Shown here: positions 1-64,000 of the stretch, piece by piece | How positions within the stretch are numbered: the first letter of the stretch is position 1 | How the letters are laid out: every line of letters starts with the position of its first letter | DNA from: Hyaloraphidium curvatum SAG 235-1 | Taxonomy: Eukaryota; Fungi; Monoblepharomycota | Reading direction: 5' to 3' | Assembly (NCBI GenBank): GCA_025558095.1 | Contig: JAIVFI010000037.1 | Location: forward strand, 186,001-250,000 | Length of the DNA stretch: 64,000 nt | Notes under the pieces: generated by a model | Database searches by the model: none | Told to the model about the DNA's origin: nothing | What the model saw: only the letters and a program-made list of their open reading frames with translations | Position numbers and translations under genes: made by a program

Positions 1-965
1 TCTGGCCGCACAAGGCGGGCAGGAAGATCCTGCTGGTCGACGGTAACGCACCCCCGCTGGGCCCGCTCACGCCTCCCGGCTGGGACGTCGAGGAGGTGCG
101 ATACCCGCCCGGCCTGGACGGCGTGGGCGGCTGGCTGCGCTCGCAGTGGGTTGCCGCCAACGCCGACGTCCTCTCGCGCTCCGGGGCCGAGTTCCTCGCC
201 TTTCTGGACGCCGACTCGCCGCTCGCCCTCAAGGTCACCCCCGATCTGCTGTTCGACGCCGCGGGACGCGTGCGGGTGATTGGCAACTACGCGTGGCAGC
301 AGCGCCTCTGGGCCCCGTCGTTCAGGTTCTACCTCAACGACAGCGCGGGCACCATGGCGCCCTACATCAACTCGATGGTCTTCCTCCCGCAGGTGTTTCC
401 CCGGGCGATGCTCCCCGCCGCGCGGGAGTTCTACTCCTCCCTGCACGCCGGCCGCCCGGACGTCGCCGAGCTGATGAAGCGGTGGAGCGCGACCACCAGG
501 GACCCGCACATGTCCTTCTTTGCCCTCTTTGCCCACTTTGCGCTCGCATCCCCGCGGTGGAAGGACCGCTTCTTTTTGGTGGACGAGAACCGCGACGCCC
601 CCGTGCTCCGCTCCGCCGCGCACCTCCCGTACCAATCCTGCTACCTGCGCAGGCTGGCACCGGGGTTCGCCAGCGCGGTGATAATCGCCGGCGTGAGGCA
701 CAAGCGGTACGACTACGCGGCGTACTACGCCGCCGCGAGGGAACTCCTCCTCTCGGGGGCGTGCGCTTCCGTCCCCGCGGGCAGCGTCCCCGCGTGCGCG
801 CGGGTGGAAGCGCCGGATGTCGAGGATGCGAGGAACTTCTGGTGGGAGTATTCGGCCGAGAACTGGTGGCCCAATGCGACGGCCGCGGGAGGGGGGTTCA
901 GGGGGGCGTGGGACGCGCATTTCGCGCCTCTGCACGCCAAACTGAGGGAGCTGATGGGGCCATAG
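1..965 (+). CDS. 5'-truncated glycosyltransferase-like protein (DxD motif, DUF6492-like)
   Basis: Frame is open from the window edge (WPHKAGRKILLVDG...) to TAG at 963-965. GWLRSQW...AD...AEFLAFLDAD resembles GT-A fold/DUF6492 proteins. Confidence 0.5.
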   Translation, partial: WPHKAGRKILLVDGNAPPLGPLTPPGWDVEEVRYPPGLDGVGGWLRSQWVAANADVLSRSGAEFLAFLDADSPLALKVTPDLLFDAAGRVRVIGNYAWQQRLWAPSFRFYLNDSAGTMAPYINSMVFLPQVFPRAMLPAAREFYSSLHAGRPDVAELMKRWSATTRDPHMSFFALFAHFALASPRWKDRFFLVDENRDAPVLRSAAHLPYQSCYLRRLAPGFASAVIIAGVRHKRYDYAAYYAAARELLLSGACASVPAGSVPACARVEAPDVEDARNFWWEYSAENWWPNATAAGGGFRGAWDAHFAPLHAKLRELMGP

Positions 966-1089
966 GGGGGAGAAGCGGGGGAGCAGACGCCGGTGCCGGT
1001 GCGTGTTGGACTGGCAACACATCGGCTGCCCACGGTCCGTAGCCCCAGCATCCCGCAGCACGCCATCCTCCCGCCCCAATGTCCCCGCC

Positions 1090-1608
1090 CTACGCGCCCG
1101 CAACCTCCCTCTCCATGATCCACAGCGTCTCCCTCCCCTCCGCATCCGCGAACCCCTCGGAAAGGTAGAGCGCCCTCGCGCCCGCGTTGGCCCTGTCCAC
1201 CGAGAGCCGCACCCGCGGCACCCCGTTCTCCCGTGCCTCGGCGAGCAGCCTCCGCACGACGGCGCGTCCGATCCCGGCGCGGTGGCACAAGGGGGACACG
1301 GCGACGCCGAGCCAGACGTGCCCGCCGTCGGGGTCCAGGTGGCCGTACCCGACGCACTCGGGGGGCCCTTCCGCGTCCCGCAGCGCAAGCACGGTAACCA
1401 GCTGCCCGGCCAGCGCGGTGTCAAACTCGCGGCGGGCAAAGTACCGGAACGCGGGGAGCGCGGCGGCGTTCGAGGGCGGGGAGAAGAGGAACGCGCGGAG
1501 GGCGGCGAGCAGCGCGGCGCGGGCGGGGTCGGGGGCCGGCGGGAGCAGCGCGAGGCGGATGCCGGGTGGCGCGGAGGGATCCGGCGGTGGCGCGTTTGGG
1601 GATGCCAT
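1090..1608 (-). CDS. GNAT family N-acetyltransferase
   Basis: Motif A (LGVAVSPLCHRAGIGRAVV) and motif B (LSVDRANAGARALYLSEGF). ATG at 1608. No intron seen. Confidence 0.85.
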   Translation of the reverse strand: MASPNAPPPDPSAPPGIRLALLPPAPDPARAALLAALRAFLFSPPSNAAALPAFRYFARREFDTALAGQLVTVLALRDAEGPPECVGYGHLDPDGGHVWLGVAVSPLCHRAGIGRAVVRRLLAEARENGVPRVRLSVDRANAGARALYLSEGFADAEGRETLWIMEREVAGA

Positions 1609-1837
1609 GAGGCGTGGCAGAGCCGGACGGCCGAAGGACGCAGCGGACAATTGGCCAAGGGATTCGCTGGCGCCCCATTGTGCTCCCCCCACGATCGAAC
1701 GGGATCACGGAAGGGGAGGTGCGCACGGTCGTGGATACGGTGGTGGGCGGCTGTCGAATTGGCATGCGAGGGGACGGGGCGGTGGAGCCGGCGCGGATGT
1801 TGAACGCAATTGAATCGTAGCCGGCAAGGCGATCGAT

Positions 1838-4105
1838 CTATTTCGAACCCCGGCCCGAGACCCTGATGCTCTTTGTCCTGCTGTAGCTGGACGTCGGGCG
1901 GCTGCCCGCATCGATCGGGGTGCCCGCAGCGCCGTCGTCCGCGTCGTCGTTAGCGGCGGGGCCCCGGATCCGATCCAGCTCCTGCACGATGTCCTCGAAG
2001 GATGGCCGCTCCAGCGGGTCCTGCGCCCAGCACCGCTGAATCAGGGCCCAGATGTCGTCTCCGATGCCGTAAGGGCGCGTAGGCCGTCCCCCGCCCGTAA
2101 GAAAGGCCGCGATATCAGAATTGCTCCAAGTACCATGGGGCAGCGGCTTCGCCCCACGTGATGCGACTTCAAACGCCACCATGGCAAATGCGAAAACATC
2201 TGATGCTCCATGCGGCGCGGTTCCGGCAACGTAGAGCTCCGGCGCGATGTACCCGGGTGTGCCGCCTCGGACTTCGTCCCCCCCGGCGGTTGCCGTGATG
2301 CGCGACAGCCCAAAGTCCGCCACGAGAGCCGCCCCGCCGTGATCCACGAGAATGTTGGCGGGCTTGAGGTCGCTGTGGACGACGCCCTGCTTTTGCAGGG
2401 CCGACATGCCCTTGGCCACATCCTGGAGCAACTTCAGGCCCTTCGAGAGGTCCCAACCGTGGCGTTCCAGGTAAGAACGGAGATTTCCGTTCTTAATCAG
2501 GTTCGAGATTAGCATCGGCTGTGGCTCGAGGCAGAATGCCATGAGAGGAAGCACTGTTCGTGATCAGGCCCAAGTGGCGGAAGTGCTGCATGTCGGCTCA
2601 CCATTCGGGTGGTTCCCAACACGCTCCCACACGTTGGCTTCGTGCTGCACCATCTCTAACAGTTCCGCGGGATCAACGTCAATGGTACGGCGGGGGCGGA
2701 CAACCTTGATGGCCACGTCCGTTGTCCCGAACAGCTTCCCCACATAAACCTCCCCAAAGTTTCCCTCTGCAAAAGGCGGCTTTGTTCTGTCAAACGTTAT
2801 TTCTGAGGCGTTCACAAGGAGGAGCGTTTTTCGGTCTTTGAGCAGCCTTTTCTCGCGAGCTGCCAATGCTTTTGTTAGGCAGTCCTTCATTGCACGGATT
2901 CTTTCCAGCTGCTCTGGCCCAAGGACGTTGAAACGATTCTGCTCAAGATATTCCAGATGCTCCATTGACTCATCAATGTCCACTCGTTCATGATGGTCCA
3001 GGAGATAGCCAATCACATCGAAGCCATCCCCGTCATTTTCATCTCCATCATCACTTGACCCGCATTGGAGACCCCCAAATTTACGATTCCAGAGACGTTG
3101 GCGTTGACAAAAGGGGTCCTTGGAGTTCCAATGGTGATTTCTGGTGCTCTCAATCGCCAACATCAGAGGTGTTTGTCCGTCAACATTCCGTGCCCTGAAA
3201 TCGACCTTTTCACAGGCCATAAAAGCACTTAGGAATTTTTCGAATTGTGCCTTGCTTCGAATGGCTTCACCAAACGCCGAATCAGAACTGAACAAGGTGT
3301 GCAACGGTGTGTTGCCCTCTCCATCTCTACAGTTCACATCAAGGGTCGGATACTTGTCCGCGCGATCCAAAAAGAACTTGGCAACTTCCAGGTGCCCGTT
3401 CTGAACAGCCAGGTGCAAAGGTGAGACGAAAACAGTGTGCCGGTTACAGTTGACGTTGCCATCAGAGTACTTCGGAATTAGCAGCTTGAGAACTTCCAAG
3501 TGCCCGTGCTCACAAGCTAACGTGATTCCTTTCGCTACAGCGGCCTTCAATCTGCCAGCTTTGACGTACTTGATGAGCTCGCTCACAGCTTCCAGGTCAC
3601 CAAATCGGCAAGCGCGGGAGAAATCTTTCTTCAGGCGATGTCGTTGCCACAAAACCCGCAGCTCGAACTCGGTCGGCTCTCTGTCACTGAGGGGTCCTTC
3701 CGAAGTGTCCGTGGCGGTGTCTGGTAGCGAGACCTCATCGCTCCAGTCGTCCTCCGAATCGCTGTCGCTGTCGCTCCCCGAATCGTTCTCGCTGTCGCTC
3801 CCCGAGTCGCTTTCGTTATCATTTCCAGCGCCAATCTCGGCACTCGAGCTCCGGTCTTCGGACGAGCTCTCGTTGCCCGACGATTCCGCGTCGGCGGCGT
3901 CCGCCCGAGCCCTTCTGGCCGTTGTACCCCTAGTGCCCGTCTTGTTGATAGCATGTGCGCGACGTGCCGCCCGTCCGCGGCCGCACGATGGAGCCGAAAC
4001 GCGCGCCGGGGTTGCGCCACCCCGCCGCTTCGAGACCCCGCGGCCGGATGATGCCCCGCGGGAGACGGCGCGTCCTCGGGCGCCGCGGGGTCGCGAGCGC
4101 GTCAT
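1838..4105 (-). CDS. Ankyrin-repeat + tyrosine-kinase-like (TKL) protein kinase, 2 exons (intron 2554-2601)
   Basis: Ankyrin repeats (SPLHLAVQNGHLEVAKFFL, GNTPLH, GQTPLMLA). Kinase motifs EGNFGEVY, VAIK, HSDLKPAN, DFG, GTPGYIAPE. The 48-nt GTGAGC...CTGAT...CAG intron joins the ORFs as HPN-VLPLM. Basic then acidic low-complexity N-terminus. Confidence 0.9.
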
Positions 4106-4538
4106 CGTGCCGCTACGGTGTTTCAGGAACGCCGGGCTCGCGGGGTGGAGGTGCGTCCTCGATTACTCGATGGAAGAGGGACCATCTGGCGTCATCAGGA
4201 CGTACCGACCTTCATATCCCAGGCATCTCGGTCATTCCTTACCTCGTCCTATGAGATTCAAGATCAAACAACTTACTGCAGCCTAACTTCCGCGCCTTGA
4301 ACGTGTTCTAGGATGACGGAGCTCAAAGCAGATTTGATGCGCCGCAGCAGGCGCCAGGTGGAAGTGCGGCCGCAGGCGCAGGTACCCAAGAGTGCTTCTC
4401 ATTGGAGCATTTATCACTTACTCGCGCTTCCGACGTTTCACATCTAAGCTACTGGGTTGCGGAGCTTTACCATCGCTCAGGGTGCACCACGCGTGCCGCG
4501 GCCGGACCGATCACTCGGCCCCTGAACCGCGCACAGAA

Positions 4539-6651
4539 ATGTCGTCTGCGACCACCATTCCCGCGGAAACCGTCGTCGAAACCGTCGTGGACGCGACGGA
4601 GGTGGTGCAGAGCGCGATGCCCGGGATCGCGCCTGCGATGGCGCCCGCTGAGCTCCCCGACGGGGTTCCCTCGGCGTCCCCCTCCGCGGCCGCCCAAAAC
4701 GCGTCTGCGGCGCCTGCTGCCTCTCAGCAAGCTCGCCCTACGATGGTCCGCACCGGCACCGCGCGGTCCGCGTTCCAGCAGGCGCCGCCGCCCACCGAGC
4801 CGCCCGCCGGCGCCGACCCGTCGCTCGCCGCGCCCACAACCGCGCCGGCCGTGATCGAGCCCGTGCCGCCGCTCAACCCCGTGCCAGCCGGCGCGCTGCC
4901 GTGCTTCGGTGTCGTCGATTTCTCCAAGGACGAGGGCGGCGGCGGCCAGTACGTGCTGGGCGCGGACGCCGCCTCGCTCGAGCACTACCTGGCCGAGACC
5001 GCCGCCTTCGAGCGCCAGACCGTGCGCTGGGTGCACCTCTCGTGGGCGCGCGCCGTGGCACAGCGGGCGATCGCGTCGGGGCCGTCCTACCCGCCCACCT
5101 CGGCCGGGTCGGGCAAGGGCTCGGCCGCAAAGGCCTTCTACAACGCCGAGACATCCTCCGCCGGCCTCGACCAGGGCCTCGCCGAGGCCGACCGCATGAT
5201 CCAGCTCGCCCGCTCGCTGGCCACGTTCAAGTCGTCGCGCCCCAAGCCTGCCCGCACCTTCCAAAAGCAGACCCTGAGCATCGACGAGTTCGGCGTGTCG
5301 CTGTCGATCCCCGTGTACGCCGAGGACCGGCTCGGCAAGTCCTTCGCACGCGCCGACACGCCCAAGCGGCGCGCCGGCGGGATCACGCCGCGGCCGCTGC
5401 ACCCGGTGCCGACGGCGATCCAGTACGCCGACCGAACGGGGACCCCCTTCCGCGTGGGTTCGTCGGCAGAGGTCATGGGCGGGCCCGACGTCGAGTTCTC
5501 GGTGCGCGAGTCGGTGCTGGAGGCCCTGTCGCGGATCGAGGGCAGGCTGCTCAAGCGGGGCAGGCTGGAGCTGCGCCTCGAGTTTGTCCGCGGCTGGCGC
5601 GTCGACGACATTCGGAGTACGTAGCTTGGCCTACCACTCCGGCCCGACATGGGCTCATCTGCCCGCCCTCCCAGTGCTGCTCATCACCTCCCTGTCGCTG
5701 CTCGACGACGAGCTCGACGACGACCTCTTCGCCGACCTGCAGGGCTCCATCCTCTCCACCGTCAACCTCTACCCCGACGCCCCCTCTCTCATCGGCGCCA
5801 TCCTCCGCTCCATGCTCGAGGTCTCGGCCGAGGTCGTCACCTTCCTCGAGGAATCCTTCTCCGACGCCGAATCCCTGGTCTTTGCCAAGCCCACGACGAT
5901 ATACCAGCAGGCGCTGACACAGATGAAGGCCGAGCTGCTCGTCGTCCGCAGGGACTACGCGGTCATGAGGACGCAGGTGCAGGCGCTGGCGGGGTTCCTG
6001 CAGGGCGTGGCGCCGTCGGGGTCCGCGTGGTCGGGATCGGTGATCAACCTCGAGTCGATCGCCAACGAGGAGGTGGTGCTCGACTCGCGGCTGGACGCGC
6101 TTATCCAGCGGTGCGACGCCTGCGTGGGCTTGGTCCAGTTCGAGGTGGGCGGCGCGCAACGGCGGCGCGAGGTCCGGCCGCTGAACTCGTTCGGCAGGTC
6201 TCGTACTTCCAAAACAGGATCATGTTCGCCCTGACCGCCGTCAGCGCCGTCTTTCTGCCCGCGTCCTTCTTCGTCACCTTCGTATTCCCCTCCGAGACCG
6301 TGACCATCACCCAAACCGCCTTCTGGATCGCCGTCTTCGGTTCGTCCCTCTCCATGTTCCCCCGCAACCGCGTGCTGATTCGGCCCCCCAGTGATCATGG
6401 TCGGCGTCTCCGTCCTCCTCTTCCTCTTCGTCTCCCCCAAGCGCGTCTGGGAATGGATCGAGGAGTCGCTCTACATCGACGCCGACCGCTGCGCCAGGTC
6501 GACCAACATCTTCTTCACCCGGCTGGGGGAGATGATCGACAAGGACTACGGCGGCGTGGACACGCTCACGAAAGCGAGGGCGCTGGAGCAGGCGGGCGGA
6601 GTGTGGACGGGCAAGGCGGGGGAGGGGAGGAAGGTCGGGAACCTGGTCTGA
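4539..6651 (+). CDS. CorA-superfamily-like membrane protein, 4 exons (introns 5617-5674, 6145-6197, 6340-6391)
   Basis: Three GT-AG introns join the frames. Long helical stalk then QNRIMFALTAVSAVFLPASFF and a second TM helix, matching CorA C-terminal architecture. No GMN motif. Confidence 0.65.
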
Positions 6652-8116
6652 TTCTTTCGTCGGGATACACGCGTGCGGCGGAGTGCATCTCCTCGGCCTA
6701 CGGGAAAAATGGAGCGTCAGTCGTTTGCTTGTGCGGCCCAACCCCGGTTGTCCGCTCCGTTCAATCAGAACGAAACTGTCCACACGAAGATTCGGACATA
6801 TGCTTGTCTCTTTGTTTCGTGGTTGCTTCTCATCCACTTGACTTCGATGCGCCCGCCTCACTCCAGTCCGAGACTCACAGATCAATCTGCGTGACGGGAA
6901 AGGTTCAGCTTCCGTTCCCAAATATCCCCGATCAACCCAGCGATCAGACGATCAGCATTAGCATGGTACTTTCGTTCCCCGGGCGACGGCCATCCCGCGG
7001 GCATTCCGCCGCCCTGCAGACATAGCAGAGTGCTCGTCCCCTCGTCCTTCCCGCCTCAAGGATACCCACAAGGAAACCAGGCTTGAACGGGCCGTGTGCC
7101 GACGACGACCTGCCCGTGAACTTCGGGGAACCGAAAGTCAGCCCACAGCAACATGGAAAGAGAGGAACGCCGCGAGGCTGCGATCAGCGGCGACGACTGT
7201 CGATCGCGCCGTAGTTTTCCTCAGCATCGTTGGCTAAGCACCCAGTGCGCCTTTGGCGCCATCGTTTCGCCGCCCCGCGGTGTGCAAGCCCCGACACTCA
7301 CGTAGCTAGATCACAAGACCCGCCGAAGGAGTTGAAGCCGGCCTGCAGGAGGAGAAGTGAGGTCAGCTAGTGTCCTCGAACCCAATCCCGCCGGCGCAGT
7401 GAGTCTCCGTGTTCAGGTGCGTATGAGCATTTGTCCTCATGTGGTTCGGACGGTAATTCCAGCTTGTGCTTTATGGTTTCATCTCGACACGGCGTCGGGG
7501 GCGCGTTCCGTCGCGCCCCGGCCCGAGGAAGGGGGAGATGCCCACCTATGGCTTCCATCTCGCGGTCCGGCAACACAGACGGCTTTAGCGACTCGAATGA
7601 CGCCATGATGCACCTCTCGAAGTGGCCGCGAACCCGCGTTTCGAACGCCTGAAGAACTGCGGCGGCGAGGACGCGTCAGAGGCAGGCCTCACAACCCCTC
7701 GCCGGCGTCCGCACGCGGCGAAACCGTTCAGGTTCAAATGCAGTTGTGCGTCACGGGGCATCCGAGACTCTAGTTTTGGTTGAACAAGCATCCCGACGGC
7801 CGCATGGCGGTCCGCGGTCGGGGACTCACGTTGGCGTGCTGCGGGCCCGAGGCAAGGCGGCGCGGGGCCGCCGGCGGTGTCGATGGTCAGGGCATCGTGA
7901 TGGAGGGTTGGCGCGGCGGTAGAGGATCTCTGGAGCCCTCTGCCCGTCTTGGAGGGCTTTGTTTGCGATGCCGAAGGGCTTGCGGCCAACTGCCTACGAG
8001 AACCATCGAGAACCAAGGCCCATTTTGAGGCGCCGGACTCTTCGCGCGAGAAATGTTATCTAGAAGGCAGTTCCAACTCGTGTATTGCGGACTGCTGACG
8101 TCAAGATGCCCCCCGT

Positions 8117-9122
8117 TCAAAGCTTGGTCGACGGGTTGAACTTCGGGGTGCGCTTCTCGAACGCGGCCTTGGTCCCCTCCGCCAGCTGGTCCGGCGCGGC
8201 CACGCGGCACATCTTCTGCCCGACGCCCTCCCTCTCGAGAATGACGTCGATGTTCTCCTCGAACCTCAGCCGCATCGTGCGCGTGGTCATGCGGACCGCC
8301 AGCGGCGCCGCCTCGGCGATCTGGCGCGCGATGCCGAGGGCCGTGGGCATCAGGTCCTTGCCGTCGACGACCTGGGCAAAGAGAGGCGCCATGACGGGGT
8401 GCTCGGCGTTCTGCGTCTGGCCGGTGAGGAGGAGGAGGTTGGCGTGCTGGTGGTTGGTGATAAGGGGGATGGTCTGCGTCGCGGCCATGCCGGGGTGGAG
8501 GCCGAGCCTGCAATCGGGAGTGTGAAACGTCAGAAGATGTACTCCACGGAGCATGAAGGCAGAATGTGCCCCGTCTCGTACCCACCGGACAAAGTTGACG
8601 CCGACCTTGGCGCCCTTGGCAGCCACGCGGAGATCGCAAGCCAGGGCAACCGAGAACCCGGCACCGATGGCGGGACCGTTAATCGCGGCGATGATCGGCA
8701 CCTTGCACCGGCGAATGGGGCCGAGGTAGAGGTTGTAGAAGTCGGAGCCTGGTGGGACGTGTCGGTCCCCGAACGCCGGCAAGAGACGCCAAACCCACCC
8801 TCGTACACCTTGTTCGGGTTGCCGGCGAGCGTCTGCCTCGTGCCGGACACGCGGAGGTCCGCCCCTGCGCAGAACTGTTCGCGGGCCGTCCTCAGCCCGG
8901 CACGCCTGCTCCGTCTCCCGGACCACCCACCGCGCGGCCCTCGCCGGTGAGCACGATCGCGCGCACGTCCTCCATCTCGTCCATGCACTTGTCGATGGCC
9001 TCGCCGAAGGCGAAGCCCATGGGCACCGACAGCGAGTTGAGCGCGGACGGGTTGTTGAACCTGAGGATCATCACGTGCGGGTTCTCGGTGTCGGGGGTGA
9101 CGGTGACGAGCGGCTGCGACAT
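8117..9122 (-). CDS. Enoyl-CoA hydratase/isomerase (crotonase) family, multi-exon
   Basis: AIVLTGEGRA|FCAGADL, PIIAAINGPAIGAGFSVALACDLR, LGLHPGMAAT, AFEKRTPKF. Several short introns. Confidence 0.9.
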
Positions 9123-9331
9123 CGTGGCGGTACGGGCGGCGGCGGACGGCGCGATGTGGGTGTGGGGAGGGTCGGGCCGTTCGGCGTGCTGTGAAAAAGG
9201 TCTCCCACGCAAGGCGGCGACGCCAGGACTACCATGAGCCAGACAACGAACCGCACTTGAAGGTCAATGGAATCTAAGATCCGTTCACATCCATACTCAG
9301 CAGCCAATGAGTTCGGCAGCCCGTGCCCCGA

Positions 9332-10364
9332 TCAGATCTTGGCCTTCTTCTTGGCCGCCACCATCTCCGCCCTCCGCTGCTCCAGCCGCTTGGTCGCCAC
9401 CCCCGTCGAGAACCTGCTCGAGAGCGCCGACATGCTCTCGTTGACCGCGTGCACGCGCTTGTCCCTGAGCGGGCCGGCCATGAGCTTCTTGGAGACCAGC
9501 ATCGACGAGTGCTCGTTGACGGCGAGGCGGTCCTGCAGGTAGGCCCGGACGTCGGCGTGGAAGGTGGCTTGCGGGTAGATCCGGCTGCCGAGCTGCTTCA
9601 ATGGCAATGACGACGCCAGCGGGGGAAAACCCACTTGACGAGCCCGAACCGTTCCATCTCCTCGACCGTCAGCTTCCTGCCCAGGATCAGGAACTCGACC
9701 GCGCGGCGGTAGCCCATGCTCTCGGGCAGCATGATGCCCGAGCCCTGCTCCGGGACCAGGCCGAGCGCCGAGAAGGGGACCTGCGCGTAGGCCGTCTCGG
9801 AGGCCAAAACGAGGTCCGCGACGCCGAGGAACCACGCGCAGCCGCCGCCGACCATAGGTCCGTTCTGCACCACATGTTAGAATGAAACCAGATGAAAAGG
9901 GAGACCACGACCAACCAAAGCGAGGGTGAAGAGCTTCGGGTGCTGTGGGTTGGTGGCAGAAGAAGCTGCCCGTGAGACTCTGGCAACGGACCTCCTTCAC
10001 GTCCACCCACGTCGATGATCATCCTCAGCAGCTCGGCGTACCACGCCATGTACGTCCGGTTGTAGACGATCTTGCGCTCGATCTCCGTGTCCGGGATGGC
10101 CTCCCGGTCCCCGAACGCGACCACGTCCGCGCCCGACGAAAAGAACCTCCCCGCGCCGTAGAGCACGGTGAAGACGACCTCGGGGATGCCCTCGATGTGC
10201 CTCAGCGCGTGCTGGAACTCGATGAGGAGCTTGCCACCGAACGCGTTGAGCGACGCGGGCCGGTTGAACATGATCGTGGCGATGGCGCCGTCGATTTGGA
10301 GGACGATGTCGTTGAAGCCCGGTACGGGCGGGGTGGTGAGGATCGATGGGGTGGGGAAGGACAT
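9332..10364 (-). CDS. Crotonase family, probable peroxisomal delta3,delta2-enoyl-CoA isomerase (Eci1-like), multi-exon
   Basis: GRFFSSGADV, NGPMVGGG, PFSALGLVPEQGSG. C-terminus KKKAKI is PTS1-like. Confidence 0.85.
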
Positions 10365-10579
10365 GGTTGGTGCGTCGCTCGGCGCGCGTCCAGGAAGTCG
10401 ATTTCCGGAACTCGGGGGTTCTCGCGGCCCGAGGTAAATGAGACGGCCCTATAGCACGCGGCAACGGTAGCCGCGAGATACGAACGAGGGCGGGAAGCGC
10501 GGGGAGACAGGGCGGAAGTTTCGCTCGGGCCGATGCACTTGCCACTCTGCGCCGCCTGCTCCGGCCCTGGCCCGGTCAG

Positions 10580-11998
10580 ATGGAGTCTCCTCCTGCTCTG
10601 CGCCTCACGGCGGCGGAGGAGAGCGCCCTCTTCCCGGCGGGCGCCGCGGGCCCGGACCCGAAAGCGGACCCGAACGCGATCAAAGTGGAGGACGGCGGCG
10701 CGGGCACGGACCCTCTGGCGCTCGACGCCTCGGCACTGGTCGATGGACTCTCCCAAGACCCCTTCCTGCGTTTTGTCACGCGTCTCCATCTCGCGCTCGC
10801 GGGCGCCGCGCGCTGGACCGGGTATCGGCTGGCCGCCGTCGCCGTCTCGGAAGCGGCTCTCATCGCCGCCACTTGGGCGCTCAACAACCAGTCTCGGATC
10901 TTCAGCACCCGTCACTTGGCGGCATACACCGCCGCGAACGGATTGTGGTCTGCTTTCTGTGTCTGCATCGGGCTGCTCGGCACCGTGGCCGTCTTTGGGT
11001 TCCGCTTCGTGTCGGAGCCGCAGGCCGCAGCGCATCCCATGGCGACGCTCGTGCGATGGCGCCAGCTCGTGCAGGCGGGATCTGCGCTCGTCGCTCACGC
11101 GCCGAATGACAAGCTGTGCCCTTGCCCAGCGGACTCGTGCTCCGGCGCTCTCCCGAAGCAGGCCACCGCGCTTCGGGCACTCGCCCCGCTGGGCCCGCTG
11201 GTTGCCGAGCTCCTCGGCGACTTCTTCCTCATCTACACCCTCTCGTTCACTTTCCGCGCCCAGCTGTGGACGTCCGGGTGGGAAGCAACGGTCATCGCTT
11301 TCGGCGTCCTCCTCTACGGTACCCCCACCCATTTTATCAACGTCTGGAACACGCCCAGCACGGCACTCCTCCGGCTTCAAGGCCGGCTTCGGTACCGCGC
11401 CATGGACCTCATGCTCCGCGACACGCTCGCGCACCTCGAACTCTGCACCGCAACAAACACCCCCCCGCGCCTCCCGGCCGACGAGCCCTACATCTCCCTG
11501 CACTTCTCCCTCTCCCAAGCCTGGCCCTCCGAGCTCGCCCACATATCCTCGGGACGCGCCGGCCTCGTCGCCCTCTTCTTCCCGCTCCTCGTCGGGACCA
11601 TCGTCTCGGCCTCCGTGGCGTCCTGCATCCCCCTCTGGATCCTCTTCTTCGCACTCTGTGTGCTGGTTATATTGGTCCAGGAGATGCTCAACGTCGCGGC
11701 GGCGAACGCCGAGATCGACAGGGTTGCCTCCCTGTACCGCACCTTCCGCACCAAGATCCTCGTCTTCCTCGCCCGCAATCCCACGGAGCCCATCGCGCTC
11801 GCCCTGCGCGGCCACGCGGAGCTTCTCTCGGCGTTCGAGCGGACGGACGAGGTGCAGGGGACCTTCCTGGGGTTCCGGGTGCGGTATTCCGTCGTGAGGG
11901 GGTTCCTGGCGACGGTGCTGACGATCGCGGTCGGGCTGTGGTCGTTGTTGCGCGGGGCGGACGTGAACCTGACGCCCGAGACGGTGTGTCCTGGGTGA
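10580..11998 (+). CDS. 7-TM membrane protein, paralog 1 (GR/DUF3537-like 7TM ion-channel candidate)
   Basis: 472-aa intronless ORF with about 7 hydrophobic segments. Motifs shared with genes at 19992 and 46272. C-terminal TFLGFRVRYSVVRGFLATVLTIAVGLWSLLR. Confidence 0.75.
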   Translation: MESPPALRLTAAEESALFPAGAAGPDPKADPNAIKVEDGGAGTDPLALDASALVDGLSQDPFLRFVTRLHLALAGAARWTGYRLAAVAVSEAALIAATWALNNQSRIFSTRHLAAYTAANGLWSAFCVCIGLLGTVAVFGFRFVSEPQAAAHPMATLVRWRQLVQAGSALVAHAPNDKLCPCPADSCSGALPKQATALRALAPLGPLVAELLGDFFLIYTLSFTFRAQLWTSGWEATVIAFGVLLYGTPTHFINVWNTPSTALLRLQGRLRYRAMDLMLRDTLAHLELCTATNTPPRLPADEPYISLHFSLSQAWPSELAHISSGRAGLVALFFPLLVGTIVSASVASCIPLWILFFALCVLVILVQEMLNVAAANAEIDRVASLYRTFRTKILVFLARNPTEPIALALRGHAELLSAFERTDEVQGTFLGFRVRYSVVRGFLATVLTIAVGLWSLLRGADVNLTPETVCPG

Positions 11999-12052
11999 AA
12001 TAGAGTCGGCCGGCGACAAGGCGCTGTATTCGCGCATGTTCTCGTCTTGTCC

Positions 12053-14305
12053 TCAATCCGACGACGACTGCGCAAACCCAGGATCGTCCATGGCCGCCGC
12101 CACCACGTCGACAATGTCGGAAGCCGCTGCCGCCGCTGCCGCCGCCGCTGCCGCCTCCCCCGCAACCCCCGCCGTCCCCCGCTCGTACTCCCCGCTCCCG
12201 TACGTCTCGCGCACCTCGGCTGCCTCGGCCGAGAACCCGACCTTCTTCCCCGACCCCCCGCGTCCCCCGTCCGCGAGCCCGAACTCGGGCAACCCCGCGA
12301 TCGGATCCGCCCCCGTCCCCCGCGCGGCCCCCGTCCCCGCACCCTCCGCCACGCAAAGGAAGCACGCCGACCCCGACCCGTCGTCCGCCGCGCCCCCGAG
12401 GTGCTCGCAGAACCCCGTCCCCCTCCCCGCGGACCGCAGCGAGGCCAGGTCCCACGCGCGCAGGGGGCGGGGCAGCGAGTCCTCGAGGAGGCCGCGGAGG
12501 AGGAGGCCGGCGCGGTGGTGGTGCGGCTGCCCCGAGTCCTCGAGGAAGCGGATGCAGGTGGCGGCGTCCGAGTGCAGGGCGGCAGGGCCGCCGAGGTGCC
12601 GGAGGACGACGAGGTCCAGCCATGCGGCGTGGGAGGCAGAGGCGGAGCCAAAGGTCAGCAGGTAGAAGTTGCCGCGGAGGTCCTGCGCGGCCATGCGCGC
12701 CGAGAGCATGCGCAGGCCGGCGGCGATCCCCGCAGCGCAGGAGGTGGCCTCGGCAAAGGAGGGCGAGCCGAACCAGATACGCAGCATGGCAGCTTCGATC
12801 TCGTGCCGGAAGGAGGCGTCGTCGGCGGCCAGAGGGCCCGATCCGTGAGAGGCTTGCGACACCGCGTCGTCCGAGTCTTCCCCGGCGAGATCCTCCGACC
12901 GCGCTCCGCCGCGTGGGTCGCCCGTGGACGCCCCCGCCGCCGAAAGCACCTCGTCGTCCCCCAACCACCCCGGCTGGAACGGCTCGGGGCTCACCAGCAT
13001 CATCTTCACCTGCCGCGTGAGCGCCAGCGACCCCAGCACCACCTGCCCCGCGTCCCCCGGCAGCCTGCCCAGGTCCGCATCCAGCGCGTCCCAGTCCCCG
13101 GCCTCCCATGCGGCCGTGCGCGCGGCGGGCGCGGCGGCGGACATGGCGCCCACGGCGTCGAGCAGGTGCCGCCGCCGGCGCACCGCTTCCCGGAGCAGCG
13201 GGTTGCGCAGCAGAGTCTCGCGGAGGATCACCGAGAGCGGGTCGGTGGCCCTGGGGGTGTTTGGATCGCGGAGGAGCTCCTCGGCCGCGAGCACGCCGAG
13301 CATGGACATGCCCGCTTCCTCCCGCAACCAGCGGCAGAACCGCGAGACCTGGTACAGCGCGTAGGCCGGCCCGGTGGAGGGCGCCAGGGGGCCGGCGTCC
13401 ATGGAGTCCGCGTACGCTGTGCGCACTGTGACTTCCCGCGGCACCGTCGGAGGCGGCATGCCGTCCTGCAGCGGGTCCAAGAAGCCGAGAAGATCCCTGC
13501 ACCGCGGGCGGTCGCAGAAGGCCACGGCGTCGGGCACGGGGGTGTTGGGCGGGCCGGCGTCAGGGCGCGGAATGGCGGCCAGGAGGACGGCGTGGGGCTG
13601 CAGGGGCACGTCCGGGAAGGATCGAGGAGGATCAAAGGCCATGTCGTCGTCGGCGAACGAGGCGAGCAGCGCGTCCAGGGCCATGCACAGCCAAAAGACG
13701 TCGCGCCAGTGCTCATCAATCAGGAGGTCATCCGCTCCGCGCGGAAATGTCTCCGAAGGGAGCTCCCCGGGCACGCGGGTGAGGGCCAAGGCGGCGGCCA
13801 GGTGGCGCGTGATGGCGCGGGCGGCATCGGGCCTGCCCATGAGCAGCAGCGAGAATCCGGCAGCCAGCGAGAGCGAGTAGAGCAGCGCGAGGTTGGGCAG
13901 CGTGCGGAGGGCTGCGCCGGGTGGCTTGCGGCCGCGGTCCATCGACCCCGTGCGGCGCCGGCCTCCCAGCAATGCGACGTCCTTCCAGAAGCGAGAGAGT
14001 TCCGTCCGCACGGTCGACAAGTAGTGTGCCTCGAGCGCCGGCACCGTGTGCTCCAGCTCGGCGTTGCCCGTCGTCGCCACGATGACCCGCGCGCCGACCC
14101 ACAGCGCTAGGGCGGCCATCGGCGGCGAGGAGTAGAGCTGCGACCACCGCGGGTCGCCCTCCCCGCCGGGCATTCCGCGGCCCGCCAGCAGAGATGCCAG
14201 CACGCCGCGTTCCGAGAAGCAGACGGTGTTGCCCGGCAGCGCGGCGGCGAAGGCGGCGCAGAGCGTTTCGCGCAGATCCGCGGGGAGGCCAAAGTAGGCC
14301 GCCAT
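12053..14305 (-). CDS. Fungal TF middle-homology-region-like protein with C-terminal CxH-CxxC finger and RVxF-type motif, paralog 1
   Basis: DEHWRDVFWLCMALDALLAS resembles the fungal TF MHR helix. Clear paralog of 31604-33829. C-terminal KKVGFSAEAAEVRETYGSGEYERG. Confidence 0.65.
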   Translation of the reverse strand: MAAYFGLPADLRETLCAAFAAALPGNTVCFSERGVLASLLAGRGMPGGEGDPRWSQLYSSPPMAALALWVGARVIVATTGNAELEHTVPALEAHYLSTVRTELSRFWKDVALLGGRRRTGSMDRGRKPPGAALRTLPNLALLYSLSLAAGFSLLLMGRPDAARAITRHLAAALALTRVPGELPSETFPRGADDLLIDEHWRDVFWLCMALDALLASFADDDMAFDPPRSFPDVPLQPHAVLLAAIPRPDAGPPNTPVPDAVAFCDRPRCRDLLGFLDPLQDGMPPPTVPREVTVRTAYADSMDAGPLAPSTGPAYALYQVSRFCRWLREEAGMSMLGVLAAEELLRDPNTPRATDPLSVILRETLLRNPLLREAVRRRRHLLDAVGAMSAAAPAARTAAWEAGDWDALDADLGRLPGDAGQVVLGSLALTRQVKMMLVSPEPFQPGWLGDDEVLSAAGASTGDPRGGARSEDLAGEDSDDAVSQASHGSGPLAADDASFRHEIEAAMLRIWFGSPSFAEATSCAAGIAAGLRMLSARMAAQDLRGNFYLLTFGSASASHAAWLDLVVLRHLGGPAALHSDAATCIRFLEDSGQPHHHRAGLLLRGLLEDSLPRPLRAWDLASLRSAGRGTGFCEHLGGAADDGSGSACFLCVAEGAGTGAARGTGADPIAGLPEFGLADGGRGGSGKKVGFSAEAAEVRETYGSGEYERGTAGVAGEAAAAAAAAAAASDIVDVVAAAMDDPGFAQSSSD

Positions 14306-14870
14306 TGCGAGCGCGCAACGGAGCCAAACGCCAATCAGGGGCAGCAAGGCTCGAAAAGGACGGGCGCGGCGCGGGATGCTGTTGAATGGCGGCGGCGGGC
14401 GGCGGCGGATGGCCGAGGCGCGGGGGACGATGCGTCAGGAGTCGCTCGGCGGAGGGGGCGGCAGCCGACGAATCGCACCCGGAAATTCAACTCGGCGACT
14501 TTCTGAAGCGAAGCGGCGAATATGGCCGGGCGGACGCCGGCATGGAGCGCTGAAGGGCGCGCGGGTTTGGAGGGCAGGGCTCCAGGGACGCGACCATTTG
14601 CCACCGCCACCGCAAACCCGTCCGCGTTGGCCAAAGAGCCATATCATTTGCCCCTCGAATCCATTGCATCATTGCTTCAGGAGGCATGTGTAGCTCGAAA
14701 GCGGGGGCGGAGTTCCAGCTCGAAGTTGGTCGATATGATCTCGGCCTTCGATGGCGGCCGACTTTCGGGTGCTTCGAGGCCGCCTCTGGATGGATTCCAG
14801 CCCCATCATCCACTCCACCTTCTCTTTCAGCCTTATCTACAGCAGACACACGTTGAAGCCGGTCATGCCC

Positions 14871-15659
14871 TCACTGCACGGCCAGCGTCGCCATGTCCGG
14901 CTCGTCCTCCCCGGTGTACTTGTCGATCCCGATGTACCCCCCCGCCTGCTCGACCTTCTTCTTGTCCCGCTCGCTGAGCACGGGCCCGATCACGTCCAGC
15001 CGCTTCCACCCCGCCAGCGGCTGCTTCCCCTCGGCATTAGGCACGTGCGGCGACACCTCCAGGTGCCCCTTGGCGATGTACCGCCCGCAGTTGACGTAGA
15101 GGTGCTTGACCTCCACGACGCAGACGTACTGCGCGCCCGGGAACATGGAGAGCAGCGCCGGGTCCTGCGAGTGCCGCGCGATGCCCTGGGCGCGGAGCCG
15201 CCGCGGCTTCCCGAAGTCGACGAAGAGCAGGCCGACCTTTTTCGTCGCGGCGATGTTGCCGAGGGTGAGCTGCATCCCGTTGCCGTCGTAGAGCGGGAAG
15301 CACAGCTCGGACTTGCCCGTGGCGCGGACGAAGCCGGGGGCGCCGCCCTTGAAGCTGACGGTGGGCATGCCGCGCGAGTCCACGGTGGCCAGGAAGAACA
15401 TGGGCACGGATTCGACAAAGGCCCTGTCGTCGGGCGAGAACTCGGTGCGGGCCATCCGCTCCAGCAGGTCGGCGAGGCGACGCGTGTCATTCCGGTCCTG
15501 CAGCTCGCGGTGCCACTTGTCGTACAGGCCCGTGTCCGGCTCGGATGAGCCGCGGGAGAGGAGGCGGTAGGTCGCGTAGCCGGCGGCGGCGGCGGCGGCG
15601 CCGAGCGCGAGGAGGACGGCGGGCGGGCGGTCCCGCGCGGCCGAGCGGATGCGGTCCAT
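14871..15659 (-). CDS. Pyridoxamine 5'-phosphate oxidase-like FMN-binding protein with N-terminal hydrophobic anchor
   Basis: FFLATVDSRGMPTVSFKGGAPGFV, YDGNGMQLTLGNI, VGLLFVDF..PRRLR, YVNCGRYI. Intronless. Confidence 0.85.
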   Translation of the reverse strand: MDRIRSAARDRPPAVLLALGAAAAAAGYATYRLLSRGSSEPDTGLYDKWHRELQDRNDTRRLADLLERMARTEFSPDDRAFVESVPMFFLATVDSRGMPTVSFKGGAPGFVRATGKSELCFPLYDGNGMQLTLGNIAATKKVGLLFVDFGKPRRLRAQGIARHSQDPALLSMFPGAQYVCVVEVKHLYVNCGRYIAKGHLEVSPHVPNAEGKQPLAGWKRLDVIGPVLSERDKKKVEQAGGYIGIDKYTGEDEPDMATLAVQ

Positions 15660-15897
15660 CGCGGCGGCGGAAACGGGGGGCTGCGAGGCGTGGCCCGGAA
15701 CGGGTGATTGCACGCACGGCAAGCATCAGACAGCACTCGGCGAGTCGTTCGGTGGGACTCACGGGAAGCAGGATCGGCGTTCTCGGCGTGGGCGGCAAAC
15801 GCCAATAAAAATAAAGGCCGGCCCGCGAGCCAGCCCGCGAGCGGTGTCTCCCATCACATCCAAAACCCTCGCCACACCCGCCGGTCGATCGATTCCG

Positions 15898-17133
15898 ATG
15901 TCGGCGGTCGCGTGGGAGCTGCCTGCGGACGTGATCGCGGTGCGCGACGGCCTGCTCGCGTTTGCGCGCGCCGAGGTCCTCCCGCGGCACGCCGCCCACG
16001 CCGAACTGTTCGCCGACCCGCGCCGGCTGTACCGCGACGACGGCCGCTTCTCCGATGAGCTGATGGCACTCATCACGGAGGTCCGCACCGCTGCTGCCAA
16101 GGCCGGCTTCTACAACATGTGCGTGCCAAAGAGCCTCGGCGGCGGCGGCATGGGCCACCTGGCCTACTACGTCGGCTGGGAAGCGCTGTTCCGGCTGTGC
16201 GGCCCGCAGAATTGGCTGATGCTGTATGTCATCGCGCACTGGGCATTCGGGCCGAGCAGGCTGCTGGAGAAGGTCACGCCCGAGGCCCGCGAGCGCTTCC
16301 TGGGACCGCTGATGCGCGGCGAGGCGTCGATGTGCTTTGGCCTCTCCGAGCCCGGCGCCGGGTCGGATGCCGCGGCGCTCTCTACCCGTGCCGTGCCCGA
16401 CGGCGACGGTTGGCGCATCTCGGGCCGCAAGATCTGGACAACCAACGCCCCCGTGGCAGATTTCTGCGTCGTCTTTGCGGTTACCGACCCCGACAGGGCA
16501 GCCCAGCGTCGCGGCGGCATCAGCGCCTTCCTCGTCCCGACCTCATCCCCCGGATTCCAAGTGGAGCGCGTGATCAAGCTCTTCGGGCACATCGGCGGGG
16601 ACGAAGCCTCGCTCCTGCTCTCCAACGTGCGCGTGGAACCGTGGCAGCTCGTCGGCGACCTGCACTCGGGCTTCGCCTCGGCCATGTACGGCGTCTCCCT
16701 CGGCCGGGTGTACAATTCCGCCCGGGCGGTCGGAACCGGCCGCTGGGCCCTGGAGCTCGCCCTCTCGTACGCGAAGCAGCGCAGGGCATTCGACGCCGCC
16801 ATCTCCGAGTTCCAGGGCGTCACGTTCCCCATCGCCTCGTCGTTCACCGAACTGCACGGCGCGCACCTCATGGGCCTCAACGCCGCCATCCTCCTCGACA
16901 AGGGGCACCCGGCGCTGAAGGAGCTCTCCATGGCCAAGGCCTACTCGGTCCAAGTTGGCTTCCGCGCGGTGGACAGGGCGATGCAGACACATGGCGCGAT
17001 GGGGTTCACGAACGAACTCGGGATGATTCACGCGTGGCACGCACTGAGGGTGGTGAACGTTGCGGATGGGACGAACGAGATCTTGAATCGGGGGATCGTG
17101 CAGCAGTTGCTGAGGGGGGACCTGGACATTTGA
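15898..17133 (+). CDS. Acyl-CoA dehydrogenase (bacterial-like)
   Basis: CFGLSEPGAGSDA, WRISGRKIWTTNAP, YAKQRRAF, AVDRAMQTHGAMGF, VADGTNEI. Intronless. Confidence 0.92.
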   Translation: MSAVAWELPADVIAVRDGLLAFARAEVLPRHAAHAELFADPRRLYRDDGRFSDELMALITEVRTAAAKAGFYNMCVPKSLGGGGMGHLAYYVGWEALFRLCGPQNWLMLYVIAHWAFGPSRLLEKVTPEARERFLGPLMRGEASMCFGLSEPGAGSDAAALSTRAVPDGDGWRISGRKIWTTNAPVADFCVVFAVTDPDRAAQRRGGISAFLVPTSSPGFQVERVIKLFGHIGGDEASLLLSNVRVEPWQLVGDLHSGFASAMYGVSLGRVYNSARAVGTGRWALELALSYAKQRRAFDAAISEFQGVTFPIASSFTELHGAHLMGLNAAILLDKGHPALKELSMAKAYSVQVGFRAVDRAMQTHGAMGFTNELGMIHAWHALRVVNVADGTNEILNRGIVQQLLRGDLDI

Positions 17134-17341
17134 GGGTTGTCGCGACGCGTGCTCTCCGAAATGCGCTTTCAGTAGCATGTATAGAGCTTGAGAGCTCAAT
17201 CATTGTGGAGTTTTGGACGGTTTGTCTCCAGGCGCTGGTATTTGGGCAGTCATCCGTCTTGGGAGACATTTCCAACGATTACTGACTTGTGAGGCCGCAG
17301 CTCCTGTTCCAATCCCACGGCCTGAACGACGGGAACGCGCG

Positions 17342-18205
17342 ATGCTCGTCGAGCTCGTTTCCGTGACCACCTCCGACGGATTCCGCCTCGATGGCGCGCT
17401 CCGTGCCCCTGCTGCTGCAAAAGACGCGCGTGGCCTGCCCGCCGACGCGCTGATCGCGATCCACGGCGCGACCGGCAACTTCTACGGGGAATCCTTCTTC
17501 TCCCGTGTGTCGGACGAGCTCTCCTCCCGGGGATGCGCCGTGCTCCGCATAAACAATCGCGGCCACGATTTCGCGTACCCGGTTCGGAACCTCCGGGGCT
17601 TCATGGGCACCGCGTTCGAGGTCATCGACGATTCGCGGAAGGACCTGCAGGCCTGGCTGGACTTCCTCGAGTCCCGCGGATACAAGCGCATCGCCGTCTG
17701 GGGCCACTCCCTCGGCGCCGTCAAGACCGTCTACTCGATCGCGACGGACGCGGACCCCCGCGTCGTCCTCGGGCTGGCCTCCTCCCCCCCGCGCTTCTAC
17801 TACGCCACGCACGCCGACTCTTCCTACGGGCCCGAGTTCAAGAGCAACATCGCGCGGGCGGAGGAGCTGCTCCGCGAGGGCAAGCCCGAGGAGCTGATGC
17901 GCGTCGCGGTGCCCCTGCCGGGGCTGTTTTCGTCGGCGACCTACAGGGACAAGTACGGGCCCGAGGACAGGTACGATTTCCTGCCCTTGCTGGAGAAGCT
18001 GCCGGTGCCGATGCTGGTCACGCTGGGCGGGGAGGAGACGCAGACGTACTACATCGACCTGCGCCGCGAGGGACCGGACATGGCCAAGAAGATCGAGAAG
18101 CTGGAGTACAAGGTGATCGAGGGCGCGGATCACCTGTACACGGACAAGTACGGGGAGCTGTGGGAGGCCGCGTGGGCGTGGATGGAGGGGCTGCCGAAGG
18201 CGTGA
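17342..18205 (+). CDS. Alpha/beta-fold hydrolase (DUF1749-like)
   Basis: IHGATGNFY, NNRGHD, nucleophile elbow GHSLG, C-terminal IEGADH. Intronless. Confidence 0.85.
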   Translation: MLVELVSVTTSDGFRLDGALRAPAAAKDARGLPADALIAIHGATGNFYGESFFSRVSDELSSRGCAVLRINNRGHDFAYPVRNLRGFMGTAFEVIDDSRKDLQAWLDFLESRGYKRIAVWGHSLGAVKTVYSIATDADPRVVLGLASSPPRFYYATHADSSYGPEFKSNIARAEELLREGKPEELMRVAVPLPGLFSSATYRDKYGPEDRYDFLPLLEKLPVPMLVTLGGEETQTYYIDLRREGPDMAKKIEKLEYKVIEGADHLYTDKYGELWEAAWAWMEGLPKA

Positions 18206-18401
18206 GGCCGCAGTCGCTCAAAATGGGACGCTTGGCTTTGCCAAGTGAGGCGTCCACCTGACAGACTAAAGGGGAGGACCACACACTGATTGCAACAATG
18301 TACAGTGTGACAAAGACGAACATTTCGAAGTGAATCAGAGCCCGTTCATCCAAGAAGCACAACCGCAGCGGCATCCCCTCGCTCTCGTCGTCCTCTTCCG
18401 C

Positions 18402-19398
18402 CTAGGACCACAGACCCTGCGCTTCCATCTCCTCGAAGACGTACCTCGTATTGCCGTCGTAGAGCAGTCCGCTCTCGAGCATCTCCACGTCGCGGTGAGC
18501 GCGGGCGCACACGCGGCGTCCTTGGCCCTCGTCCCCGGAGACGCACGCGGCGGAGTAGCAGAAGACACCCGAGCTCTGGCACCCGTAGGGCTCCTTGCAG
18601 CAGTAGCGCGTTCCGCAGAGATTGCAGTCCACCCAGTGCTCCCCGTATCCGTCGTCGTCGAACAATTCGATCGGGTTGCAGCAGAAGCACGAGGAAAGCC
18701 ACCTCTTGCGCAGGATCACGTCGTATTCCTTGACCAGGAGGTAGCTCGGCCTCAGGCACCGGTGGCAGTCCAGCAGCCCCGTGACGTCAAGCACGACAGC
18801 CATACACGGCCCCGTGTTGTCGACGATCGAGTCCCATCCGTCCTTGGCGTTCTCCGTCCGACGGAGGAGCGAGTTCCACGGCCCGTTCTCGCCCGGGCGA
18901 TCGCTGAAGAAGTGCGGCCGCAGCACTCCAGGTACAGTGAGCGCCACACGGGGTCGAAGAACGGGTTCCTCAGGGTCGCGAGCAGGCCGCTCGATGCGTG
19001 TGCGAGGTGGAGCAGCGGTTTCGCCAGCGCCACGTTTCCGCCGAGGTCGCAGGCCGCCCTCGCGCGCTTCCGAGCCGTGCCCCGATTCTCCCCCTCGTCT
19101 TCGGGCTTCTTGACGTGCCTTTTGTACCTACGCGGAGGGGTGATGAGGAACTCGGCGATGGGGCGGAGGATCTCGGGCGGCAGGGTCTCCAGGGTCGGTG
19201 CGGGCGCGGCGGGAGCTTTCGGGTCCGCGGGCGGCCGGCCGCGCAGTCTTTTTGAGCGCCGAGAAGAGGAGGAGAGCCTCGCCGGTCCTTCGCGTTGCCC
19301 GTCGAGCCAGACCGCTGCCTCCCGCGCTGAGTCACCGCTGTAGGAGGGTCCTTTGGCGCCTCCTCCACGCCCGATGCAGCCGAACCGCTGCTCTCCAT
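18402..19398 (-). pseudogene. Frameshifted F-box-like protein with Cys-rich C-terminal region
   Basis: F-box-like LETLPPEILRPIAEFL lies in a frame with no ATG of its own. Frameshift near 18926 (WRSLYLE / VLRPHFF). Downstream CxxC pairs (CHRC, CFCC, CNLC). Could be a sequencing error instead. Confidence 0.55.
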
Positions 19399-19991
19399 AG
19401 TGCGCTGGAGCCTAGAAGCGCGAATATCGGGGACGTGCCGACTTTGCGAGGAACGGCGCGCGCGGTGATAGATGAGTCGCACGAGCCCCCGGCAGCAAGA
19501 ATTTAACAGGCTTCCACGAAGTCCACCGAAGCACCCACGGCGAGCTGGCGTGCCAAGAAGGAGCCGACGGCAAAGGGCACGGCGAGCGTGCGATCTTTGC
19601 GGCCTGCTGTAGCAGATACAGCGCCATGCCGAGGCGCTTGAGCGGGCACGCACACCCCGGACGCCGCCGCCGCGTCCCACGTCGTCCCCGCCCCGCCCGG
19701 CTTGGCCGGCAGCAGCGCGAGCCATTCCACGGGCGAGAAGCGCTCCGCCCGCGCCTTCTCCATCGGTGGCCGGCCCCGGCGACGTCCACGCGATCAGTTT
19801 TGATCGCGTACGCGGCGCTACTTCACTGCAAACGCGTTTTCCACGAAGAACGACACCGAGGTGCCGAGATTGGCAAAGCTAAAGGCTTCGCTCCTTTCGG
19901 GCACGGCGCGGCTCGCGCTTAGCCTTCGCCAACGCGGTGCCGAGCACAGCTCCTCTGTCTCCTGCACGTTCCCCCGAGTCATTTCGTGGAC

Positions 19992-21575
19992 ATGCCTGCA
20001 GTCGCGGCCAATGGAAACACGGAGAGCACCGCCAAGGATGGAGACAGCGTGTCCCTGGGGAATCTCGACGCGTCACCTACCTCTCGGCAAGCGACACCGT
20101 CAGCGCCGGTGCAGCTCTCCGGGGAGGACATGCTGGCGCTCTTCCCGTGGCTCCCGCCGCCAATCTCCTCGCTCGAGGACGGTGTTCCCGAGAACGCCGA
20201 GTTCGCGGCCGTCCGCGCGGCGAACCCGCTGGACCCGGGGAGCTTTCTGGACGCGCTGCGCGCCAGCCGCAGCACAGTTGCCCTCGAGCTGATCTGCCGC
20301 GCGGTTCTTCGCTATGGCTCATGGCACTTTAACATCCAAACTGCCCTTGTATGGTCCATTTGGGCCGCGTTACTTGGCGTTGCTTGGTGGTTTAGCTCGT
20401 CGAACTCGGCCCCGGCTTTCGGAACGGCGCAGCTTGCGGCGATGGCCCTGACTGTTTGGTCGGGATTAGCGCAGCTTCTGATCCTGAACGCGTTTTGGTC
20501 GCGGTCTAGGTGGCAGAAGGTGATGACCCGCTCGATGTCCAGCCCTGGCGCATCGCCCTTGGACATTCACCCTCTTGCCGGTTATGTTCGATGGCATCAA
20601 TTGGCTGCAGCCAAGAGCACATCATTGCTGCTGATTCATGACCCATCGGATTCAAGTTGCCCGTGCCCCCTGCCGGCGTGTGTCGGCAACCACCTGATCA
20701 AGTATGCTTGGTATCGCATTGCTGTCATGCTCGCCATCAGTTCCGTTCTCTTCTGCTTCGTATTCTTTCAGATGTACACCACCTTTATCTCTTTCTCGGC
20801 GCGATTCTGGGCCCAGTGGTGGTCCTACATCCTCGCTGCGCTAGCCCTGTCTCTTGGCGTGTCGCAGATCGCAACCACCTGGCCCGGCTTGAGCACGACC
20901 TCCAACGCCTACAGCCTCGACGTGGCTAGGCGCTTGCACCGGCGCGCCATGAAGCTGGCCATGCAATCGCTCCTGGCGCGCCTCAGATTCGCGCTCGCCC
21001 ATGGCGACGACGCAGTGCTTGACGAAGGGGACTGCGAGCTCTACGCGCGCCTGCACGACGAGTTGGCGGCGACCTGGCGGTACCGCTTCCCGTTACTCTC
21101 CCATTCCGGGACGGTATCGCTCTTCTGGGTCGTGGTTTTCGCGATCAACACCGTTATTACCGCCTCCGTAGGCTCCTGCGTACCCGCATAGTACATTTCC
21201 ATATTCGTCTTTGCACTCATCACGATCACGGCGGACCTGCTCAACCTCTCCTACAACAACGCGCAGATCTCGCAGGCGGTGGACCTGTACACGGACGCAC
21301 GGCACGCGATCGCGGCCATGGTCGTCGCGGCGCAGAGCGGGCCTGCCTCGGGATGGAAGAGGGATCTCGTGGCGAGGATGTGGGGCCACGACGCGCTGCT
21401 GGCTTCGTTCCTGGACGTGTCGCGGTACAAAGGGCAGTTCCTGGGCTTCACGGTGGATTTCGGGTTCACGCGGAGCCTGCTCATCACCGTGTTTACCGTG
21501 ATCATCGGCCTCGTGTCGATCTTGCGGGGCTCGGGGCTTTTCGTCTCGCTGGATTACGTCTGCCCGAGCAGGTGA
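19992..21575 (+). pseudogene. 7-TM membrane protein, paralog 2, with a single in-frame TAG at 21189-21191
   Basis: ORFs 19986-21191 and 21279-21575 are in the same frame. Reading through gives GSCVPA*YISIFVFALITITADLLNLSYNNAQI, collinear with paralogs 1 and 3. Confidence 0.7.
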
Positions 21576-21944
21576 TGATCGACTGCGAGATTGGGCGGAC
21601 CTCGCTCGAAGGACGCCAGTGGGAGCGTGGGCGGTACACAAGGTGCGCTGAAGGGCGCACAACCTGGGATTGTGATGGTGTGCTTGCAGGTCAAGGCCCA
21701 GCTGCAGCTGGACGATTCAAAGTAGATGTTTCGAGATGCCTTTGTTTCTGATCGCATCCGGCAAGTGACCCAATCCGCGTCCCAACGTCATCTGCTCCGC
21801 CACAAACTCACCTCTGTGACAATACTCACATGTACGCCTGGATGGCTAGCTCCTCATTACACCCACGCCACCCCTCTCATAACCTTCTCAATTCACGTCC
21901 TCACCCGGCGTGCACCTCTTTACGGAAACCGCCCGCCCCTGCAA

Positions 21945-22268
21945 ATGGTACGTGCCTGCCCGCCGCAACCGCACTCCCGCGCTGACCCCCCGCAGGCCCG
22001 CACCATGCAGACGGCGCGGAGGAGCACCTCGAAGTCCGGCCCGCGCCCGAGTGGCAAACCCCGGAAACCCGCGCACGGGAAGGACAAGGCCGCAGATGGG
22101 GGGACCAAGGCGGTGGGCAAGGCGGGAAAGGTATCCCCGGGAGCTCGGAAGCGTGCGGTGCCGGTGCCGGGCGGGCGCATCCTGCGGCCGAGGGCGGCGA
22201 AGAAGGAGGAGGTCGGATCCGGGGGCAGGGTGGGCGCGAGGTGGCCTGGATGTGCTGGATGTGACTGA
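21945..22268 (+). CDS. Small basic protein starting with a histone H3 N-tail-like sequence (MARTMQTARRST), no histone fold; intron 21948-21995
   Basis: ATG followed directly by a strong 48-nt intron (GTACGT...GCTGAC...CGCAG). Spliced product is about 91 aa and K/R/G/P-rich. The 3' end is uncertain. Confidence 0.65.
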   Translation: MVRACPPQPHSRADPPQARTMQTARRSTSKSGPRPSGKPRKPAHGKDKAADGGTKAVGKAGKVSPGARKRAVPVPGGRILRPRAAKKEEVGSGGRVGARWPGCAGCD

Positions 22269-22516
22269 TTGACCGAACTGGCAGTGACGCATCGGCTTCC
22301 TGCTAGGTGCAGATGATGAGGCGAGGTGGATATTCCAGTGCGGTTGAGCACGGGCACAGGGGTGAAGAGAACTGTAACAGACCGCACATATTCAGACTAT
22401 ATCTGACCTGGCCTACGTCCTGCCGTCACGGGTTGCTTGCCGTCCGACGAGGGGCTCTTGGTAGGCCTACACAGCGCGAACTGAGACCCCGAAATCGATC
22501 CCACATTCCGCCGCCG

Positions 22517-24967
22517 ATGAGCGCGCCTCGGGGCAGTTTGGAGGACCGGCTGCGAGCGGCGAGCGCGGCGGGCGACGCCGCCGCCGTGGAGCGGTACCTT
22601 TCCGCGGGCGCCGACCCGAACGCGAAGGACGCAGCTGGCCACTCGTGCTTCACTCTCGCGTGCCTGCGCGGCCACGCCGCCATCGTGGACCGCCTGCTAA
22701 AGGACCCGCGGGTCGATGTGGGTTCGGTGGACGCCGTCGGCTATAATGCCCTGTGCCTAGCCGCCCGGTACGACCCGCGGGGGGCATCCGTGGACCTCCT
22801 CCTCGCCGACGCGCGCACGGACGTCAACCACTCGGGCGCAGACGGCTGGACCCCTTTAATGCTCGCCGCCTTCTACGAACCCACCGGTGCCGTGGCAGAG
22901 AAGATCCTGCGGCACCGAAGGACGGACGTCAACGCCGCAAACAGGTCCGGCAACACCGCGCTGATCCTGGCGGCCCAACAGGGGCACGCCCGCGCGCTGG
23001 CCGCCCTTCTGCGCCGCCACGACGCCGACTTGAACGCACGCAACTCGCACGGAAATACGGCGCTGGTCATGGCCTGCGTCAACGGCCGGACGGAGGCGGT
23101 CGCCCTGCTCGCCCGGGACCCGCGCGTGGACCTCAATCTGGCGAACGGGTACGGCAAGACCGCGGCGGACTACGCCAGCCCCGCCTTGCGGCCCGTGCTG
23201 CAAGCCGCCACCGACGAGCGCCGGCGCAGGGAGGCCCAGGCCGCCGCCGAGCGCGCGGCGGCGGAGCGCGCCTACCGCGAGAAGCTGGCCGAGGAGGCCC
23301 GCCGCCTCGAGGCCGAACGCGCGCGGGCGGAACTCGAGCGCCAGAGGCGCGAGGCCGAGATCGACGCCGAGCGGCGGAGGCGGGAAGCCGAGATCGAGTC
23401 CGATCGCAGGCGGCGCGAGGCCGAGCTCGACGCGGAGCGCCGCCGCGCGGAGGTCGAGCGGCAGAAGAAGGAGGCCGAGGCCGAGGCCGCGCGCAGGCTA
23501 CGCGCGGAGCAGGAAGCGGCGGCTCTCGCGGCCAAGCGGCTTCGGGACGAGCAGGAGGCCGCCGCCGCGGCGGCGCTCCGCCGGCGGGCAGAGGAGGAAG
23601 CCGCGGCCGCCGCGGCGCTGCAGCGCCGCCAGACCGAGACGGAGCTCCTCGAGCGACAGCTCCGCCTCCGCCAACGGGAGGAGGAGGCCGCGCGCGCCGC
23701 GGCGGCGGAGATTGCGAGGAAGGAGGCGCTGGCGAGGCGGCTGCGCGAGCACGAGGAGGGGCAGCTCCGCCTGCGGAGGGAGGCCGAGGCCGCCGAGGCG
23801 CGGCGGAGGAGGGAGGAGGAGGAGCGCGCGCACAAGCTCAGGGAGGAGGAGGAGAGATTGCGGCTGGAGCTCAGGCAGCAGGAGGTCGCGGTGCTCGCCG
23901 AGCAGGTGCGGCTGCAGGAGAAGCTGGCGGCGCTGCAGCTCCTGCAGGTCGAGGGCGGCAAGTCGACGGGCGCGGCCGGCAAACCCGGATCCGAGGGCAC
24001 CCTGGGCGGCTCGTCGGGCTCGATCGGCTCCGCGTCGTCCTCGGGCGTCTCCAAGCTCCGCGTCGACGCATCGGACGTGGCCATGACGGACCGCGTTCTG
24101 GGCGAGGGCGCGTTCGGGATCGTGCGCGAGGGCGTGCTCAGGGGATCCACGAGGGTGGCGGTAAAGACGATCAAGGCGGGGATGGCGATGGACGCCGAGG
24201 TGATGAAGGCGTTCGTGGCCGAGGTCAGGGTGTGGGAGGGGCTCAACCAGAAGAGTGGGTGGCATGGTCGGCCCCGTTCCATTGCTTCTGCTGACCTACA
24301 GCCGCCTCTTTCCAGACATCCTTCCGCTGCTTGCCTACTGCGAGTCGCCGCCCATGATGATCTCCGAGATCGTGCGGGGCGGGAACCTCAGGTCGCACAT
24401 GACCAAGCTCGGCTGGCCTATAGACAGGGGCCTGCGGCTGCTTACGGACGTGGCCGCGGGTATGGCCTTCCTGCACAGCTTCTCGGTGCTCCACGGGGAC
24501 CTGAAGAGGTAGGGCCCGATGATCCCGCCCGACAGGTCGTCTACCTAACCCCATCCCGCCGCCACAGCCTGAACATCCTCGTCGACCGCGACACCGCCAA
24601 GATCGCCGACTTTGGCCTCGCCCGCGTGCGCGAGGCCATGGCCCGCACCACCGCCAGCGCCGGCGTCAGCGGCACCGTCGGCTTCCTAGCCCCCGAGCGT
24701 TACGAGGGCATCCTCAAGCACCCCGCGGACGTCTACGCGTTCTCCATGTGCATGTACGAGGTCGTGTCTGGGGGCAAGTTCCCGTTCGAGGGGATGCTCC
24801 CCATCGCGGTGATCAAGAAGGTCTGCTACGACCGCGAACGTCCGCCGCGGCCCGAGGGGACCCCCGACAGGGCGTGGGGTCTCATGGAGCGCGCGTGGGC
24901 GCAGGATCCGGCGGCCAGGCCGGGTTTTGTGGAGGTCAGGGACGAGATGGAGATGTGGGAGGAGTGA
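22517..24967 (+). CDS. Ankyrin-repeat + coiled-coil + TKL protein kinase, 3 exons
   Basis: About 6 ankyrin repeats, a long E/R/A-rich helix, GEGAFGIV, VAVK, spliced HGDLKSLN, DFG, GTVGFLAPE. Introns at 24255-24315 and about 24509-24567. Confidence 0.9.
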   Translation: MSAPRGSLEDRLRAASAAGDAAAVERYLSAGADPNAKDAAGHSCFTLACLRGHAAIVDRLLKDPRVDVGSVDAVGYNALCLAARYDPRGASVDLLLADARTDVNHSGADGWTPLMLAAFYEPTGAVAEKILRHRRTDVNAANRSGNTALILAAQQGHARALAALLRRHDADLNARNSHGNTALVMACVNGRTEAVALLARDPRVDLNLANGYGKTAADYASPALRPVLQAATDERRRREAQAAAERAAAERAYREKLAEEARRLEAERARAELERQRREAEIDAERRRREAEIESDRRRREAELDAERRRAEVERQKKEAEAEAARRLRAEQEAAALAAKRLRDEQEAAAAAALRRRAEEEAAAAAALQRRQTETELLERQLRLRQREEEAARAAAAEIARKEALARRLREHEEGQLRLRREAEAAEARRRREEEERAHKLREEEERLRLELRQQEVAVLAEQVRLQEKLAALQLLQVEGGKSTGAAGKPGSEGTLGGSSGSIGSASSSGVSKLRVDASDVAMTDRVLGEGAFGIVREGVLRGSTRVAVKTIKAGMAMDAEVMKAFVAEVRVWEGLNQKSGWHGRPRSIASADLQPPLSRHPSAACLLRVAAHDDLRDRAGREPQVAHDQARLAYRQGPAAAYGRGRGYGLPAQLLGAPRGPEEVGPDDPARQVVYLTPSRRHSLNILVDRDTAKIADFGLARVREAMARTTASAGVSGTVGFLAPERYEGILKHPADVYAFSMCMYEVVSGGKFPFEGMLPIAVIKKVCYDRERPPRPEGTPDRAWGLMERAWAQDPAARPGFVEVRDEMEMWEE

Positions 24968-25307
24968 CGGCGGGCCGTCCGCGGCGACGCTCTGTCTATT
25001 GCCGGGTTGCATGTATCGGCTCCTCAAACGGCTCTCCGGGCGAGGGCGACGCTATCTATGTCTACTGTGCTGACGGGAAGGCCCGGAAGGCTTTTCACGT
25101 GTTGCGTTTCGGCCCAGAAACCTGGCTGGACGCGGGAGCTGCGCCCAAATTTCTCACCGAAGGTCGCGATATTGTCCGCATGACGTACGGTCCCGCGAGG
25201 CCCTGACGGAACTTTCGCGCGCTTGGAAACTTCCTCAGGCACCGATATTAAAGCACGCGAGTCCCCGTGTCGCGCTCCACCAGCAGCATCTCGAACCGCA
25301 CGCAGAC

Positions 25308-25928
25308 ATGGCCACGCTTACCGCAACCCGCCCCGACGAACTGGCCTACGGCCAAGACAAGCACGACCCCGCGCGCACCGTCGCCGCGCTTTCCCTCTCG
25401 AGGCCCAAGCGGGCGCAGGCGCTCGACCCCCTGCTCACCTACTCTGAGCAGCCGGAGTCCGAGGCGCCCTGCTCGCACCCCCACCCCGCCCCCCCGGTCG
25501 CCGCGGCGGATCCCAACACGGCCTGGCGAGCCAGGTTCGCCAACAAGTCGGACCTGTGCAACCTCCGCCCGAAGGCGCATCCCCACGACGCCCGCTCGGA
25601 CATGGGCCCCTTCGCCTTCTTCGATCTGCCAGCGGACCTTCTACCCGAGGTCTTCCGGTACCTGCACGACTGCGAGCTTCTGAAGCTCTCGGCGGCGAGC
25701 AAGCAGGCGTACCGCGCCTGCGCCCCCGAGTTCCGGTACCGCGTCGAGCGCATCGTGAAGGGGCAGCTCAAGCTGGACGTGGACAGGCCGCGCAAGGCCG
25801 TCGCTGAGGCGCACCAGCACCTCGAGGCCCTGCACGCCGCGATGGGGACCTCGCTGGCGATCGGGGTCAAAGTGGACTACCAGAAGGGATTCCCCAGGAC
25901 CTACCTGAAGGCGTGCAGCATCATGTGA
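25308..25928 (+). CDS. F-box domain protein
   Basis: FFDLPADLLPEVFRYLHDCELLKLSAASKQAYRAC fits the F-box consensus. Confidence 0.7.
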   Translation: MATLTATRPDELAYGQDKHDPARTVAALSLSRPKRAQALDPLLTYSEQPESEAPCSHPHPAPPVAAADPNTAWRARFANKSDLCNLRPKAHPHDARSDMGPFAFFDLPADLLPEVFRYLHDCELLKLSAASKQAYRACAPEFRYRVERIVKGQLKLDVDRPRKAVAEAHQHLEALHAAMGTSLAIGVKVDYQKGFPRTYLKACSIM

Positions 25929-26189
25929 CTTGTGCGGCGCGGCGCTGGGTTGCGGATGGGCGGCTTGACGGCGATGCGGGGTGCATCGCACTGCTTCGTC
26001 TGTTAGGGGATTCATACGATTAGAATCATTGAAGCATCTATGCTACTAGATCGCCTCAGTCGTCCCTATCTCTATTTTCTAACTGACCGCTTCGAAGCGG
26101 GCAGGGTGGGCGTGCGGGCGGGTGCGGGGTGTCGGTCCCTCAATCCCTCCCCCAAACTGTTAAGCAAGGGACACCACGGCCCCGCCGCG

Positions 26190-26547
26190 ATGCGCCCTCC
26201 GCACGCCACCGTGACTGCGGTTCTTGCCTTCTTGGCGCTTCTGCTGCTCGCCGCGCCGGCCGTCGCGGCGCCGCACGAACTCTCTCCCCGTTCCTGCGGC
26301 GACTGCCCTGTCGAGGCATTCTGTGCGTGCCCCGGCCCCCCCGCCCCGCCCGCCCGCTGACAACCCGCCCTTCCCAGGCGAGCTCGACGACGACGGCGTG
26401 CGCTGCGTCGAGTATGCGGACAGGCACGACCTTTACCGTCGCTATGTGCAGTGCGGCGGCTACCAGGAGCAGTGCTGCGCCGGATCACCAAACTACTGCA
26501 ACGGCGGACTGGAGTGCGTGACGGGGTCGAACACTTGCGAAAGCTAG
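26190..26547 (+). CDS. Small secreted cysteine-rich protein, 2 exons (intron 26323-26377)
   Basis: Signal peptide VLAFLALLLLAAPAVA, then about 10 Cys in about 75 residues, including CGGYQEQCC...CNGGLEC...C. Confidence 0.75.
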
Positions 26548-26736
26548 TGGAGCCGCAGAGAGATTGGCGTCTATCTCTGCGTGCGGGCTCGGCAGCCGCG
26601 TGGGAATGTCTGTTATCTGTTTCTCCTCATTCTGAACCATCTGTTCCACGTGGAGCCCATATCGTTCTTCCCTTGCCGTGTCCCAGAACGTACATCATCC
26701 CGTAGCCGTGTATAGTGTGCATTCGTGATCTGGGTA

Positions 26737-28685
26737 TCAGACCGGCGGCCCCCACGCGGTCGCCTTGAACCCGTCCAGCAGCCTCCGCCTGTCCTCCTCC
26801 TCCTCCCTCCCCTTCCTCCTCCGCATCGAAAGCAGCACCAGCAGCGCGGCGCACGACGACAGCAGCGCCACCGAGCCCACCACGACGGCCGCGATCGCGA
26901 GCGGCGGCGGACCCGCGGGCGAGGGGGCCGCCTGCGGCACGACGGGTTCCTGCGTCGGCACCGGCTCGGGGGCGTTGGGGTTCCTCGGCACCGTCAGCGC
27001 GGCGTTGGCCTCCTGCCTGACGGCCGACGTCCGACGCAGCCCGGGGGCGGGCACGCGCACTTCCCGCTCCTGGAGCTGGTGCGCCGGCAGGGCTAGGTCC
27101 CGCGCCAGAAGGCGGCGGCGGCGCTGGCCGGCGGCTGACTGCTGGTCGAAGTAGATGCGGAAGGTGGCGTAGAAGGTGTAGTCCTGGGAGGGGAAGGGGC
27201 GTGAGCGACCGATCGAAGCGCAGCCCACGCATCCGCTACTCACGGTTATCGAGTCAAAGTCGTCCGTGGTCAGGAACGAGTTGTCGTTGAAGTCGACGCC
27301 GGCCTGGGCGGGCAGCATGTTGGGCGTGACCTTCATCTCGACGACATTGGGGTTTGCCGTCGGCAGATAGGTGAAGTTGGTGTTCACCGCGAGCGTCGAG
27401 AGCGCACCGACGGCCGCGGGACCGGCGGCCGAGTCGACGAGGGTCGTGTTGACGTTGCGGGTCACGTTGGTGGCGGCACCGATGTTGGGCGTGCGCTGGA
27501 CCTTGTTGCGGCCGAGGATCATCTTGGTCAGCCGGGCTTCGTAGATCGGCAGGTCGGGCGAGGTGAAGGTGGCCGCGAGCAGCACCGTGTCGCCGAAGAA
27601 GTAGCCCTCCGGCTTGTCGGCAACCATCTCGCCCGTGACGGCGGCCACGGTGTTTACGAGGGCGTTGCAGAGGTCGAGCTCCAGGGCGCCCGACTGGTTG
27701 GGCGTGCCGATGAGGGCGTTGGCCGTGAGCACCCTCCCGCTGCAGTCCTGCACGTTGGCCGCGCCCGGGAAGCAATTGGTGTCGAAGTTGAAGGAGTAGA
27801 TTCCGCCGACGTTGCACCGGTCGCCGATGGCGATGCGGAGCTGGCCGTTCTGGTAGCAGAAGTCCTGGGTGGTGAAGGCGGTGCTGGATGAGCCGTCCGT
27901 CTTGACGCAGGTAGGCAGGGTGTACGAGACGACCTCGACCGAACCCGGGAAGCCGGGCAGTTGGACGTAGCCCGAATCCGCATCCAGGGTCAGGTTGTTG
28001 GGCCACCTGGAGGGAGGGTAAGTCAGCTCGGTTCAGGAAGCCGTCGCACAGTAGCCCACCTCGAGAACATGGTAAAGTCGAGGATGATGAACCGCTGCCC
28101 GTCCGTGACGTCGTACGACAGGCCCGTGAGGTTGAAGTTCTTGATGCCCGACTCCTCCAGGATCTTGACCGAGGCCTGCACGTTCACGGTCGTCGGCAGG
28201 GCGATCGAGACCGGGTAGGCGTAGCGCGAGGTGCGGCTCGTCCCGTCGGGGAAGGGATCCTGCCACTCGATGTACACGCTGTTGTTGCGCACCTCGTAGC
28301 CGGGCCTGCTGGTCGTGTCGGCGGGGTCCCAGTTGCATTCGCGTAGGCCTCGCCACGACCCGCGGAGGAAGAAGTCGTGGTGGCAGGTCTGTTGGTTTCC
28401 AACAGAATTTGCAAAGCATTCTGCCCGATGCGAGTTCCGGCCCAGGTAGAGCACCATCTTTCGCCCGTCCACAGGTTTGGTGTAGGCGGCAAAGGAGAGG
28501 TCGGCCGCGGTCATGTTCGTGCGCAGGGTGTCGACCTGCGGGGCCAGCGTGCCTGGTTTGCCGCTCGGGCAGCCCACGAGGGTGGGCAGCACCTGGTAGC
28601 CCGTAAAGTCGAAGGCGCCGCGGGCGGACCCGGCCAGGGCCAGCAGCGCGGTGCCGACGGCCGCGAGGGAGGCGAGGGGCCCCAT
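26737..28685 (-). CDS. Type I membrane glycoprotein (signal peptide, beta-rich Cys-containing ectodomain, polybasic site, TM helix), multi-exon
   Basis: N-terminal signal peptide and many N-x-S/T sequons. QRRRRLL precedes a Pro-rich stalk and TM LAIAAVVVGSVALLSSCAALLVLL with a basic tail. Introns near 28010-28060 and 27185-27245. Confidence 0.75.
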
Positions 28686-29068
28686 TGGCTGCGCGATTGT
28701 TCGAGAGGTCGATGGCGGCTAAGAAAGGGGGGCCATTGCCAAGTCCGACTGCCGTTGCACTCGTGGGCGCTCCCGGAGGGTGAGCGCGAGGATGGGATGG
28801 TGCGATGCGGTGGTCCCTATAGGGACTTTTGTGAGAAGCGTCCCGAAGCCGCATCCGCCTGCCGCACCGCTAACTGGGACCCTACCAAAACGAAACAGGA
28901 TGCGATGACTTCCAACCGGATATTCAGCTCTGCTTCTTATAAGTGTTCACTACTGCAGAAGCTGCCCCAGACCCGAGCATAAGCTTCACGACAGACATCC
29001 ATTGTTCCTTCGGTGACATGATGACTCAACCACTTCATCCAGCTTGTCCGTCCGACCGACGCGTACTC

Positions 29069-30001
29069 TCACGAGCTAAACAGGTTCCTCGCCTTGGTCG
29101 GCCGCACCGACCTCAGCACCTCGCCGGCGTCGGCCCCCAGGACCGGCGGCCCGTGCAGCGTGACCGCGGCGCGCAGGTCGGGCGCGGCCCCGATCCCATG
29201 CATCTCCTTCTCGGCCGACGGCAGGTTGCGGGCAAAGAGGAGCGAGAAGAGGGGGATGAAGCGGACGCCGTTGGATGCCGTGAAGCCGGCCATGGCGACG
29301 CCCCAGCTCGCGGGGGAGGTGATCGAAAAGCGGTGCGAGGTGTAACCGCAAGGCAGCACGGCCGCAGTCTTGCCATCCAGCTCGGGGTTCGAGTCGCGAA
29401 GCCGGTACAGGACGGTCGCGTCCCCAAAGGCCGCCCAGTCCGACACGGCGACCTTTTCGACCCCGAAGTTGTCTTTCACGTCCTTGGGCAAGTCTTCGAG
29501 GGCAAACGAGACGGGAGCGCGCTTGGACAGCGCTTCCCTGTCGCGCGCAGGACCGGTGACCTTCGCGCCGGGGTACAGGGCGAGCCACCGATCGGCGAAC
29601 GTGTCGTGCGACATCGTTGCGACGATGACCGAGGGCTCGCCGAGCTTGGTGATGGCCTCGACCACGCGCGTGTCGGCGGTGGGCGGCGGCGAGTGCAGCA
29701 GGAGCTTGCCGTCGCGCCCGACCACGGCCGCGCAGTTGGACGATCCCAGCGGCATGTCGTACTCGAGCACGTGCAGGTTGTCGGCCACCTTGCGGGTCAC
29801 GGGCGCGTAGCTCCACAGCCCGAGGAGGCGCCCGACGGCCTGCGGCAGCGCGATGCCGAGCAGCGTGGTCGCGAACCGGAAGACGAGCGTCGCGCGCCCG
29901 GACGCGCCGAGCGACGACCAGCTCTCGCCGATCGCCGCCTGCGTCTCGGCCTGGTGCGACGCCGCGAGCGCGCGCTGTTTCTCTTCGGCGGAGGGGGCCA
30001 T
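29069..30001 (-). CDS. DUF4336-like / metallo-beta-lactamase-fold protein
   Basis: DGKLLLHSP...AITKLGEPSVIVA..SHDTFADRWLALYPGAKV fits DUF4336-type proteins. Confidence 0.6.
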   Translation of the reverse strand: MAPSAEEKQRALAASHQAETQAAIGESWSSLGASGRATLVFRFATTLLGIALPQAVGRLLGLWSYAPVTRKVADNLHVLEYDMPLGSSNCAAVVGRDGKLLLHSPPPTADTRVVEAITKLGEPSVIVATMSHDTFADRWLALYPGAKVTGPARDREALSKRAPVSFALEDLPKDVKDNFGVEKVAVSDWAAFGDATVLYRLRDSNPELDGKTAAVLPCGYTSHRFSITSPASWGVAMAGFTASNGVRFIPLFSLLFARNLPSAEKEMHGIGAAPDLRAAVTLHGPPVLGADAGEVLRSVRPTKARNLFSS

Positions 30002-30211
30002 GATTCGGGTGAAGCAGATGGCCGCGGAAGATTTGGGCGCAACCCGCCATCGGTCGGCCCAATCTTCCGACGCTCTCTTGCTGCGTGATCGGATATCCCG
30101 TCTCCGAGATAGCGGCGCACTTGATGGGGTGTGTACTGTGGCCTCCACGTCGACATCGTCCTCAGAACTCGGTCCTTCAACTCCTCCGTTCCTGCCAGGT
30201 CCGCCGCAGGC

Positions 30212-30676
30212 CTACTTCCCATCGGCGCGATTCCCTTGCGTCGCCATGATCGTCCGGAAATCCTCCTCCGGGATCTCCCTCCACCCGCTCATGAAGGCGA
30301 AACCCCATCGCTGCTTGTTCTTGACGAAGCCCAGCCTCGGCACCAAGCCCTTTATGTCCGCCTCCTTCCACCCCTCCGCAAACGCCACCTTCTTCCGGAA
30401 GAAGTGCCCTCCTTTGCCGTGCCCCGCGCACGCGGGGCCGCCCAGCACCGCCGCCTTGTCGAGCCTGTCGTACGCCGCGTCCCCGATCTCCGCGATGCCG
30501 ACCACCTTCTGCTACGCTTTCGCCCCGCCGTACTCCTTCTTGGCCGCGTAGAGGACCACCCTGTCCCCGGCGCGGAGCTTCTCGATGCGGCCGGGGTTGC
30601 GCTGCTGGATGAAGCCGCCGGCGATGCCGGCGAGGATGTGGTCGTGCGAGGCGGTGAGGAGGTAGTAGCGCGGCAT
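30212..30676 (-). pseudogene. EVE domain protein with a single in-frame TAG at 30512-30514
   Basis: MPRYYLLTASHDH...GGFIQ...LRAGDRVVLYA..K*QKVVGIAEI...FRKKVAF...LGFVKNKQRWGFAFMSGWREIPEEDF is a complete EVE domain across the stop. Confidence 0.75.
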
Positions 30677-31603
30677 GGCGGCTCGCGGAAGGAAGGAAGC
30701 AGGGCGCGGGGCGCGGGTGGACGGGCGAAACTGCCGGCGCGCGGCGGGGACGGAGGAGCAGGCGTCGGGGGTCGGGGAGGAAAGAGCTTCGCGCGGTTGG
30801 GAAGCGCCCTCGACGGGGCGAGGCAAAAGGGGAGGTGACGGAAAGAAGTAGCCGGCTCCTCCTTGCTCCCGCCGCAGCGCGGGGGAACTCCGAGGTGCCT
30901 TTATGTTGGGACCGGCGGCGCAGCAGAATGATTACCCGTCGGGTCGCGCACCAAAGAGGAGTTTACGCGAGCAGCGTCCGGGAATCCAATCACACGCGAA
31001 AATGCATCGCATTCGCTTCCAGAACATGTTCGGGTCTGGCGCATTCGCTGCGGGGCGTGACCCGTCTAGGCGCGACCTTGCCATCCCATTCGAGATGCGG
31101 GAACTCGGTGGGGGCGACAGCACCGACGGAATGCGAGTCCCACGAGTCGGAGAGCCAATCCCGCGCCGGAGAACACGATTCGCTCGTTCGCGAGCGACCT
31201 GGTGGGGGTTTTCAACCCGCCGTGTGGCAATCGAGGGACGCGGCTGACAAAGCGGAAAGGGGGAACCGGACGGGGAGGGATCGTTTTGGGGCGCTGTCTG
31301 ACGGAGACGATTGATCCGTGTCGAAGCTCCGATCCAAAGGCGTGTCGTGCTATGCTAGATCAACGGAAGTGTACAGAAGAGGGTGCGCTTGCTGTGGCGA
31401 TGGGATGCGGCGATGCGACGACCGCCCGAGTGCCGTCCGCCACATTTCACCGCCGAGTGCCACGCGGTGCCGGGTTTATAGGCGAAAACCGAATCACCTG
31501 GGTTTCTTCAATCCAGCTTTTGGTCCAACAATGCCAAGCGCTTGGAGTCGAACGTTCTGGACTTTAGGGACCGCCAGCAGACCCCGCACGCGCGTCCGCG
31601 GCG

Positions 31604-33829
31604 ATGGGCGACGCCGACGATGTCCGCGCGCGGCGGGAATTCGTCGCGGCGTTCCTCGCGCAGCTCGTCCCGGGCTCGGTGGCGTTCCACGCGGGCGCGT
31701 TCTGGGAGGTGCAGGCGGCGGCGGACGGCGCGGCGTGGCACGGCGACCCGCGGTGGCGGGCGCTCTACGGCCACCCGCTGCTCATCGCCGCGATCAACTG
31801 GTTCGGCGCGCGGACGCTTCTCGACGCCGGCGCGCCCGACGTGGACGCCGCACTCGTCGGCGCGCTCGAGGACGACTTTGCCGCGCGGCTGCGGAGGCAC
31901 CTCGACGCCTTCTGGGCCGCCGCCGCCGGGGCCGGCCCCGCCGCGCTGCAGACCGGGGACAACCTCGCCGTGCAGTGGGCCGTGGTGCACGCCTCGGCCT
32001 TCGTCTACCTCACCGAGTCGCGAAACGTGTCGGGCCGCCAGCTGATGCGCCAGGCCGCATCCATGTTCCGCGCCATGAGGGTGCCCGGCGAGATCGACTA
32101 CGAGTACTACTCGCCGAAACGGACTCTGGACGACTGGTTCTTCCGCCAGACGTTCGTGTACAATTTCTGGAGTTGGTTGGGTGGCGAGCTCTGGCTGGCA
32201 GCAAACACCAAGACTCCCCCGCTCATCGACCCCGTGGCCGAGTTCCCCAGCGTGCCCTTCATGCTCCCGCCCCCGTGGCTCACCGGCATTCCCCCGCCGT
32301 CGGAGCGCCCGCTCGACGAACCCGTGCCCGAGAACCTGACCCCCTGGGTGTTCCGCGTCTCGGACTACCTGGGCATGGTCGATCCCGTCCTCTCCTCGCC
32401 GCCCAACGACTACATCCTGGCCGCCGTGGTCGGCGAGATGAAGCTCGTGGGCCCCGTGCCGATGATGCTCTTCCTCAACTACGCCCTGCTCAAGGTCTCG
32501 GAGTTTTCCGCGTGGCTCAAGGCCGCGGGCCTCACGGTGCTGCAGGTTCTCGTGGCCGCCGAGGTGCGCCAGGGAAGCAGCCCGGCCATGGCCAACGCCG
32601 GCGTCCTGCCGTGGGTCGCCGCGGTGCTCGCCAACCCGCTCGTGGACGAGGCCATCCGCCGGCGGGCCTTCCTCCGGGACGCGATCGAGCGCTTGGAGAC
32701 CTACATCCCCGCGGACGTGATCCAGGCGCAGCGGCGGAGTGACTACGCCGCGTACGACGCGGCGCTGGAGATGCTGCCCCTGGCGGCGCGGGAGCAGATC
32801 CTCGCGGGGCTAATGGAGCTGCGGCTCACCCTCATGGTGCTCAACTCGCCCGAGCCGTTCGAGGACCTGGTCGTGGCTTCCGGCGCGCCCCCCTCCCCCG
32901 CGAGCGAGGACTCTTCCGAGGTCGCCGACGTCGGCGACGGGGAGTCCGAGGACAGCGAGGAGGACCCCGAGTCCTCGGCCCTGGACCTGTGGCTCTCCTC
33001 CGCCGCCTTCCCCGCCGCATGCTCCAACGCCATGATCATCGCCGCCAACTCGCGCATGCTCCTCGCGCGGGGCCCCGCATCCTTCGCCAAAAGCATGTTC
33101 GCCACCTTTGCCTACCAGTCCGCCGCGCACGCGGCGTGGTTCAACCTGCTCGTCCTGCGGCGCTTCGCCCACGCGGCCGCCGGCGCCTCCGAGGGCGCCC
33201 AGGCCCGCGCACTGGCGCTGCTCGAGGCCATCCACGCCGACATCTCCGCGTGCCTGGAGCTGCTCGCCGCGTCGGGGCAGGAGCAGCAGCTCGCCGTGCG
33301 GACGATGCTCCAGGGGGTGCTGGAAGGCAGGACGGCGGTGACGCGGGCCGAGATGCAGGTGATGCGGATGGCGCGGCAGCTGGCAAGGTGGTGTCCCCAC
33401 GGCGGACAGGGGGGCGGGGAGGGGGGTTCGTGCTGGATCTGCGCGACGAGGGGAGGGGGGGAGGAGGGGGACGTCGGCTCGGGGGATCCGTTCGCGGGGT
33501 TGCCCGAGTACGTGCCCCTGAGCGGGGTCACGAGGGATCTGTCGCAGACGACGACGCTGGTGGGCAGCGACGCGGGATCGGGGTCTGCGGAGCTGCAGTC
33601 CCCGCCGACAAAGGACGGCGGGCGGCGGGTGCGGTTCGCGAACGAGGTGCTGGTCTACGAGACGTGGAGCAAGGAAGAGTACCCGCAGCGGTCGATGCGG
33701 TGGAAGGACGAGGGGGAGAAGAGGGCGGCGGCGGCAAAGGCGGAGGCGGCCAAGACGATCAACTTCATGCTGCAGCAGCGCGACATCGACGTGTCGCTGA
33801 TGCCGGACCTGAAAATGTTCTGGAAGTGA
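31604..33829 (+). CDS. Fungal TF MHR-like protein with C-terminal CxH-CxxC finger and RVxF motif, paralog 2
   Basis: Shares GDPRW..LY..P, DP...FP.VP, L.NPL..EA.RRR, SPEPF, DP.AGLPE with 12053-14305. Near its C-terminus it carries RRVRFANEVLVYETWSKEEYPQR. Confidence 0.7.
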   Translation: MGDADDVRARREFVAAFLAQLVPGSVAFHAGAFWEVQAAADGAAWHGDPRWRALYGHPLLIAAINWFGARTLLDAGAPDVDAALVGALEDDFAARLRRHLDAFWAAAAGAGPAALQTGDNLAVQWAVVHASAFVYLTESRNVSGRQLMRQAASMFRAMRVPGEIDYEYYSPKRTLDDWFFRQTFVYNFWSWLGGELWLAANTKTPPLIDPVAEFPSVPFMLPPPWLTGIPPPSERPLDEPVPENLTPWVFRVSDYLGMVDPVLSSPPNDYILAAVVGEMKLVGPVPMMLFLNYALLKVSEFSAWLKAAGLTVLQVLVAAEVRQGSSPAMANAGVLPWVAAVLANPLVDEAIRRRAFLRDAIERLETYIPADVIQAQRRSDYAAYDAALEMLPLAAREQILAGLMELRLTLMVLNSPEPFEDLVVASGAPPSPASEDSSEVADVGDGESEDSEEDPESSALDLWLSSAAFPAACSNAMIIAANSRMLLARGPASFAKSMFATFAYQSAAHAAWFNLLVLRRFAHAAAGASEGAQARALALLEAIHADISACLELLAASGQEQQLAVRTMLQGVLEGRTAVTRAEMQVMRMARQLARWCPHGGQGGGEGGSCWICATRGGGEEGDVGSGDPFAGLPEYVPLSGVTRDLSQTTTLVGSDAGSGSAELQSPPTKDGGRRVRFANEVLVYETWSKEEYPQRSMRWKDEGEKRAAAAKAEAAKTINFMLQQRDIDVSLMPDLKMFWK

Positions 33830-34138
33830 ATGCAATGCGATGCATAGTCGCGCCCAATTGGATACCGCCCGCCAAACAATTTCTTCGTAACCAAGTGAAC
33901 AAGCAAGGGAGCCTCGCCTTATGGCGGCAAGGGGGGCGGAAGCGCCGGGTGGCGGCAGTGGGTGAACCCGTCGAGCCCGGCGGCGCACCCACCGCAGATG
34001 CGCATGACGTAGCCCACCCTCGACCACCGATCGACGTCACAAGGTGACGTGAAAGGCCTGTCTCGAACGAAAAGCATTCTCTATGAACATCGCAGCTGTT
34101 ACGCTCTTCACTTCCGAGCCTGGTGAGACAATGAGGAA

Positions 34139-37100
34139 TCAATCTTCGCCTTCCGAAATCGCCTCGGAATCCGATCCATCCCCGCCCGCCTCGGCTCCCT
34201 CGGCGTCTCCCTCTTCGGCGTCCTTCTTGGCGTCCCACAGGGGCTTGAAGGTCCACCAGACGTCGCTCGCCAACGAGCGGTTCACGTTCTCCAGCGCCGC
34301 CAGGTTGGAACCCTCGAACCCGTCCGACTCGCCTTCGCCCCGGCTGCTGTCATCCTCCTCGTCCGTCGCCGGGTGTTCGCCGTCGGCTTCCTCGGCCTCC
34401 GACCCCGCTTCGGAGCCGCCGTCCTCTGTCTTCCAATCGCCGACGTCGCCGCTCTCGGACGCAGTGTCCGAATCATCTCCCAGCTCTTCGGACTCCTCCA
34501 CCGGCATGGCCGCCAGCTCCCCCTCGCCCGGCTCTTCCAGCTTGTCCCCCAGGATGTCCGCCGCGGCCCTCTTCTTCTTCCACAGTCTGGTCCTTAGGAG
34601 GCACTCCTCGATCGACTTGTCCATGAGCAGGCGGCGCACCCGGCACGGGTTCGTCTGGCCCATGCGGTGGATCCTTGCCGTGACCTGCGTCAGCTGCGCG
34701 GGCGTGTAGTCCACGTCGACCAGGATCATTTCGTGCGCGCGGACGAGGGAGATCCCCTCGGAGCCGCACTTTTGCGAGAGGAGGAGGACGGGGATCTCGC
34801 CCTGCTGGAAACGGGCAATGGTTTCGGCGCGCTTCTTGGTGGAGAGGTCGCCGGTGAGGAGCTCGACCTTGCCCTCGAAGCCGCGGGACTCCAGGAGGCC
34901 GCGGATCGCGTACAGGGTGCGCGCGAAGCAGCTCGCGATGACGATCGGCATCTCGTCGGCAGCGTTTTCGGAGAAATGGTCCCGCACCTCCTCCAAGATC
35001 GTCGACAGCTTGGTGTCCTTCTGGAGGACTTCATCTGTCAGATGCAATCCCAAGAGGGCCGTTTTCTGAGCCGCATTGAGCTGCCTCCTCAGATCCTTGG
35101 CCTGCTTTACCAACGGTCGAACGAGAAGCTGCTTTCCGGGATCGGTCCACCACGCATCGCGTGGCCCATTGCCAGCAGCTTGTTTGACCTCCTCCACTAT
35201 CCGGCTCACGGGTTCGACAATAGCAGGAAGTTGCTTTCGAAAGTCACCCTTCAGAGAGTTCCGCACCAATGACTCCAGCTCTCTGACATGGTTGAGAAGG
35301 TCCTCGAGGCTCTCCACGGGCATTTTTGGTCTCTCGTCGTCAGCGTCAGCATCCGAGTCTGAACCTTCGGCATCCTTCCTCTTCGAGATTCGGTTCTGGC
35401 CAAGATCCCCGTAATCGACATTCCCGGCCTTTTCCACATCGTAGTCCTGGTCCTTCCTTCTCTGGCGTTCATCGTCGCTATCCTGTGCGTCGGTCTCGCC
35501 CCCTACTATTGTGACCTTTCCGAAAAAGAGCATGTCTTCTCGCTCATTTCGGTGCAACTTGTCGTCGTAGTCCTCATCGCCGTCTGGCTTGTCTGGTCCG
35601 CCATCGGCTTCGTCGGCTCGTCGGCGGCTATGCTCCCACTTGCCCGACGCCAGTTGCTCGAGCTGATTCACGAGGGCGGATATGGCGCGTGCAAGCATTG
35701 ACCATTGGAAGGTTGAAGGGCAGGACACCAGCACGCGTAGGGCCTGGAGGCACGCTTGGAGGGCGGCACGCGCTGGTGCAATCTCGGCACCTCGAGCCTA
35801 GGCTAGGCTACTCGCCAACCGGTTCAGCTTCCGCGCCTGCGCCGCGTATCGCTCAAACGCTCCTTCCAGAGTTGTGAAGGGCACGGTCACATCCTGCACG
35901 GTGATGTCCGGAAGCCCCATCTCCTCCCGGCTCACGGCACGCCGCAGGATACGCTCAGAGATGAATGCCGTGCGCCCTTCGGAAGGTGCCGCAAGCCACT
36001 GAGCCGAGGTCCCGGGTCCTCGCCAGCCGAGCCCTTTTGCCAGGTTCGCCAGATCGCGAGGGGCGTTTGGGATCGGGGTTCCCGTGAGGCCGATGACGCG
36101 TTGTCGTGATGCCAGGAGCTTCATTAGCAGCCAGGTGTTGGACACCTCCGCGGCTTCGGCCGGATTCGCGGCGTCGGCGGAAGGGTGCGGCTCCGGACCG
36201 CCCTTGGCACGGTGGATCTCGTCGAAAATGACGGCCGTGTAGTTCAGTCGGAGCACGAGGGAGTCCTCTCCTTCACCGGCGAGACGATCGTAATCCATGG
36301 GACCCTTTCTTTTCCCGGATCGATGCGCGCGAACCAAGGAGCATTCCTTGGCGAGCGTTTCGGCCGTAGTGAGCACGAAAAGGACGCGGTTGGGATCCCC
36401 TGGAAGCAAGGCGCCGTCGAGGGAACTCTCCGTCTTCGAGTCGCCGTAACCCGCGGCAAGCAGAAAGCGCCTGAGATTCCTGTCCCGTGGAGGCCCGAGA
36501 TAAACAAAGATGCGTCCTCCTGTCTTGCCGGCGAAACCTGTGTGGTTCGTGATCTCCGCTACCCAGGTGCTCTCGAGGACCGACGCTGGGCAAATGATGA
36601 GAATGATCCCTGATGATGCAAGGCTGCCGTTTGGCCCCGTGGGCAAAAGGTGAGATCGATGGAGGGCCAAAGCCGTCGCCAGTGCCGTGGCCGACTTGCC
36701 AAGACCGGGACCATCGCACAGCAGCATGCTGCCCGCAGTGCCGGCCTCCGCCAGCTTCTCGGCCAGCTTCCGGGCGCCCTCGGCTTGCCACGACTTGAGC
36801 ACAAAACTGCCACCAGAGGGCAGCCCGAGTGCGAACATGAGGTCTGCCTGCGACGTCGCTGCATCATCGACTGCTTGATCTGGCCGCGACGTCTTTGGCT
36901 CCTCGAAAGGCAGCATGCGTCCCCTGAACCAATCGACCGAATGCAGTTTTGGTCTCGTGTACCACTCGCGCATCTTCAAGAGCCTTGTTCGGGAGTTCAG
37001 ACCCACAGCTTCCGGCTTCAGAGCACGGTAGTCGAGCTTCAAGTCATCTTTGGCTTCGAGTCGCCGTTGCTTGGGTGCAGGTCCTTCGTCTTGTGAGGCG

Positions 37101-37660
37101 GTGGGCTGCCCCCTCTTGCGCCCCACAGTAAGGGCTGTGGCTCCATTTGCGATTGCTGAATCCTGCGCAGCCACGGTCTGTAGCACAGCACCGGCCGACT
37201 TTGATACCGGCGGAGGAGCATCCTTGGCCCGAGTACGCTTCGGCGGCATTTTGTTGACGAAACCGTGGCGCAAGAGTGCTTTCTCGTCGTCCTGGAGCGC
37301 CTCGTACTCGGCCTTGGTTTGGTTTTTGTACTCCTCAACGCTCATGCCGGTGAAGCGAGAGTTCTTCGGGCCGTTCTCGGGCCGCTTCCTGTACGCCGAC
37401 AGCCCGGCAGAGGCGCGCCTAGGTCGCCCACGTCCAGGTACATTTGCGCGAGGGGCTGCTGACTGCTCGGGGATGGAGGCGACCTGCGCCATGACGGCGT
37501 CCTGCGACGGGGTGCCCGCGGCGCCTGAATCGGCTGCGGCCAGACTGGGACACTTCTTGTTGGTGCTGATATGGTCCGCTGCTTCTTCGATGCGGCCAGC
37601 TTTGATGCACCGGCCGCATTTGCGCGTGGGCTTCGGCTTCGACGCCGTAGAATCGGTCAT
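34139..37660 (-). pseudogene. Divergent SNF2-family helicase/ATPase with N-terminal zinc knuckle and a single in-frame TAG at 35798-35800
   Basis: LLCDGPGLGKS, DEIH, GLTGTPIPN, and the HELICc motif GISLVRAHEMILVD..YTPAQLTQVTARIHRMGQ. The two ORFs are in frame across LA*ARGAEIAPARAALQACLQALRVLVSCP. No introns seen. Confidence 0.75.
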
Positions 37661-37997
37661 CCTGGGGAAGTCTCGTCAGGGAGAGCAATCCGGCTGTAGC
37701 GGCAGCAGAGGCCCACCTCCGACGAAAGCAGCGCAAAGTCCTCTCCACAGAACGGGGTCTAGGCAGCGACGAGGGTGTAGAGTCCGCTCAACGAGTCGAA
37801 GTGGCGTCGCGCGTCAGGCGGGGGCTGAGTAGGGGACCGCGATCCCTGAGTTTGAGACGCGGCATAGCGCGCCATTCCGCCGTCTCCCTCGCACGCTTCT
37901 CGAGGTCATCGCGCCACGAAGACTACTCGGAAGCAATTTTCGACGCCCGGGTGCCCCTTTCGAGCGCGAGGTTGCGTCCTGCGGCCGGTCCGGCACC

Positions 37998-39146
37998 ATG
38001 GTCGCCCTGGCAAACTTCGCGCCGGCCTTCAGCACGCTCGGAGCAGCCGGCAGGGTCTTGGGTCCTTCGCTGTTCCTCGCGATTGGACAGGGTGCGCACA
38101 CTGTCGATCTCTGCTGATTTGGAGGGTAAACGGCGCTGACCGAGGATCCTGAAGTGGTCGTCACAAAGACGGTGTACCACTCGACCGTCTGCAACCTCCC
38201 TTTGGGGCCGTACCTGGACGGCGTTGCGGGGATCAACCTGTCAGGAAACGCTTCGTGCCGTGCTGGACGGGCACTGACGCACGTCGCAGCTGCCCGCGGC
38301 CGATTCCGATCCCCGCCATCGTGGACGTGGCCGACAAATCCGTCACCGTCGCCGAGGCCATCGCGCGGAGCATCGACTCGGTCTCCCCCGTCGAGCTGAA
38401 CAAGTACGCGTGGGACGTGGAGATCGTCGTCCACAACCTGGAGTACAATCTTGACTTCAAGGTGCCCGGCGTGGAGACGAGGGAGCTCGCAAAGACGGCG
38501 AGCAGGTTCAAGGGGGAGGTGAAGGAGGTGGCCAGGTAATTTTCGCGGGTGGAGCTGGACGCGTCGGCGCTCTTCACCGAGATCGGACTTTACCTGGGCA
38601 AGGCGGGCGAGTTCATCGAACGGGCCGACAAGGATGGCAAGTTCTCGGCAAACGAGTGAGCTGGATCCTCCGTGCGTCCAGGGCGGATGCTGAACGGAGC
38701 CTTGCAGCGCCGAGATCCTCCGCGATACGCAGCGTTGGTTGGAGCACAAGACCGAGAAGCTGCTGTCGGATCTTTGGGAGACGCGCCGGCATCTTGACTC
38801 TGCCGAGGACCTGCTGACGGAGCTCACCGTCAAGGCAAAAGCAGGAGACTACCACATGACGGAATCGGCGGGTTTGTGGGAGAAGCTGCTCGGCGGCAAG
38901 TTCAAGGAGAAGAAAACGAACCTGGATCGCCTCACCACGAGCCTGCTGTTGGTGAAGAATGACCTGCCCGTGGCGGTCGATGCTGTGAACAAGATGGAAG
39001 CCGCGTTCGAGCGGGTGCGGGCGGGCGTAGTAGTTGATGACGGCGTTATACCTGGAATACTCTCGGCGAAACAGGGGAAGGAGAGGCTGGAGTTTGCCAT
39101 TGCGAGGCTTGAGGGAGCCACCAAGAAGATCCAGGCAAAGGCGTGA
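37998..39146 (+). pseudogene. Hypothetical coiled-coil protein, multi-exon, with an in-frame TAA at 38537-38539
   Basis: Exons are joined by short GT-AG introns. Coding-like sequence continues across KEVAR*FSRVELDASALFTEIGLYLGKAGEF. Start position is uncertain. Confidence 0.5.
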
Positions 39147-39240
39147 CATGCGCAACGTACTAATCTCTGTCTATATGTAATGCTTTCCGTGGCAAAAAGT
39201 TCGTACGACTACCTTGCCCGAGTTCCATCTGCGCCGCCGG

Positions 39241-40638
39241 TCACTCCTCCTTCGCCTGCGGCCTCCTCACGAACACCATGCCCACCAGCCCCAGCCCCAC
39301 GAAGGCCGCCGACGCCCCGCCCACCCCGCCCAGGCCCGCGACGGAAAGTAGCACCGACGCCATCCACGGCGCCAGCATCCTCCCGCCGCTCCCGAGCGCC
39401 TGGTCCGCGCCGATCAGGCTGCCCCTGAGGCTCGCGGGGGCGACGGCGACGGCCTCCTGGGTCGACACGAGGCCTTGGAGCATGTTGAACACGACGATGG
39501 GCGTCGAGAGGAGGTACAGGTGCGGCGCGGAGGAAGAGAAGGCAAACAGGATGTACAGGGGCACGAGCACGGCGCCCGAGATGAGCGTGATGCTGTGCGG
39601 CGAAAAGAGGCGGACGGCCGGCTGGACCAGCACGGCCTGGGAGAGGATGGAGCAGATGCCGAGGTACGACATGAGGAAGCCAGAGCTCGCCGTGTCCATC
39701 CCGAACAGCGGGCCCGAGACCATCGACACGGCGGCGTTGAAAAGCGCCACGGCGACGCTGAAGAAGAGCTTGTTGAGAAGGATGGGGGCGACGGTTGGGG
39801 AGGTGAAGAGCCTCGCGTAGCTCCCCAGGGCCGACGTGTCGGGCATGATCTCCGCCTTTAGCGAGTCGATCTTCTGCTGGGTCGCGGCGGCGTGTATGTC
39901 CGGCAGCGTCCGGCTGACCACGATGCCCGTGGCCAGGCAGGCTCCGGCCGACACGACGCCCGGCAGGGCGAACGAGGTTTTGCCGAGCACTCCGCCAATG
40001 GCCGGGCCAACGACGGCCCCGATGCCGTACGACATGGCCAGCCGCCCGAAAGCTACTGTCCGCTCCTCGTTGGTCACGAGGAAGGAAACGTACGCCCGCG
40101 ACGCCAGCAGCACGTGCTGGAGCAGCGCGGGGAACTGCGACGCGTAGAGCGTGGGGAGGTCCATCGCGGCGGCCAGCAGGGCATAGCAAGCGAACGAGGC
40201 GGCAAAGGAGAGCTCGATGACGTGCTTGCAGCCCATGCGGTCGACCAGCGACCCAGCCACAAGGGAGCCGAGCAGCTGAAGAGTCTGATTGAAGCTTTTC
40301 CAGGCCCCGAACGCCCGCTGACCGTCGGCAACGGAACCGCCGGCATATTTGGCCACCAGGAAGGGATAGATGGGGAAGCTCATATGGTACGACGCCGCGT
40401 AGACCGCTGTTGGGCGTGAGAGACCGCAAGATGCTTCGGACACGAATGCCTCACCAATAAAGGCGTAGACGGAGAGCAGGGTCCGCTCCTTATTTGTGGG
40501 GTCGGCCCCCCGCGGGTGGCCGTGGTCATCGTCGGGCCACGCCGCGCGCTCGGCCTCCTCGTCGTCGCGCGGCGACGGCGGGCCGTGCGGAACGTGCCCG
40601 TTGGCACGCCGCCGCCCGTCGATGCCGTCATCGACCAT
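39241..40638 (-). CDS. MFS transporter (SLC22A18/TetA-like)
   Basis: About 12 TM segments, motif A-like GSLVDRMGCK, YGIGAVVGPAIGGVL. One short in-frame intron near 40405-40455. Confidence 0.9.
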   Translation of the reverse strand: MVDDGIDGRRRANGHVPHGPPSPRDDEEAERAAWPDDDHGHPRGADPTNKERTLLSVYAFIGEAFVSEASCGLSRPTAVYAASYHMSFPIYPFLVAKYAGGSVADGQRAFGAWKSFNQTLQLLGSLVAGSLVDRMGCKHVIELSFAASFACYALLAAAMDLPTLYASQFPALLQHVLLASRAYVSFLVTNEERTVAFGRLAMSYGIGAVVGPAIGGVLGKTSFALPGVVSAGACLATGIVVSRTLPDIHAAATQQKIDSLKAEIMPDTSALGSYARLFTSPTVAPILLNKLFFSVAVALFNAAVSMVSGPLFGMDTASSGFLMSYLGICSILSQAVLVQPAVRLFSPHSITLISGAVLVPLYILFAFSSSAPHLYLLSTPIVVFNMLQGLVSTQEAVAVAPASLRGSLIGADQALGSGGRMLAPWMASVLLSVAGLGGVGGASAAFVGLGLVGMVFVRRPQAKEE

Positions 40639-41127
40639 GGACGCGGCAGCGCGGGGGGGGGCAGCGTCCGGCCCAGCGTCCTCACTGATTGGACGGCTGC
40701 GGCGCCTCCTGGGGGAAGGACTTTTCTCGCGCCATCGCCTCCTCCGCATCGTTCCATTTCATCATATCAGACGCATTCGCAGAAACAGGTTGAGCAAAGC
40801 TAGACTCTCATGGGTCGCTGGTCCGCCTCGAGCTTGGCGCGCAGTCCTGATGGCGATCAGGCCGTCGAGCCGCGGTGTGGCTTCATCTCTATTCCCTCGC
40901 TCCTGCTTCGATTTTGGCTGATTCTGTGCAGGATGCAGCAATCGTAGAACTTTTGCAGAACCAGCGTCAGAGTATTCATTGTGGCGGACTCCCGGCCTCA
41001 CTCAAGGAGTTGGGGGATCGTCGAGGGGGATCGGGCGGGATCAACACGCCTCCCATCGGCCGTGTTCGCGGACGACTCGTCGTCGGCAGGGGTCCGCCAC
41101 GGCAGTCCGCGGCGCGAACGAGCTGCG

Positions 41128-42900
41128 ATGGCGGGGCGGCGCGCCCGACTCACCGCGCTGCTCCTTGTGCTCCTCTGTGCCGCGCCCTCTTCGGCGTGGA
41201 CGCGCCGATACACGCTCGTCTGCACCGAGAAGCTGCTGTCGCCGGACGGCGTCCCCAAACGAATGCTCACTTGGAACGGCACCTTGCCCGGTCCGACGCT
41301 GACGGCCGTCGAGGGCGACACCCTCGAAGTCACCGTGGTCAACCGGTGCCCCGTTCCCATCACGGCCCACTGGCACGGCATGGTGCAGGCCGTCACACCA
41401 TACGCCGACGGCGTCCCCAGCGTGTCGCAATGCCCCATCGCGCCCGGCAAGCAGTTTGTGTACCGCTTCAAGGCGTCGCCACCGGGCACCGCCTGGTACC
41501 ACTCGCACCAGGGCGTGCAGTACATGGACGGGCTGTGGGGCCCGCTCCTCATCTCGCCGCACCCGTCGCGCAAGGTGGACCTCGGCAAGATTGATGGCGT
41601 GCGCGTCATCGCCTTCAGCGACCAGTACCACACGCCGACGCCGGAGCTGATGGCGTGGTACAAATCGCCGGAGTCGCAGGGCAACGAGCCCGTGCCGGAC
41701 AGCGGCCTCATCAACGGCCAGGGGCGCTTCAATTGCTCGAATGCCGGGTCGAAGCCGTGCACCCCGAGGCCTTACCCGCGCATTGAAGTGCAGTCGGGGA
41801 AGAACTACCTATATCACGCCATCTCGGCCGCCGCCTTCTCCGCGTTCCGCCTCTCTGTGGACGACTACCGCATGCGGGTGGTCTCTGCGGACCTTACTTA
41901 CATAAAGCCAGTTTCGGTGGACGTCATCTCTATCAACGTCGGCCAGCGCTACAGCTTCTTCCTGGAGCCCCTTCCAGGCACCCGCACCGACCGCAACGCC
42001 TTCATCCGGGCGGCGATGGAGACAAAGTGCTACGCCTACCAAAACCCCGTGCTGGACCCCATCGTGAAGGCGGTGCTGGCATTTGGCCGGGGGGACGCTG
42101 ACACCACTAGCTCTCCGGACCGCACCACGGGGGAATGTCGCCTCCTTGACTACTCCGATCTGGTCCCTCTCTTCCCCATCGACGTCCCCCGCTTCCGACC
42201 CGGGCTGGACACCCAACTCACACTGAACTTCGTGTTCCGCAACAACGCACAGGGGGTCAATTATGCCTACGTCAACGGAAACAGCTACGTCGCAAGCCCG
42301 GTTCCTACGCTGGATCTCGTCACGCGCTATCCCTCGCTCAAGTACCCGAACGGCACCTCGGTACTCACCCCCGCCATGAACGCCTTTGTCGTCCCCGACC
42401 GCCCTCCCGGGGCGTGGGTCTTTGTCGGCATCAACAACTTTGACAACGGGGAGCACCCCTGGCACAAGTGAAGCCCGGCTTCCCGTTTCGCGACGGCCCC
42501 TTCTGACCGAACTTGCACACAGGCACTCGACCGTCTCGTACCTCCTCGGCGAGGGCCGCGACGGGCCCTTCCGCTGGGACTCCATGCAGCGACGGCTCAA
42601 CCACCGCAACCCCTTCCGCAGGGACACCTTCACGGTGCCCTACGGCGCGGCGGGAAAGCCGGCGGGGTGGGCTGTGATTGCGTTCCCGGCGGACTTTTTC
42701 GGGGCGTGGGTGATGCACTGCGTGGGTGTCTCCCTCGGCGATCGAAGGGTTGCATGGACTGACGTCGCGATCCACCACCGCAGCACATCGAGTGGCACGT
42801 CGCGGTGGGGCTGCTGGCGCAGTTCGTGGTATCGCCGAGGGCTACGGCGGCGAGGAGCGCGCGGTGGCCGGCCGGGTGGAACAACTGCGCGGCGCGTTGA
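41128..42900 (+). CDS. Secreted multicopper oxidase (laccase/AA1-like), 3 exons
   Basis: Signal peptide and all four Cu motifs: HWHG, WYHSH, HPWHK|H, WVMHC|HIEWH....L. Confidence 0.93.
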
Positions 42901-42944
42901 ACAGAGCAAAGTCTCGATTCCAGTCACCACGACAAAAGATCCCG

Positions 42945-43240
42945 TCACGCACCGAACCTGAAGCACGCGACCCTGTGCTTCTCCCACGCCTTCTTCTGGC
43001 ATCCCCTGCAGCAGTACCTGGCGGCCCTGCACGCGGAGCAGCGTTGCAGCTCCAACGCCTCCGTTCCGCACTGGTCGCATCCGTCGCGGTCCTCCTCCAC
43101 GGCGAGAAACAGCCTGAACGCCCGATCAGCCCAACGAGGGAGCGGCGACGAGGTGCCGACGGGGGCCTGCCCGGTCTCATGCATTGCTTGAGCAGCGCGA
43201 GGTGGTCTGCCGTCCTCGGAAACAGGCCCTTGGCTCCCTT
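42945..43240 (-). pseudogene. Truncated MYND zinc-finger gene fragment
   Basis: CDQC...RCSACRAARYCCRGCQKKAWEKHRVAC. There is no coherent upstream frame. Confidence 0.55.
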
Positions 43241-43482
43241 GCCCTGCCGCACGTCAGCTTCGAGCCCACTCGTCCTTCTCCGGAATCATCGACGGCATCG
43301 CGGATATTGAGTCTGAGTGGCGCGGAACAGGAAGACGAGAGGGAGGCGACGCGGTCGTGTATGCGGGTCAAGCGCCCGCACGGCAAGTCAACAAAGGACG
43401 CCGAAAAGCCGACCCCCGGTCAAACTGCACCATCAGAATCAGTCAAGGGCGAAAATCAGGCGCCAAGATAGTTGTTCTTGCG

Positions 43483-44646
43483 ATGGCGCCGTCGGACGGC
43501 GGCAGTGCAACGGGAAGCCGGCGCACCGACCGCCCTTCCGACGCCCGGGAGGCGCCGGCTGTCGACCCCGCGTGGGCCGAACCGGACAAAGCCGCCGTCG
43601 TCTCCCGCTTCCCCTCGCTCATAGAGGCGTACGGCGCCGTACGGTGGGGAAAGGCGGGCCCGATGTCGGCCCTCAAGGCCGTGCGAAGCCCCCTCCCGAC
43701 CGATGACCTGGAACGGGCGCTGCACCTCGCGTCCGAGATCCTCGCAGGTCCGGGCGCCATTGCACCCCCGCCGCCGGAGCTCGTCGAGACGCTGTCCCAC
43801 TTCTTCCCCCGGGCCCGCGTGCGGTCTTGGCGGCCGCCCGCGACCCAAGCGCCGTAGGTGCTCGCCTCTGAGCTCGCAATCTCGTTCTTCCGCGCCGGGA
43901 GCACGGTCCTGAGTACGATCATCGTGGAGTTCTGCACTATGGAAGCAATAGCCGCCTTCAAAGCCGGGCTTTTCTATCCGGCCATGGTCGCGGCGGGGAT
44001 CCTCGAGCTGCTGACCAAGAGCAGCGGGCCCGTGCGAAAGCGCCTCGGAGACGATGTCGAACTACTCCTGGCAGTCATGGAGCTGGTCCTTGCCGGGCCC
44101 GCCTTCGCCACCGCGATGAACCCGACGGAAGGGGGGGACTTGATCGCTGCACACATCAGGATCTGCAGCAACGTGCTGGTGGCAGCTGTCGGCGACCACG
44201 GCAAGCCGTTCCGGGAGCACGTTCGTGCGTCAATGAGGGCGTCTCCTTCAGGTTCGCGAGAGACGCGGCTCATCCACGAATATCTGCGCATGTGCCTCGG
44301 TTACCCAGCTGCCGCAGAGGACGATCCCATGTTTAGGCACGGGCGGCTCAACTTTGAGTCGGCAGTCGGGGTCTGCAGCCTCCTGCTTGGGATCGTGAAC
44401 CAGGACAGGCTTGCTGCCATGACCGTGCCCGACGGCTCGGGCAGGTCCGTGCGCGATTTCCTCCGCCAGCGCCAACGGACGGCCGCCGAGCGAAGCGAGA
44501 CCGAGGACACTTGCGATCGGTGCGGGGCGGCTGGCAAGCTGAAGCGGTGCAGCAGGTGCGGGCTCGCAAGGCACTGTGGCTCCGCATGCCAGAAGGCGGA
44601 CTGGGCGGAGCATAGGCGGACGTGTAACAGCAGGGCGGCGAATTAG
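43483..44646 (+). CDS. MYND zinc-finger protein (probable short intron ending at 43857)
   Basis: C-terminal CDRC...LKRCSRCGLARHCGSACQKADWAEHRRTC. The TAG at 43855-43857 is probably an intron acceptor. Confidence 0.75.
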
Positions 44647-44685
44647 ACGATGTCAATCTTGCTTGATGAGACTACAGGCTCTCAA

Positions 44686-46272
44686 TCACGCAGCCGAAGG
44701 ATACGTCGGGCACACGCTGTCAACGACGATGGCGATCCCAGCCGACCTGAGCACCGACCACAGTCCGACAGCGATGGTGAACACGGCCGCCAGCACACCC
44801 CTCGCCATCCCCGGGCCGACGGCGACCCCCGCCACGCGGGCGCGGTGCCGCTCCGCCGTGCCCGCAAAGAATGCGAGCTGCGCGTCGTGCGCCGCGAGCT
44901 CCTCCAGGGCAAAGGGGCAGGCACCGCGGCGCCGGGTGGTGAGGGCGCGGTGGATCCGCGCGCGGGCGGCAACGTACAGGTCCACGATGAGGTCGATCTG
45001 CGAGTTGGCCACGGCGAGGTTGATCAGGTTCGGGAGGAGCTGGGCGAGCAAATAGAGCAGCACGATCGGCACAAAGAGCGGAAGGCAGGAACCTCCGACG
45101 GAGAGGATAATGCCGGCAGCGATGATGCCAGTGAGATGAATAGCCAAGCGGGTAAGGCTGTAGCTCACGGAAACGGCACGTGCCCGCCAGACACGAGCAA
45201 GGCGGTCATGCAGCTCCGCGTGCATGTCAGGCGCAGAAGACATCGGCTGGGTGGGTTCCAGCCCAGCCGCATGGACTGCGTCGCCGATCGAGCCGGCACA
45301 AGTCCTTCCTTCGGCGCACAAACAAGAACTTTGCACCTGACCCACCAAACGAGCGACTAGATCGTCCAAAGCGAGGCCCATCGCACGGTGCTGCAGCCTT
45401 TTTGACACCCGCAGCACAGGGGCCGAGTTGGCAAAGATGCCAAAAATGAATGATGGCGGACCCCAGATCCAGAACAGCAGCGCCATAGCGCCGATGACAG
45501 CCGACCAGCCTGTGGTCCAAAAGACCAGCCCGAAGGTGACGTACGCCGTCAACGCCGTCAGCACTGAGTATGCAAGGAAAATCAGGCAAGATTTCACGGT
45601 CGATTCAATCCAGTAGGTGGCGGCGGCTTCGGCACAAGCGCGGCCGACGCAGGAGGGGAGAGGGCAAGGGCACTCGGCGTCGCCGTCGGCATGGCGGGCT
45701 AGCGCCCCGTCGGGTTCGCGTTCGACGAGGTCCCTCCAGCGGGCGAGCACTGCCACGGGTTGCGAAGAGTAATCTCCGGTCTTGCGCGGGCTCGCGGTCA
45801 CTAACGATGTGCCGAACTTGTCGAGTACCTGGACTAGCGCGCCGGCCATGTGGACGACGAAAACGCCTGCCAGGCTTACGCCGACCTGTGCACGCGTAAA
45901 GAAGTGGCCGGCCACGGAGACTCCCCCGGGTGGGACGAAGGCAAACAGGGAGGCGACGGCAGCCGACGCCACGAAAGCGGGTAGGAATGAGCGCGTCATT
46001 ATCACGCGCCAGAACGCGAACGAAGATAGGCAGAGCGGGTAGAAGCGCACGGCCGCGCGCAGGGCCGGCCCCGGCAGCGCGGCGAGCAGCGTCGGCAGCG
46101 GGAGGGTGGGATCGATGGCACTTCCGGCGGAACCCTTTTCCGCGTCGCCCGAGTCGGCGCCGCCTGTCCGGCTGTCGTCCGCTTCATCCGCTACCGCGAC
46201 GAGACCCAGGGGCGGAGATGCCCCAGCCGGGAACAGAGCCAGCCATTCTCTCGGAGTGAACGCGAGTCCCAT
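44686..46272 (-). CDS. 7-TM membrane protein, paralog 3
   Basis: HADGDAECPCPLPSCVG, FWTTGWSA, GSCLP, and ARVAGVAVGPGMARGVLAAVFTIAVGLWSVLR...VCP. Confidence 0.75.
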   Translation of the reverse strand: MGLAFTPREWLALFPAGASPPLGLVAVADEADDSRTGGADSGDAEKGSAGSAIDPTLPLPTLLAALPGPALRAAVRFYPLCLSSFAFWRVIMTRSFLPAFVASAAVASLFAFVPPGGVSVAGHFFTRAQVGVSLAGVFVVHMAGALVQVLDKFGTSLVTASPRKTGDYSSQPVAVLARWRDLVEREPDGALARHADGDAECPCPLPSCVGRACAEAAATYWIESTVKSCLIFLAYSVLTALTAYVTFGLVFWTTGWSAVIGAMALLFWIWGPPSFIFGIFANSAPVLRVSKRLQHRAMGLALDDLVARLVGQVQSSCLCAEGRTCAGSIGDAVHAAGLEPTQPMSSAPDMHAELHDRLARVWRARAVSVSYSLTRLAIHLTGIIAAGIILSVGGSCLPLFVPIVLLYLLAQLLPNLINLAVANSQIDLIVDLYVAARARIHRALTTRRRGACPFALEELAAHDAQLAFFAGTAERHRARVAGVAVGPGMARGVLAAVFTIAVGLWSVLRSAGIAIVVDSVCPTYPSAA

Positions 46273-46482
46273 GGCCGGCACGCGGTGCCAGACGCGGGAC
46301 CGTTGCGGCTGCGGAGACTATGGTCGGCCGCCGGCGGTGCCCACACGGTTTGGGCGATCGGGGAAAGTTCGATCGTGTCTCACGGTCCGTCATCGGCGTG
46401 GGACATCAGAAGGGATCCACGCGTCGAGGACCGGACTACCATAGAAACGCCGCAAGAGAGCATGTCGTGCGCGCTGCTCTAG

Positions 46483-48129
46483 CTAATCCAGCTCAGGCAT
46501 GCCCTCCGGGCCTGCGTCGCTCTGGTCATCCCCTGCGAGGCCCTCTTGGTCGGCTTCGTCATCGTCCGAAGCAGCTTCCTCATCGTCCGTAGCCGAGCTC
46601 TGGTCCCCGCCGCCGTCAACCCCGCCATCTCCCTCCAAAAGCGATTGCGCCATCGCGTTCCACATCGCCAACAAGTCCGACTGAAGCAATTCCTCGTCTT
46701 CTTCCCCACCGTCGTCGGCAGGGGATTGGAGCATGCCGTGCAACCGCAGCAACATGTCCGGGTCCGTGCACAGCAGGCTGTCAGCCCCGAGCAGCCGCGC
46801 CCACATGACGCCCTCCCTCACCGCGGCTTCGTACCTCCGAGGGTCGCGTTCCGACGGGCGCACCCACACGCGACGGTCGCGGCCGCTGAGCGAGAGCCAC
46901 CCCGGCTTCAGGCGTGCAAAAGCGGCGAAGACCTTCCGCAGCGGAGCCGGCAGGCCCCATGGGTAGACCAGGTTGATGATCAGGCCAGCTGCAGAGCGGG
47001 GCCACCCGAGAGAAAGCAGCTCCGTCGGGAAATCGCCGACCCGGAGGTGAATGCCGGACCAATCCAGCTCCAGGAGGCGCCGGTAATCACCCGCGTGCAC
47101 CTCATCCAGCCGGCCTTTCGAGCAGAGGTAGACGTGCCTCGGCTTGAAGTTGGCACTCCTCCTCCGGAGCTCCAAGAAGTGCGCGACGGAGCCGCGGAAG
47201 CTCCCGATGAGTGGTTCTAGGCCGAGCTCCAGCACAGCAGCCATCCAACTCTTGTGGTAATGAGGAGTTTCCAGCTCCAAGGCGGTGAGCCTGGGCGCGG
47301 CGCGGTTCACGGCCTCGATCAAGCGCGCGTTCAGGTCCCCGCGCAGCGCCGCCGTTTCCAGGGCGGGCATGCCGGGCAGCGAACGAAAACTGAACCGAGG
47401 CCCGCGTACACGCCTGATCGTCAGTTCGAGGTGCCTCAGGCCGCGGAGGTCCGCCGCACAGAACGTGGCGATGTCGTCGCGGTGGAAGAAGCCGAACCGA
47501 AGTTCGCGCAGGCCGGAGTGCGCAACCGCAGCCAGCACACGGCGGCAAAGCACCCTGCTGACGTCACTTTTGTTGACGTCTGCTTCGACCGAGCGGATCC
47601 TGGTTGCCAGGCCGGCGCCCACTACGTGCTTAAGCACGCGGGCGGCTTCACGTAGTGCGTGCCGATCCGGGTCCGAGTCCAACATGCGGCCCATGAAGCT
47701 GCTCACCGAAAAGGCCGTAACCAACTCCGGCAGGGCAAGGGCGAGAGCGGCTCGGGACGCCAGCGCCAGATTCAGCAGCGCCGGCGAGCGGGGGCCCAAA
47801 AACTCAGTGATCTTGAGCAGCAGCTCGTCCGGCAGCAGCGGCGAGACCCGCGAGTCGGGGCCGCGCGCGGCGGCGGCGGCGAGGACGCGCCCGGTCAGGG
47901 GCGGCTCGGGATCCGCGGCGAGGAGCGCGTCCACGTCCAGCGGCGTGCGCCGCCACACGATTCCTCCCGCCTCGACCGGCGTGAAGTCCTCGGGCAACTC
48001 GTAGTCCGAGAAGCCTGGCGGGGACCATGTGCCGGCGCGCATGGCCTCCGCGAGGACTTTCAAGTGCGTCGCCCGGCTGCCGCCCGGTGCCGGGTCGCCG
48101 TCCACCGGAACCTCCTCATCCGAGGTCAT
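46483..48129 (-). CDS. F-box-like / LRR(RNI)-like protein
   Basis: LLPDELLLKITEFL...LLNLALASR followed by LxxLxL repeats (LRELRF, LRHLEL, LTALEL) and an acidic tail. Confidence 0.65.
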   Translation of the reverse strand: MTSDEEVPVDGDPAPGGSRATHLKVLAEAMRAGTWSPPGFSDYELPEDFTPVEAGGIVWRRTPLDVDALLAADPEPPLTGRVLAAAAARGPDSRVSPLLPDELLLKITEFLGPRSPALLNLALASRAALALALPELVTAFSVSSFMGRMLDSDPDRHALREAARVLKHVVGAGLATRIRSVEADVNKSDVSRVLCRRVLAAVAHSGLRELRFGFFHRDDIATFCAADLRGLRHLELTIRRVRGPRFSFRSLPGMPALETAALRGDLNARLIEAVNRAAPRLTALELETPHYHKSWMAAVLELGLEPLIGSFRGSVAHFLELRRRSANFKPRHVYLCSKGRLDEVHAGDYRRLLELDWSGIHLRVGDFPTELLSLGWPRSAAGLIINLVYPWGLPAPLRKVFAAFARLKPGWLSLSGRDRRVWVRPSERDPRRYEAAVREGVMWARLLGADSLLCTDPDMLLRLHGMLQSPADDGGEEDEELLQSDLLAMWNAMAQSLLEGDGGVDGGGDQSSATDDEEAASDDDEADQEGLAGDDQSDAGPEGMPELD

Positions 48130-48479
48130 CCTTCGAAGAAACCGGGCGCCGGCTGCCGTCCGCCGGTGGTTCCGTTTGGGTGTTTGGGTGATCGAGAGCA
48201 ACGAATTGATCTCGCCCTTCGGACTCTTCGGCTTCGCGTGCGGCGGATCAAAATCGGCCCTGACTCCCAGCAGATCGCGCGGCGGAGTGCCTGCTATACA
48301 GAGAATCTAGATTTTGTGTTTTCCATTCATTCCGGGGGCCGATTGCACGGCTAGACCGTCCATCGGGACCGGCCGGTGCCGCCTTCCGGCCGGCCGATCC
48401 GCAATGGACCGCGCCACCGAGATTTCAAAACCGCAGCCCACGACCCCGGCGTTCGGCCCATCAAATGCTGCAACACGCC

Positions 48480-49445
48480 ATGGTACCCTTCAGCAACCGC
48501 GTCACGGCGCTCCTGGGCGTTCCCCACCCCGTGCTGCTCGCACCCATGGCATTTGTCTCGGACGCGCGGCTCGCGTGCGCCGTCACGGCGGCCGGCGGGC
48601 TGGGCTTCCTCGGCGGCGGCTACGGCGACGCCGAGTGGCTCAACAAGGAGCTCGCGTACGCCGCCGAGCAGGGCGCGCGGGTCGGCGTGGGCTTCATCAC
48701 GTGGAGCTTGGAAAGGAACCCCGCCTTGCTCGACATCGCGCTGGCAGCCAAGCCCGCCGCGATTGCCCTCTCGTTCGGAGACCCGCGGCCGTTCGCCCCG
48801 AAGATCCGTGCCGCCGGCATCCCGTTGCTGTGCCAGGTGCAGACGCTCGACCATGCGAGGGAGGCGGCCGAGGCCGGTGCGGACGTGCTCGTAGCCCAGG
48901 GCACCGAAGCCGGTGGCCACGGCGCCTCGCTAGCACTGTTCCCTTTCCTTCCCGCCGTCGTCGACGCCTTCCCGCACATCCCCGTGATCGCAGCGGGCGG
49001 CATCGCCGACGGGCGGGGGCTGGCCGCGGCCCTGGCCCTCGGTGCCGAAGGTTGCTGGTTGGGCAGCCGCTTCTACTCGACCCTCGAGTCGCCCGCGCAC
49101 CCCGATGCAAAGAAGAGGGTGGTGGCGGCCAAGGCGGGGGACACGCTGCGCACCTCGGTGTTTGACATCTCCAGGCGGATCGCGTGGCCCGAGCCGTGGG
49201 ATCTTCGGGCCATCCGCAACACGCACTCGGACAAATGGGTCGGGAAGGAGCTAGACCTGCTGGGTAGGCCCGAGGAGGCCGACAGGTACGACGCGGCGCG
49301 GGATGCCGGCGATTTCGACGTGGCGGCCGTTATCGTCGGCGAGGCCGCGGGGCTCATCAACGACGTCCCACCCGCGGGAGAGGTCCTGAGGCGCATCGTC
49401 GACGAGGCGACGGGCGTGCTGCGGAAGCTTGCGTCGAAGCTGTAG
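48480..49445 (+). CDS. Nitronate monooxygenase / 2-nitropropane dioxygenase family, PTS1 (SKL)
   Basis: PVLLAPM, AGGLGFLG, VAQGTEAGGHG, PVIAAGGIADGRGLAAALALGAEG. Ends ASKL-TAG. Intronless. Confidence 0.92.
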   Translation: MVPFSNRVTALLGVPHPVLLAPMAFVSDARLACAVTAAGGLGFLGGGYGDAEWLNKELAYAAEQGARVGVGFITWSLERNPALLDIALAAKPAAIALSFGDPRPFAPKIRAAGIPLLCQVQTLDHAREAAEAGADVLVAQGTEAGGHGASLALFPFLPAVVDAFPHIPVIAAGGIADGRGLAAALALGAEGCWLGSRFYSTLESPAHPDAKKRVVAAKAGDTLRTSVFDISRRIAWPEPWDLRAIRNTHSDKWVGKELDLLGRPEEADRYDAARDAGDFDVAAVIVGEAAGLINDVPPAGEVLRRIVDEATGVLRKLASKL

Positions 49446-49755
49446 GCGGAGCTTCATGTTGACTCCGCTATCCAAAGCATCGCAAGCCGCATCCAAAGCC
49501 AATCCTGGTGCCGCCAGGCCCTACGTCCGGAAACAAGCATCGAAGCCAATTGCGCACGAAAACTGGCACGTCCAGACCGGAATCAGGGCCCGGCCGGGAT
49601 TTGCTGCTACACCCCGCTGACGTCAGCCTGCGGTGTTTCTGGGGCCACGCAACCGGGTCGGGCCTCCGAACGCTCTGCCTCAGCAACCTCCGCACCCTTT
49701 TTGAACCCCTTCCGCCGCATTCCCGCCGCGCATCCCACGCAGCCGACCTCCGCGA

Positions 49756-50699
49756 TGGTTCGCTTCCCCTCGCCGGCCCCGCGGGCGTCGGCTGACCCCT
49801 CCTCCGGGGGCAAACAGCAGCTGAAGGCGAACATGCAGTACGAAGTCCTCGATGGGCCGCCGCCCCCGCCGTACCAGGCGTCGTCGTCGACGGCGATGCC
49901 GATGCCCGAGCCGCGGGTCGCCGCGTACGTGCCGCCCGAGATGGCGCAGGTCGCCGTGCCGGCCGAGCACAAGAGCCCCGTGCTGCCGCCGCCGTTCCCG
50001 GTGCCCGCGCCCGAGCCGCTGCCGGACCGCGAGCCCGACACGACGCTGGCGGTGCTCTACCTCGTGGGTGGCCGCGTCGCCCGCCCCGAAAAACGGAGGG
50101 GCGCTGATTTCCTCGGTGTCGTGCAGCTGTTCCTCGACCTGCCCTGGTCCATGTTCGCATTCTGCTGGATTTGGACCACCTGGCTCGCCTCCATCATGCT
50201 CTTCATCCTCCCCATCGTCGGCATCCCGTGCGTAGCCCCGCATTCCCCCCAGCCCAGTTGCGCTGACCCCCCGGCCGCAGCTTCTTCCTGCTCTTCGCAC
50301 ACTCGTGGCGCGGCCTCGCCGTCCTCGACCTCCTCCTCACCGACGCCCTGTGCCGCACGCGCGGGCCGGTCCCCCGCGTGGCGGTGCTCAAGGAGGGCTC
50401 GTGGTGGAAGTGGTACTCTGACGCGTGGAAGGAGGGGCTGACCATGCAGAGCGTGGGGTGGAGCTTCGTCAAGGTGGGCTGGGCTCGCACGGTGGCAGCC
50501 AGCATGCAATGCGGGGTGCTGATCGCTCGTTGGGGCGCAGATGCTGTTCTCCGTGTGCACCTTTACCGCGACCGTGTTCCTCGTCTGCGTCGCGCCGCTC
50601 TTCTTCCTCGTCTGCCTTGGGCCCCGCAAGGCTTTCGCGCCCATGCGCAAGATGGTGATTGCGCACCGCAACCTGGCCAGGGGCATCATCAAGGCATGA
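49756..50699 (+). CDS. Multi-pass membrane protein with N-terminal PPxY motif and putative-sensor (PF13796-like) domain, multi-exon
   Basis: PPPPPY, then LDLPWSMFAFCWIWTTW..SIMLFILPIVGIP and further TM exons joined by short introns. Confidence 0.55.
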
Positions 50700-51029
50700 T
50701 GGGGCGGACTTTGCCGCTCGCGGCCGACCATGGACGATTCGGCCTCAATGCCCCCTCTGCCACCGCAAAAGGCTTTTGGAAAATGTTGTGCTATGTAAAA
50801 CTACCCTTCCTTCCGCGCCGGGCCATGCCGTTACGAGCAAGAAAGTGTTCCCAATACACCGTCTCACGGGCACGCCCCATCCCGCTTCCCGAACCCCCGG
50901 GAAGCCGGACCTCCCGTCCGCGCCCCACCAAGACCGCCTCAAACCGCCGTGCCCGGGCCTTACAGCCCCTCGACGCCGCCGTCTAGCTCTAACCCCCGCT
51001 CTAGCCCCCTCCCCCGGCCCACCCCGCGC

Positions 51030-51573
51030 TCACGCCCGCTGCGAGAGGAACCAGCCCGCCACGGCCAGCAGCGCCACGCCGATGGCGATGACGGGGAGCG
51101 GCGCGCCGCCCGAGCCCTCCTTCTTGGCCTTCTTGGTGCCCTCCCCGGGTGCCGCCTTGCCGATGAGGTACTTCTTCATCATCTGCCGCGCCCCGTGCCC
51201 GGAATCAGCGCCGTGTCCGACAACCGTGGCCAGGAGAGGGGACCACGCACCGACTTGGCGTCCTCCGAGTGGCCGATGTCGTCGAAGGCGTCGCTCGCCT
51301 CGGACGAGTCGCCCGACACCTCGAGCATGACCTCCTCGCCGCCCGGGTGCTGCGGCGCCGATCGGGACCGGTCAGCGGCGATCGCGCGAACGCCACGAGG
51401 GTGTTCCCACCTCGTCCAGGTATTTTGTCACGTCGTACACGTTGCCGTGGATGATCAGCTTGGGCGGGGTCAGCGGCGGGCGGGGGCGCGGGGGGGGCGG
51501 CGCGCACCCAGCACGACTTGCGGTGGTTGTTGGCGGCGATCTCCTCGCGGGAGATGGTGCGGAGCTCGGCCAT
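51030..51573 (-). CDS. CYB5: Cytochrome b5, tail-anchored, 4 exons
   Basis: SCW|LIIHGNVYDVTKYLDE|HPGGEEVM...AFDDIGHSEDAK|QMMKKYLIG plus a C-terminal TM helix. Confidence 0.92.
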
Positions 51574-51803
51574 GGCGGGAAGGCGGGCAGGAGAGAAAGA
51601 GTGCGGAGTCGTGGCGCGGTGGCGGCAAAGACCATCGCCGATCAGCGCATCCGCGGAAGGGCGCGCACCCCGCCTCCGGCGCCGACCAGCCGCATCGGTG
51701 CTCGCAGAGTCATTCTAAGCCGCACTCCGGGGGTCGCGGGAGCCGCGGCCCGCGATTCGAGGCGACCGCCGAGGTCATCCCCGCCCCGGAACGGATCGCC
51801 GAG

Positions 51804-52330
51804 ATGGCCGCCCCATCGCAGCCGGAACCGACAATGGGCCACTTCGTATCATTCGCTGGCATTGAATGGGAGTCGGACGAGGGCCACTACCCCGGAGTGC
51901 GGTGGAAAACGCTGTTCAGCTCCGACCGCACGCCGACGGGTGGGTCGCCCCTCCGGCCCCCTTTCCACACACTACGAGAGCCCTAAGGACACTATGTGCA
52001 GCTAAGATTACCCAGGGCATCTGCGAGATCCCGCCGGGAAGGACTCTGATCCTCCACCACCACGCGCAGGCGCGTTGATCGCCCGACATCAACGCCCGCC
52101 CTGACACCGGCCCCCGACAGACCGAAACATACTGGTGCCTATCGGGCAGCGCGGAGGTGCGCGTTGGGGACCTGCCGCCGCGCACGGTCAAGGCCGGCGA
52201 GGGCGTGTGGATCCCAGGCGACGCGCCCCACCGGACTCATACCCCCGCCGACGCGACCGAGCCCTTTGTCTTTCTCTACACGTTCGCGACTGACAGCTTT
52301 CTGGACGTGTGCTATCACTACGATGAGTAG
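51804..52330 (+). CDS. DddK/DddW-like cupin (DMSP lyase-like), 3 exons (introns 51940-52001 GT-AG, 52070-52120 GC-AG)
   Basis: Spliced product: ...EWESDEGHYPGVRWKTLFSSDRTPTAKITQGICEIPPGRTLILHHHAQTETYWCLSGSAEVRVGDLPPRTVKAGEGVWIPGDAPHRT...FVFLYTFATDSFLDVCYHYDE*. Alternative start at 51834. Confidence 0.8.
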
Positions 52331-52407
52331 CGCCAAAGATTCCTACAGACCCGCGGACACCTCTCTAATGTCGGCGCAACTAATTAGTCAATCGGAGTTC
52401 TACGTGT

Positions 52408-53685
52408 CTATCTGCCCGGCTCGTCCGCCGGTTGTTCTGCCCCCGGAATCCGTATCCACGGCACGTCGCCGCCCCGTTCCGCGTCCTTGATCAGGCACGA
52501 AGGGGTCCTTCCCAGCTTTTCAAGCCACCACTCGATGCTCCTGATCTGCAGGTCCGTCACCAGGTCCTCGACGACGCTCGTGAGCCGCGCTCGCGCGAGA
52601 TCGGGATCCGACGTCCGCGCGAGCACCTGCCGCACGATGGGCCCGAAGTCCACGGGATCCCCGAACGCGAGCATGAAATCGTGGCCCGGCCGCGGGATGT
52701 AGATCCGGTGCAGCGGCAGCGCCATCTCCAACCCCCTCGCGTAGACCGGGACGAACCACGGCGTCTTGCACCCGAGCCCCATGCTGGGCTCCATGAGCAT
52801 CCGCCCCACGCCCCACTTGAACCGCAGCATCCTCTGCCCCTGGTGCACCCTGCCCTCGCTGAAGATGTGGATCCACCCCCCGCGCGCCATGCGGTCCAGC
52901 GCGCGGTCGACGCCCGCCTGGTACACGCCCAGCCCGCGGACAATGGGGATGCACTGCGCCTTGGTGAAGAACCAGTCCGCGAAGCGGTTCACGAAGGCGA
53001 CCTCCTTGGCCGCGAGCGTCCAGCGCGAGTAGCGGTGCGGCATCACGGCGAAGCGGTAGGGCAGCGAGGACCAGATGACGGGGTCGTCGACCGTCGCGGC
53101 GTGGTTCGACACGGTCACGATCGGCTGGTCCCGCGGGCGGCGCTGCACGAGCCGCTCGAACGCCTTCTGGTTCCGTATCGAGACGGAGCGCGGGCCGAGG
53201 ACCGGCAGGCGGAACCAGATTTTGGTCAGGGTCATGACGATGGGCGTGAAGAGGGAGGACCAGAAGCTGAAGGGCGGGGGAGGCAGCGCGGCGGGCTGCG
53301 GATCCGGCCGGGAAGGCGCCGACAGGGCATACCGGGCGATTTCGCCCAGCCAGTCGGACCTGGCGTCCGAATCCCACTGCTGCCGCGGTGCCGAACGGGC
53401 CGAACCGCCAGGAGTTCCCGCGGTTGGTCCCAAAGAGGATCCAGCGTCCGAGAATCCCTGTCCAGATGATGCATGCGGTATCGGCCTCTGGCCCGCGGCC
53501 GTCAGGAACCGATGCCAGGCCGTGGTCCGCTGGGAATCGTACACCCGCGTCCGGAGGAGCGCAAGCCGTGTCCGCAGCCGCGTGGGCCTCAGGGACGCCG
53601 CACGGGGCGCGGACCACGGCAGCCGAGTTTGCAGAGAGTCCAAGAACGCGGCAGAGAGCTGCGCCGCGTGCGATGGCCCGCGCAT
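52408..53685 (-). CDS. TAZ1: Tafazzin (cardiolipin transacylase)
   Basis: VTVSNHAATVDDPVIW, RWTLAAKE, IPIVRGLGVYQ, WIHIFSEGRV, LRFKWGVGR. Confidence 0.92.
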   Translation of the reverse strand: MRGPSHAAQLSAAFLDSLQTRLPWSAPRAASLRPTRLRTRLALLRTRVYDSQRTTAWHRFLTAAGQRPIPHASSGQGFSDAGSSLGPTAGTPGGSARSAPRQQWDSDARSDWLGEIARYALSAPSRPDPQPAALPPPPFSFWSSLFTPIVMTLTKIWFRLPVLGPRSVSIRNQKAFERLVQRRPRDQPIVTVSNHAATVDDPVIWSSLPYRFAVMPHRYSRWTLAAKEVAFVNRFADWFFTKAQCIPIVRGLGVYQAGVDRALDRMARGGWIHIFSEGRVHQGQRMLRFKWGVGRMLMEPSMGLGCKTPWFVPVYARGLEMALPLHRIYIPRPGHDFMLAFGDPVDFGPIVRQVLARTSDPDLARARLTSVVEDLVTDLQIRSIEWWLEKLGRTPSCLIKDAERGGDVPWIRIPGAEQPADEPGR

Positions 53686-53850
53686 TCTGACATGTCAAGT
53701 TTGGTTGTGAGCCGTTGTCGGCTGATAGCCTCAACATCACGCCTCGCACACGAGGGGCGGTCGCCCGCATCAGCCCGAGACTTGAAGACCATACATTACA
53801 TGAATACACGGCAGAGCTACAGTCTAAGATCTGTCTAGTGTTCGGCGGTT

Positions 53851-55793
53851 CTACTCGGGTATCCAAACGCCCAGCTGCCCCGGCCAGACGCTGAAGCACC
53901 CCCATCCCTCGTCGTTGATCCGCACGGGCGTGTTGTCGACGTAGTGCTTGAAGTTCCTTCCGGCGTGCCTCTTGCCCACGTACATCCACCTCGTCCCGCC
54001 GCCGTCCTTGGACAGGACCACGGCGAGGCCCGTTGGGCCGTCGTACCAGTCCAGCCCCTCACGGGTCCAGCCGATCGTGCACGGGTCCTTGTTCGGGACC
54101 GGTGGGCGGCTGAAGGGGTCATCGAACAGGATAAAGTCGTGCTGCTTGCCGTGCGCATGGGTCCGTCTGAGCCGCATGAGCCATTGGATGTGCGGCACCT
54201 GGTTGAGCTTGATGTTGTGCCTCCAGTCGCTCCAGGAGTCGCACACCTTGTTCCAGTACTCGGCTCCGTACACATCGGGGCTGGTAGTGTTTCGTGCAAT
54301 CAGCCAACGCAGGTGTTCACCGAGCACGGCAACTCACTAGAACACGCAGGGGTAACCCGAGGTGCGGAGCAGGATCAAGGCATAGGCGTGCGGACGGAAC
54401 CAATCCTGCACAAAGTCTCCCTCGCCGCGCTCGCCGAGGGCGCTCCTCAGCGGCTGGGTATCGTGGTTATCGACAAAGGTGACGGCAAAGTCGGGGTATC
54501 GCTGCATGAGCGTGCCGTTCAAGATCCGCCGGAGGTCGAAGGGACCGGAGGAGGCGGCCACAAGATTGTAGTGCAGAGGCATGTCAAAGAGCGAGACAGA
54601 GAAGTTCATGTTGTGTAGGTACTGCTCCAGGTCCCAGAGCTGCCCCGAGTAATACCTGCGAGACGACGTTAAGAACTCCAAGAGGCTCCTCGCCCTTCAG
54701 AACACTCACTCGGCGACAGAAAAAAGGTTGCGGCTCGTGTTGTGCCTCACGTGGGCGACCCAATCCCTCATGAAGCCCCAGTCGACGTGCTTGGCCGCGT
54801 CCAGGCGGAAGCCGTCGACCTTGACCTCCTTGACCATCCACTCTCCCCACCATTTCAGCCGGTTCGCGACGTTTGGGTTGCAGACGTCCAGGTCCAGCCC
54901 GGTGAGGAAGTCGTACGAGTATCCGGCCTCGTGCGACACATTGTGGTTCCCGGGCTTGTGCTTGATCCTGAAGCAGCCCCGCCGGTAGTGCCCGCTACCG
55001 TCCACGACCGAGCCAACCCAATCGAACCAGTCGTGGTTGACCCAGAAGTCGGCATGCTTCCCTTTTCGGCCCCAGTAGTTGAACTGGAACCCGGCGGGAG
55101 CGGTCAGCCGACGAAGCTGTGAAGGAGCGCGCCTCCTCGCCTTGGTCCAAATGTTGAACCACCCTTCCCCGATCTGTCTCGACCTATCGTGCTCGTCGAA
55201 CTCCAGGACCTCGACCCACTCGGTCTCGTCGCCGCCGTCCATGTGGTTCATAACGGCATCGGCGTAGACTTGAAGATTGTGGTAGTGGCAGCTCTTGACG
55301 GCATTGTGGAGCTCCCACTTCATGCCCCATTTGGTCCGCGTGGTCCCCTTTTGTGGGAACTCGCCGAGGTCGTAGTAGTCGTAGGGCCTGTCAAGTGTCA
55401 GGGCTTGCCGCGACGTGGCGGCGGCCTGGCGCCACCCACATGTAGCCGTTGTCCCAAGTGCCCCCGGCAGACTTTTGGGCGGGCGGAATCCAGATCGCAG
55501 TAACGCCGATCTTGGAGAGGAACTCGGCCTGGCACTCCAGCTCCCACCATAGCGATGTGTCGATGGGAACGTCTTTGAACCAGTGGAAGAACTGGAATCT
55601 GAGCCCGATAAGGCGATAAAGCAAGGCACGCATCGCGCAAGATGGGGAGCATTTGAATTAATTCCACGATTGGGGTCGCGCAGGGGTAGGCAGCCGGTAC
55701 GAACAGGATGCCGTTCAGCGGGAGTCGCTGGTCAAAGACCGGCGCCGCGTGCTCCTGAGGCTCTGCGGCGGCCGAATCGGAGGCCGACGACAT
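53851..55793 (-). CDS. Intracellular alpha-amylase, GH13_5 (Bacillus liquefying-type), multi-exon
   Basis: GVTAIWIPPA.K, YDLGEFPQKGTTRTKWG, DAVMNH, DGFRLDAAKH, FSVAEY, VTFVDNHDTQP, GYPCVFY. No signal peptide. Confidence 0.92.
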
Positions 55794-56116
55794 CGGCCAT
55801 CAGCAAACGAGGGGGAATCGTCGAACGAATCGAAGCCGGCGGCGACGTGGCGTCGAATCTGAGCCGTGTTTTGGTTGGCGTCCGTCCGTGACAGGATTCG
55901 TCACGGCAGTTGCTACTTCCTCCTCGTTCCATCACTCCGGAATCACTCAGGCAACAAGGAGAAAGAAACAAGATCATTTGCAATGCTCCACCGCTCTCAC
56001 TAGCGACGCATACAACTGAAGCGCGCCCATGGCTCAACTAACTGTCACCAAACCGTGCTGTAGCACCGCTCGCTTCTCGCTCGCGCCCCACCCGTCCCCG
56101 TCCTCGCGCCACCCGA

Positions 56117-56506
56117 TCAAGACACTGTCGCGTCCAGCTGCTTCTTGATCCGTTCCTCAAACACCCGCTTGGGCTGGGCCCCGACGATCTGGTCCAGGAA
56201 AGTCCCCTGTTTGATAAGCAGCACCGTTGGCATCGAATGAATCTTCAGCCTGCGGCGCAGTTTCAATAGAGCTCGGCAGTGTTCTTCGCCTGCTCACTGT
56301 GCCGCGAGATTCTCGTGCTTATCAACGTCGACCTCACAGAAGACGGCCTGGTCCTTGAGGTCCGTCGCGAGCTGGTCCAGAATCGGTTTCACCATGTGGC
56401 ACGGTGCGCACCAGGACGCCGTCCCCTTGACGACGAAGAGCTTGTCCGTCTCCATGAGCTTCATGAAGTGCTCGGTCGACTCGACCTCGACGATGGGGCT
56501 CGTCAT
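56117..56506 (-). CDS. Thioredoxin (WCAPC active site), 2 exons
   Basis: ASWCAPCHMVKP, VDVD, |LKIHSMPTVLL..G..LDQIVGA. Confidence 0.9.
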
Positions 56507-56745
56507 GTTGACCGGTTCGGGGGCTTTGAGCCTTGACGGCGCCCCGAAGAGCTCAGGAAGGAGCAGCTGGGGGCAACGACAACCTGTCTGCTCGGTCGTG
56601 TACTGAGCGGGCGAGCAGCCGTGCTGCCGTGCTGGGGGACGTGGCCCGGTGATCGAGGGGTGACCACTGGTTGATCGGTGACTGGGTTTCGATTTGTCTA
56701 ACCCCACACACTCCCAGCCCTCGACCCACCACACAGCGCGGCAGG

Positions 56746-57714
56746 ATGAAGTGAGTAGCGGATTTGCGACGCGCGTCGCAGCTGGGAGGAGCGCACGGTG
56801 TCTGCCGGACCTCTGGACGCCGGCGGAACTCGGTGCGCGGGGATTCCGCGGGGCCAGCTCTAGTCGGGCGCGCGACCGGGCGTCTCTGGAGCGGCTTGGG
56901 TGCTCTGTGGACGACGTGATGCCAACGGAGCTGAGGAGCGTGCCTGCGATGGAGACGGTGGTGGCCCGGGGAAGCAGTCGGACGCTGGTGGTGCCCATCC
57001 TTGGACGTGGACTCAACGCGACCGTTCCGTGCTCCTCGCCACGCGCAGGCTCGAGCTGTGCAATTTCTCCGGCTACAAAATCTACCCCGGGAAGGGGCGG
57101 ACCTTTGTCCGCGGTGACAGCAGGGTGGGTTGGAGCCGCCAAGGGGCACAGGCCGTGGGCTCATGGACGACGTGGAACGGCAGACCTTCCGCTTCATCAA
57201 CGGGAAGAACGAGTCCTACTTCCTGCAGAAGCTGAAGCCGTCGAAGCTGAACTGGACCGTCAAGTACCGGACGCTGCACAAGAAGGGTGCCGCCGAGGAG
57301 GTCCTGAAGAAGCGGCGGACGAAGACCGGTGGGTGTCGCGACGGCCCGGTCCCCACCTCGCGGCACGCTAACGCTTTCCCCGGCATGATTCAGTCAAGAC
57401 CGCCAGGGACATCGTGGGCGCGTCGCTGGAGGCCATCAAGGCCAAGCGGAACCAGAAGCCGGAGCAGAGGGCGCTCGAGCGGCAAAAGGCCGTGGCCGCG
57501 GCGAAGGAGAAGAAGAAGGTGGAGCAGGACAAGAAGAAGGCGGAGAAGGCGAAGGTGCGATGGGCATCGCAGGCGTTCCGCGGCGTGTTCTGACTCGCTC
57601 CGCGTCTCGCAGTCCGCTGCGTCCCGGCCGGCAGGCGGCAAGGCCGCGCAGCCGAAGATGAGCAAGATGCAGGCTCGGGGTGCCGCGACCAAGGTCGCTG
57701 CCAAGAGCCGTTGA
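56746..57714 (+). CDS. RPL24: 60S ribosomal protein L24 (eL24), multi-exon
   Basis: MK|LELCNFSGYKIYPGKGRTFVRGDSR|TFRFING...WTVKYRTLHKKG...|RDIVGASLEAIKAKRNQKPE. First intron is 56751-57048. Confidence 0.95.
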
Positions 57715-57753
57715 TTGCTCGCCTGTACAGTGTCTGGACTACACGGCTTTCGA

Positions 57754-60700
57754 TCACACGGCCCACGCGCTCGCGTCCTCGTCTGGTCGGATGAAGGGTC
57801 GATCCGTCGATCGGATCATCATGTCGCCGCAAAGGATGCACTCTGCGGCTACGATGTTGTCCAGCTCGTCCCGCAGGCGGGTGAGGGCTTTGGAACCCGA
57901 GTCCTTTGGCTCCGCCGCCTGGCCGCGCGCGATCTGGTCCTGGAGCGTGCGCATCCTCCTGGCAATGGGAGGCCGGAGCTCCTTGACGACCTCCTCGGCG
58001 AGTTCGTCGGCATGGAAGCAGTGTCCGCACGGGAAAACGTAGCATTGCCGGGTCAGCAAGGGTTGGCGGCAGAAGTAGCACTTCTCCGCCGTCGGCACGA
58101 CGGAATACCTGGGGCCCGCAGGCGTTAGCGATCCATACTGGGAGCAGAGGTTGCCGTGCTCACCGCTTTCGAAGTTCGCGCACGTCCAGCCTGATGTTCT
58201 CGGCGGCCTTCGTCGCCTCGTCCATCTCCTGGCGCAGCTGCTCGATGTGCTCGCTGTACTCCTCCAGCGCCTCGCAAATCTCGGCTTTGAAGTCATCAAT
58301 GATGACAAAGTCCGGGAAATACGGGAGAATGTCAGCGATTTTGAGCACGCCCGAGGTCTTGAGGAACTGAATGGCGCTGAGGATGGAACACGTCAGCTGT
58401 AAAAGCAGCGCGGCCGAGCGCAGCCCCACGTCTTGATGTCCTTCTGCTCCTCGATCACGTGCCGCGCGATCCGCATCCACAGCTGCTTCTTCAGCTCCGG
58501 GTCCTCCTCCGGCCTGTCCGCGTACGTCTGCGCGAGCGCCATCTCGTCTTTCCGCAGCGCCAGCTCCACCGCGTCCTGGTACATCCCAAGCAGCCCGTAC
58601 AAGAACACGCACGCCTGAGTGAGGTTGCTCTGGCTACACCGGCGCAGCGCGAGCTGGACGTCGTAGTACCGCCGCCCGCCCTCGGCGCGGAGGAACGCGA
58701 GCAGCCCGCTCTCGTCCTCGCCGACCTCCACGGCCTCGTCTACAAACAGGTCCAGGAGGTAGTTGTGCACCGCGGGGTCAGTGTTGCCGAGCCGATCCAC
58801 GGCGTACTGCAGGTACCGGAGGGCCTGGTCCTTCCCGCCCCTGTCCAGGGAGTTGGCCCGCTCCACCTCGTACTTCAGCAGGGCAGGGATCAGGTGCTTC
58901 GGGTTCAGCCCCCCGGCGATCCGGATCAGCGCGTTGACCGTCTCCACCGGCTTGTTGACCATCAGTTCCGGTGCGTAGATGTACCACAGGTCCGCTGACT
59001 GCCGGGGGTCCAGCTTCGAGAGCACCTCGATGCACTGCACGTAGCGCCGGTCCTCCATGTGCCGCGCCAGCACGCGGTCCCAGTCCCCGCACATCTCGGC
59101 GAACGCCAGGCTGTCCCGCGTCCGGCCCTGCGCCGCGAGCAGCCGGTACACCGTCTCCTTGTCCAGCGAGTCGAGGTTGGCGCGAAGGAACGAGTGGAAC
59201 TCCTCCTCCATGAGCCGGTACTCGGTGCTCAGCGTCGTCGGGCTGAGCGAGGTCCGTTCAGGAGCCACCTCGGGCCCTGCCTCGAGGTTGTTCAGGGAGT
59301 CGATGTAGATCTCCGTGAGCCAGGTGGCGAGCAGCAGCCGCTGCGTCGTGTCCGTCCGCCGCGTGAACTCGAGCTTCTTGGCCAGGAACACCTTGAGCGG
59401 CGCGTCTCGCTGGTCCAGCTTTGCGAACCGCAGAGCGACGTCCTCGAAGCCGATGCTCCGGCTCTGCGCGAAGTAGGTGGCCGAAAGCGTGTACTGCTTG
59501 GCACTGAAGTAGTGCTCGGCCTGCGCCGTTACGATCCGGTCCCGCTGCGACTCGGTCTTGGCGTACTTGAGCGCAGTCTCCCACTTCTTCTGCGCCAGGA
59601 AAATCTTCCACACGTCCCGGTCCTCCTCCGTCACGATGATCTCCCACAGCCCCCGGTTCGTGATGAGCCAGTGGGTCTCCTTGACCCTGTCCGAGGCCAG
59701 CACGAGCGCGCGCTCCCCGCCCAGAGGCTGCTCCCAAGCCACCTCGCCGCTGAGGATGCCGATGGCCCGTACGAGGTCCGGATAGAGCACGATGTGGTGG
59801 AACTGCAGCGTGGCGATCGACAGCGGGGTCAAGTGCGGCTGCGCGCCGTCCGCGGGCGTGCGCTCGAAGGCCGCGTAGGGGAGCAGCTGGGCGTTCTGGA
59901 TCACGCTGTCGCCGACGCCCTGGCTCCCGAACACGAGGTCGCCGAAGTAGACGCCCGGCGCGGTCAGCCAGCCGAATGTCCGGGGGGTGCTCGGGAGGCC
60001 GTCGTCAAAGTACGGGCTCCAGAAGTGGAGCTCGCTGGAGGAAATGTCGCCGGGTATCTCCTGGCAGCCTGCGCGGTGGGAAAGATGTTACAGAAGCCGG
60101 CAGTGGTCGGCGTAAAAGAACTCACTTGCTCCGGCATCGTAGGAGCGGAAAAGGCTGGCAAACACCGAGTCCTCCGACTCGGGGGTGATTGTGCCGATGA
60201 ACTGGTACAGCTTCGTCGGCGTCGCGGCAAAGACGACGAACTTGCTCGAGCTGGTCGGGAACTGCTCGAACCGCAGGCCGCAGATGACGTTGCCGTCGAT
60301 CGACGGCGGCAGCGTGTAGACCTGCCGCGCGTACCGCTCCTCCTTCTTGAAAAGTTCGTCCGTGGGCTGGATCTCGGCCTCGAGTATGGCGCCCTGCCGC
60401 GTGCCGATAAGGATCGGGCCCGTCGAGTCGGGGTTGGGGACGACGCCGGGGCGCTTGATCGCCTTGGCCCTCGACCACGCGATGGACTCGATGACCACGG
60501 ACTGAATGGGAGGGGCGAGCATAATGAGTCGCGTGCAGCAGTCCCCTGTGCTCGTGTTCCAGACCTTGAGCCGGCTCAGCGTCTTGGGCTTCTTCCACCT
60601 GTGGAACAGGTAGTAGTTGTTGCCCTGGCTCGTGGTGACGATGATGTGCCTGCCCCGCGGGTCGAGAAAGACCTTGCTAGCCACGTCGCCCGCCTTCCGC

Positions 60701-61103
60701 GGGAACAGCTCGATGTCTGCGGGCCCCGACGCGCGTCAAGACCGCGTCCGACTGGGCCGACCGAGGGCCACGGACCTTCCACTGCCGATGCCTCCTCCAG
60801 ATTGATCCTCAGCAGCCTGTTACCGCCGTAGAGCAGCGCCAGGATGCCGTTCGACACGCGTCCGCCAGTGATGCCATCCGGGAACGCGAACTGCACGCGA
60901 TCGAGCGCGAACACGGGGGCCTCTTCGAGCCGCGAGACCAGCTGCGGCGCCACGCGCGCGGCGGCATTGTCCGCCTTCTTCAGATCGCGTGCCGCGTCCG
61001 CAGCTGACGGGACGACGGGCTTCGCGGGGCCCTTTGCGGGCGTGGGCGGGGCGGCACGGTCGGGGGGGCCCGCGCCGCCCTCGATCACGTCAAAAAGTGA
61101 CAT
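57754..61103 (-). CDS. VPS18: Vacuolar protein sorting 18 (HOPS/CORVET subunit), multi-exon
   Basis: KVFLDPRGRH, ILIGTRQG, EDRDVWKIFL, FEDVALRF, LKIADILPYFPDF, and C-terminal RING (C..C...FPCGHCFH...ECILCGDMMI). Confidence 0.93.
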
Positions 61104-61229
61104 GAAGTCACCTGCGCCGCGCCATGGTGCCCGACAGCGACCGCGGAACTCCGGGTCGGAGGGTGCCCGGCGGGTTTGATCGGGGTGGAGCTGGCTGGCC
61201 GCGACTGACGCCAGACAAAAACAATGAAG

Positions 61230-63436
61230 ATGGCCAAACATAAGCGGGGCAAGGCCGCGCCGGGCGGCGCAAAAAGCGGCGCCTCGCCGAAGGGCGACTC
61301 CAAGGGGCCGTCGCTGGGCAACGTCAAGGTCAAGGGTGGGCGCATCGCCGGCGCCCAGCGCTTTTCTCGCCTCACCGCCGGACCCCCCCGGGCGCCCCGC
61401 TCTGCCCGCAGGCACCAACTTCTACCGCGATGCAAAGAAGGTGCGGCAGGTCAAGATGCTCAAGGGCGGCGCGCCGGTCCGCAACTCGGCCGGCAAGATC
61501 GTCAAGGCTGCCGAGTTCCAGTCCAAGCTGGACTCAGGCACCGTCGCCCGCGTCGAGCCCAACCGGAAGTGGTTCGAAAACACCCGGACCATCGGCGTGA
61601 AGCAGCTGGAGGCCTTCAGGGAGGCCATGTCGGCGCGGGCCAACGACCCGTACACCTTTCTGATGCGGCAGAACAAGCTGCCCATGTCGCTGGTGACGGA
61701 CCCCACCAAGACGGCGAGAGTCAAGGTCCTCGAGACCGAGACCTTCTCGTCGACCTTCGGGCCGAACGCCCAGCGGAAGAGGCCGAAGATTGCCGCGGGT
61801 AGCATGGAGGAGATGGTTACGACGGTCGAGGAGAAACACGGTGGGCTCCACCGCGTTGCGCTTCCGCTCCCGCTGCGGACTCTGACCCTCTCATTTGGCC
61901 CTCAGGCAAATACGATGACGCCGAGGACCCCTCCCTGCTGGCCAAGGTCGTCCCCGACCACGTGGCCACGGTGCGCGACCCCGTCTTTGCCAAGGGCACC
62001 TCGAAGCGCATCTGGGGCGAGCTCTACAAGGTCATCGACTCGTCGGACGTGGTCATCCAGGTCCTGGACGCCCGGAACCCGATGGGCACGCGGTGCCGCA
62101 ACGTGGAAAAGTTCCTAAAGGAGGACGCGCACAAGCACAAGCACATGATCTTCGTGCTCAACAAGTCGGACCTCGTGCCGACCTGGGTCACGGGGCGCTG
62201 GGTCAAGATCCTGTCGCGCGAATACCCGACCATCGCCTTCCACGCCTCGGTCACCAACTCGTTCGGCAAGGGGTCGCTGATCCAGCTGCTGAGGCAGTTT
62301 GCCAAGCTGCACTCGGACAAGAAGCAGATCAGCGTCGGGTTCGTGGGCTACCCCAACGTCGGGAAGAGCAGCATCATCAACACGGTCAGGGGGAAGGCGG
62401 TCTGCAAGACCGCGCCGATCCCGGGAGAGACCAAGGTGGGTCAGCAACGGCTCGGTGGTTGTTGCCCTAGCTGACAACGAGTGTCGGCTTCCGTGGTCCA
62501 CAGATCTGGCAGTACATCACGCTCATGAAGCGCATCTACCTCATCGACTGCCCCGGGATCGTGTATCCCTCCCCCGATGACTCGGAAACGGACATTGTGC
62601 TCAAGGGCGTCGTTCGGGTCGAGAACCTGCCGAGCCCCGAGGAGCACATCGGCGAGGTCCTGGAGCGGGTCAAGCCCGAGTACATCCGGCGGACGTACGA
62701 CATCGAGTCGTGGGACTCGCCCGAGGACTTTCTCGAGAAGCTGGCGCGCAAGTCGGGCCGGCTGCTCAAGATGGGGGAGCCAGACCTGGGGACGGTGGCG
62801 AAGATGGTGCTGAACGACTGGTTGCGGGGCAAGATCCCGTTCTTCGTGGAGCCGCCGTGGGAAGGCGAGGAGGAGGGGGAGGAGGCCGAGGGCGGGAAGG
62901 ACAAGGTCGCGGAGGAGGTGGCGGTCAAGCAGGACCTGAGGAAGCTGGCGGTACAGCCCGGCTTCAGCGAGGGCGACGCCGCCGGGCCCGACGGCGAGGC
63001 GGCCGCGGAGGAGCAGGAGGACGAGCTGGATTGGGACACTGTGCTGGCCAATGTGGAGGCCGAGGAGGTGCCAATGTCGGCGGCGCCCTCGGACGCGAAA
63101 GCGCCCAGCAAGGGGAAGAAGAGGGCGGCTCCGGAGGCCGATGAAGACGAGGATGAGGATGGGAGCGACTACGGATCCGCCGAGGAAGGCGAAAGCGGCG
63201 GGGAGGAGGAGGATGCGGACGAGGCTCGTTCCGAGTCGTCCGAGGACAGCGGGGCAGCGGATGCCGCCGAGGAGGTCGTTCAGATCCCGACGCGGAAGCA
63301 GCGGATGACGACCAGCAAACGGAAAGCGGGCAACTTCTACACCGTGGCCAACGTCAAGAACCGCAACCGCAAGAAGCTGAAGCCGAACCCCACGCCGCCC
63401 GCAAAGGGCAAGGTGGCGAAGAAAGGTCGGCGGTGA
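61230..63436 (+). CDS. NOG2: Nucleolar GTPase Nog2, multi-exon
   Basis: [76 protein letters not shown]. Confidence 0.96.
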
Positions 63437-63574
63437 TCGGTGGAATGAATGTGGCTCCTGCATGGTTGAATACAATGGAACAGACGAACATCGTTAGCCG
63501 AAATGAAAGGAACCAAATGGTCGATTATGGGTGAGTATGTACAAGCATTCATCCAGTCCAAGAGTTGAATCGCA

Positions 63575-64000
63575 CTACCCTCCTTCCTTCCGCACCACGC
63601 CGTCCTCGTCCACGTACTCCCCCTTCTGCACCAGATCGTGGTCCCCGAAGGTCTCCTCCGTGTTCATGGCCTTGATCCAGTCGATCTCGAGCTCGAACGG
63701 GCCGGGCTGCCGCACGATGGAGAAGCCGACGGAGCGGACCTGCATCCGGTCCATCTCGATCTGCCGCTTCTGGATCCAGCCGTGGTTGGTGAGGAGGAAG
63801 TCGCGGAAGGGTATCTGCGGGGGTGCTGTCAGCGTCGCCCGGGCAGAGCCGGCAAGACGGCCCCACCATGATGGTCTCCCACTCCCCGGGCGTCTCAAAA
63901 AAGAGCCGGTGCTGGTACAGATCCTGTTCTATCGGCGAGTTGGTCTGCAGGTTGACGAACCATTGCCGCCCGTCGCCCCGACACCGGACGGCCAGGTAGC
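63575..64000 (-). CDS. CIA30: Complex I intermediate-associated protein 30 (NDUFAF1), 3' part only
   Basis: RCRGDGRQWFVNLQT...DLYQHRLF...WETIM|IPFRDFLLTNHGWIQ...VGFSI..QPGPFELEIDWIKA. Confidence 0.88.

Follow-up and report, generated by a model that had tools for sequence, protein, structure and literature searches.

A large family of proteins with a predicted seven-transmembrane ion-channel fold in the fungus Hyaloraphidium curvatum

Seven-transmembrane ion channels (7TMICs) are found across life, and their function, as passages of a recent preprint on the superfamily put it (10.1101/2023.08.30.555482), is known almost only from insects. Outside animals, the copies per genome given in parts of an earlier survey (PMC7746228) number 1 in each of two chytrids, at most 6 in protists, and between 4 and 12 in plants; the same parts define the TM7 motif of animal GRs and GRLs as (T/S)Yhhhhh(Q/K/E)(F/L/M). 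The screen of 2023 states, in the portion concerned (10.1101/2023.08.30.555482), that chytrid members were not recovered. The superfamily and single chytrid members are already known; what is notable in the family described here is its scale and its host. The latter, Hyaloraphidium curvatum, is placed by NCBI in Monoblepharomycota and is described as non-flagellated in passages of two publications (PMC8371127; PMC10459994).

The window analysed here, i.e., the whole 64-kb stretch of GC-rich eukaryotic DNA, encodes three members of the family, genes A, B, and C (Table 1), which a first-pass annotation had described as dispersed, intronless paralogs. Their paralogy is clear: they are 30-31% identical in pairwise comparisons (E 1e-33 to 1e-38), and a family HMM run against the six frames of the window retrieved exactly these three loci, the next match (E 0.0015) covering 55 profile positions. 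A profile rebuilt after removal of A, C, and two sequences closely related to A returned the same loci and no other credible one. Genes A and C are open frames, the former identical in sequence to the database protein P0001, but B is not an open frame. The contigs of the RNA-like run X1 span A, B, and C without an internal joint, and for this reason the three fit intronless genes. This run was taken as RNA solely because seven of its nine joints carry GT..AG ends on either strand; its contigs extend across neighbouring genes, where spliced joints are seen, and strand and expression level are not readable from them. Two freshwater-metagenome runs, X4 and X5, gave scattered short pieces only and were set aside.

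Table 1. Coordinates of the three family members in the window and of their main features.
Feature	Position	Strand	Description
Gene A	10580-11998	+	Open ORF, single exon, 472 aa, predicted 7TMIC fold
Gene A His-x6-Cys-x-Cys-x4-Cys, residues 173-187	11096-11140	+	TM2-TM3 loop, inferred cytosolic
Gene A Cys349	11624-11626	+	Short TM5-TM6 loop, inferred extracellular; conserved in 114/114
Gene A TM7a anchor helix, residues 405-419	11792-11836	+	AlphaFold helix
Gene A beta-hairpin between TM7a and TM7b, residues 428-433 including Gly431	11861-11878	+	Two short modelled strands
Gene A TM7b, residues 436-459	11885-11956	+	Predicted pore-lining helix; most conserved segment of the family
Gene A Cys470, C-terminal tail	11987-11989	+	Conserved in 112/114
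Gene B	19992-21575	+	Full-length family member with one in-frame stop
Gene B premature TAG, codon 400, right after SC.P, start of TM6	21189-21191	+	Read in the window sequence
Gene C	44686-46272	-	Open ORF, single exon, 528 aa, predicted 7TMIC fold

A recent local duplication was rejected as the origin of the three genes. Each falls in a different clade of the family tree, and they are as distant from one another (3.5-3.7 substitutions per site) as random members (median 3.56); no tandem array of family members surrounds them. Because the tree was built from representatives at 50% identity, recent duplicates are hidden in it and its long terminal branches (median 0.91) are partly built in. Other genes of the window also occur in pairs. 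Two ORFs of 741-750 aa, at 12053-14305 (-) and 31604-33829 (+), are 30% identical over their full length (E 8e-60), lack a Pfam match, share a C-terminal C-x-H...C-x2-C motif, and are possibly a second lineage-specific family. Genes combining ankyrin repeats with a protein kinase occur twice, at 1838-4105 (-) and 22313-24967 (+), the second confirmed by Pfam, and are perhaps another expanded signalling family. Long open frames at 14871-18205 and 48465-49445 resemble pyridoxamine oxidase, acyl-CoA dehydrogenase, alpha/beta hydrolase, and nitronate monooxygenase, for which transfer from Bacteria is a possible origin.

The seven or so transmembrane segments proposed at first agree with the hydropathy averaged over the family, which has seven peaks; a simple scan of single sequences finds 6, 7, and 8 segments in A, B, and C. 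Loops 1-2, 3-4, and 5-6 have about 14, 10, and 4 residues, and loops 2-3, 4-5, and 6-7 about 53, 67, and 67. The loop after TM4, singled out earlier, is indeed long, but so are those after TM2 and TM6. The N-terminus and the three long loops are basic, the tail is short like the other loops, and the N-terminal side carries about 27 lysines and arginines per sequence versus about 3 on the opposite side. By the positive-inside rule, this distribution gives an N-in, C-out topology, as anticipated from the sequence. The extracellular loops are hence shorter than the intracellular ones, as in 7TMICs, and the N-in loop pattern is not that of a GPCR with its outer N-terminus and rhodopsin-like fold.

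The AlphaFold models of gene A (pLDDT 90.9, pTM 0.90) and gene C (pLDDT 88.4, pTM 0.88) have the long TM4, TM5, and TM6 that form the cytosolic anchor of 7TMICs, at residues 233-256/261-292, 303-323/326-347, and 352-399 in A and 255-278/284-319, 350-394, and 400-445 in C. 7TMICs also have a re-entrant N-terminal loop (TM0); in both models, a helix precedes TM1 (61-77 in gene A). Both models also end in the split TM7 that the first-pass annotation had recognised, with a helix, a hairpin (strands 428-429 and 432-433 in gene A), and a second helix; those of gene C lie at 453-475 and 487-510. Structure searches with either model rank the same seven OR/GR/Orco chains first, with alignments running end to end over 300-350 residues. 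Most unrelated matches align over fewer than 200 residues, the exception being 6zbj (247-267), and natural GPCRs rank low (Foldseek prob at most 0.11). The alignments to OR/GR show 7-15% identity, an rmsd of 5-6 A, and Foldseek E>0.001; these values and the missing HMM link are what one would expect if the likeness were due to convergence or were an artefact of modelling a generic bundle of helices. We regard this as highly improbable, given that two separate high-confidence models place the same seven chains first over such lengths and that the order of the helices, the anchor, and the TM7 split by a hairpin all correspond. The models thus favour the OR/GR-like fold proposed at the outset, and the family is very probably a lineage of the 7TMIC fold that is neither GR, OR, nor DUF3537. 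A tetramer modelled from fragments scored 0.58 versus 0.00, with TM7a as the main contact between subunits; this result may echo structures already known to the modelling program, and the pore contacts in it are not confident. Among viral structures (BFVD), the top matches of the gene A model are proteins of about 440 aa from Catovirus CTV1 (A0A1V0SCD1, Foldseek prob 0.99) and Edafosvirus (A0A3G4ZRZ0, 0.96), with E 0.06-0.09, which as judged from the models are possible viral 7TMIC-fold proteins; an ESM Atlas cluster with Nucleocytoviricota members scores 0.95 to gene A.

The link to 7TMICs is structural, because no sequence match was found to 7tm_7, DUF3537, or any solved protein, and the expected kinship with these two families does not extend to HMM comparisons. 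No Pfam family matched at E<0.001 the window genes or any of the 95 members compared out of the 114 aligned. The families 7tm_6 and 7tm_7, which we take to be those of insect ORs and GRs, and PF12056 gave no row for the window genes and are absent among 25 of the 26 families shown for the 95 members at E<=1. Sequence searches against the PDB returned nothing meaningful, and weak KCNQ1, opsin, S14, and gp41 rows in the Pfam and PDB searches were judged to be chance. The animal TM7 motif occurs in 0/114 members; if T448 corresponds to the motif threonine, position +7 is S/G/T in 114/114 and position +8 is V/I/L in 109/114. In the ESM Atlas, gene A lies close to unnamed eukaryotic and giant-virus clusters (0.95-0.96), TMEM39 (0.93), and DUF3537 (0.92), all with low recognition. 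These latter proximities, the absence of the Q/F gate motif, and the unsettled chemoreceptor role of PHTF-type proteins (PMC12635824) would suit true 7TMIC homologues with no sensory channel role, e.g., scaffolds or regulators at intracellular membranes; the same may be true of PHTF-like proteins and DUF3537. We find this quite unlikely: a housekeeping role fails to explain why more than 100 copies, 27% identical, keep their pore and anchor residues invariant, and a second paralog had all its ESM Atlas scores under 0.9.

The size of the family became visible only by a full HMMER scan, since word-index protein searches recovered only 3-5 members. A five-sequence profile scored against 1.84 billion representative proteins (at 50% identity) gave 411 matches at E<=0.001, 359 at 1e-10, and 217 at 1e-30, and the last of the best 150 of the 411 is still full-length (E 4e-46). 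We looked up 30 of these 150 (10 evenly spaced, 10 fragments or odd proteins, and 10 random ones from the other 126), all labelled hypothetical protein. Twenty-eight are named H. curvatum proteins; one is the gene C model, and one (P0148) comes from environmental assemblies. The named members sit on at least 21 different contigs, so the family is spread across the genome. We aligned to the HMM 151 proteins, i.e., gene A and the best 150, with P0154 replacing P0148: all eight helical segments are present in 115, 105 of which retain all nine key residues, and the median pairwise identity is 27% in the 114-member alignment. More than a hundred full-length members, as counted from the sequences, is a safe floor that bears out the large repertoire suggested by the first-pass annotation, and the total is likely to be 200-400, with 261 matches below the best 150 and with fragments that may count twice. 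Long extra C-terminal parts or internal repeats occur in P0009, P0037, P0045, P0122, and P0144, either from gene models or as real fusions. The environmental protein is nested inside the family, where its sister is a single H. curvatum paralog, 49% identical (support 0.97); this position suggests that the diversification predates the split from a relative. P0148/P0154 points to a related organism that has this family as well; in a search of metagenome loci for relatives of P0154, 0 of 209 pattern matches were confirmed.

Gene B is interrupted by a TAG that would remove TM6, TM7a, and TM7b: the frame runs for 399 residues, meets the stop, and continues in frame to its end. The X1 contig over the gene (19949-21946) matches with 0 differences and no joint, and the stop is for this reason real and unspliced in the majority form; an assembly error was rejected, as X1 reads the same letters. 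The database model of the gene, P0005, avoids the TAG by a skip of 33 codons (21168-21266, +) that covers the stop and deletes TM6. This supposed intron was rejected, since X1 shows no such joint and the skip loses TM6, and it is likely an annotation artefact. We also rejected TAG as a sense codon: it terminates 4 of 16 ORFs checked, including nitronate monooxygenase. The sequence beyond the stop is as family-like as its counterpart in intact members: with B absent from the profile, it scores 138 bits and ranks 43rd among 116 C-terminal segments, and its GC3 is 0.89. The simplest reading is a recent nonsense mutation, with B likely a recent pseudogene or null allele; readthrough is a possible alternative. 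A recently disabled copy would be in keeping with birth-and-death evolution.

Some of the motifs noticed at first hold across A, B, and C, i.e., ALFP, W...W, and SC.P, present in all three. Others need rewording: P....RW..L and the terminal [FV][LA]G[FV]...VCP occur in none as written, their spacers being off, but in all three when relaxed, and N....NA.I and GH..LL..F are each found in two genes. The strongest signature of the family had been overlooked: H173, C180, C182, C187, C349, and N376 are invariant in the 114 aligned members, G431, T448, and C470 are kept in 112, and R440, T448, and R458 of TM7b are near-invariant. The histidine and three cysteines of the inner TM2-TM3 loop would likely bind zinc. 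C349 and C470 likely form a disulphide on the outer side, and short strands (349-351 and 463-465) lie near them in the gene A model. By column entropy, TM7b (1.68 bits) is the most conserved part, followed by the tail (1.78) and the hairpin (2.11), and TM1-TM6 are the most variable (2.89-3.04).

The many copies, their deep divergence, and the constancy of TM7b and anchor versus the variability of TM1-TM6 can be read directly from the alignment, and such a contrast between a constant pore and anchor and the variable remainder is what a repertoire of chemical-sensing channels predicts. Passages of the superfamily preprint (10.1101/2023.08.30.555482) report a similar pattern for 7TMICs generally. 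We lean slightly towards tetrameric ligand-gated channels that have the pore in common, differ in their pockets from paralog to paralog, and sense many outside chemicals, where both "chemosensory" and "channel" are roles we infer by analogy. Such a mechanism would involve 1) assembly of four subunits via the cytosolic TM6, TM7a, and hairpin, as modelled; 2) TM7b helices lining a central pore, as in GRs; 3) closure of this pore, by the same analogy, by the hydrophobic residue 456 (V/I/L) near its outer end, beside the small polar residue 455 (S/G/T); 4) opening by a ligand that would bind a pocket among TM1-TM6, differing between paralogs; 5) entry of ions as a possible signal for growth, metabolism, or sporulation, and not for swimming; and 6) stabilisation or coupling of the gate by the putative zinc site and by the presumed disulphide linking the TM5-TM6 loop with the tail that follows TM7b.

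As a fungus, the host feeds by absorption, and a channel-like predicted fold in large numbers could also provide an osmotrophic cell with passive solute or nutrient channels, each paralog passing a different small molecule. Diverse permeants predict, however, a variable pore, whereas variability is lowest in the predicted pore helix and highest in TM1-TM6, which makes this very unlikely. The conserved pore with variable outer helices fits equally well non-self recognition or defence, in which each 7TMIC-fold paralog would detect a signal of parasites, grazers, or incompatible cells and, by opening a pore, set off a stress response or the death of the cell. Families for immunity and allorecognition expand likewise, and so many and such divergent copies in a cell unable to swim are in line with this use. 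Yet no defence-type gene or domain fusion lies near A, B, and C, next to which are genes for metabolic enzymes, an ankyrin kinase, and a MYND protein, and the wide spacing of the three in the tree without a local array also speaks against it; we consider it unlikely.

If the preferred reading of ligand-gated chemical sensing is taken further, H. curvatum would have independently evolved a repertoire of ligand-gated 7TM chemoreceptors on the scale of insects (two to four hundred genes), the largest outside animals, with a zinc site and a disulphide-tied gate peculiar to the family, and would have done so as a unicellular fungus whose flagellum was lost. We put this forward tentatively, as a little short of an even chance. 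If true, large-repertoire ionotropic chemosensing by 7TMICs is not special to animals with neurons. More than 100 intact, deeply diverged, intronless-type copies in one fungus represent a second, independent mass expansion of the predicted fold, in a family that no Pfam model detects. The family is a natural panel for asking if the original function of the superfamily was ligand-gated chemoreception, and it raises the question of the use of such a repertoire for a non-swimming cell. A literature search on Hyaloraphidium with gustatory receptors or receptor expansion found no report of the family, though supplements could list some members. Among the Hyaloraphidium papers listed since 2022, none concerns it by title or opening of the abstract, a term look-up in a survey of fungal GPCRs (PMC12842992) gave 0 occurrences, and the main text of the 7TMIC preprint (10.1101/2023.08.30.555482), whose supplements might list members, has 0 mentions of Hyaloraphidium or Monobleph-.

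The family can be compared with four groups of 7TMICs. First, the PHTF-like Class-B proteins also have an extended TM2-TM3 loop, according to parts of the preprint (10.1101/2023.08.30.555482), and their Z against insect receptors (11.8-12.9) is similar to that of the fungal family; in the latter, this loop has about 55-85 residues with a cysteine motif, and no PHTF Pfam match was seen. Second, the plant and algal DUF3537 proteins (PF12056), Class-A eukaryotic 7TMICs, likewise have a mostly unrecognisable TM7 motif and long intracellular loops, as sections of the earlier survey describe (PMC7746228), and a feature similarity of 0.92 to gene A; the fungal proteins have no PF12056 match, and plant families number 4-12 members in those sections. 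Third, SpunGRL1 and SpalGRL1 of Spizellomyces share the 7TMIC topology within fungi, with a degenerate TM7 motif in which one of four positions is kept. Going by their description in the same sections (PMC7746228), they are set apart as one gene per genome in zoospore-forming chytrids, versus more than 100 here in another phylum. Fourth, insect ORs and GRs (7LIC MhOR5, 8V02 AaegOR10, 8V3D AgamOR28, 8JM9 Gr43a, 8VC1 BmGr9, and 8Z9Z/8Z9A OR5-Orco) differ from the fungal family in having no detectable sequence similarity to it and in their TYhhhhhQF motif, absent here. Unlike them, the fungal proteins have a longer TM2-TM3 loop with the invariant His-Cys-Cys-Cys motif and a conserved extracellular cysteine pair plus a basic residue following TM7b; A, B, and C are intronless, and the host is a fungus without neurons or flagellum. 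Both have in common the seven-helix fold (here predicted), the long cytosolic TM4-TM6 anchor, the succession of TM7a, hairpin, and TM7b, and a conserved pore helix next to variable TM1-TM6, and may share the anchor-mediated tetramer. They are also alike in repertoire size, with at least 100 members here and 12-197 GRs in insects (PMC12635824).

Follow-up and report, generated by a model that had tools for sequence, protein, structure and literature searches.

A small gene lies on the plus strand of a contig of Hyaloraphidium curvatum, a fungus of the Monoblepharidomycetes, where it is flanked by a 7-TM receptor-like gene and an ankyrin-TKL kinase gene. The genome searched comprises 31.9 Mb in 55 contigs, and positions are given within the window, the whole 64-kb stretch that was analysed (contig C37:186001-250000). 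The mini-gene is unannotated and missing from public protein sets. It consists of three exons and is transcribed, both of its introns being absent from RNA contigs of one public run (Table 1). These contigs carry GT..AG deletions relative to the genome and are therefore derived from spliced RNA; they drop rare isoforms and show neither transcript starts nor transcript ends.

Table 1. Features of the mini-gene, in positions of the window.
Feature	Positions	Strand	Remarks
Start codon ATG	21945..21947	+	3' end of exon 1; context caaATGg; RNA contig colinear to 21947
Intron 1, 48 nt, GTACGT...CTGAC...CAG	21948..21995	+	Directly behind the ATG; RNA joint 21946/21995, GT..AG, cut +1
Exon 2, whole coding body, 78 codons	21996..22229	+	Rich in G/A/R/K/P
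H3-like segment ARTMQTARRST	21996..22028	+	H3 residues 1-11 with K4M and K9R
Intron 2, 55 nt, GTGGGC...CAG	22230..22284	+	Absent from RNA contig 1; joint 22228/22284, GT..AG, cut +1
Exon 3	22285..22397	+	TGA stop at 22285-22287, then non-coding-like; GC 0.55, no GC3 periodicity

The first RNA contig follows the genome without interruption from about 19949 across the 7-TM gene up to the end of the ATG. It then skips intron 1, holds the whole of exon 2, skips intron 2 and ends at 22397. The spliced open reading frame is made of Met and 78 codons, that is 79 residues, and exon 3 opens with its TGA stop. As the ATG closes exon 1, exon 2 is filled by the frame from end to end. An earlier sequence-only reading had described an ATG followed by a 48-nt intron and an H3-like start, and had called for the transcript to be defined from RNA. 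The sequence is as described, and the RNA contigs show both transcription and removal of the two introns, the predicted one included. The product of about 91 residues that it had proposed is replaced by the 79-residue form, because a second intron that had not been predicted brings in the TGA directly after exon 2; the longer form would need retention of this intron. It had also put forward an alternative intron at 22212-22306 that would fuse the product to the downstream kinase. This intron is not seen in the RNA contigs, and the one used leads straight to the stop. The kinase fusion was rejected, save as a conceivable minor form of the kind that contigs drop, on the further grounds that no contig bridges 22398-22495, that 22307-22516 lacks coding-like GC3 and that the public kinase protein starts at ATG 22517.

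An NCBI protein of Hyaloraphidium curvatum (776 aa) matches the downstream kinase at 100% identity. A second RNA contig spans 22496-25401 with the kinase introns 24255-24315 (61 nt) and about 24509-24567 (59 nt) removed and, together with the public protein, supports a 776-aa ankyrin/coiled-coil/TKL kinase. It continues across 340 nt into the next same-strand ORF, 25308-25928. The adapter-tipped contig ends at 22397 and 22496 were considered as transcript ends and dropped, because the end at 25401 is likewise adapter-tipped and lies inside the next ORF. The 98 nt at 22398-22495 have no RNA contig coverage. As other same-strand neighbours are bridged by contigs, this gap probably reflects a genuine spacer between genes, very short and with the kinase promoter in it.

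Exon 2 has a GC content of 0.74, with GC3 of 0.86 in the frame of the ART string versus 0.67 and 0.68 at codon positions 1 and 2. On the 5' side of ATG 21945, a stretch of 219 nt has a GC content of 0.55 and no periodicity. Codon log-odds were trained on 15 long ORFs of the window. The ART frame scores +0.08 per codon and the other two plus-strand frames -0.52 and -0.24; reference windows average +0.38 in frame (SD 0.29) and -0.58 off frame (SD 0.24). The ART frame thus lies 1 SD under the in-frame mean and 2.7 SD over the off-frame mean: it is the best plus-strand frame and is only moderately coding-like. One reverse frame reaches +0.14, as expected for a wobble-aligned antisense frame. A gene on the minus strand was rejected, as the RNA shows both introns to be GT..AG on the plus strand only. 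Splicing and coding statistics together favour ATG 21945, and this ATG, exon 2 and the TGA at 22285 form the only coding-like open frame of the mini-gene.

ATG 21945 has A at -3 and G at +4. Four ATGs lie upstream of it (21726, 21736, 21830 and 21842), the one at 21726 being in frame and open through 21945. Judged from the sequence, transcription must start within 21843-21944 for ATG 21945 to come first and Ala to be residue 2, and a start farther upstream would bury the ART end behind these ATGs. The second RNA contig begins 21 nt upstream of the kinase ATG. Short leaders would fit a compact genome, a point that is only suggestive.

The codons from 21996 onward read ARTMQTARRSTSKSGPRPSGKPRKP... 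and their translation resembles the tail of histone H3. The genome holds five canonical H3 genes (C3:246876, C10:158343, C10:182771, C11:452100 and C11:629634), all of which encode M-ARTKQTARKS[TS]GGKAPRKQ... and none of which has an intron behind the ATG (0/5). The tails are identical in four of the five genes, the C3 copy carrying S11 and T28/T31 variants. On C10, the two copies are almost identical and lie in inverted orientation about 24 kb apart.

Compared with residues 1-11 of these H3 proteins, the mini-gene product is identical at 9 of 11 positions, and at the DNA level 28 of 33 nucleotides are identical to three of the five genes. BLASTP against the H3 tail gives 11/17 identities (E 4e-4, as a single comparison), and blastn against H3 DNA gives 34 nt at 85%. 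Three of the five nucleotide differences are synonymous (in T6, A7 and R8). The other two are non-synonymous and both fall in Lys codons: K4M is AAG to ATG (22005-22007) and K9R is AAG to AGG. These are the only two lysines of residues 1-11. The four phospho-acceptors T3, T6, S10 and T11 are retained. The 9/11 match with K4M and K9R, claimed from general knowledge of H3, is therefore present as an exact pattern in the aligned H3 genes of the fungus itself. Homology beyond residue 11 was considered and rejected: pairs such as GKPRK/GKAPRK and ARKRAVPVPGG/ARKSAPATGG are no better than composition-matched shuffles, of which 1842 and 2551 out of 5000 attain the observed score, and 1842 is the number for similarity beyond residue 11. 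The similarity between the 5' UTR of the mini-gene and those of the H3 genes is not significant.

A search of the whole genome with the Pfam profile PF00125 gave 20 matches, none of them on contig C37, and local tblastn with H3 exons found no histone-fold remnant within 2 kb of the mini-gene. On this basis we rejected a pseudogene left by decay of H3 or CenH3 and hiding a fold, as neither the contig nor the 2 kb around the mini-gene yielded a remnant. That the product has no histone fold, as claimed earlier, is borne out by the lack of a Pfam match and of any helix predicted by AlphaFold2. Without a histone fold, the product of the mini-gene is not a histone H3.

The predicted product minus its initiator Met has 78 residues, a pI of 12.0 and a net charge of +18, and 54 of the 78 residues are G, A, R, K or P. 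The AlphaFold2 model shows no secondary structure (pTM 0.11). Homologs were searched with exon 2, which corresponds to the full product minus the initiator Met. None was found by a word search of proteins or in metagenome contigs. An exhaustive HMMER search of 1.84 billion representative proteins gave 0 matches at E <= 0.001 and thus did not return even the product itself, and a Pfam search with the ORF assigned no family. In the genome of the fungus itself exon 2 matches only itself and low-complexity noise at E >= 0.1, so that no paralog is seen. The best ESM Atlas feature reaches 0.77, under any useful level. As neither homolog nor paralog was found, there is no sign of purifying selection beyond the 11 codons. 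The Protein Data Bank search returned three weak matches, two of which are unrelated proteins. The third (E 0.49) is the 20-mer 4fwf_E, ARTMQTARKSTGGKAPRK, from what we take to be an LSD2 complex. The first 8 residues of the mini-gene product, ARTMQTAR, are those of this synthetic H3K4M peptide (PDB 4fwf chain E).

The mini-gene may be an expressed relic or a young orphan. Patch repair or partial duplication would have brought about 34 nt from the 5' coding end of an H3 gene into a GC-rich frame that happens to be transcribed and spliced. Its product would have no function dependent on H3 likeness, and K4M and K9R would be two single-base mutations. Such an origin agrees with the sharp end of the H3 homology after 34 nt, with a 5' UTR unlike those of the H3 genes, with the lack of a fold remnant within 2 kb, and with the failure to find homologs or paralogs among proteins, metagenome contigs and the fungal genome. 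It also agrees with the low complexity of a product that has no predicted secondary structure, and long open frames arise easily in a genome of 65-70% GC. However, neutral decay would hardly leave 9 of 11 residues intact and strike the two lysines alone, as two random hits among 11 positions have a probability of 1/55 of falling on both; nor is it favoured by the finding that three of the five nucleotide differences are synonymous. Moreover, two spliced introns delimit the frame exactly, and its GC3 is coding-like. On balance a relic is quite possible, if short of probable. It would then show neatly how a histone-gene fragment can seed an orphan ORF that is spliced yet unannotated.

It is unlikely, in our judgement, that the locus holds no independent coding gene and that ATG 21945 is not an initiator, the exons belonging instead to an intron-bearing 3' UTR of the 7-TM gene, to a read-through of it, or to the kinase mRNA, as its leader or as an upstream ORF. 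That the first contig is unbroken between about 19949 and 22397, with the 7-TM gene inside it, would be explained in this way, as would the four upstream ATGs and the absence of the mini-gene from public protein sets, and contigs cannot reveal where transcripts start or end. However, the second contig also joins two genes of one strand, the kinase and the one after it, and extends to 25401 in ORF 25308-25928. Merging of neighbours is thus usual in this RNA assembly, and the first contig says nothing on whether a single mRNA exists. A 3' UTR with two introns would be out of the ordinary, and nonsense-mediated decay would be its normal consequence. In addition, the composition turns coding-like exactly over exon 2, and no contig joins 22397 to 22496.

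The pattern ARTxQTAR occurs at 10 sites in the 31.9-Mb genome, namely the five H3 genes, the mini-gene and four others. The reversed control pattern occurs at 4 sites, so the 8-mer alone is unremarkable. None of the four other sites lies behind a Met or continues like H3. For the longer pattern ARTxQTAR[KR]ST, the expectation per genome is about 0.001 from composition to 0.003 from the empirical control, both values ignoring the position behind a start codon. The ART string starts exactly at an RNA-proven exon start behind an ATG. Pure coincidence, in which GC-rich DNA with a frame rich in Ala, Arg and Thr spells out an H3-like string by accident, could draw on the four non-histone sites, on the equal number for the reversed control and on the very many windows scanned, among which some coincidences are expected, but it is very improbable given the rarity of the [KR]-S-T extension, the start of the string at the proven exon boundary and the match of its codons to those of the H3 genes. 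We conclude that the H3 resemblance is not due to chance; most likely the 33 H3-like nucleotides descend from a fragment of an H3 gene or have been selected for likeness to one.

Our preferred reading is that the product works through H3-tail mimicry, as a decoy. We hold it tentatively, as possible rather than probable, and the mini-gene would count as a histone-tail mimic on condition that it is translated. Methionine aminopeptidase removes Met before Ala. Its action would leave the mature N-terminus A-R-T-M-Q-T-A-R-R-S-T, with Ala1-Arg2-Thr3 free as in H3. The basic clusters KPRKP, ARKRA and RPRAAKK could provide for nuclear import, and the free Ala1-Arg2-Thr3 end may then occupy pockets made for the H3 N-terminus. 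In the substrate channel of SET1/COMPASS, Met4 would be placed as in K-to-M histones; further pockets may perhaps be offered by KDM5, WDR5-type arginine pockets, PHD fingers and mitotic H3 kinases. As positions 4 and 9 could be neither methylated nor acetylated, the product would compete in soluble form, as a decoy or damper. The remaining 67 residues would be unrelated filler or a DNA- or nuclear-targeting tail. With the four phospho-acceptors kept and R8-R9-S10 forming a good basophilic-kinase site, a role as substrate or decoy of a mitotic H3 kinase would be equally open.

Candidate targets were sought in the genome. A Set1 gene is present on contig C27, with an N-SET domain and SET motifs, its SET domain being split over at least 3 exons, and a KDM5-like gene with a PLU-1 domain is present on contig C34. 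LSD1 is the best-known K4M-trapped enzyme and represents the strongest known K4M-binding class. It had been named as a target in the sequence-only reading. A genome-wide search for an LSD1-type gene, which would combine SWIRM and amine oxidase, gave 8 SWIRM and 40 amine-oxidase matches, none of them adjoining. C30 is the only contig with both, about 178 kb apart. Judging by these searches, the fungus seems to be without an LSD1-type demethylase despite its many SWIRM proteins. With 0/8 SWIRM matches near any amine-oxidase match, LSD1 is probably not the target, and the earlier proposal is weakened to that extent. The SWIRM sites are C31:277419, C36:224522, C16:434764, C11:53655, C17:684037, C14:620054, C23:677272 and C30:386071.

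Natural histone-tail mimics are few; EZHIP is K27M-like and the H3TMs resemble the first four residues of H3. Influenza NS1 and G9a are further examples. K4M histones and peptides inhibit H3K4 methylation or trap K4 demethylases. By analogy, the mini-gene might resemble H3, the H3TMs and EZHIP in its mode of action. Its likeness to the H3 or CenH3 of the fungus is limited to the N-terminal 11 residues and their codons, and unlike the H3 genes it has no histone fold and has an intron directly behind the ATG.

The H3TMs (PCLAF/PAF15, VRK1, BCL11A/B, SALL and FOG) share the motif M-Z-R-X-K; their Met is removed, they resemble A1-R2-T3-K4 and they dock on PHD fingers or RBBP4/NuRD (Chen et al. 2021, PMC8166343). 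The first rule for this group is removal of Met before a permissive residue (A, G, S, C, T, P or V) (PMC8166343). The mini-gene mRNA, with ATG|GCC CGC, encodes M-A-R and thus a permissive residue followed by Arg2, and PCLAF is also small and disordered. However, the H3TMs have a methylatable Lys4 where the mini-gene product has Met4, so that it fails the strict motif. The H3 likeness also extends over about 4-5 residues in the H3TMs compared to 11 (9 identical) here, and no sequence relationship to any H3TM appears among the 1.84 billion representative proteins.

EZHIP (CXorf67) is a natural non-histone, K27M-like inhibitor of PRC2 (bioRxiv 10.1101/585729). Like the mini-gene product, it is a disordered non-histone protein in which Met replaces the target Lys, as seen here in ARTMQTAR versus ARTKQTAR. 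It differs in being an internal K27 mimic restricted to eutherian mammals, with PRC2 inhibition shown experimentally, whereas the mini-gene is fungal and would encode an N-terminal K4 mimic with K9R. The two are without detectable homology (zero matches at E <= 0.001 in the 1.84 billion representative proteins).

A transgene for H3.3K4M inhibits H3K4 methylation and destabilises MLL3/4 (bioRxiv 10.1101/301986). The first 8 residues of engineered H3K4M, ARTMQTAR, are identical to those of the mini-gene product. The engineered forms are laboratory constructs on full H3 or on 20-21-mers, whereas the mini-gene adds K9R and an unrelated basic tail of 67 residues. Furthermore, the LSD-type enzyme, presumably the partner in 4fwf, has no evident counterpart in the genome. 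A full-text literature search for the string ARTMQTAR returned no paper, and no natural K4M-type mimic turned up.

The most specific form of the mimicry reading is an endogenous, soluble, onco-histone-like K4M/K9R tail. It would tune genome-wide methylation of H3K4, and perhaps of K9, through Set1/COMPASS and other pockets for the H3 N-terminus, and would be the first natural K4M mimic and the first non-mammalian counterpart of EZHIP, of independent origin. We consider this form improbable. Should the product exist and bind the machinery of H3K4, K-to-M inhibition would have evolved as a physiological regulator outside mammals, and a genetically encoded, lysine-free H3 tail would be a probe for COMPASS, KDM5, WDR5 and PHD biology.

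Two further observations concern the flanking genes. A third RNA contig (4052 nt) matches the kinase domain only at 24486-24506 and 24721-24742 (21-22 nt), and the rest of it diverges; a paralogous ankyrin-TKL kinase is the most likely source of this transcript. Finally, the upstream 7-TM (GR/OR-like) gene at 19986-21575 on the plus strand carries an in-frame TAG at 21189-21191 (CCC GCA TAG TAC), and its frame is open again at 21279-21575, where it encodes the final transmembrane helix. At 21189-21191 the RNA contig follows the genome unspliced, so the mature RNA contains the TAG; this points to read-through, truncation of the product or a pseudogene of recent origin.

What the first reader, a model, noticed from the sequence alone, without database searches (positions are those of the whole stretch)
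51804..52330. Hidden three-exon DddK/DddW-like (DMSP lyase-like) cupin in a fungal-type genome
Seen: the gene is absent from the ORF track and appears only after removing a GT-AG intron (51940-52001) and a GC-AG intron (52070-52120). The product has YPGVRWK, E-I-x-PG, H-x-H-x3-E-x-Y (HHHAQTETY), IPGDAPH and F..TDSF.DV.Y. Knowledge (recalled, should be verified): SAR11 DddK has EW...YPGVRWK, the metal ligands His-x-His-x3-Glu plus a later His, a catalytic Tyr two residues after the Glu, and a C-terminal TD-F--V-Y segment. Roseobacter DddW has IPGDAEHGT. Inference: this is an intron-acquired, probably horizontally transferred cupin DMSP lyase or lyase-like enzyme. Described fungal DMSP cleavage is via DddP, so this would be a different route to DMS + acrylate, or a new substrate.
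Basis: partly seen in the sequence, partly recalled or inferred. Interest (0 to 1): 0.85.

Follow-up and report, generated by a model that had tools for sequence, protein, structure and literature searches.

The report
Expressed DddK/DddF-like cupin gene in Hyaloraphidium
A real, spliced three-exon gene of the early-diverging freshwater fungus Hyaloraphidium curvatum encodes a small metal-binding cupin of the family that holds the DMSP lyases DddK (bacteria) and, by recent report, DddF (ascomycetes). This extends the family to a fungal phylum nobody has surveyed for it, but its real substrate is untested.

Summary
Exons 51804-51939, 52002-52069 and 52121-52330 encode a 137-aa protein identical to an NCBI entry, 'RmlC-like cupin domain-containing protein [Hyaloraphidium curvatum]'. 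The gene is therefore annotated, not hidden. An RNA contig removes exactly the 62-nt GT-AG and 51-nt GC-AG introns.

DddK is the best solved relative by sequence (E 4e-16) and by fold (TM 0.85/0.91, rmsd 1.5 Å). All DddK metal ligands (H64, H66, E70, H105), both essential tyrosines (Y72, Y133) and Trp26 (W34) are kept.

It is not an orthologue of DddK. It forms a strongly supported Monoblepharomycota clade with an intronless paralogue in the same genome and with two Gonapodya proteins. The scan had already noted that paralogue on other DNA (s1-702023). This clade lies outside both the DddK clade and an ascomycete clade that is presumably DddF, the DddK-like fungal DMSP lyase published in October 2026.

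The catalytic signature is shared by the whole, mostly bacterial, family, so it does not prove DMSP specificity. Any transfer from bacteria is ancient and has no identifiable donor.

Verdict: a new member of a known kind. In-vitro DMSP cleavage is likely; a physiological role in this freshwater fungus is open.

The parts
51804..51939 (+). Exon 1: ATG, residues 1-45, and the first base of codon 46. It holds YPGVRWK, with W34 (51903-51905) aligned to DddK Trp26.
   Evidence: The RNA contig covers 51508-51938 and then jumps. Exon 1 alone hits DddK residues 8-33.
51940..52001 (+). Intron 1, 62 nt, GT..AG.
   Evidence: joint 51938->52001, skips 62, 'GT..AG (cut +1)', in an X1 contig of 2134 nt.
52002..52069 (+). 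Exon 2: residues 46-68 (A-KITQGICEIPPGRTLILHHHAQ). It carries the first part of cupin motif 1, with H64 at 52055-52057 and H66 at 52061-52063.
   Evidence: The RNA contig piece covers 52001-52066.
52070..52120 (+). Intron 2, 51 nt, GC..AG. It splits cupin motif 1 between Q68 and T69 and contains an in-frame TGA at 52076-52078.
   Evidence: joint 52066->52118, skips 51, with 3 bases fitting either side. Only the 52070-52120 placement gives an AG acceptor. The mRNA is the same for all four placements.
52121..52330 (+). Exon 3: residues 69-137 plus the TAG stop. It holds E70 (52124-52126), Y72 (52130-52132), H105 (52229-52231), Y121, and Y133 (52313-52315).
   Evidence: Cupin_2 scores 8.6e-6 on this exon alone. 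The exon aligns to DddK residues 80-122. The RNA contig is continuous from 52118 onward.

Best explanation
This is a genuine, transcribed and spliced nuclear gene of Hyaloraphidium curvatum (Monoblepharomycota). [quoted passage not shown]

Inferred mechanism, by homology to DddK: one divalent transition-metal ion is held by H64, H66, E70 and H105. The carboxylate of a beta-substituted propionate binds the metal and is anchored by Y72 and Y133. The Y72 tyrosinate, backed up by Y133, removes the alpha-proton, and the leaving group departs by beta-elimination. With DMSP the products would be DMS and acrylate.

Shown here: gene structure, splicing, fold, residue conservation and family placement. 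Inferred: metal dependence, lyase chemistry and DMSP as a substrate. I expect measurable DMSP (and DMSOP) cleavage in vitro. Whether DMSP is the native substrate in this freshwater fungus is open.

The gene belongs to an old Monoblepharomycota-specific clade that duplicated before Hyaloraphidium and Gonapodya split. This copy gained two introns, or alone kept them.
For: Gene and splicing:
- The product is identical to NCBI protein P0001.
- An RNA contig removes both introns. The neighbouring cytochrome b5-like gene's introns are also removed in the same run, so the run is RNA.

Similarity to DddK:
- DddK (6A53/5TFZ) is the top PDB sequence hit: E 3.6e-16, residues 15-133 against 8-122. The next hit, oxalate decarboxylase, scores 4e-7.
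- The AlphaFold2 model has pLDDT 95.8. Foldseek ranks DddK first: TM 0.85/0.91, rmsd 1.5 Å, 32-33% identity, E 8e-12. The next hit scores 1.8e-8.
- DddK's essential residues are H56, H58, E62, H96, Y64, Y122 and W26 (PMC12582016). They align to H64, H66, E70, H105, Y72, Y133 and W34.

Family and phylogeny:
- H64, H66 and E70 are invariant, and Y72, H105 and Y133 nearly invariant, across 88 homologues.
- IQ-TREE places the clade P0001 + (paralogue P0044 + 2 Gonapodya) at 100/99. It sits on the same side of a 100/98 split as the ascomycete clade, away from the DddK clade.
- P0001 matches the ascomycete-clade consensus at all 11 active-site positions examined.
- DddF, about 30% identical to DddK, is an efficient DMSP lyase, and diverse DddF homologues were active in vitro (PMC13738216).
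- P0001 therefore branches between two characterised DMSP-lyase groups.
Against: - No assay exists for this protein or for any member of its clade.
- The catalytic signature is shared by the whole family: 564 clusters at 50% identity with E<=1e-3. These are mostly bacterial and include soil and plant-associated taxa such as Agrobacterium rhizogenes, Mesorhizobium and Rubrobacter. The signature therefore does not discriminate DMSP lyases.
- Lei et al. concluded that most cupin-DLL proteins are not DMSP lyases and that several Ddd activities are promiscuous (10.1101/161257 and 10.1101/168930).
- Monoblepharomycota are, to my knowledge, freshwater organisms, and Hyaloraphidium's lifestyle is described as unclear (PMC6899921). 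DMSP is chiefly a marine metabolite (general knowledge).
- Bacterial homologues are stand-alone genes with no DMSP or acrylate genes beside them. The fungal gene's neighbours are a cytochrome b5-like gene and an acyltransferase, which give no clue.
- DddK Trp110 is Tyr121 here.
- I could not obtain the authentic DddF sequence (PQ816729), so calling the ascomycete clade DddF is a presumption.
Confidence: 0.6

Rival explanations
1. It is a DddK/DddF-family cupin whose native reaction is not DMSP cleavage. It could be another beta-elimination, isomerisation or addition on a small carboxylate. Any DMSP lyase activity would then be absent or merely promiscuous.
For: - The active-site signature is family-wide, across hundreds of mostly bacterial clusters from non-marine and marine sources.
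- DddK itself is slow (kcat 0.9 s-1, KM 3.7 mM; PMC11497337) and accepts other chemistry, namely aza-Michael addition (PMC12582016).
- The hosts, Hyaloraphidium and Gonapodya, are freshwater organisms to my knowledge.
- No genomic context points to DMSP.
- The paralogue P0044 has Cys in place of the catalytic Tyr, which shows functional drift within the clade.
Against: - Both characterised relatives on either side of it in the tree (DddK, and presumably DddF) cleave DMSP.
- Every residue known to matter in DddK except Trp110 is kept. At that position P0001 has the Tyr seen in the ascomycete clade.
Confidence: 0.35
2. It is a recent bacterial transfer, or bacterial contamination of the assembly, as opposed to an old resident fungal gene.
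For: The family is overwhelmingly bacterial. The best bacterial matches reach 44-47% identity, for example L005 from a Rhizobiaceae MAG, which ends in the same YHYDE.
Against: - The gene has two spliceosomal introns, both removed in RNA.
- It lies on a 531,647-bp contig between intron-bearing eukaryotic genes.
- Its G+C (about 0.63-0.69) is in the range of the flanks.
- Its nearest relatives are a paralogue on another contig of the same genome and two Gonapodya proteins, in a 100/99 clade.
Confidence: 0.02
3. It is a decaying or non-functional gene copy.
For: An intronless paralogue exists. This copy is the more divergent branch relative to Gonapodya.
Against: - The reading frame is intact after splicing.
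- The gene is represented in RNA.
- All invariant family residues are kept.
- The AlphaFold model is confident, at pLDDT 95.8.
Confidence: 0.03

Closest known systems
DddK, DMSP lyase of Pelagibacter ubique HTCC1062 (PDB 5TFZ, 5TG0, 6A53)
   Same: - Single small cupin barrel of about 130 aa.
- Best sequence hit (E 3.6e-16) and best fold hit (TM 0.85/0.91, rmsd 1.5 Å).
- Conserved H-x-H-x3-E-x-Y motif plus the later His.
- The C-terminal Tyr (Y122 aligned to Y133) and Trp26 (aligned to W34) are kept.
   Different: - Only 32-33% identical.
- Lies outside the DddK-like clade (100/98 support).
- DddK Trp110 is Tyr121 here.
- It is eukaryotic, with two introns, in a freshwater fungus. dddK has been described as confined to SAR11 (PMC11497337).
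DddF, cupin DMSP lyase of Aureobasidium melanogenum and other ascomycetes (ISME J 2026, PMC13738216)
   Same: - A fungal, cytoplasmic, DddK-like cupin, about 30% identical to DddK.
- P0001 is 38% identical to an ascomycete family member (P0189, Elasticomyces/Exophiala).
- P0001 matches the ascomycete-clade consensus at all 11 active-site positions checked.
   Different: - P0001 lies outside the ascomycete clade (99/94 support), in a separate Monoblepharomycota clade.
- It falls below the paper's 40% identity criterion against the one ascomycete member compared.
- The paper searched only Ascomycota and Basidiomycota.
- A single fungal origin is not rejected (AU p 0.20).
Cupin-DLL superfamily (DddQ, DddW, DddL, DddY; Pfam PF16867 DMSP_lyase)
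   Same: Shares the two cupin motifs with His, His, Glu and Tyr, plus a third His. DddQ chains are weaker PDB hits by sequence and fold (5CU1 at E 5e-5; 4B29 at Foldseek E 1.8e-8).
   Different: PF16867 scores 18.6 bits, below its gathering cut-off of 27. The spacing is H-x-H-x3-E, as in DddK, and not the H-x-H-x4-E reported for DddY. These proteins are also longer.

Membership tests
Cupin_2 (PF07883), RmlC-like cupin fold | Pfam match above the gathering score, and a beta-barrel fold | tested here: met
   42.4 bits against a cut-off of 27.2. The AF2 model has pLDDT 95.8 and is all-beta. All top Foldseek hits are cupins.
DddK (SAR11 DMSP lyase) | Metal ligands His56, His58, Glu62, His96 | tested here: met
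   They align to H64, H66, E70 and H105. Residue roles are from PMC12582016.
DddK (SAR11 DMSP lyase) | Essential tyrosines Tyr64 and Tyr122 | tested here: met
   Y72 and Y133.
DddK (SAR11 DMSP lyase) | Active-site tryptophans Trp26 and Trp110 | tested here: inconclusive
   Trp26 is kept as W34. Trp110 is Tyr121, as in the ascomycete clade and most of the family. The DddK-like clade has W in 14 of 16 rows.
DddK (SAR11 DMSP lyase) | Phylogenetic placement inside the DddK clade (orthology) | tested here: not met
   The DddK-like clade of 16 rows is separated at 100/98 from the 75 rows that include P0001. That clade is anchored by P0110, which scores 108 bits to DddK. The authentic DddK sequence itself was not in the tree.
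DddK / DddF | DMSP-dependent production of DMS and acrylate | not testable with these tools
   Needs enzyme or culture assays.
DddF (fungal cupin DMSP lyase) | At least 40% identity and 60% coverage to A. melanogenum DddF, and membership of the fungal DddF clade (criteria of PMC13738216) | tested here: inconclusive
   The DddF sequence (PQ816729) was not obtainable, and no supplement is held. Against the presumptive DddF clade (Exophiala, Elasticomyces, Penicillium, Sphaceloma, Vermiconidia), P0001 is 38% identical to P0189 and falls outside the 99/94 clade. Even so, a tree with all fungal rows held together is not rejected (p-AU 0.204).
DMSP_lyase (PF16867; DddL/DddQ/DddW type) | Pfam match above the gathering score | tested here: not met
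   18.6 bits against a cut-off of 27, E 0.0017.

The most novel reading that the evidence does not exclude
The Monoblepharomycota clade (P0001, its paralogue and the Gonapodya proteins) is a third, independently maintained lineage of functional DddK/DddF-type lyases in freshwater early-diverging fungi. Two readings follow. One is that it cleaves DMSP or DMSOP, so cupin-mediated DMS production is ancestral in Fungi or was acquired twice, and it reaches freshwater habitats. The other is that its selective substrate is a different onium or beta-substituted propionate, which would reveal the long-sought primary function of this cupin-DLL branch.
Probability: 0.25. Interest if true: 0.6.

Novelty: new member of a known kind. 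Interest (0 to 1): 0.38.

Why it matters
A DddK-like cupin DMSP lyase in fungi (DddF) was described only in October 2026, and only for Ascomycota. The authors did not search zoosporic or early-diverging fungi. This gene, its paralogue and the Gonapodya homologues show that the family is also present, old and expressed in Monoblepharomycota, which are freshwater organisms.

That provides a cheap test case for an open question raised by Lei and Tawfik: is DMSP cleavage the native job of the DddK-type cupins, or a promiscuous side reaction of a family with another primary function? It also bears on whether fungi acquired these cupins once or several times.

If the enzyme proves active and selective, the known phylogenetic and ecological range of DMS-producing fungi widens. 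If not, it is a useful negative control for annotating 'DMSP lyase family' proteins.

Tried and rejected
Method note:
- Every full-length analysis used P0001, the database protein returned, which happens to equal the model.

Searches that gave nothing useful:
- The search for homologous proteins with P0001 alone returned only itself, because of its word-index limits. The profile search and the exhaustive HMMER search were needed.
- NCBIfam has no DddK-type model. The best hit was a weak (R)-mandelonitrile lyase match, 19.8 bits against a cut-off of 140, which I dismissed.
The 12-row alignment worked, but its pattern H[HR]H[AEP][QPH]xE[TV]Y[YF] excludes DddK itself. It also biases the hit list, which is dominated by sponge-associated Poribacteria MAGs, so no donor inference was drawn.
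- Gene neighbourhoods of three bacterial homologues gave no DMSP, acrylate or transporter link.

Hits rejected as spurious:
- The very long top-scoring hits (P0002-P0005 and others) match only residues of about 73-123, repeatedly. The one I checked (P0054) is an Ig-like/Fib_succ repeat protein.

Sources I could not obtain:
- Peng et al. 2019 (PMC6450030) is not held, so residue roles were taken from PMC12582016.
- The DddF paper's supplement is not held, so the DddF sequence could not be placed.
- No paper links Poribacteria and DddK.

Explanations rejected:
- Contamination, recent transfer and pseudogene, because of the splicing, the flanking genes, the G+C content and the clade with Gonapodya.

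Full report
**1. The observation**

Reading 51500-52700 shows an ATG at 51804. The frame stays open to a GTGGGT donor at 51940. A CAG acceptor ends at 52001, and a 68-nt exon ends ...CACCACCACGCGCAG at 52069. It is followed by GCGCGT, and a second acceptor ends at 52120. The third exon runs to TAG at 52328-52330.

Translations by reference give three pieces:
- MAAPSQ...DRTPT
- KITQGICEIPPGRTLILHHHAQ
- TETYWCLSG...DVCYHYDE*

Intron 2 is 51 nt and in frame, but it carries a TGA at 52076, so it cannot be read through.

**2. How the spliced model was searched**

- Exon 3 alone hits Cupin_2 (8.6e-6), and in the PDB it hits DddQ and DddK.
- Exon 1 alone hits only DddK chains, residues 8-33.
- The two matches are colinear on DddK.

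A search with the open frame around exon 3 returned one protein, P0001. It is 137 aa, from NCBI, and named 'RmlC-like cupin domain-containing protein [Hyaloraphidium curvatum]', on a 531,647-bp contig. The genome is therefore Hyaloraphidium curvatum (Monoblepharomycota), and the gene is already annotated under a generic name. All later full-length work used P0001 as returned by the database.

**3. Splicing**

One RNA-type run (X1) holds 76% of the sampled words of the region. Laid on 50500-53900, a 2134-nt contig covers three stretches:
- 51508-51938
- 52001-52066
- 52118-53714

It skips 62 bases (GT..AG with the cut moved by one, that is 51940-52001). It also skips 51 bases, with three bases fitting either side. 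Of the four possible placements only 52070-52120 has an AG acceptor, with a GC donor. The mRNA is the same for all four.

The same run removes two GT-AG introns (read on the minus strand) from the neighbouring cytochrome b5-like gene, so the run is processed RNA. Contigs cannot give the strand, the ends or the level of a transcript. The contig also runs on through the convergent acyltransferase gene (52408-53685, minus strand; PF01553), so it is not evidence for a single transcript.

**4. What the protein is**

*Sequence.* P0001 matches Cupin_2 (42.4 bits) and Cupin_7. It matches the DddL/Q/W-type PF16867 only below threshold. In the PDB, DddK (6A53/5TFZ) is first at E 3.6e-16, with residues 15-133 against 8-122. 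That is nine orders of magnitude ahead of oxalate decarboxylase. DddQ (5CU1) scores 5e-5 and 4B29 scores 0.18.

*Fold.* An AlphaFold2 model built on 88 homologues has pLDDT 95.8. Foldseek ranks the six DddK chains first: TM 0.82-0.85 by the model and 0.82-0.91 by the chain, rmsd 1.5-1.8 Å, 31-33% identity, E about 1e-11. Next come DddQII 4B29 and the RemF cyclase at about 2e-8.

*Active site.* According to PMC12582016, DddK's active site comprises:
- metal ligands His56, His58, Glu62 and His96;
- the essential Tyr64 (the proposed base) and Tyr122;
- Trp26 and Trp110 lining the pocket.

In the alignment these correspond to H64, H66, E70, H105, Y72, Y133, W34 and Y121. All are kept except Trp110, which is Tyr here.

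**5. The family**

An exhaustive HMMER search of 1.84 billion cluster representatives found 564 clusters at E<=1e-3 and 146 at E<=1e-10. Most are single-domain proteins of about 125-180 aa, 35-50% identical to P0001. Nearly all of those listed carry H-x-H-x3-E-x-Y and a C-terminal F-x-D-V-x-Y.

In an 88-row alignment, G51, H64, H66 and E70 are invariant. Y72, G77, G94, P100, H105, F123 and Y133 are at least 90% conserved.

Named members are mostly bacterial:
- Agrobacterium rhizogenes
- Moorea
- Mesorhizobium (named 'dimethylsulfonioproprionate lyase family protein' by NCBI)
- Stappia indica
- Rubrobacter
- many metagenomic proteins

The ESM Atlas neighbours are 87-100% bacterial by the members that carry a record. 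In GTDB species genomes, a pattern-biased scan returned mainly sponge-associated Poribacteria, Vicinamibacterales and Alphaproteobacteria MAGs at 35-47% identity.

The very long 'hits' at the top are spurious. They are repeat proteins that match only residues of about 73-123, and the one checked, P0054, is an Ig-like repeat protein.

**6. Nearest relatives and phylogeny**

The closest single-domain hits are fungal and from the same phylum: Gonapodya sp. JEL0774 (P0007) and Gonapodya prolifera JEL478 (P0023).

The window's own genome holds a second copy on contig C31. It is 39-42% identical and intronless. This is P0044, 148 aa. The scan had already noted it (s1-702023). The Gonapodya genes, and an ascomycete homologue, are also intronless.

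An IQ-TREE analysis (LG+C20 PMSF, 91 rows, 131 columns) gives three supported groups:
- (i) A Monoblepharomycota clade, P0001 + (P0044 + (P0007, P0023)), at 100/99, with the inner trio at 100/98.
- (ii) A DddK-like clade of 16 rows at 100/98. It is anchored by P0110, which scores 108 bits against DddK with residues 8-126 aligned colinearly. It is separated from all other rows.
- (iii) A 14-row clade at 99/94. Its named members are all ascomycetes: Exophiala sideris/Elasticomyces elasticus, Penicillium atrosanguineum, Sphaceloma murrayae and Vermiconidia calcicola.

The backbone among the remaining bacterial groups is unresolved. Holding all 18 fungal rows together costs 18.5 log-likelihood units and is not rejected (p-AU 0.204).

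Two conclusions follow:
- The duplication that gave P0001 and P0044 predates the Hyaloraphidium-Gonapodya split, so the gene is an old resident.
- Neither a donor nor the number of acquisitions can be determined from these data.

**7. Comparison with the literature**

Liu et al. (ISME J, 17 October 2026; PMC13738216) describe DddF, and also cite a DddW in Aspergillus:
- DddF is a cytoplasmic cupin of Aureobasidium melanogenum, about 30% identical to DddK.
- It is required for growth on DMSP, with kcat 45 s-1 and KM 19 mM.
- Active homologues occur across Dothideomycetes, Eurotiomycetes, Sordariomycetes, Leotiomycetes, Pezizomycetes and Pichiomycetes.

Their BLAST survey covered only the classes of Ascomycota and Basidiomycota, so Monoblepharomycota were not examined.

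The ascomycete clade in my tree has the taxonomic range and the similarity to DddK (P0189: 67.7 bits) expected of DddF. I could not obtain the DddF sequence to confirm this.

P0001 is 38% identical to P0189. At all 11 active-site and core positions examined it is identical to the ascomycete-clade consensus, including Tyr at the DddK Trp110 position.

Against an automatic functional transfer, Lei et al. defined the cupin-DLL superfamily by these same residues. They concluded that most members are not DMSP lyases, and that some Ddd activities are promiscuous.

**8. Mechanism and its likelihood**

By homology the protein should bind one transition-metal ion through H64, H66, E70 and H105. It should bind a carboxylate substrate on the metal, with Y72 and Y133 anchoring it. 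Y72 would act as the base for beta-elimination.

P0001 attaches to the tree between two groups with demonstrated DMSP lyase activity, and it keeps their residues. I therefore put in-vitro DMSP/DMSOP cleavage at about 0.6.

A physiological role in DMSP catabolism is less likely (about 0.3), for three reasons:
- The hosts are, to my knowledge, freshwater organisms, and Hyaloraphidium's lifestyle is described as unclear (PMC6899921).
- Bacterial homologues are stand-alone genes without DMSP or acrylate neighbours.
- The fungal neighbours are uninformative.

The paralogue P0044 has Cys where the catalytic Tyr should be (ETCF), so at least one copy has diverged in function.

**9. Verdict**

'DddK-like' is correct as a resemblance and as broad-family membership. 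Orthology to DddK fails. Membership of DddF is undecided, and the tree leans against it. The 'hidden gene' and 'only DddP in fungi' points do not hold.

This is a new member, in fact a small new fungal clade, of a known kind. It is of moderate interest, mainly as a test case for the native function and the fungal history of DddK/DddF-type cupins.

Noticed in passing
L003:1438-1884 (= G000:C31, about 364588-365034, + strand): Intronless paralogue of the cupin (P0044, 148 aa, 39-42% identical to P0001). It groups with the Gonapodya proteins and not with P0001. It has Cys in place of the catalytic Tyr (HHHEQPETCF), while the metal ligands and the C-terminal Tyr are kept. Already noted by the scan as s1-702023.
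   Followed up: partly
window 51126-51573 (- strand): Divergently oriented cytochrome b5-like gene (weak PF00173 match). Its introns at about 51183-51250 and 51350-51410 are removed in the RNA contigs. A 218-nt spliced contig with no differing letters over the part that fits also occurs in an oligo-dT RNA-seq run labelled biofilm metagenome (X2). This suggests that H. curvatum, or a very near relative, lives in that biofilm. A low-depth alternative joint (51350->51413) is probably an assembly variant.
   Followed up: no
window 52330-52408 and 52408-53685 (- strand): A convergent, intronless acyltransferase gene (PF01553, 425-aa ORF) ends only about 78 nt from the cupin stop codon. One RNA contig runs through both genes, so their 3' ends probably overlap, or the assembler merged them.
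   Followed up: no
L005-L084 (GTDB genome loci): Among species-representative bacterial genomes, the nearest relatives found with the motif pattern are dominated by sponge-associated Candidatus Poribacteria, Vicinamibacterales and Alphaproteobacteria MAGs. No held paper links Poribacteria with DddK. The scan's pattern biases this list.
   Followed up: partly
P0002-P0005, P0009-P0012, P0054 (hits): Giant repeat proteins (1,000-7,800 aa) score highly against residues of about 73-123 of the cupin, through 6-26 repeated stretches. The one checked (P0054) is an Ig-like/Fib_succ_major repeat protein, so these are not cupin relatives.
   Followed up: partly
window 52070-52120: The GC-AG intron splits cupin motif 1 exactly between Q68 and T69 (HHHAQ | TETY). 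Another first-reader note (s1-715219) reports repeated GC-AG introns in 52070-55140. Only this one was checked against RNA.
   Followed up: partly
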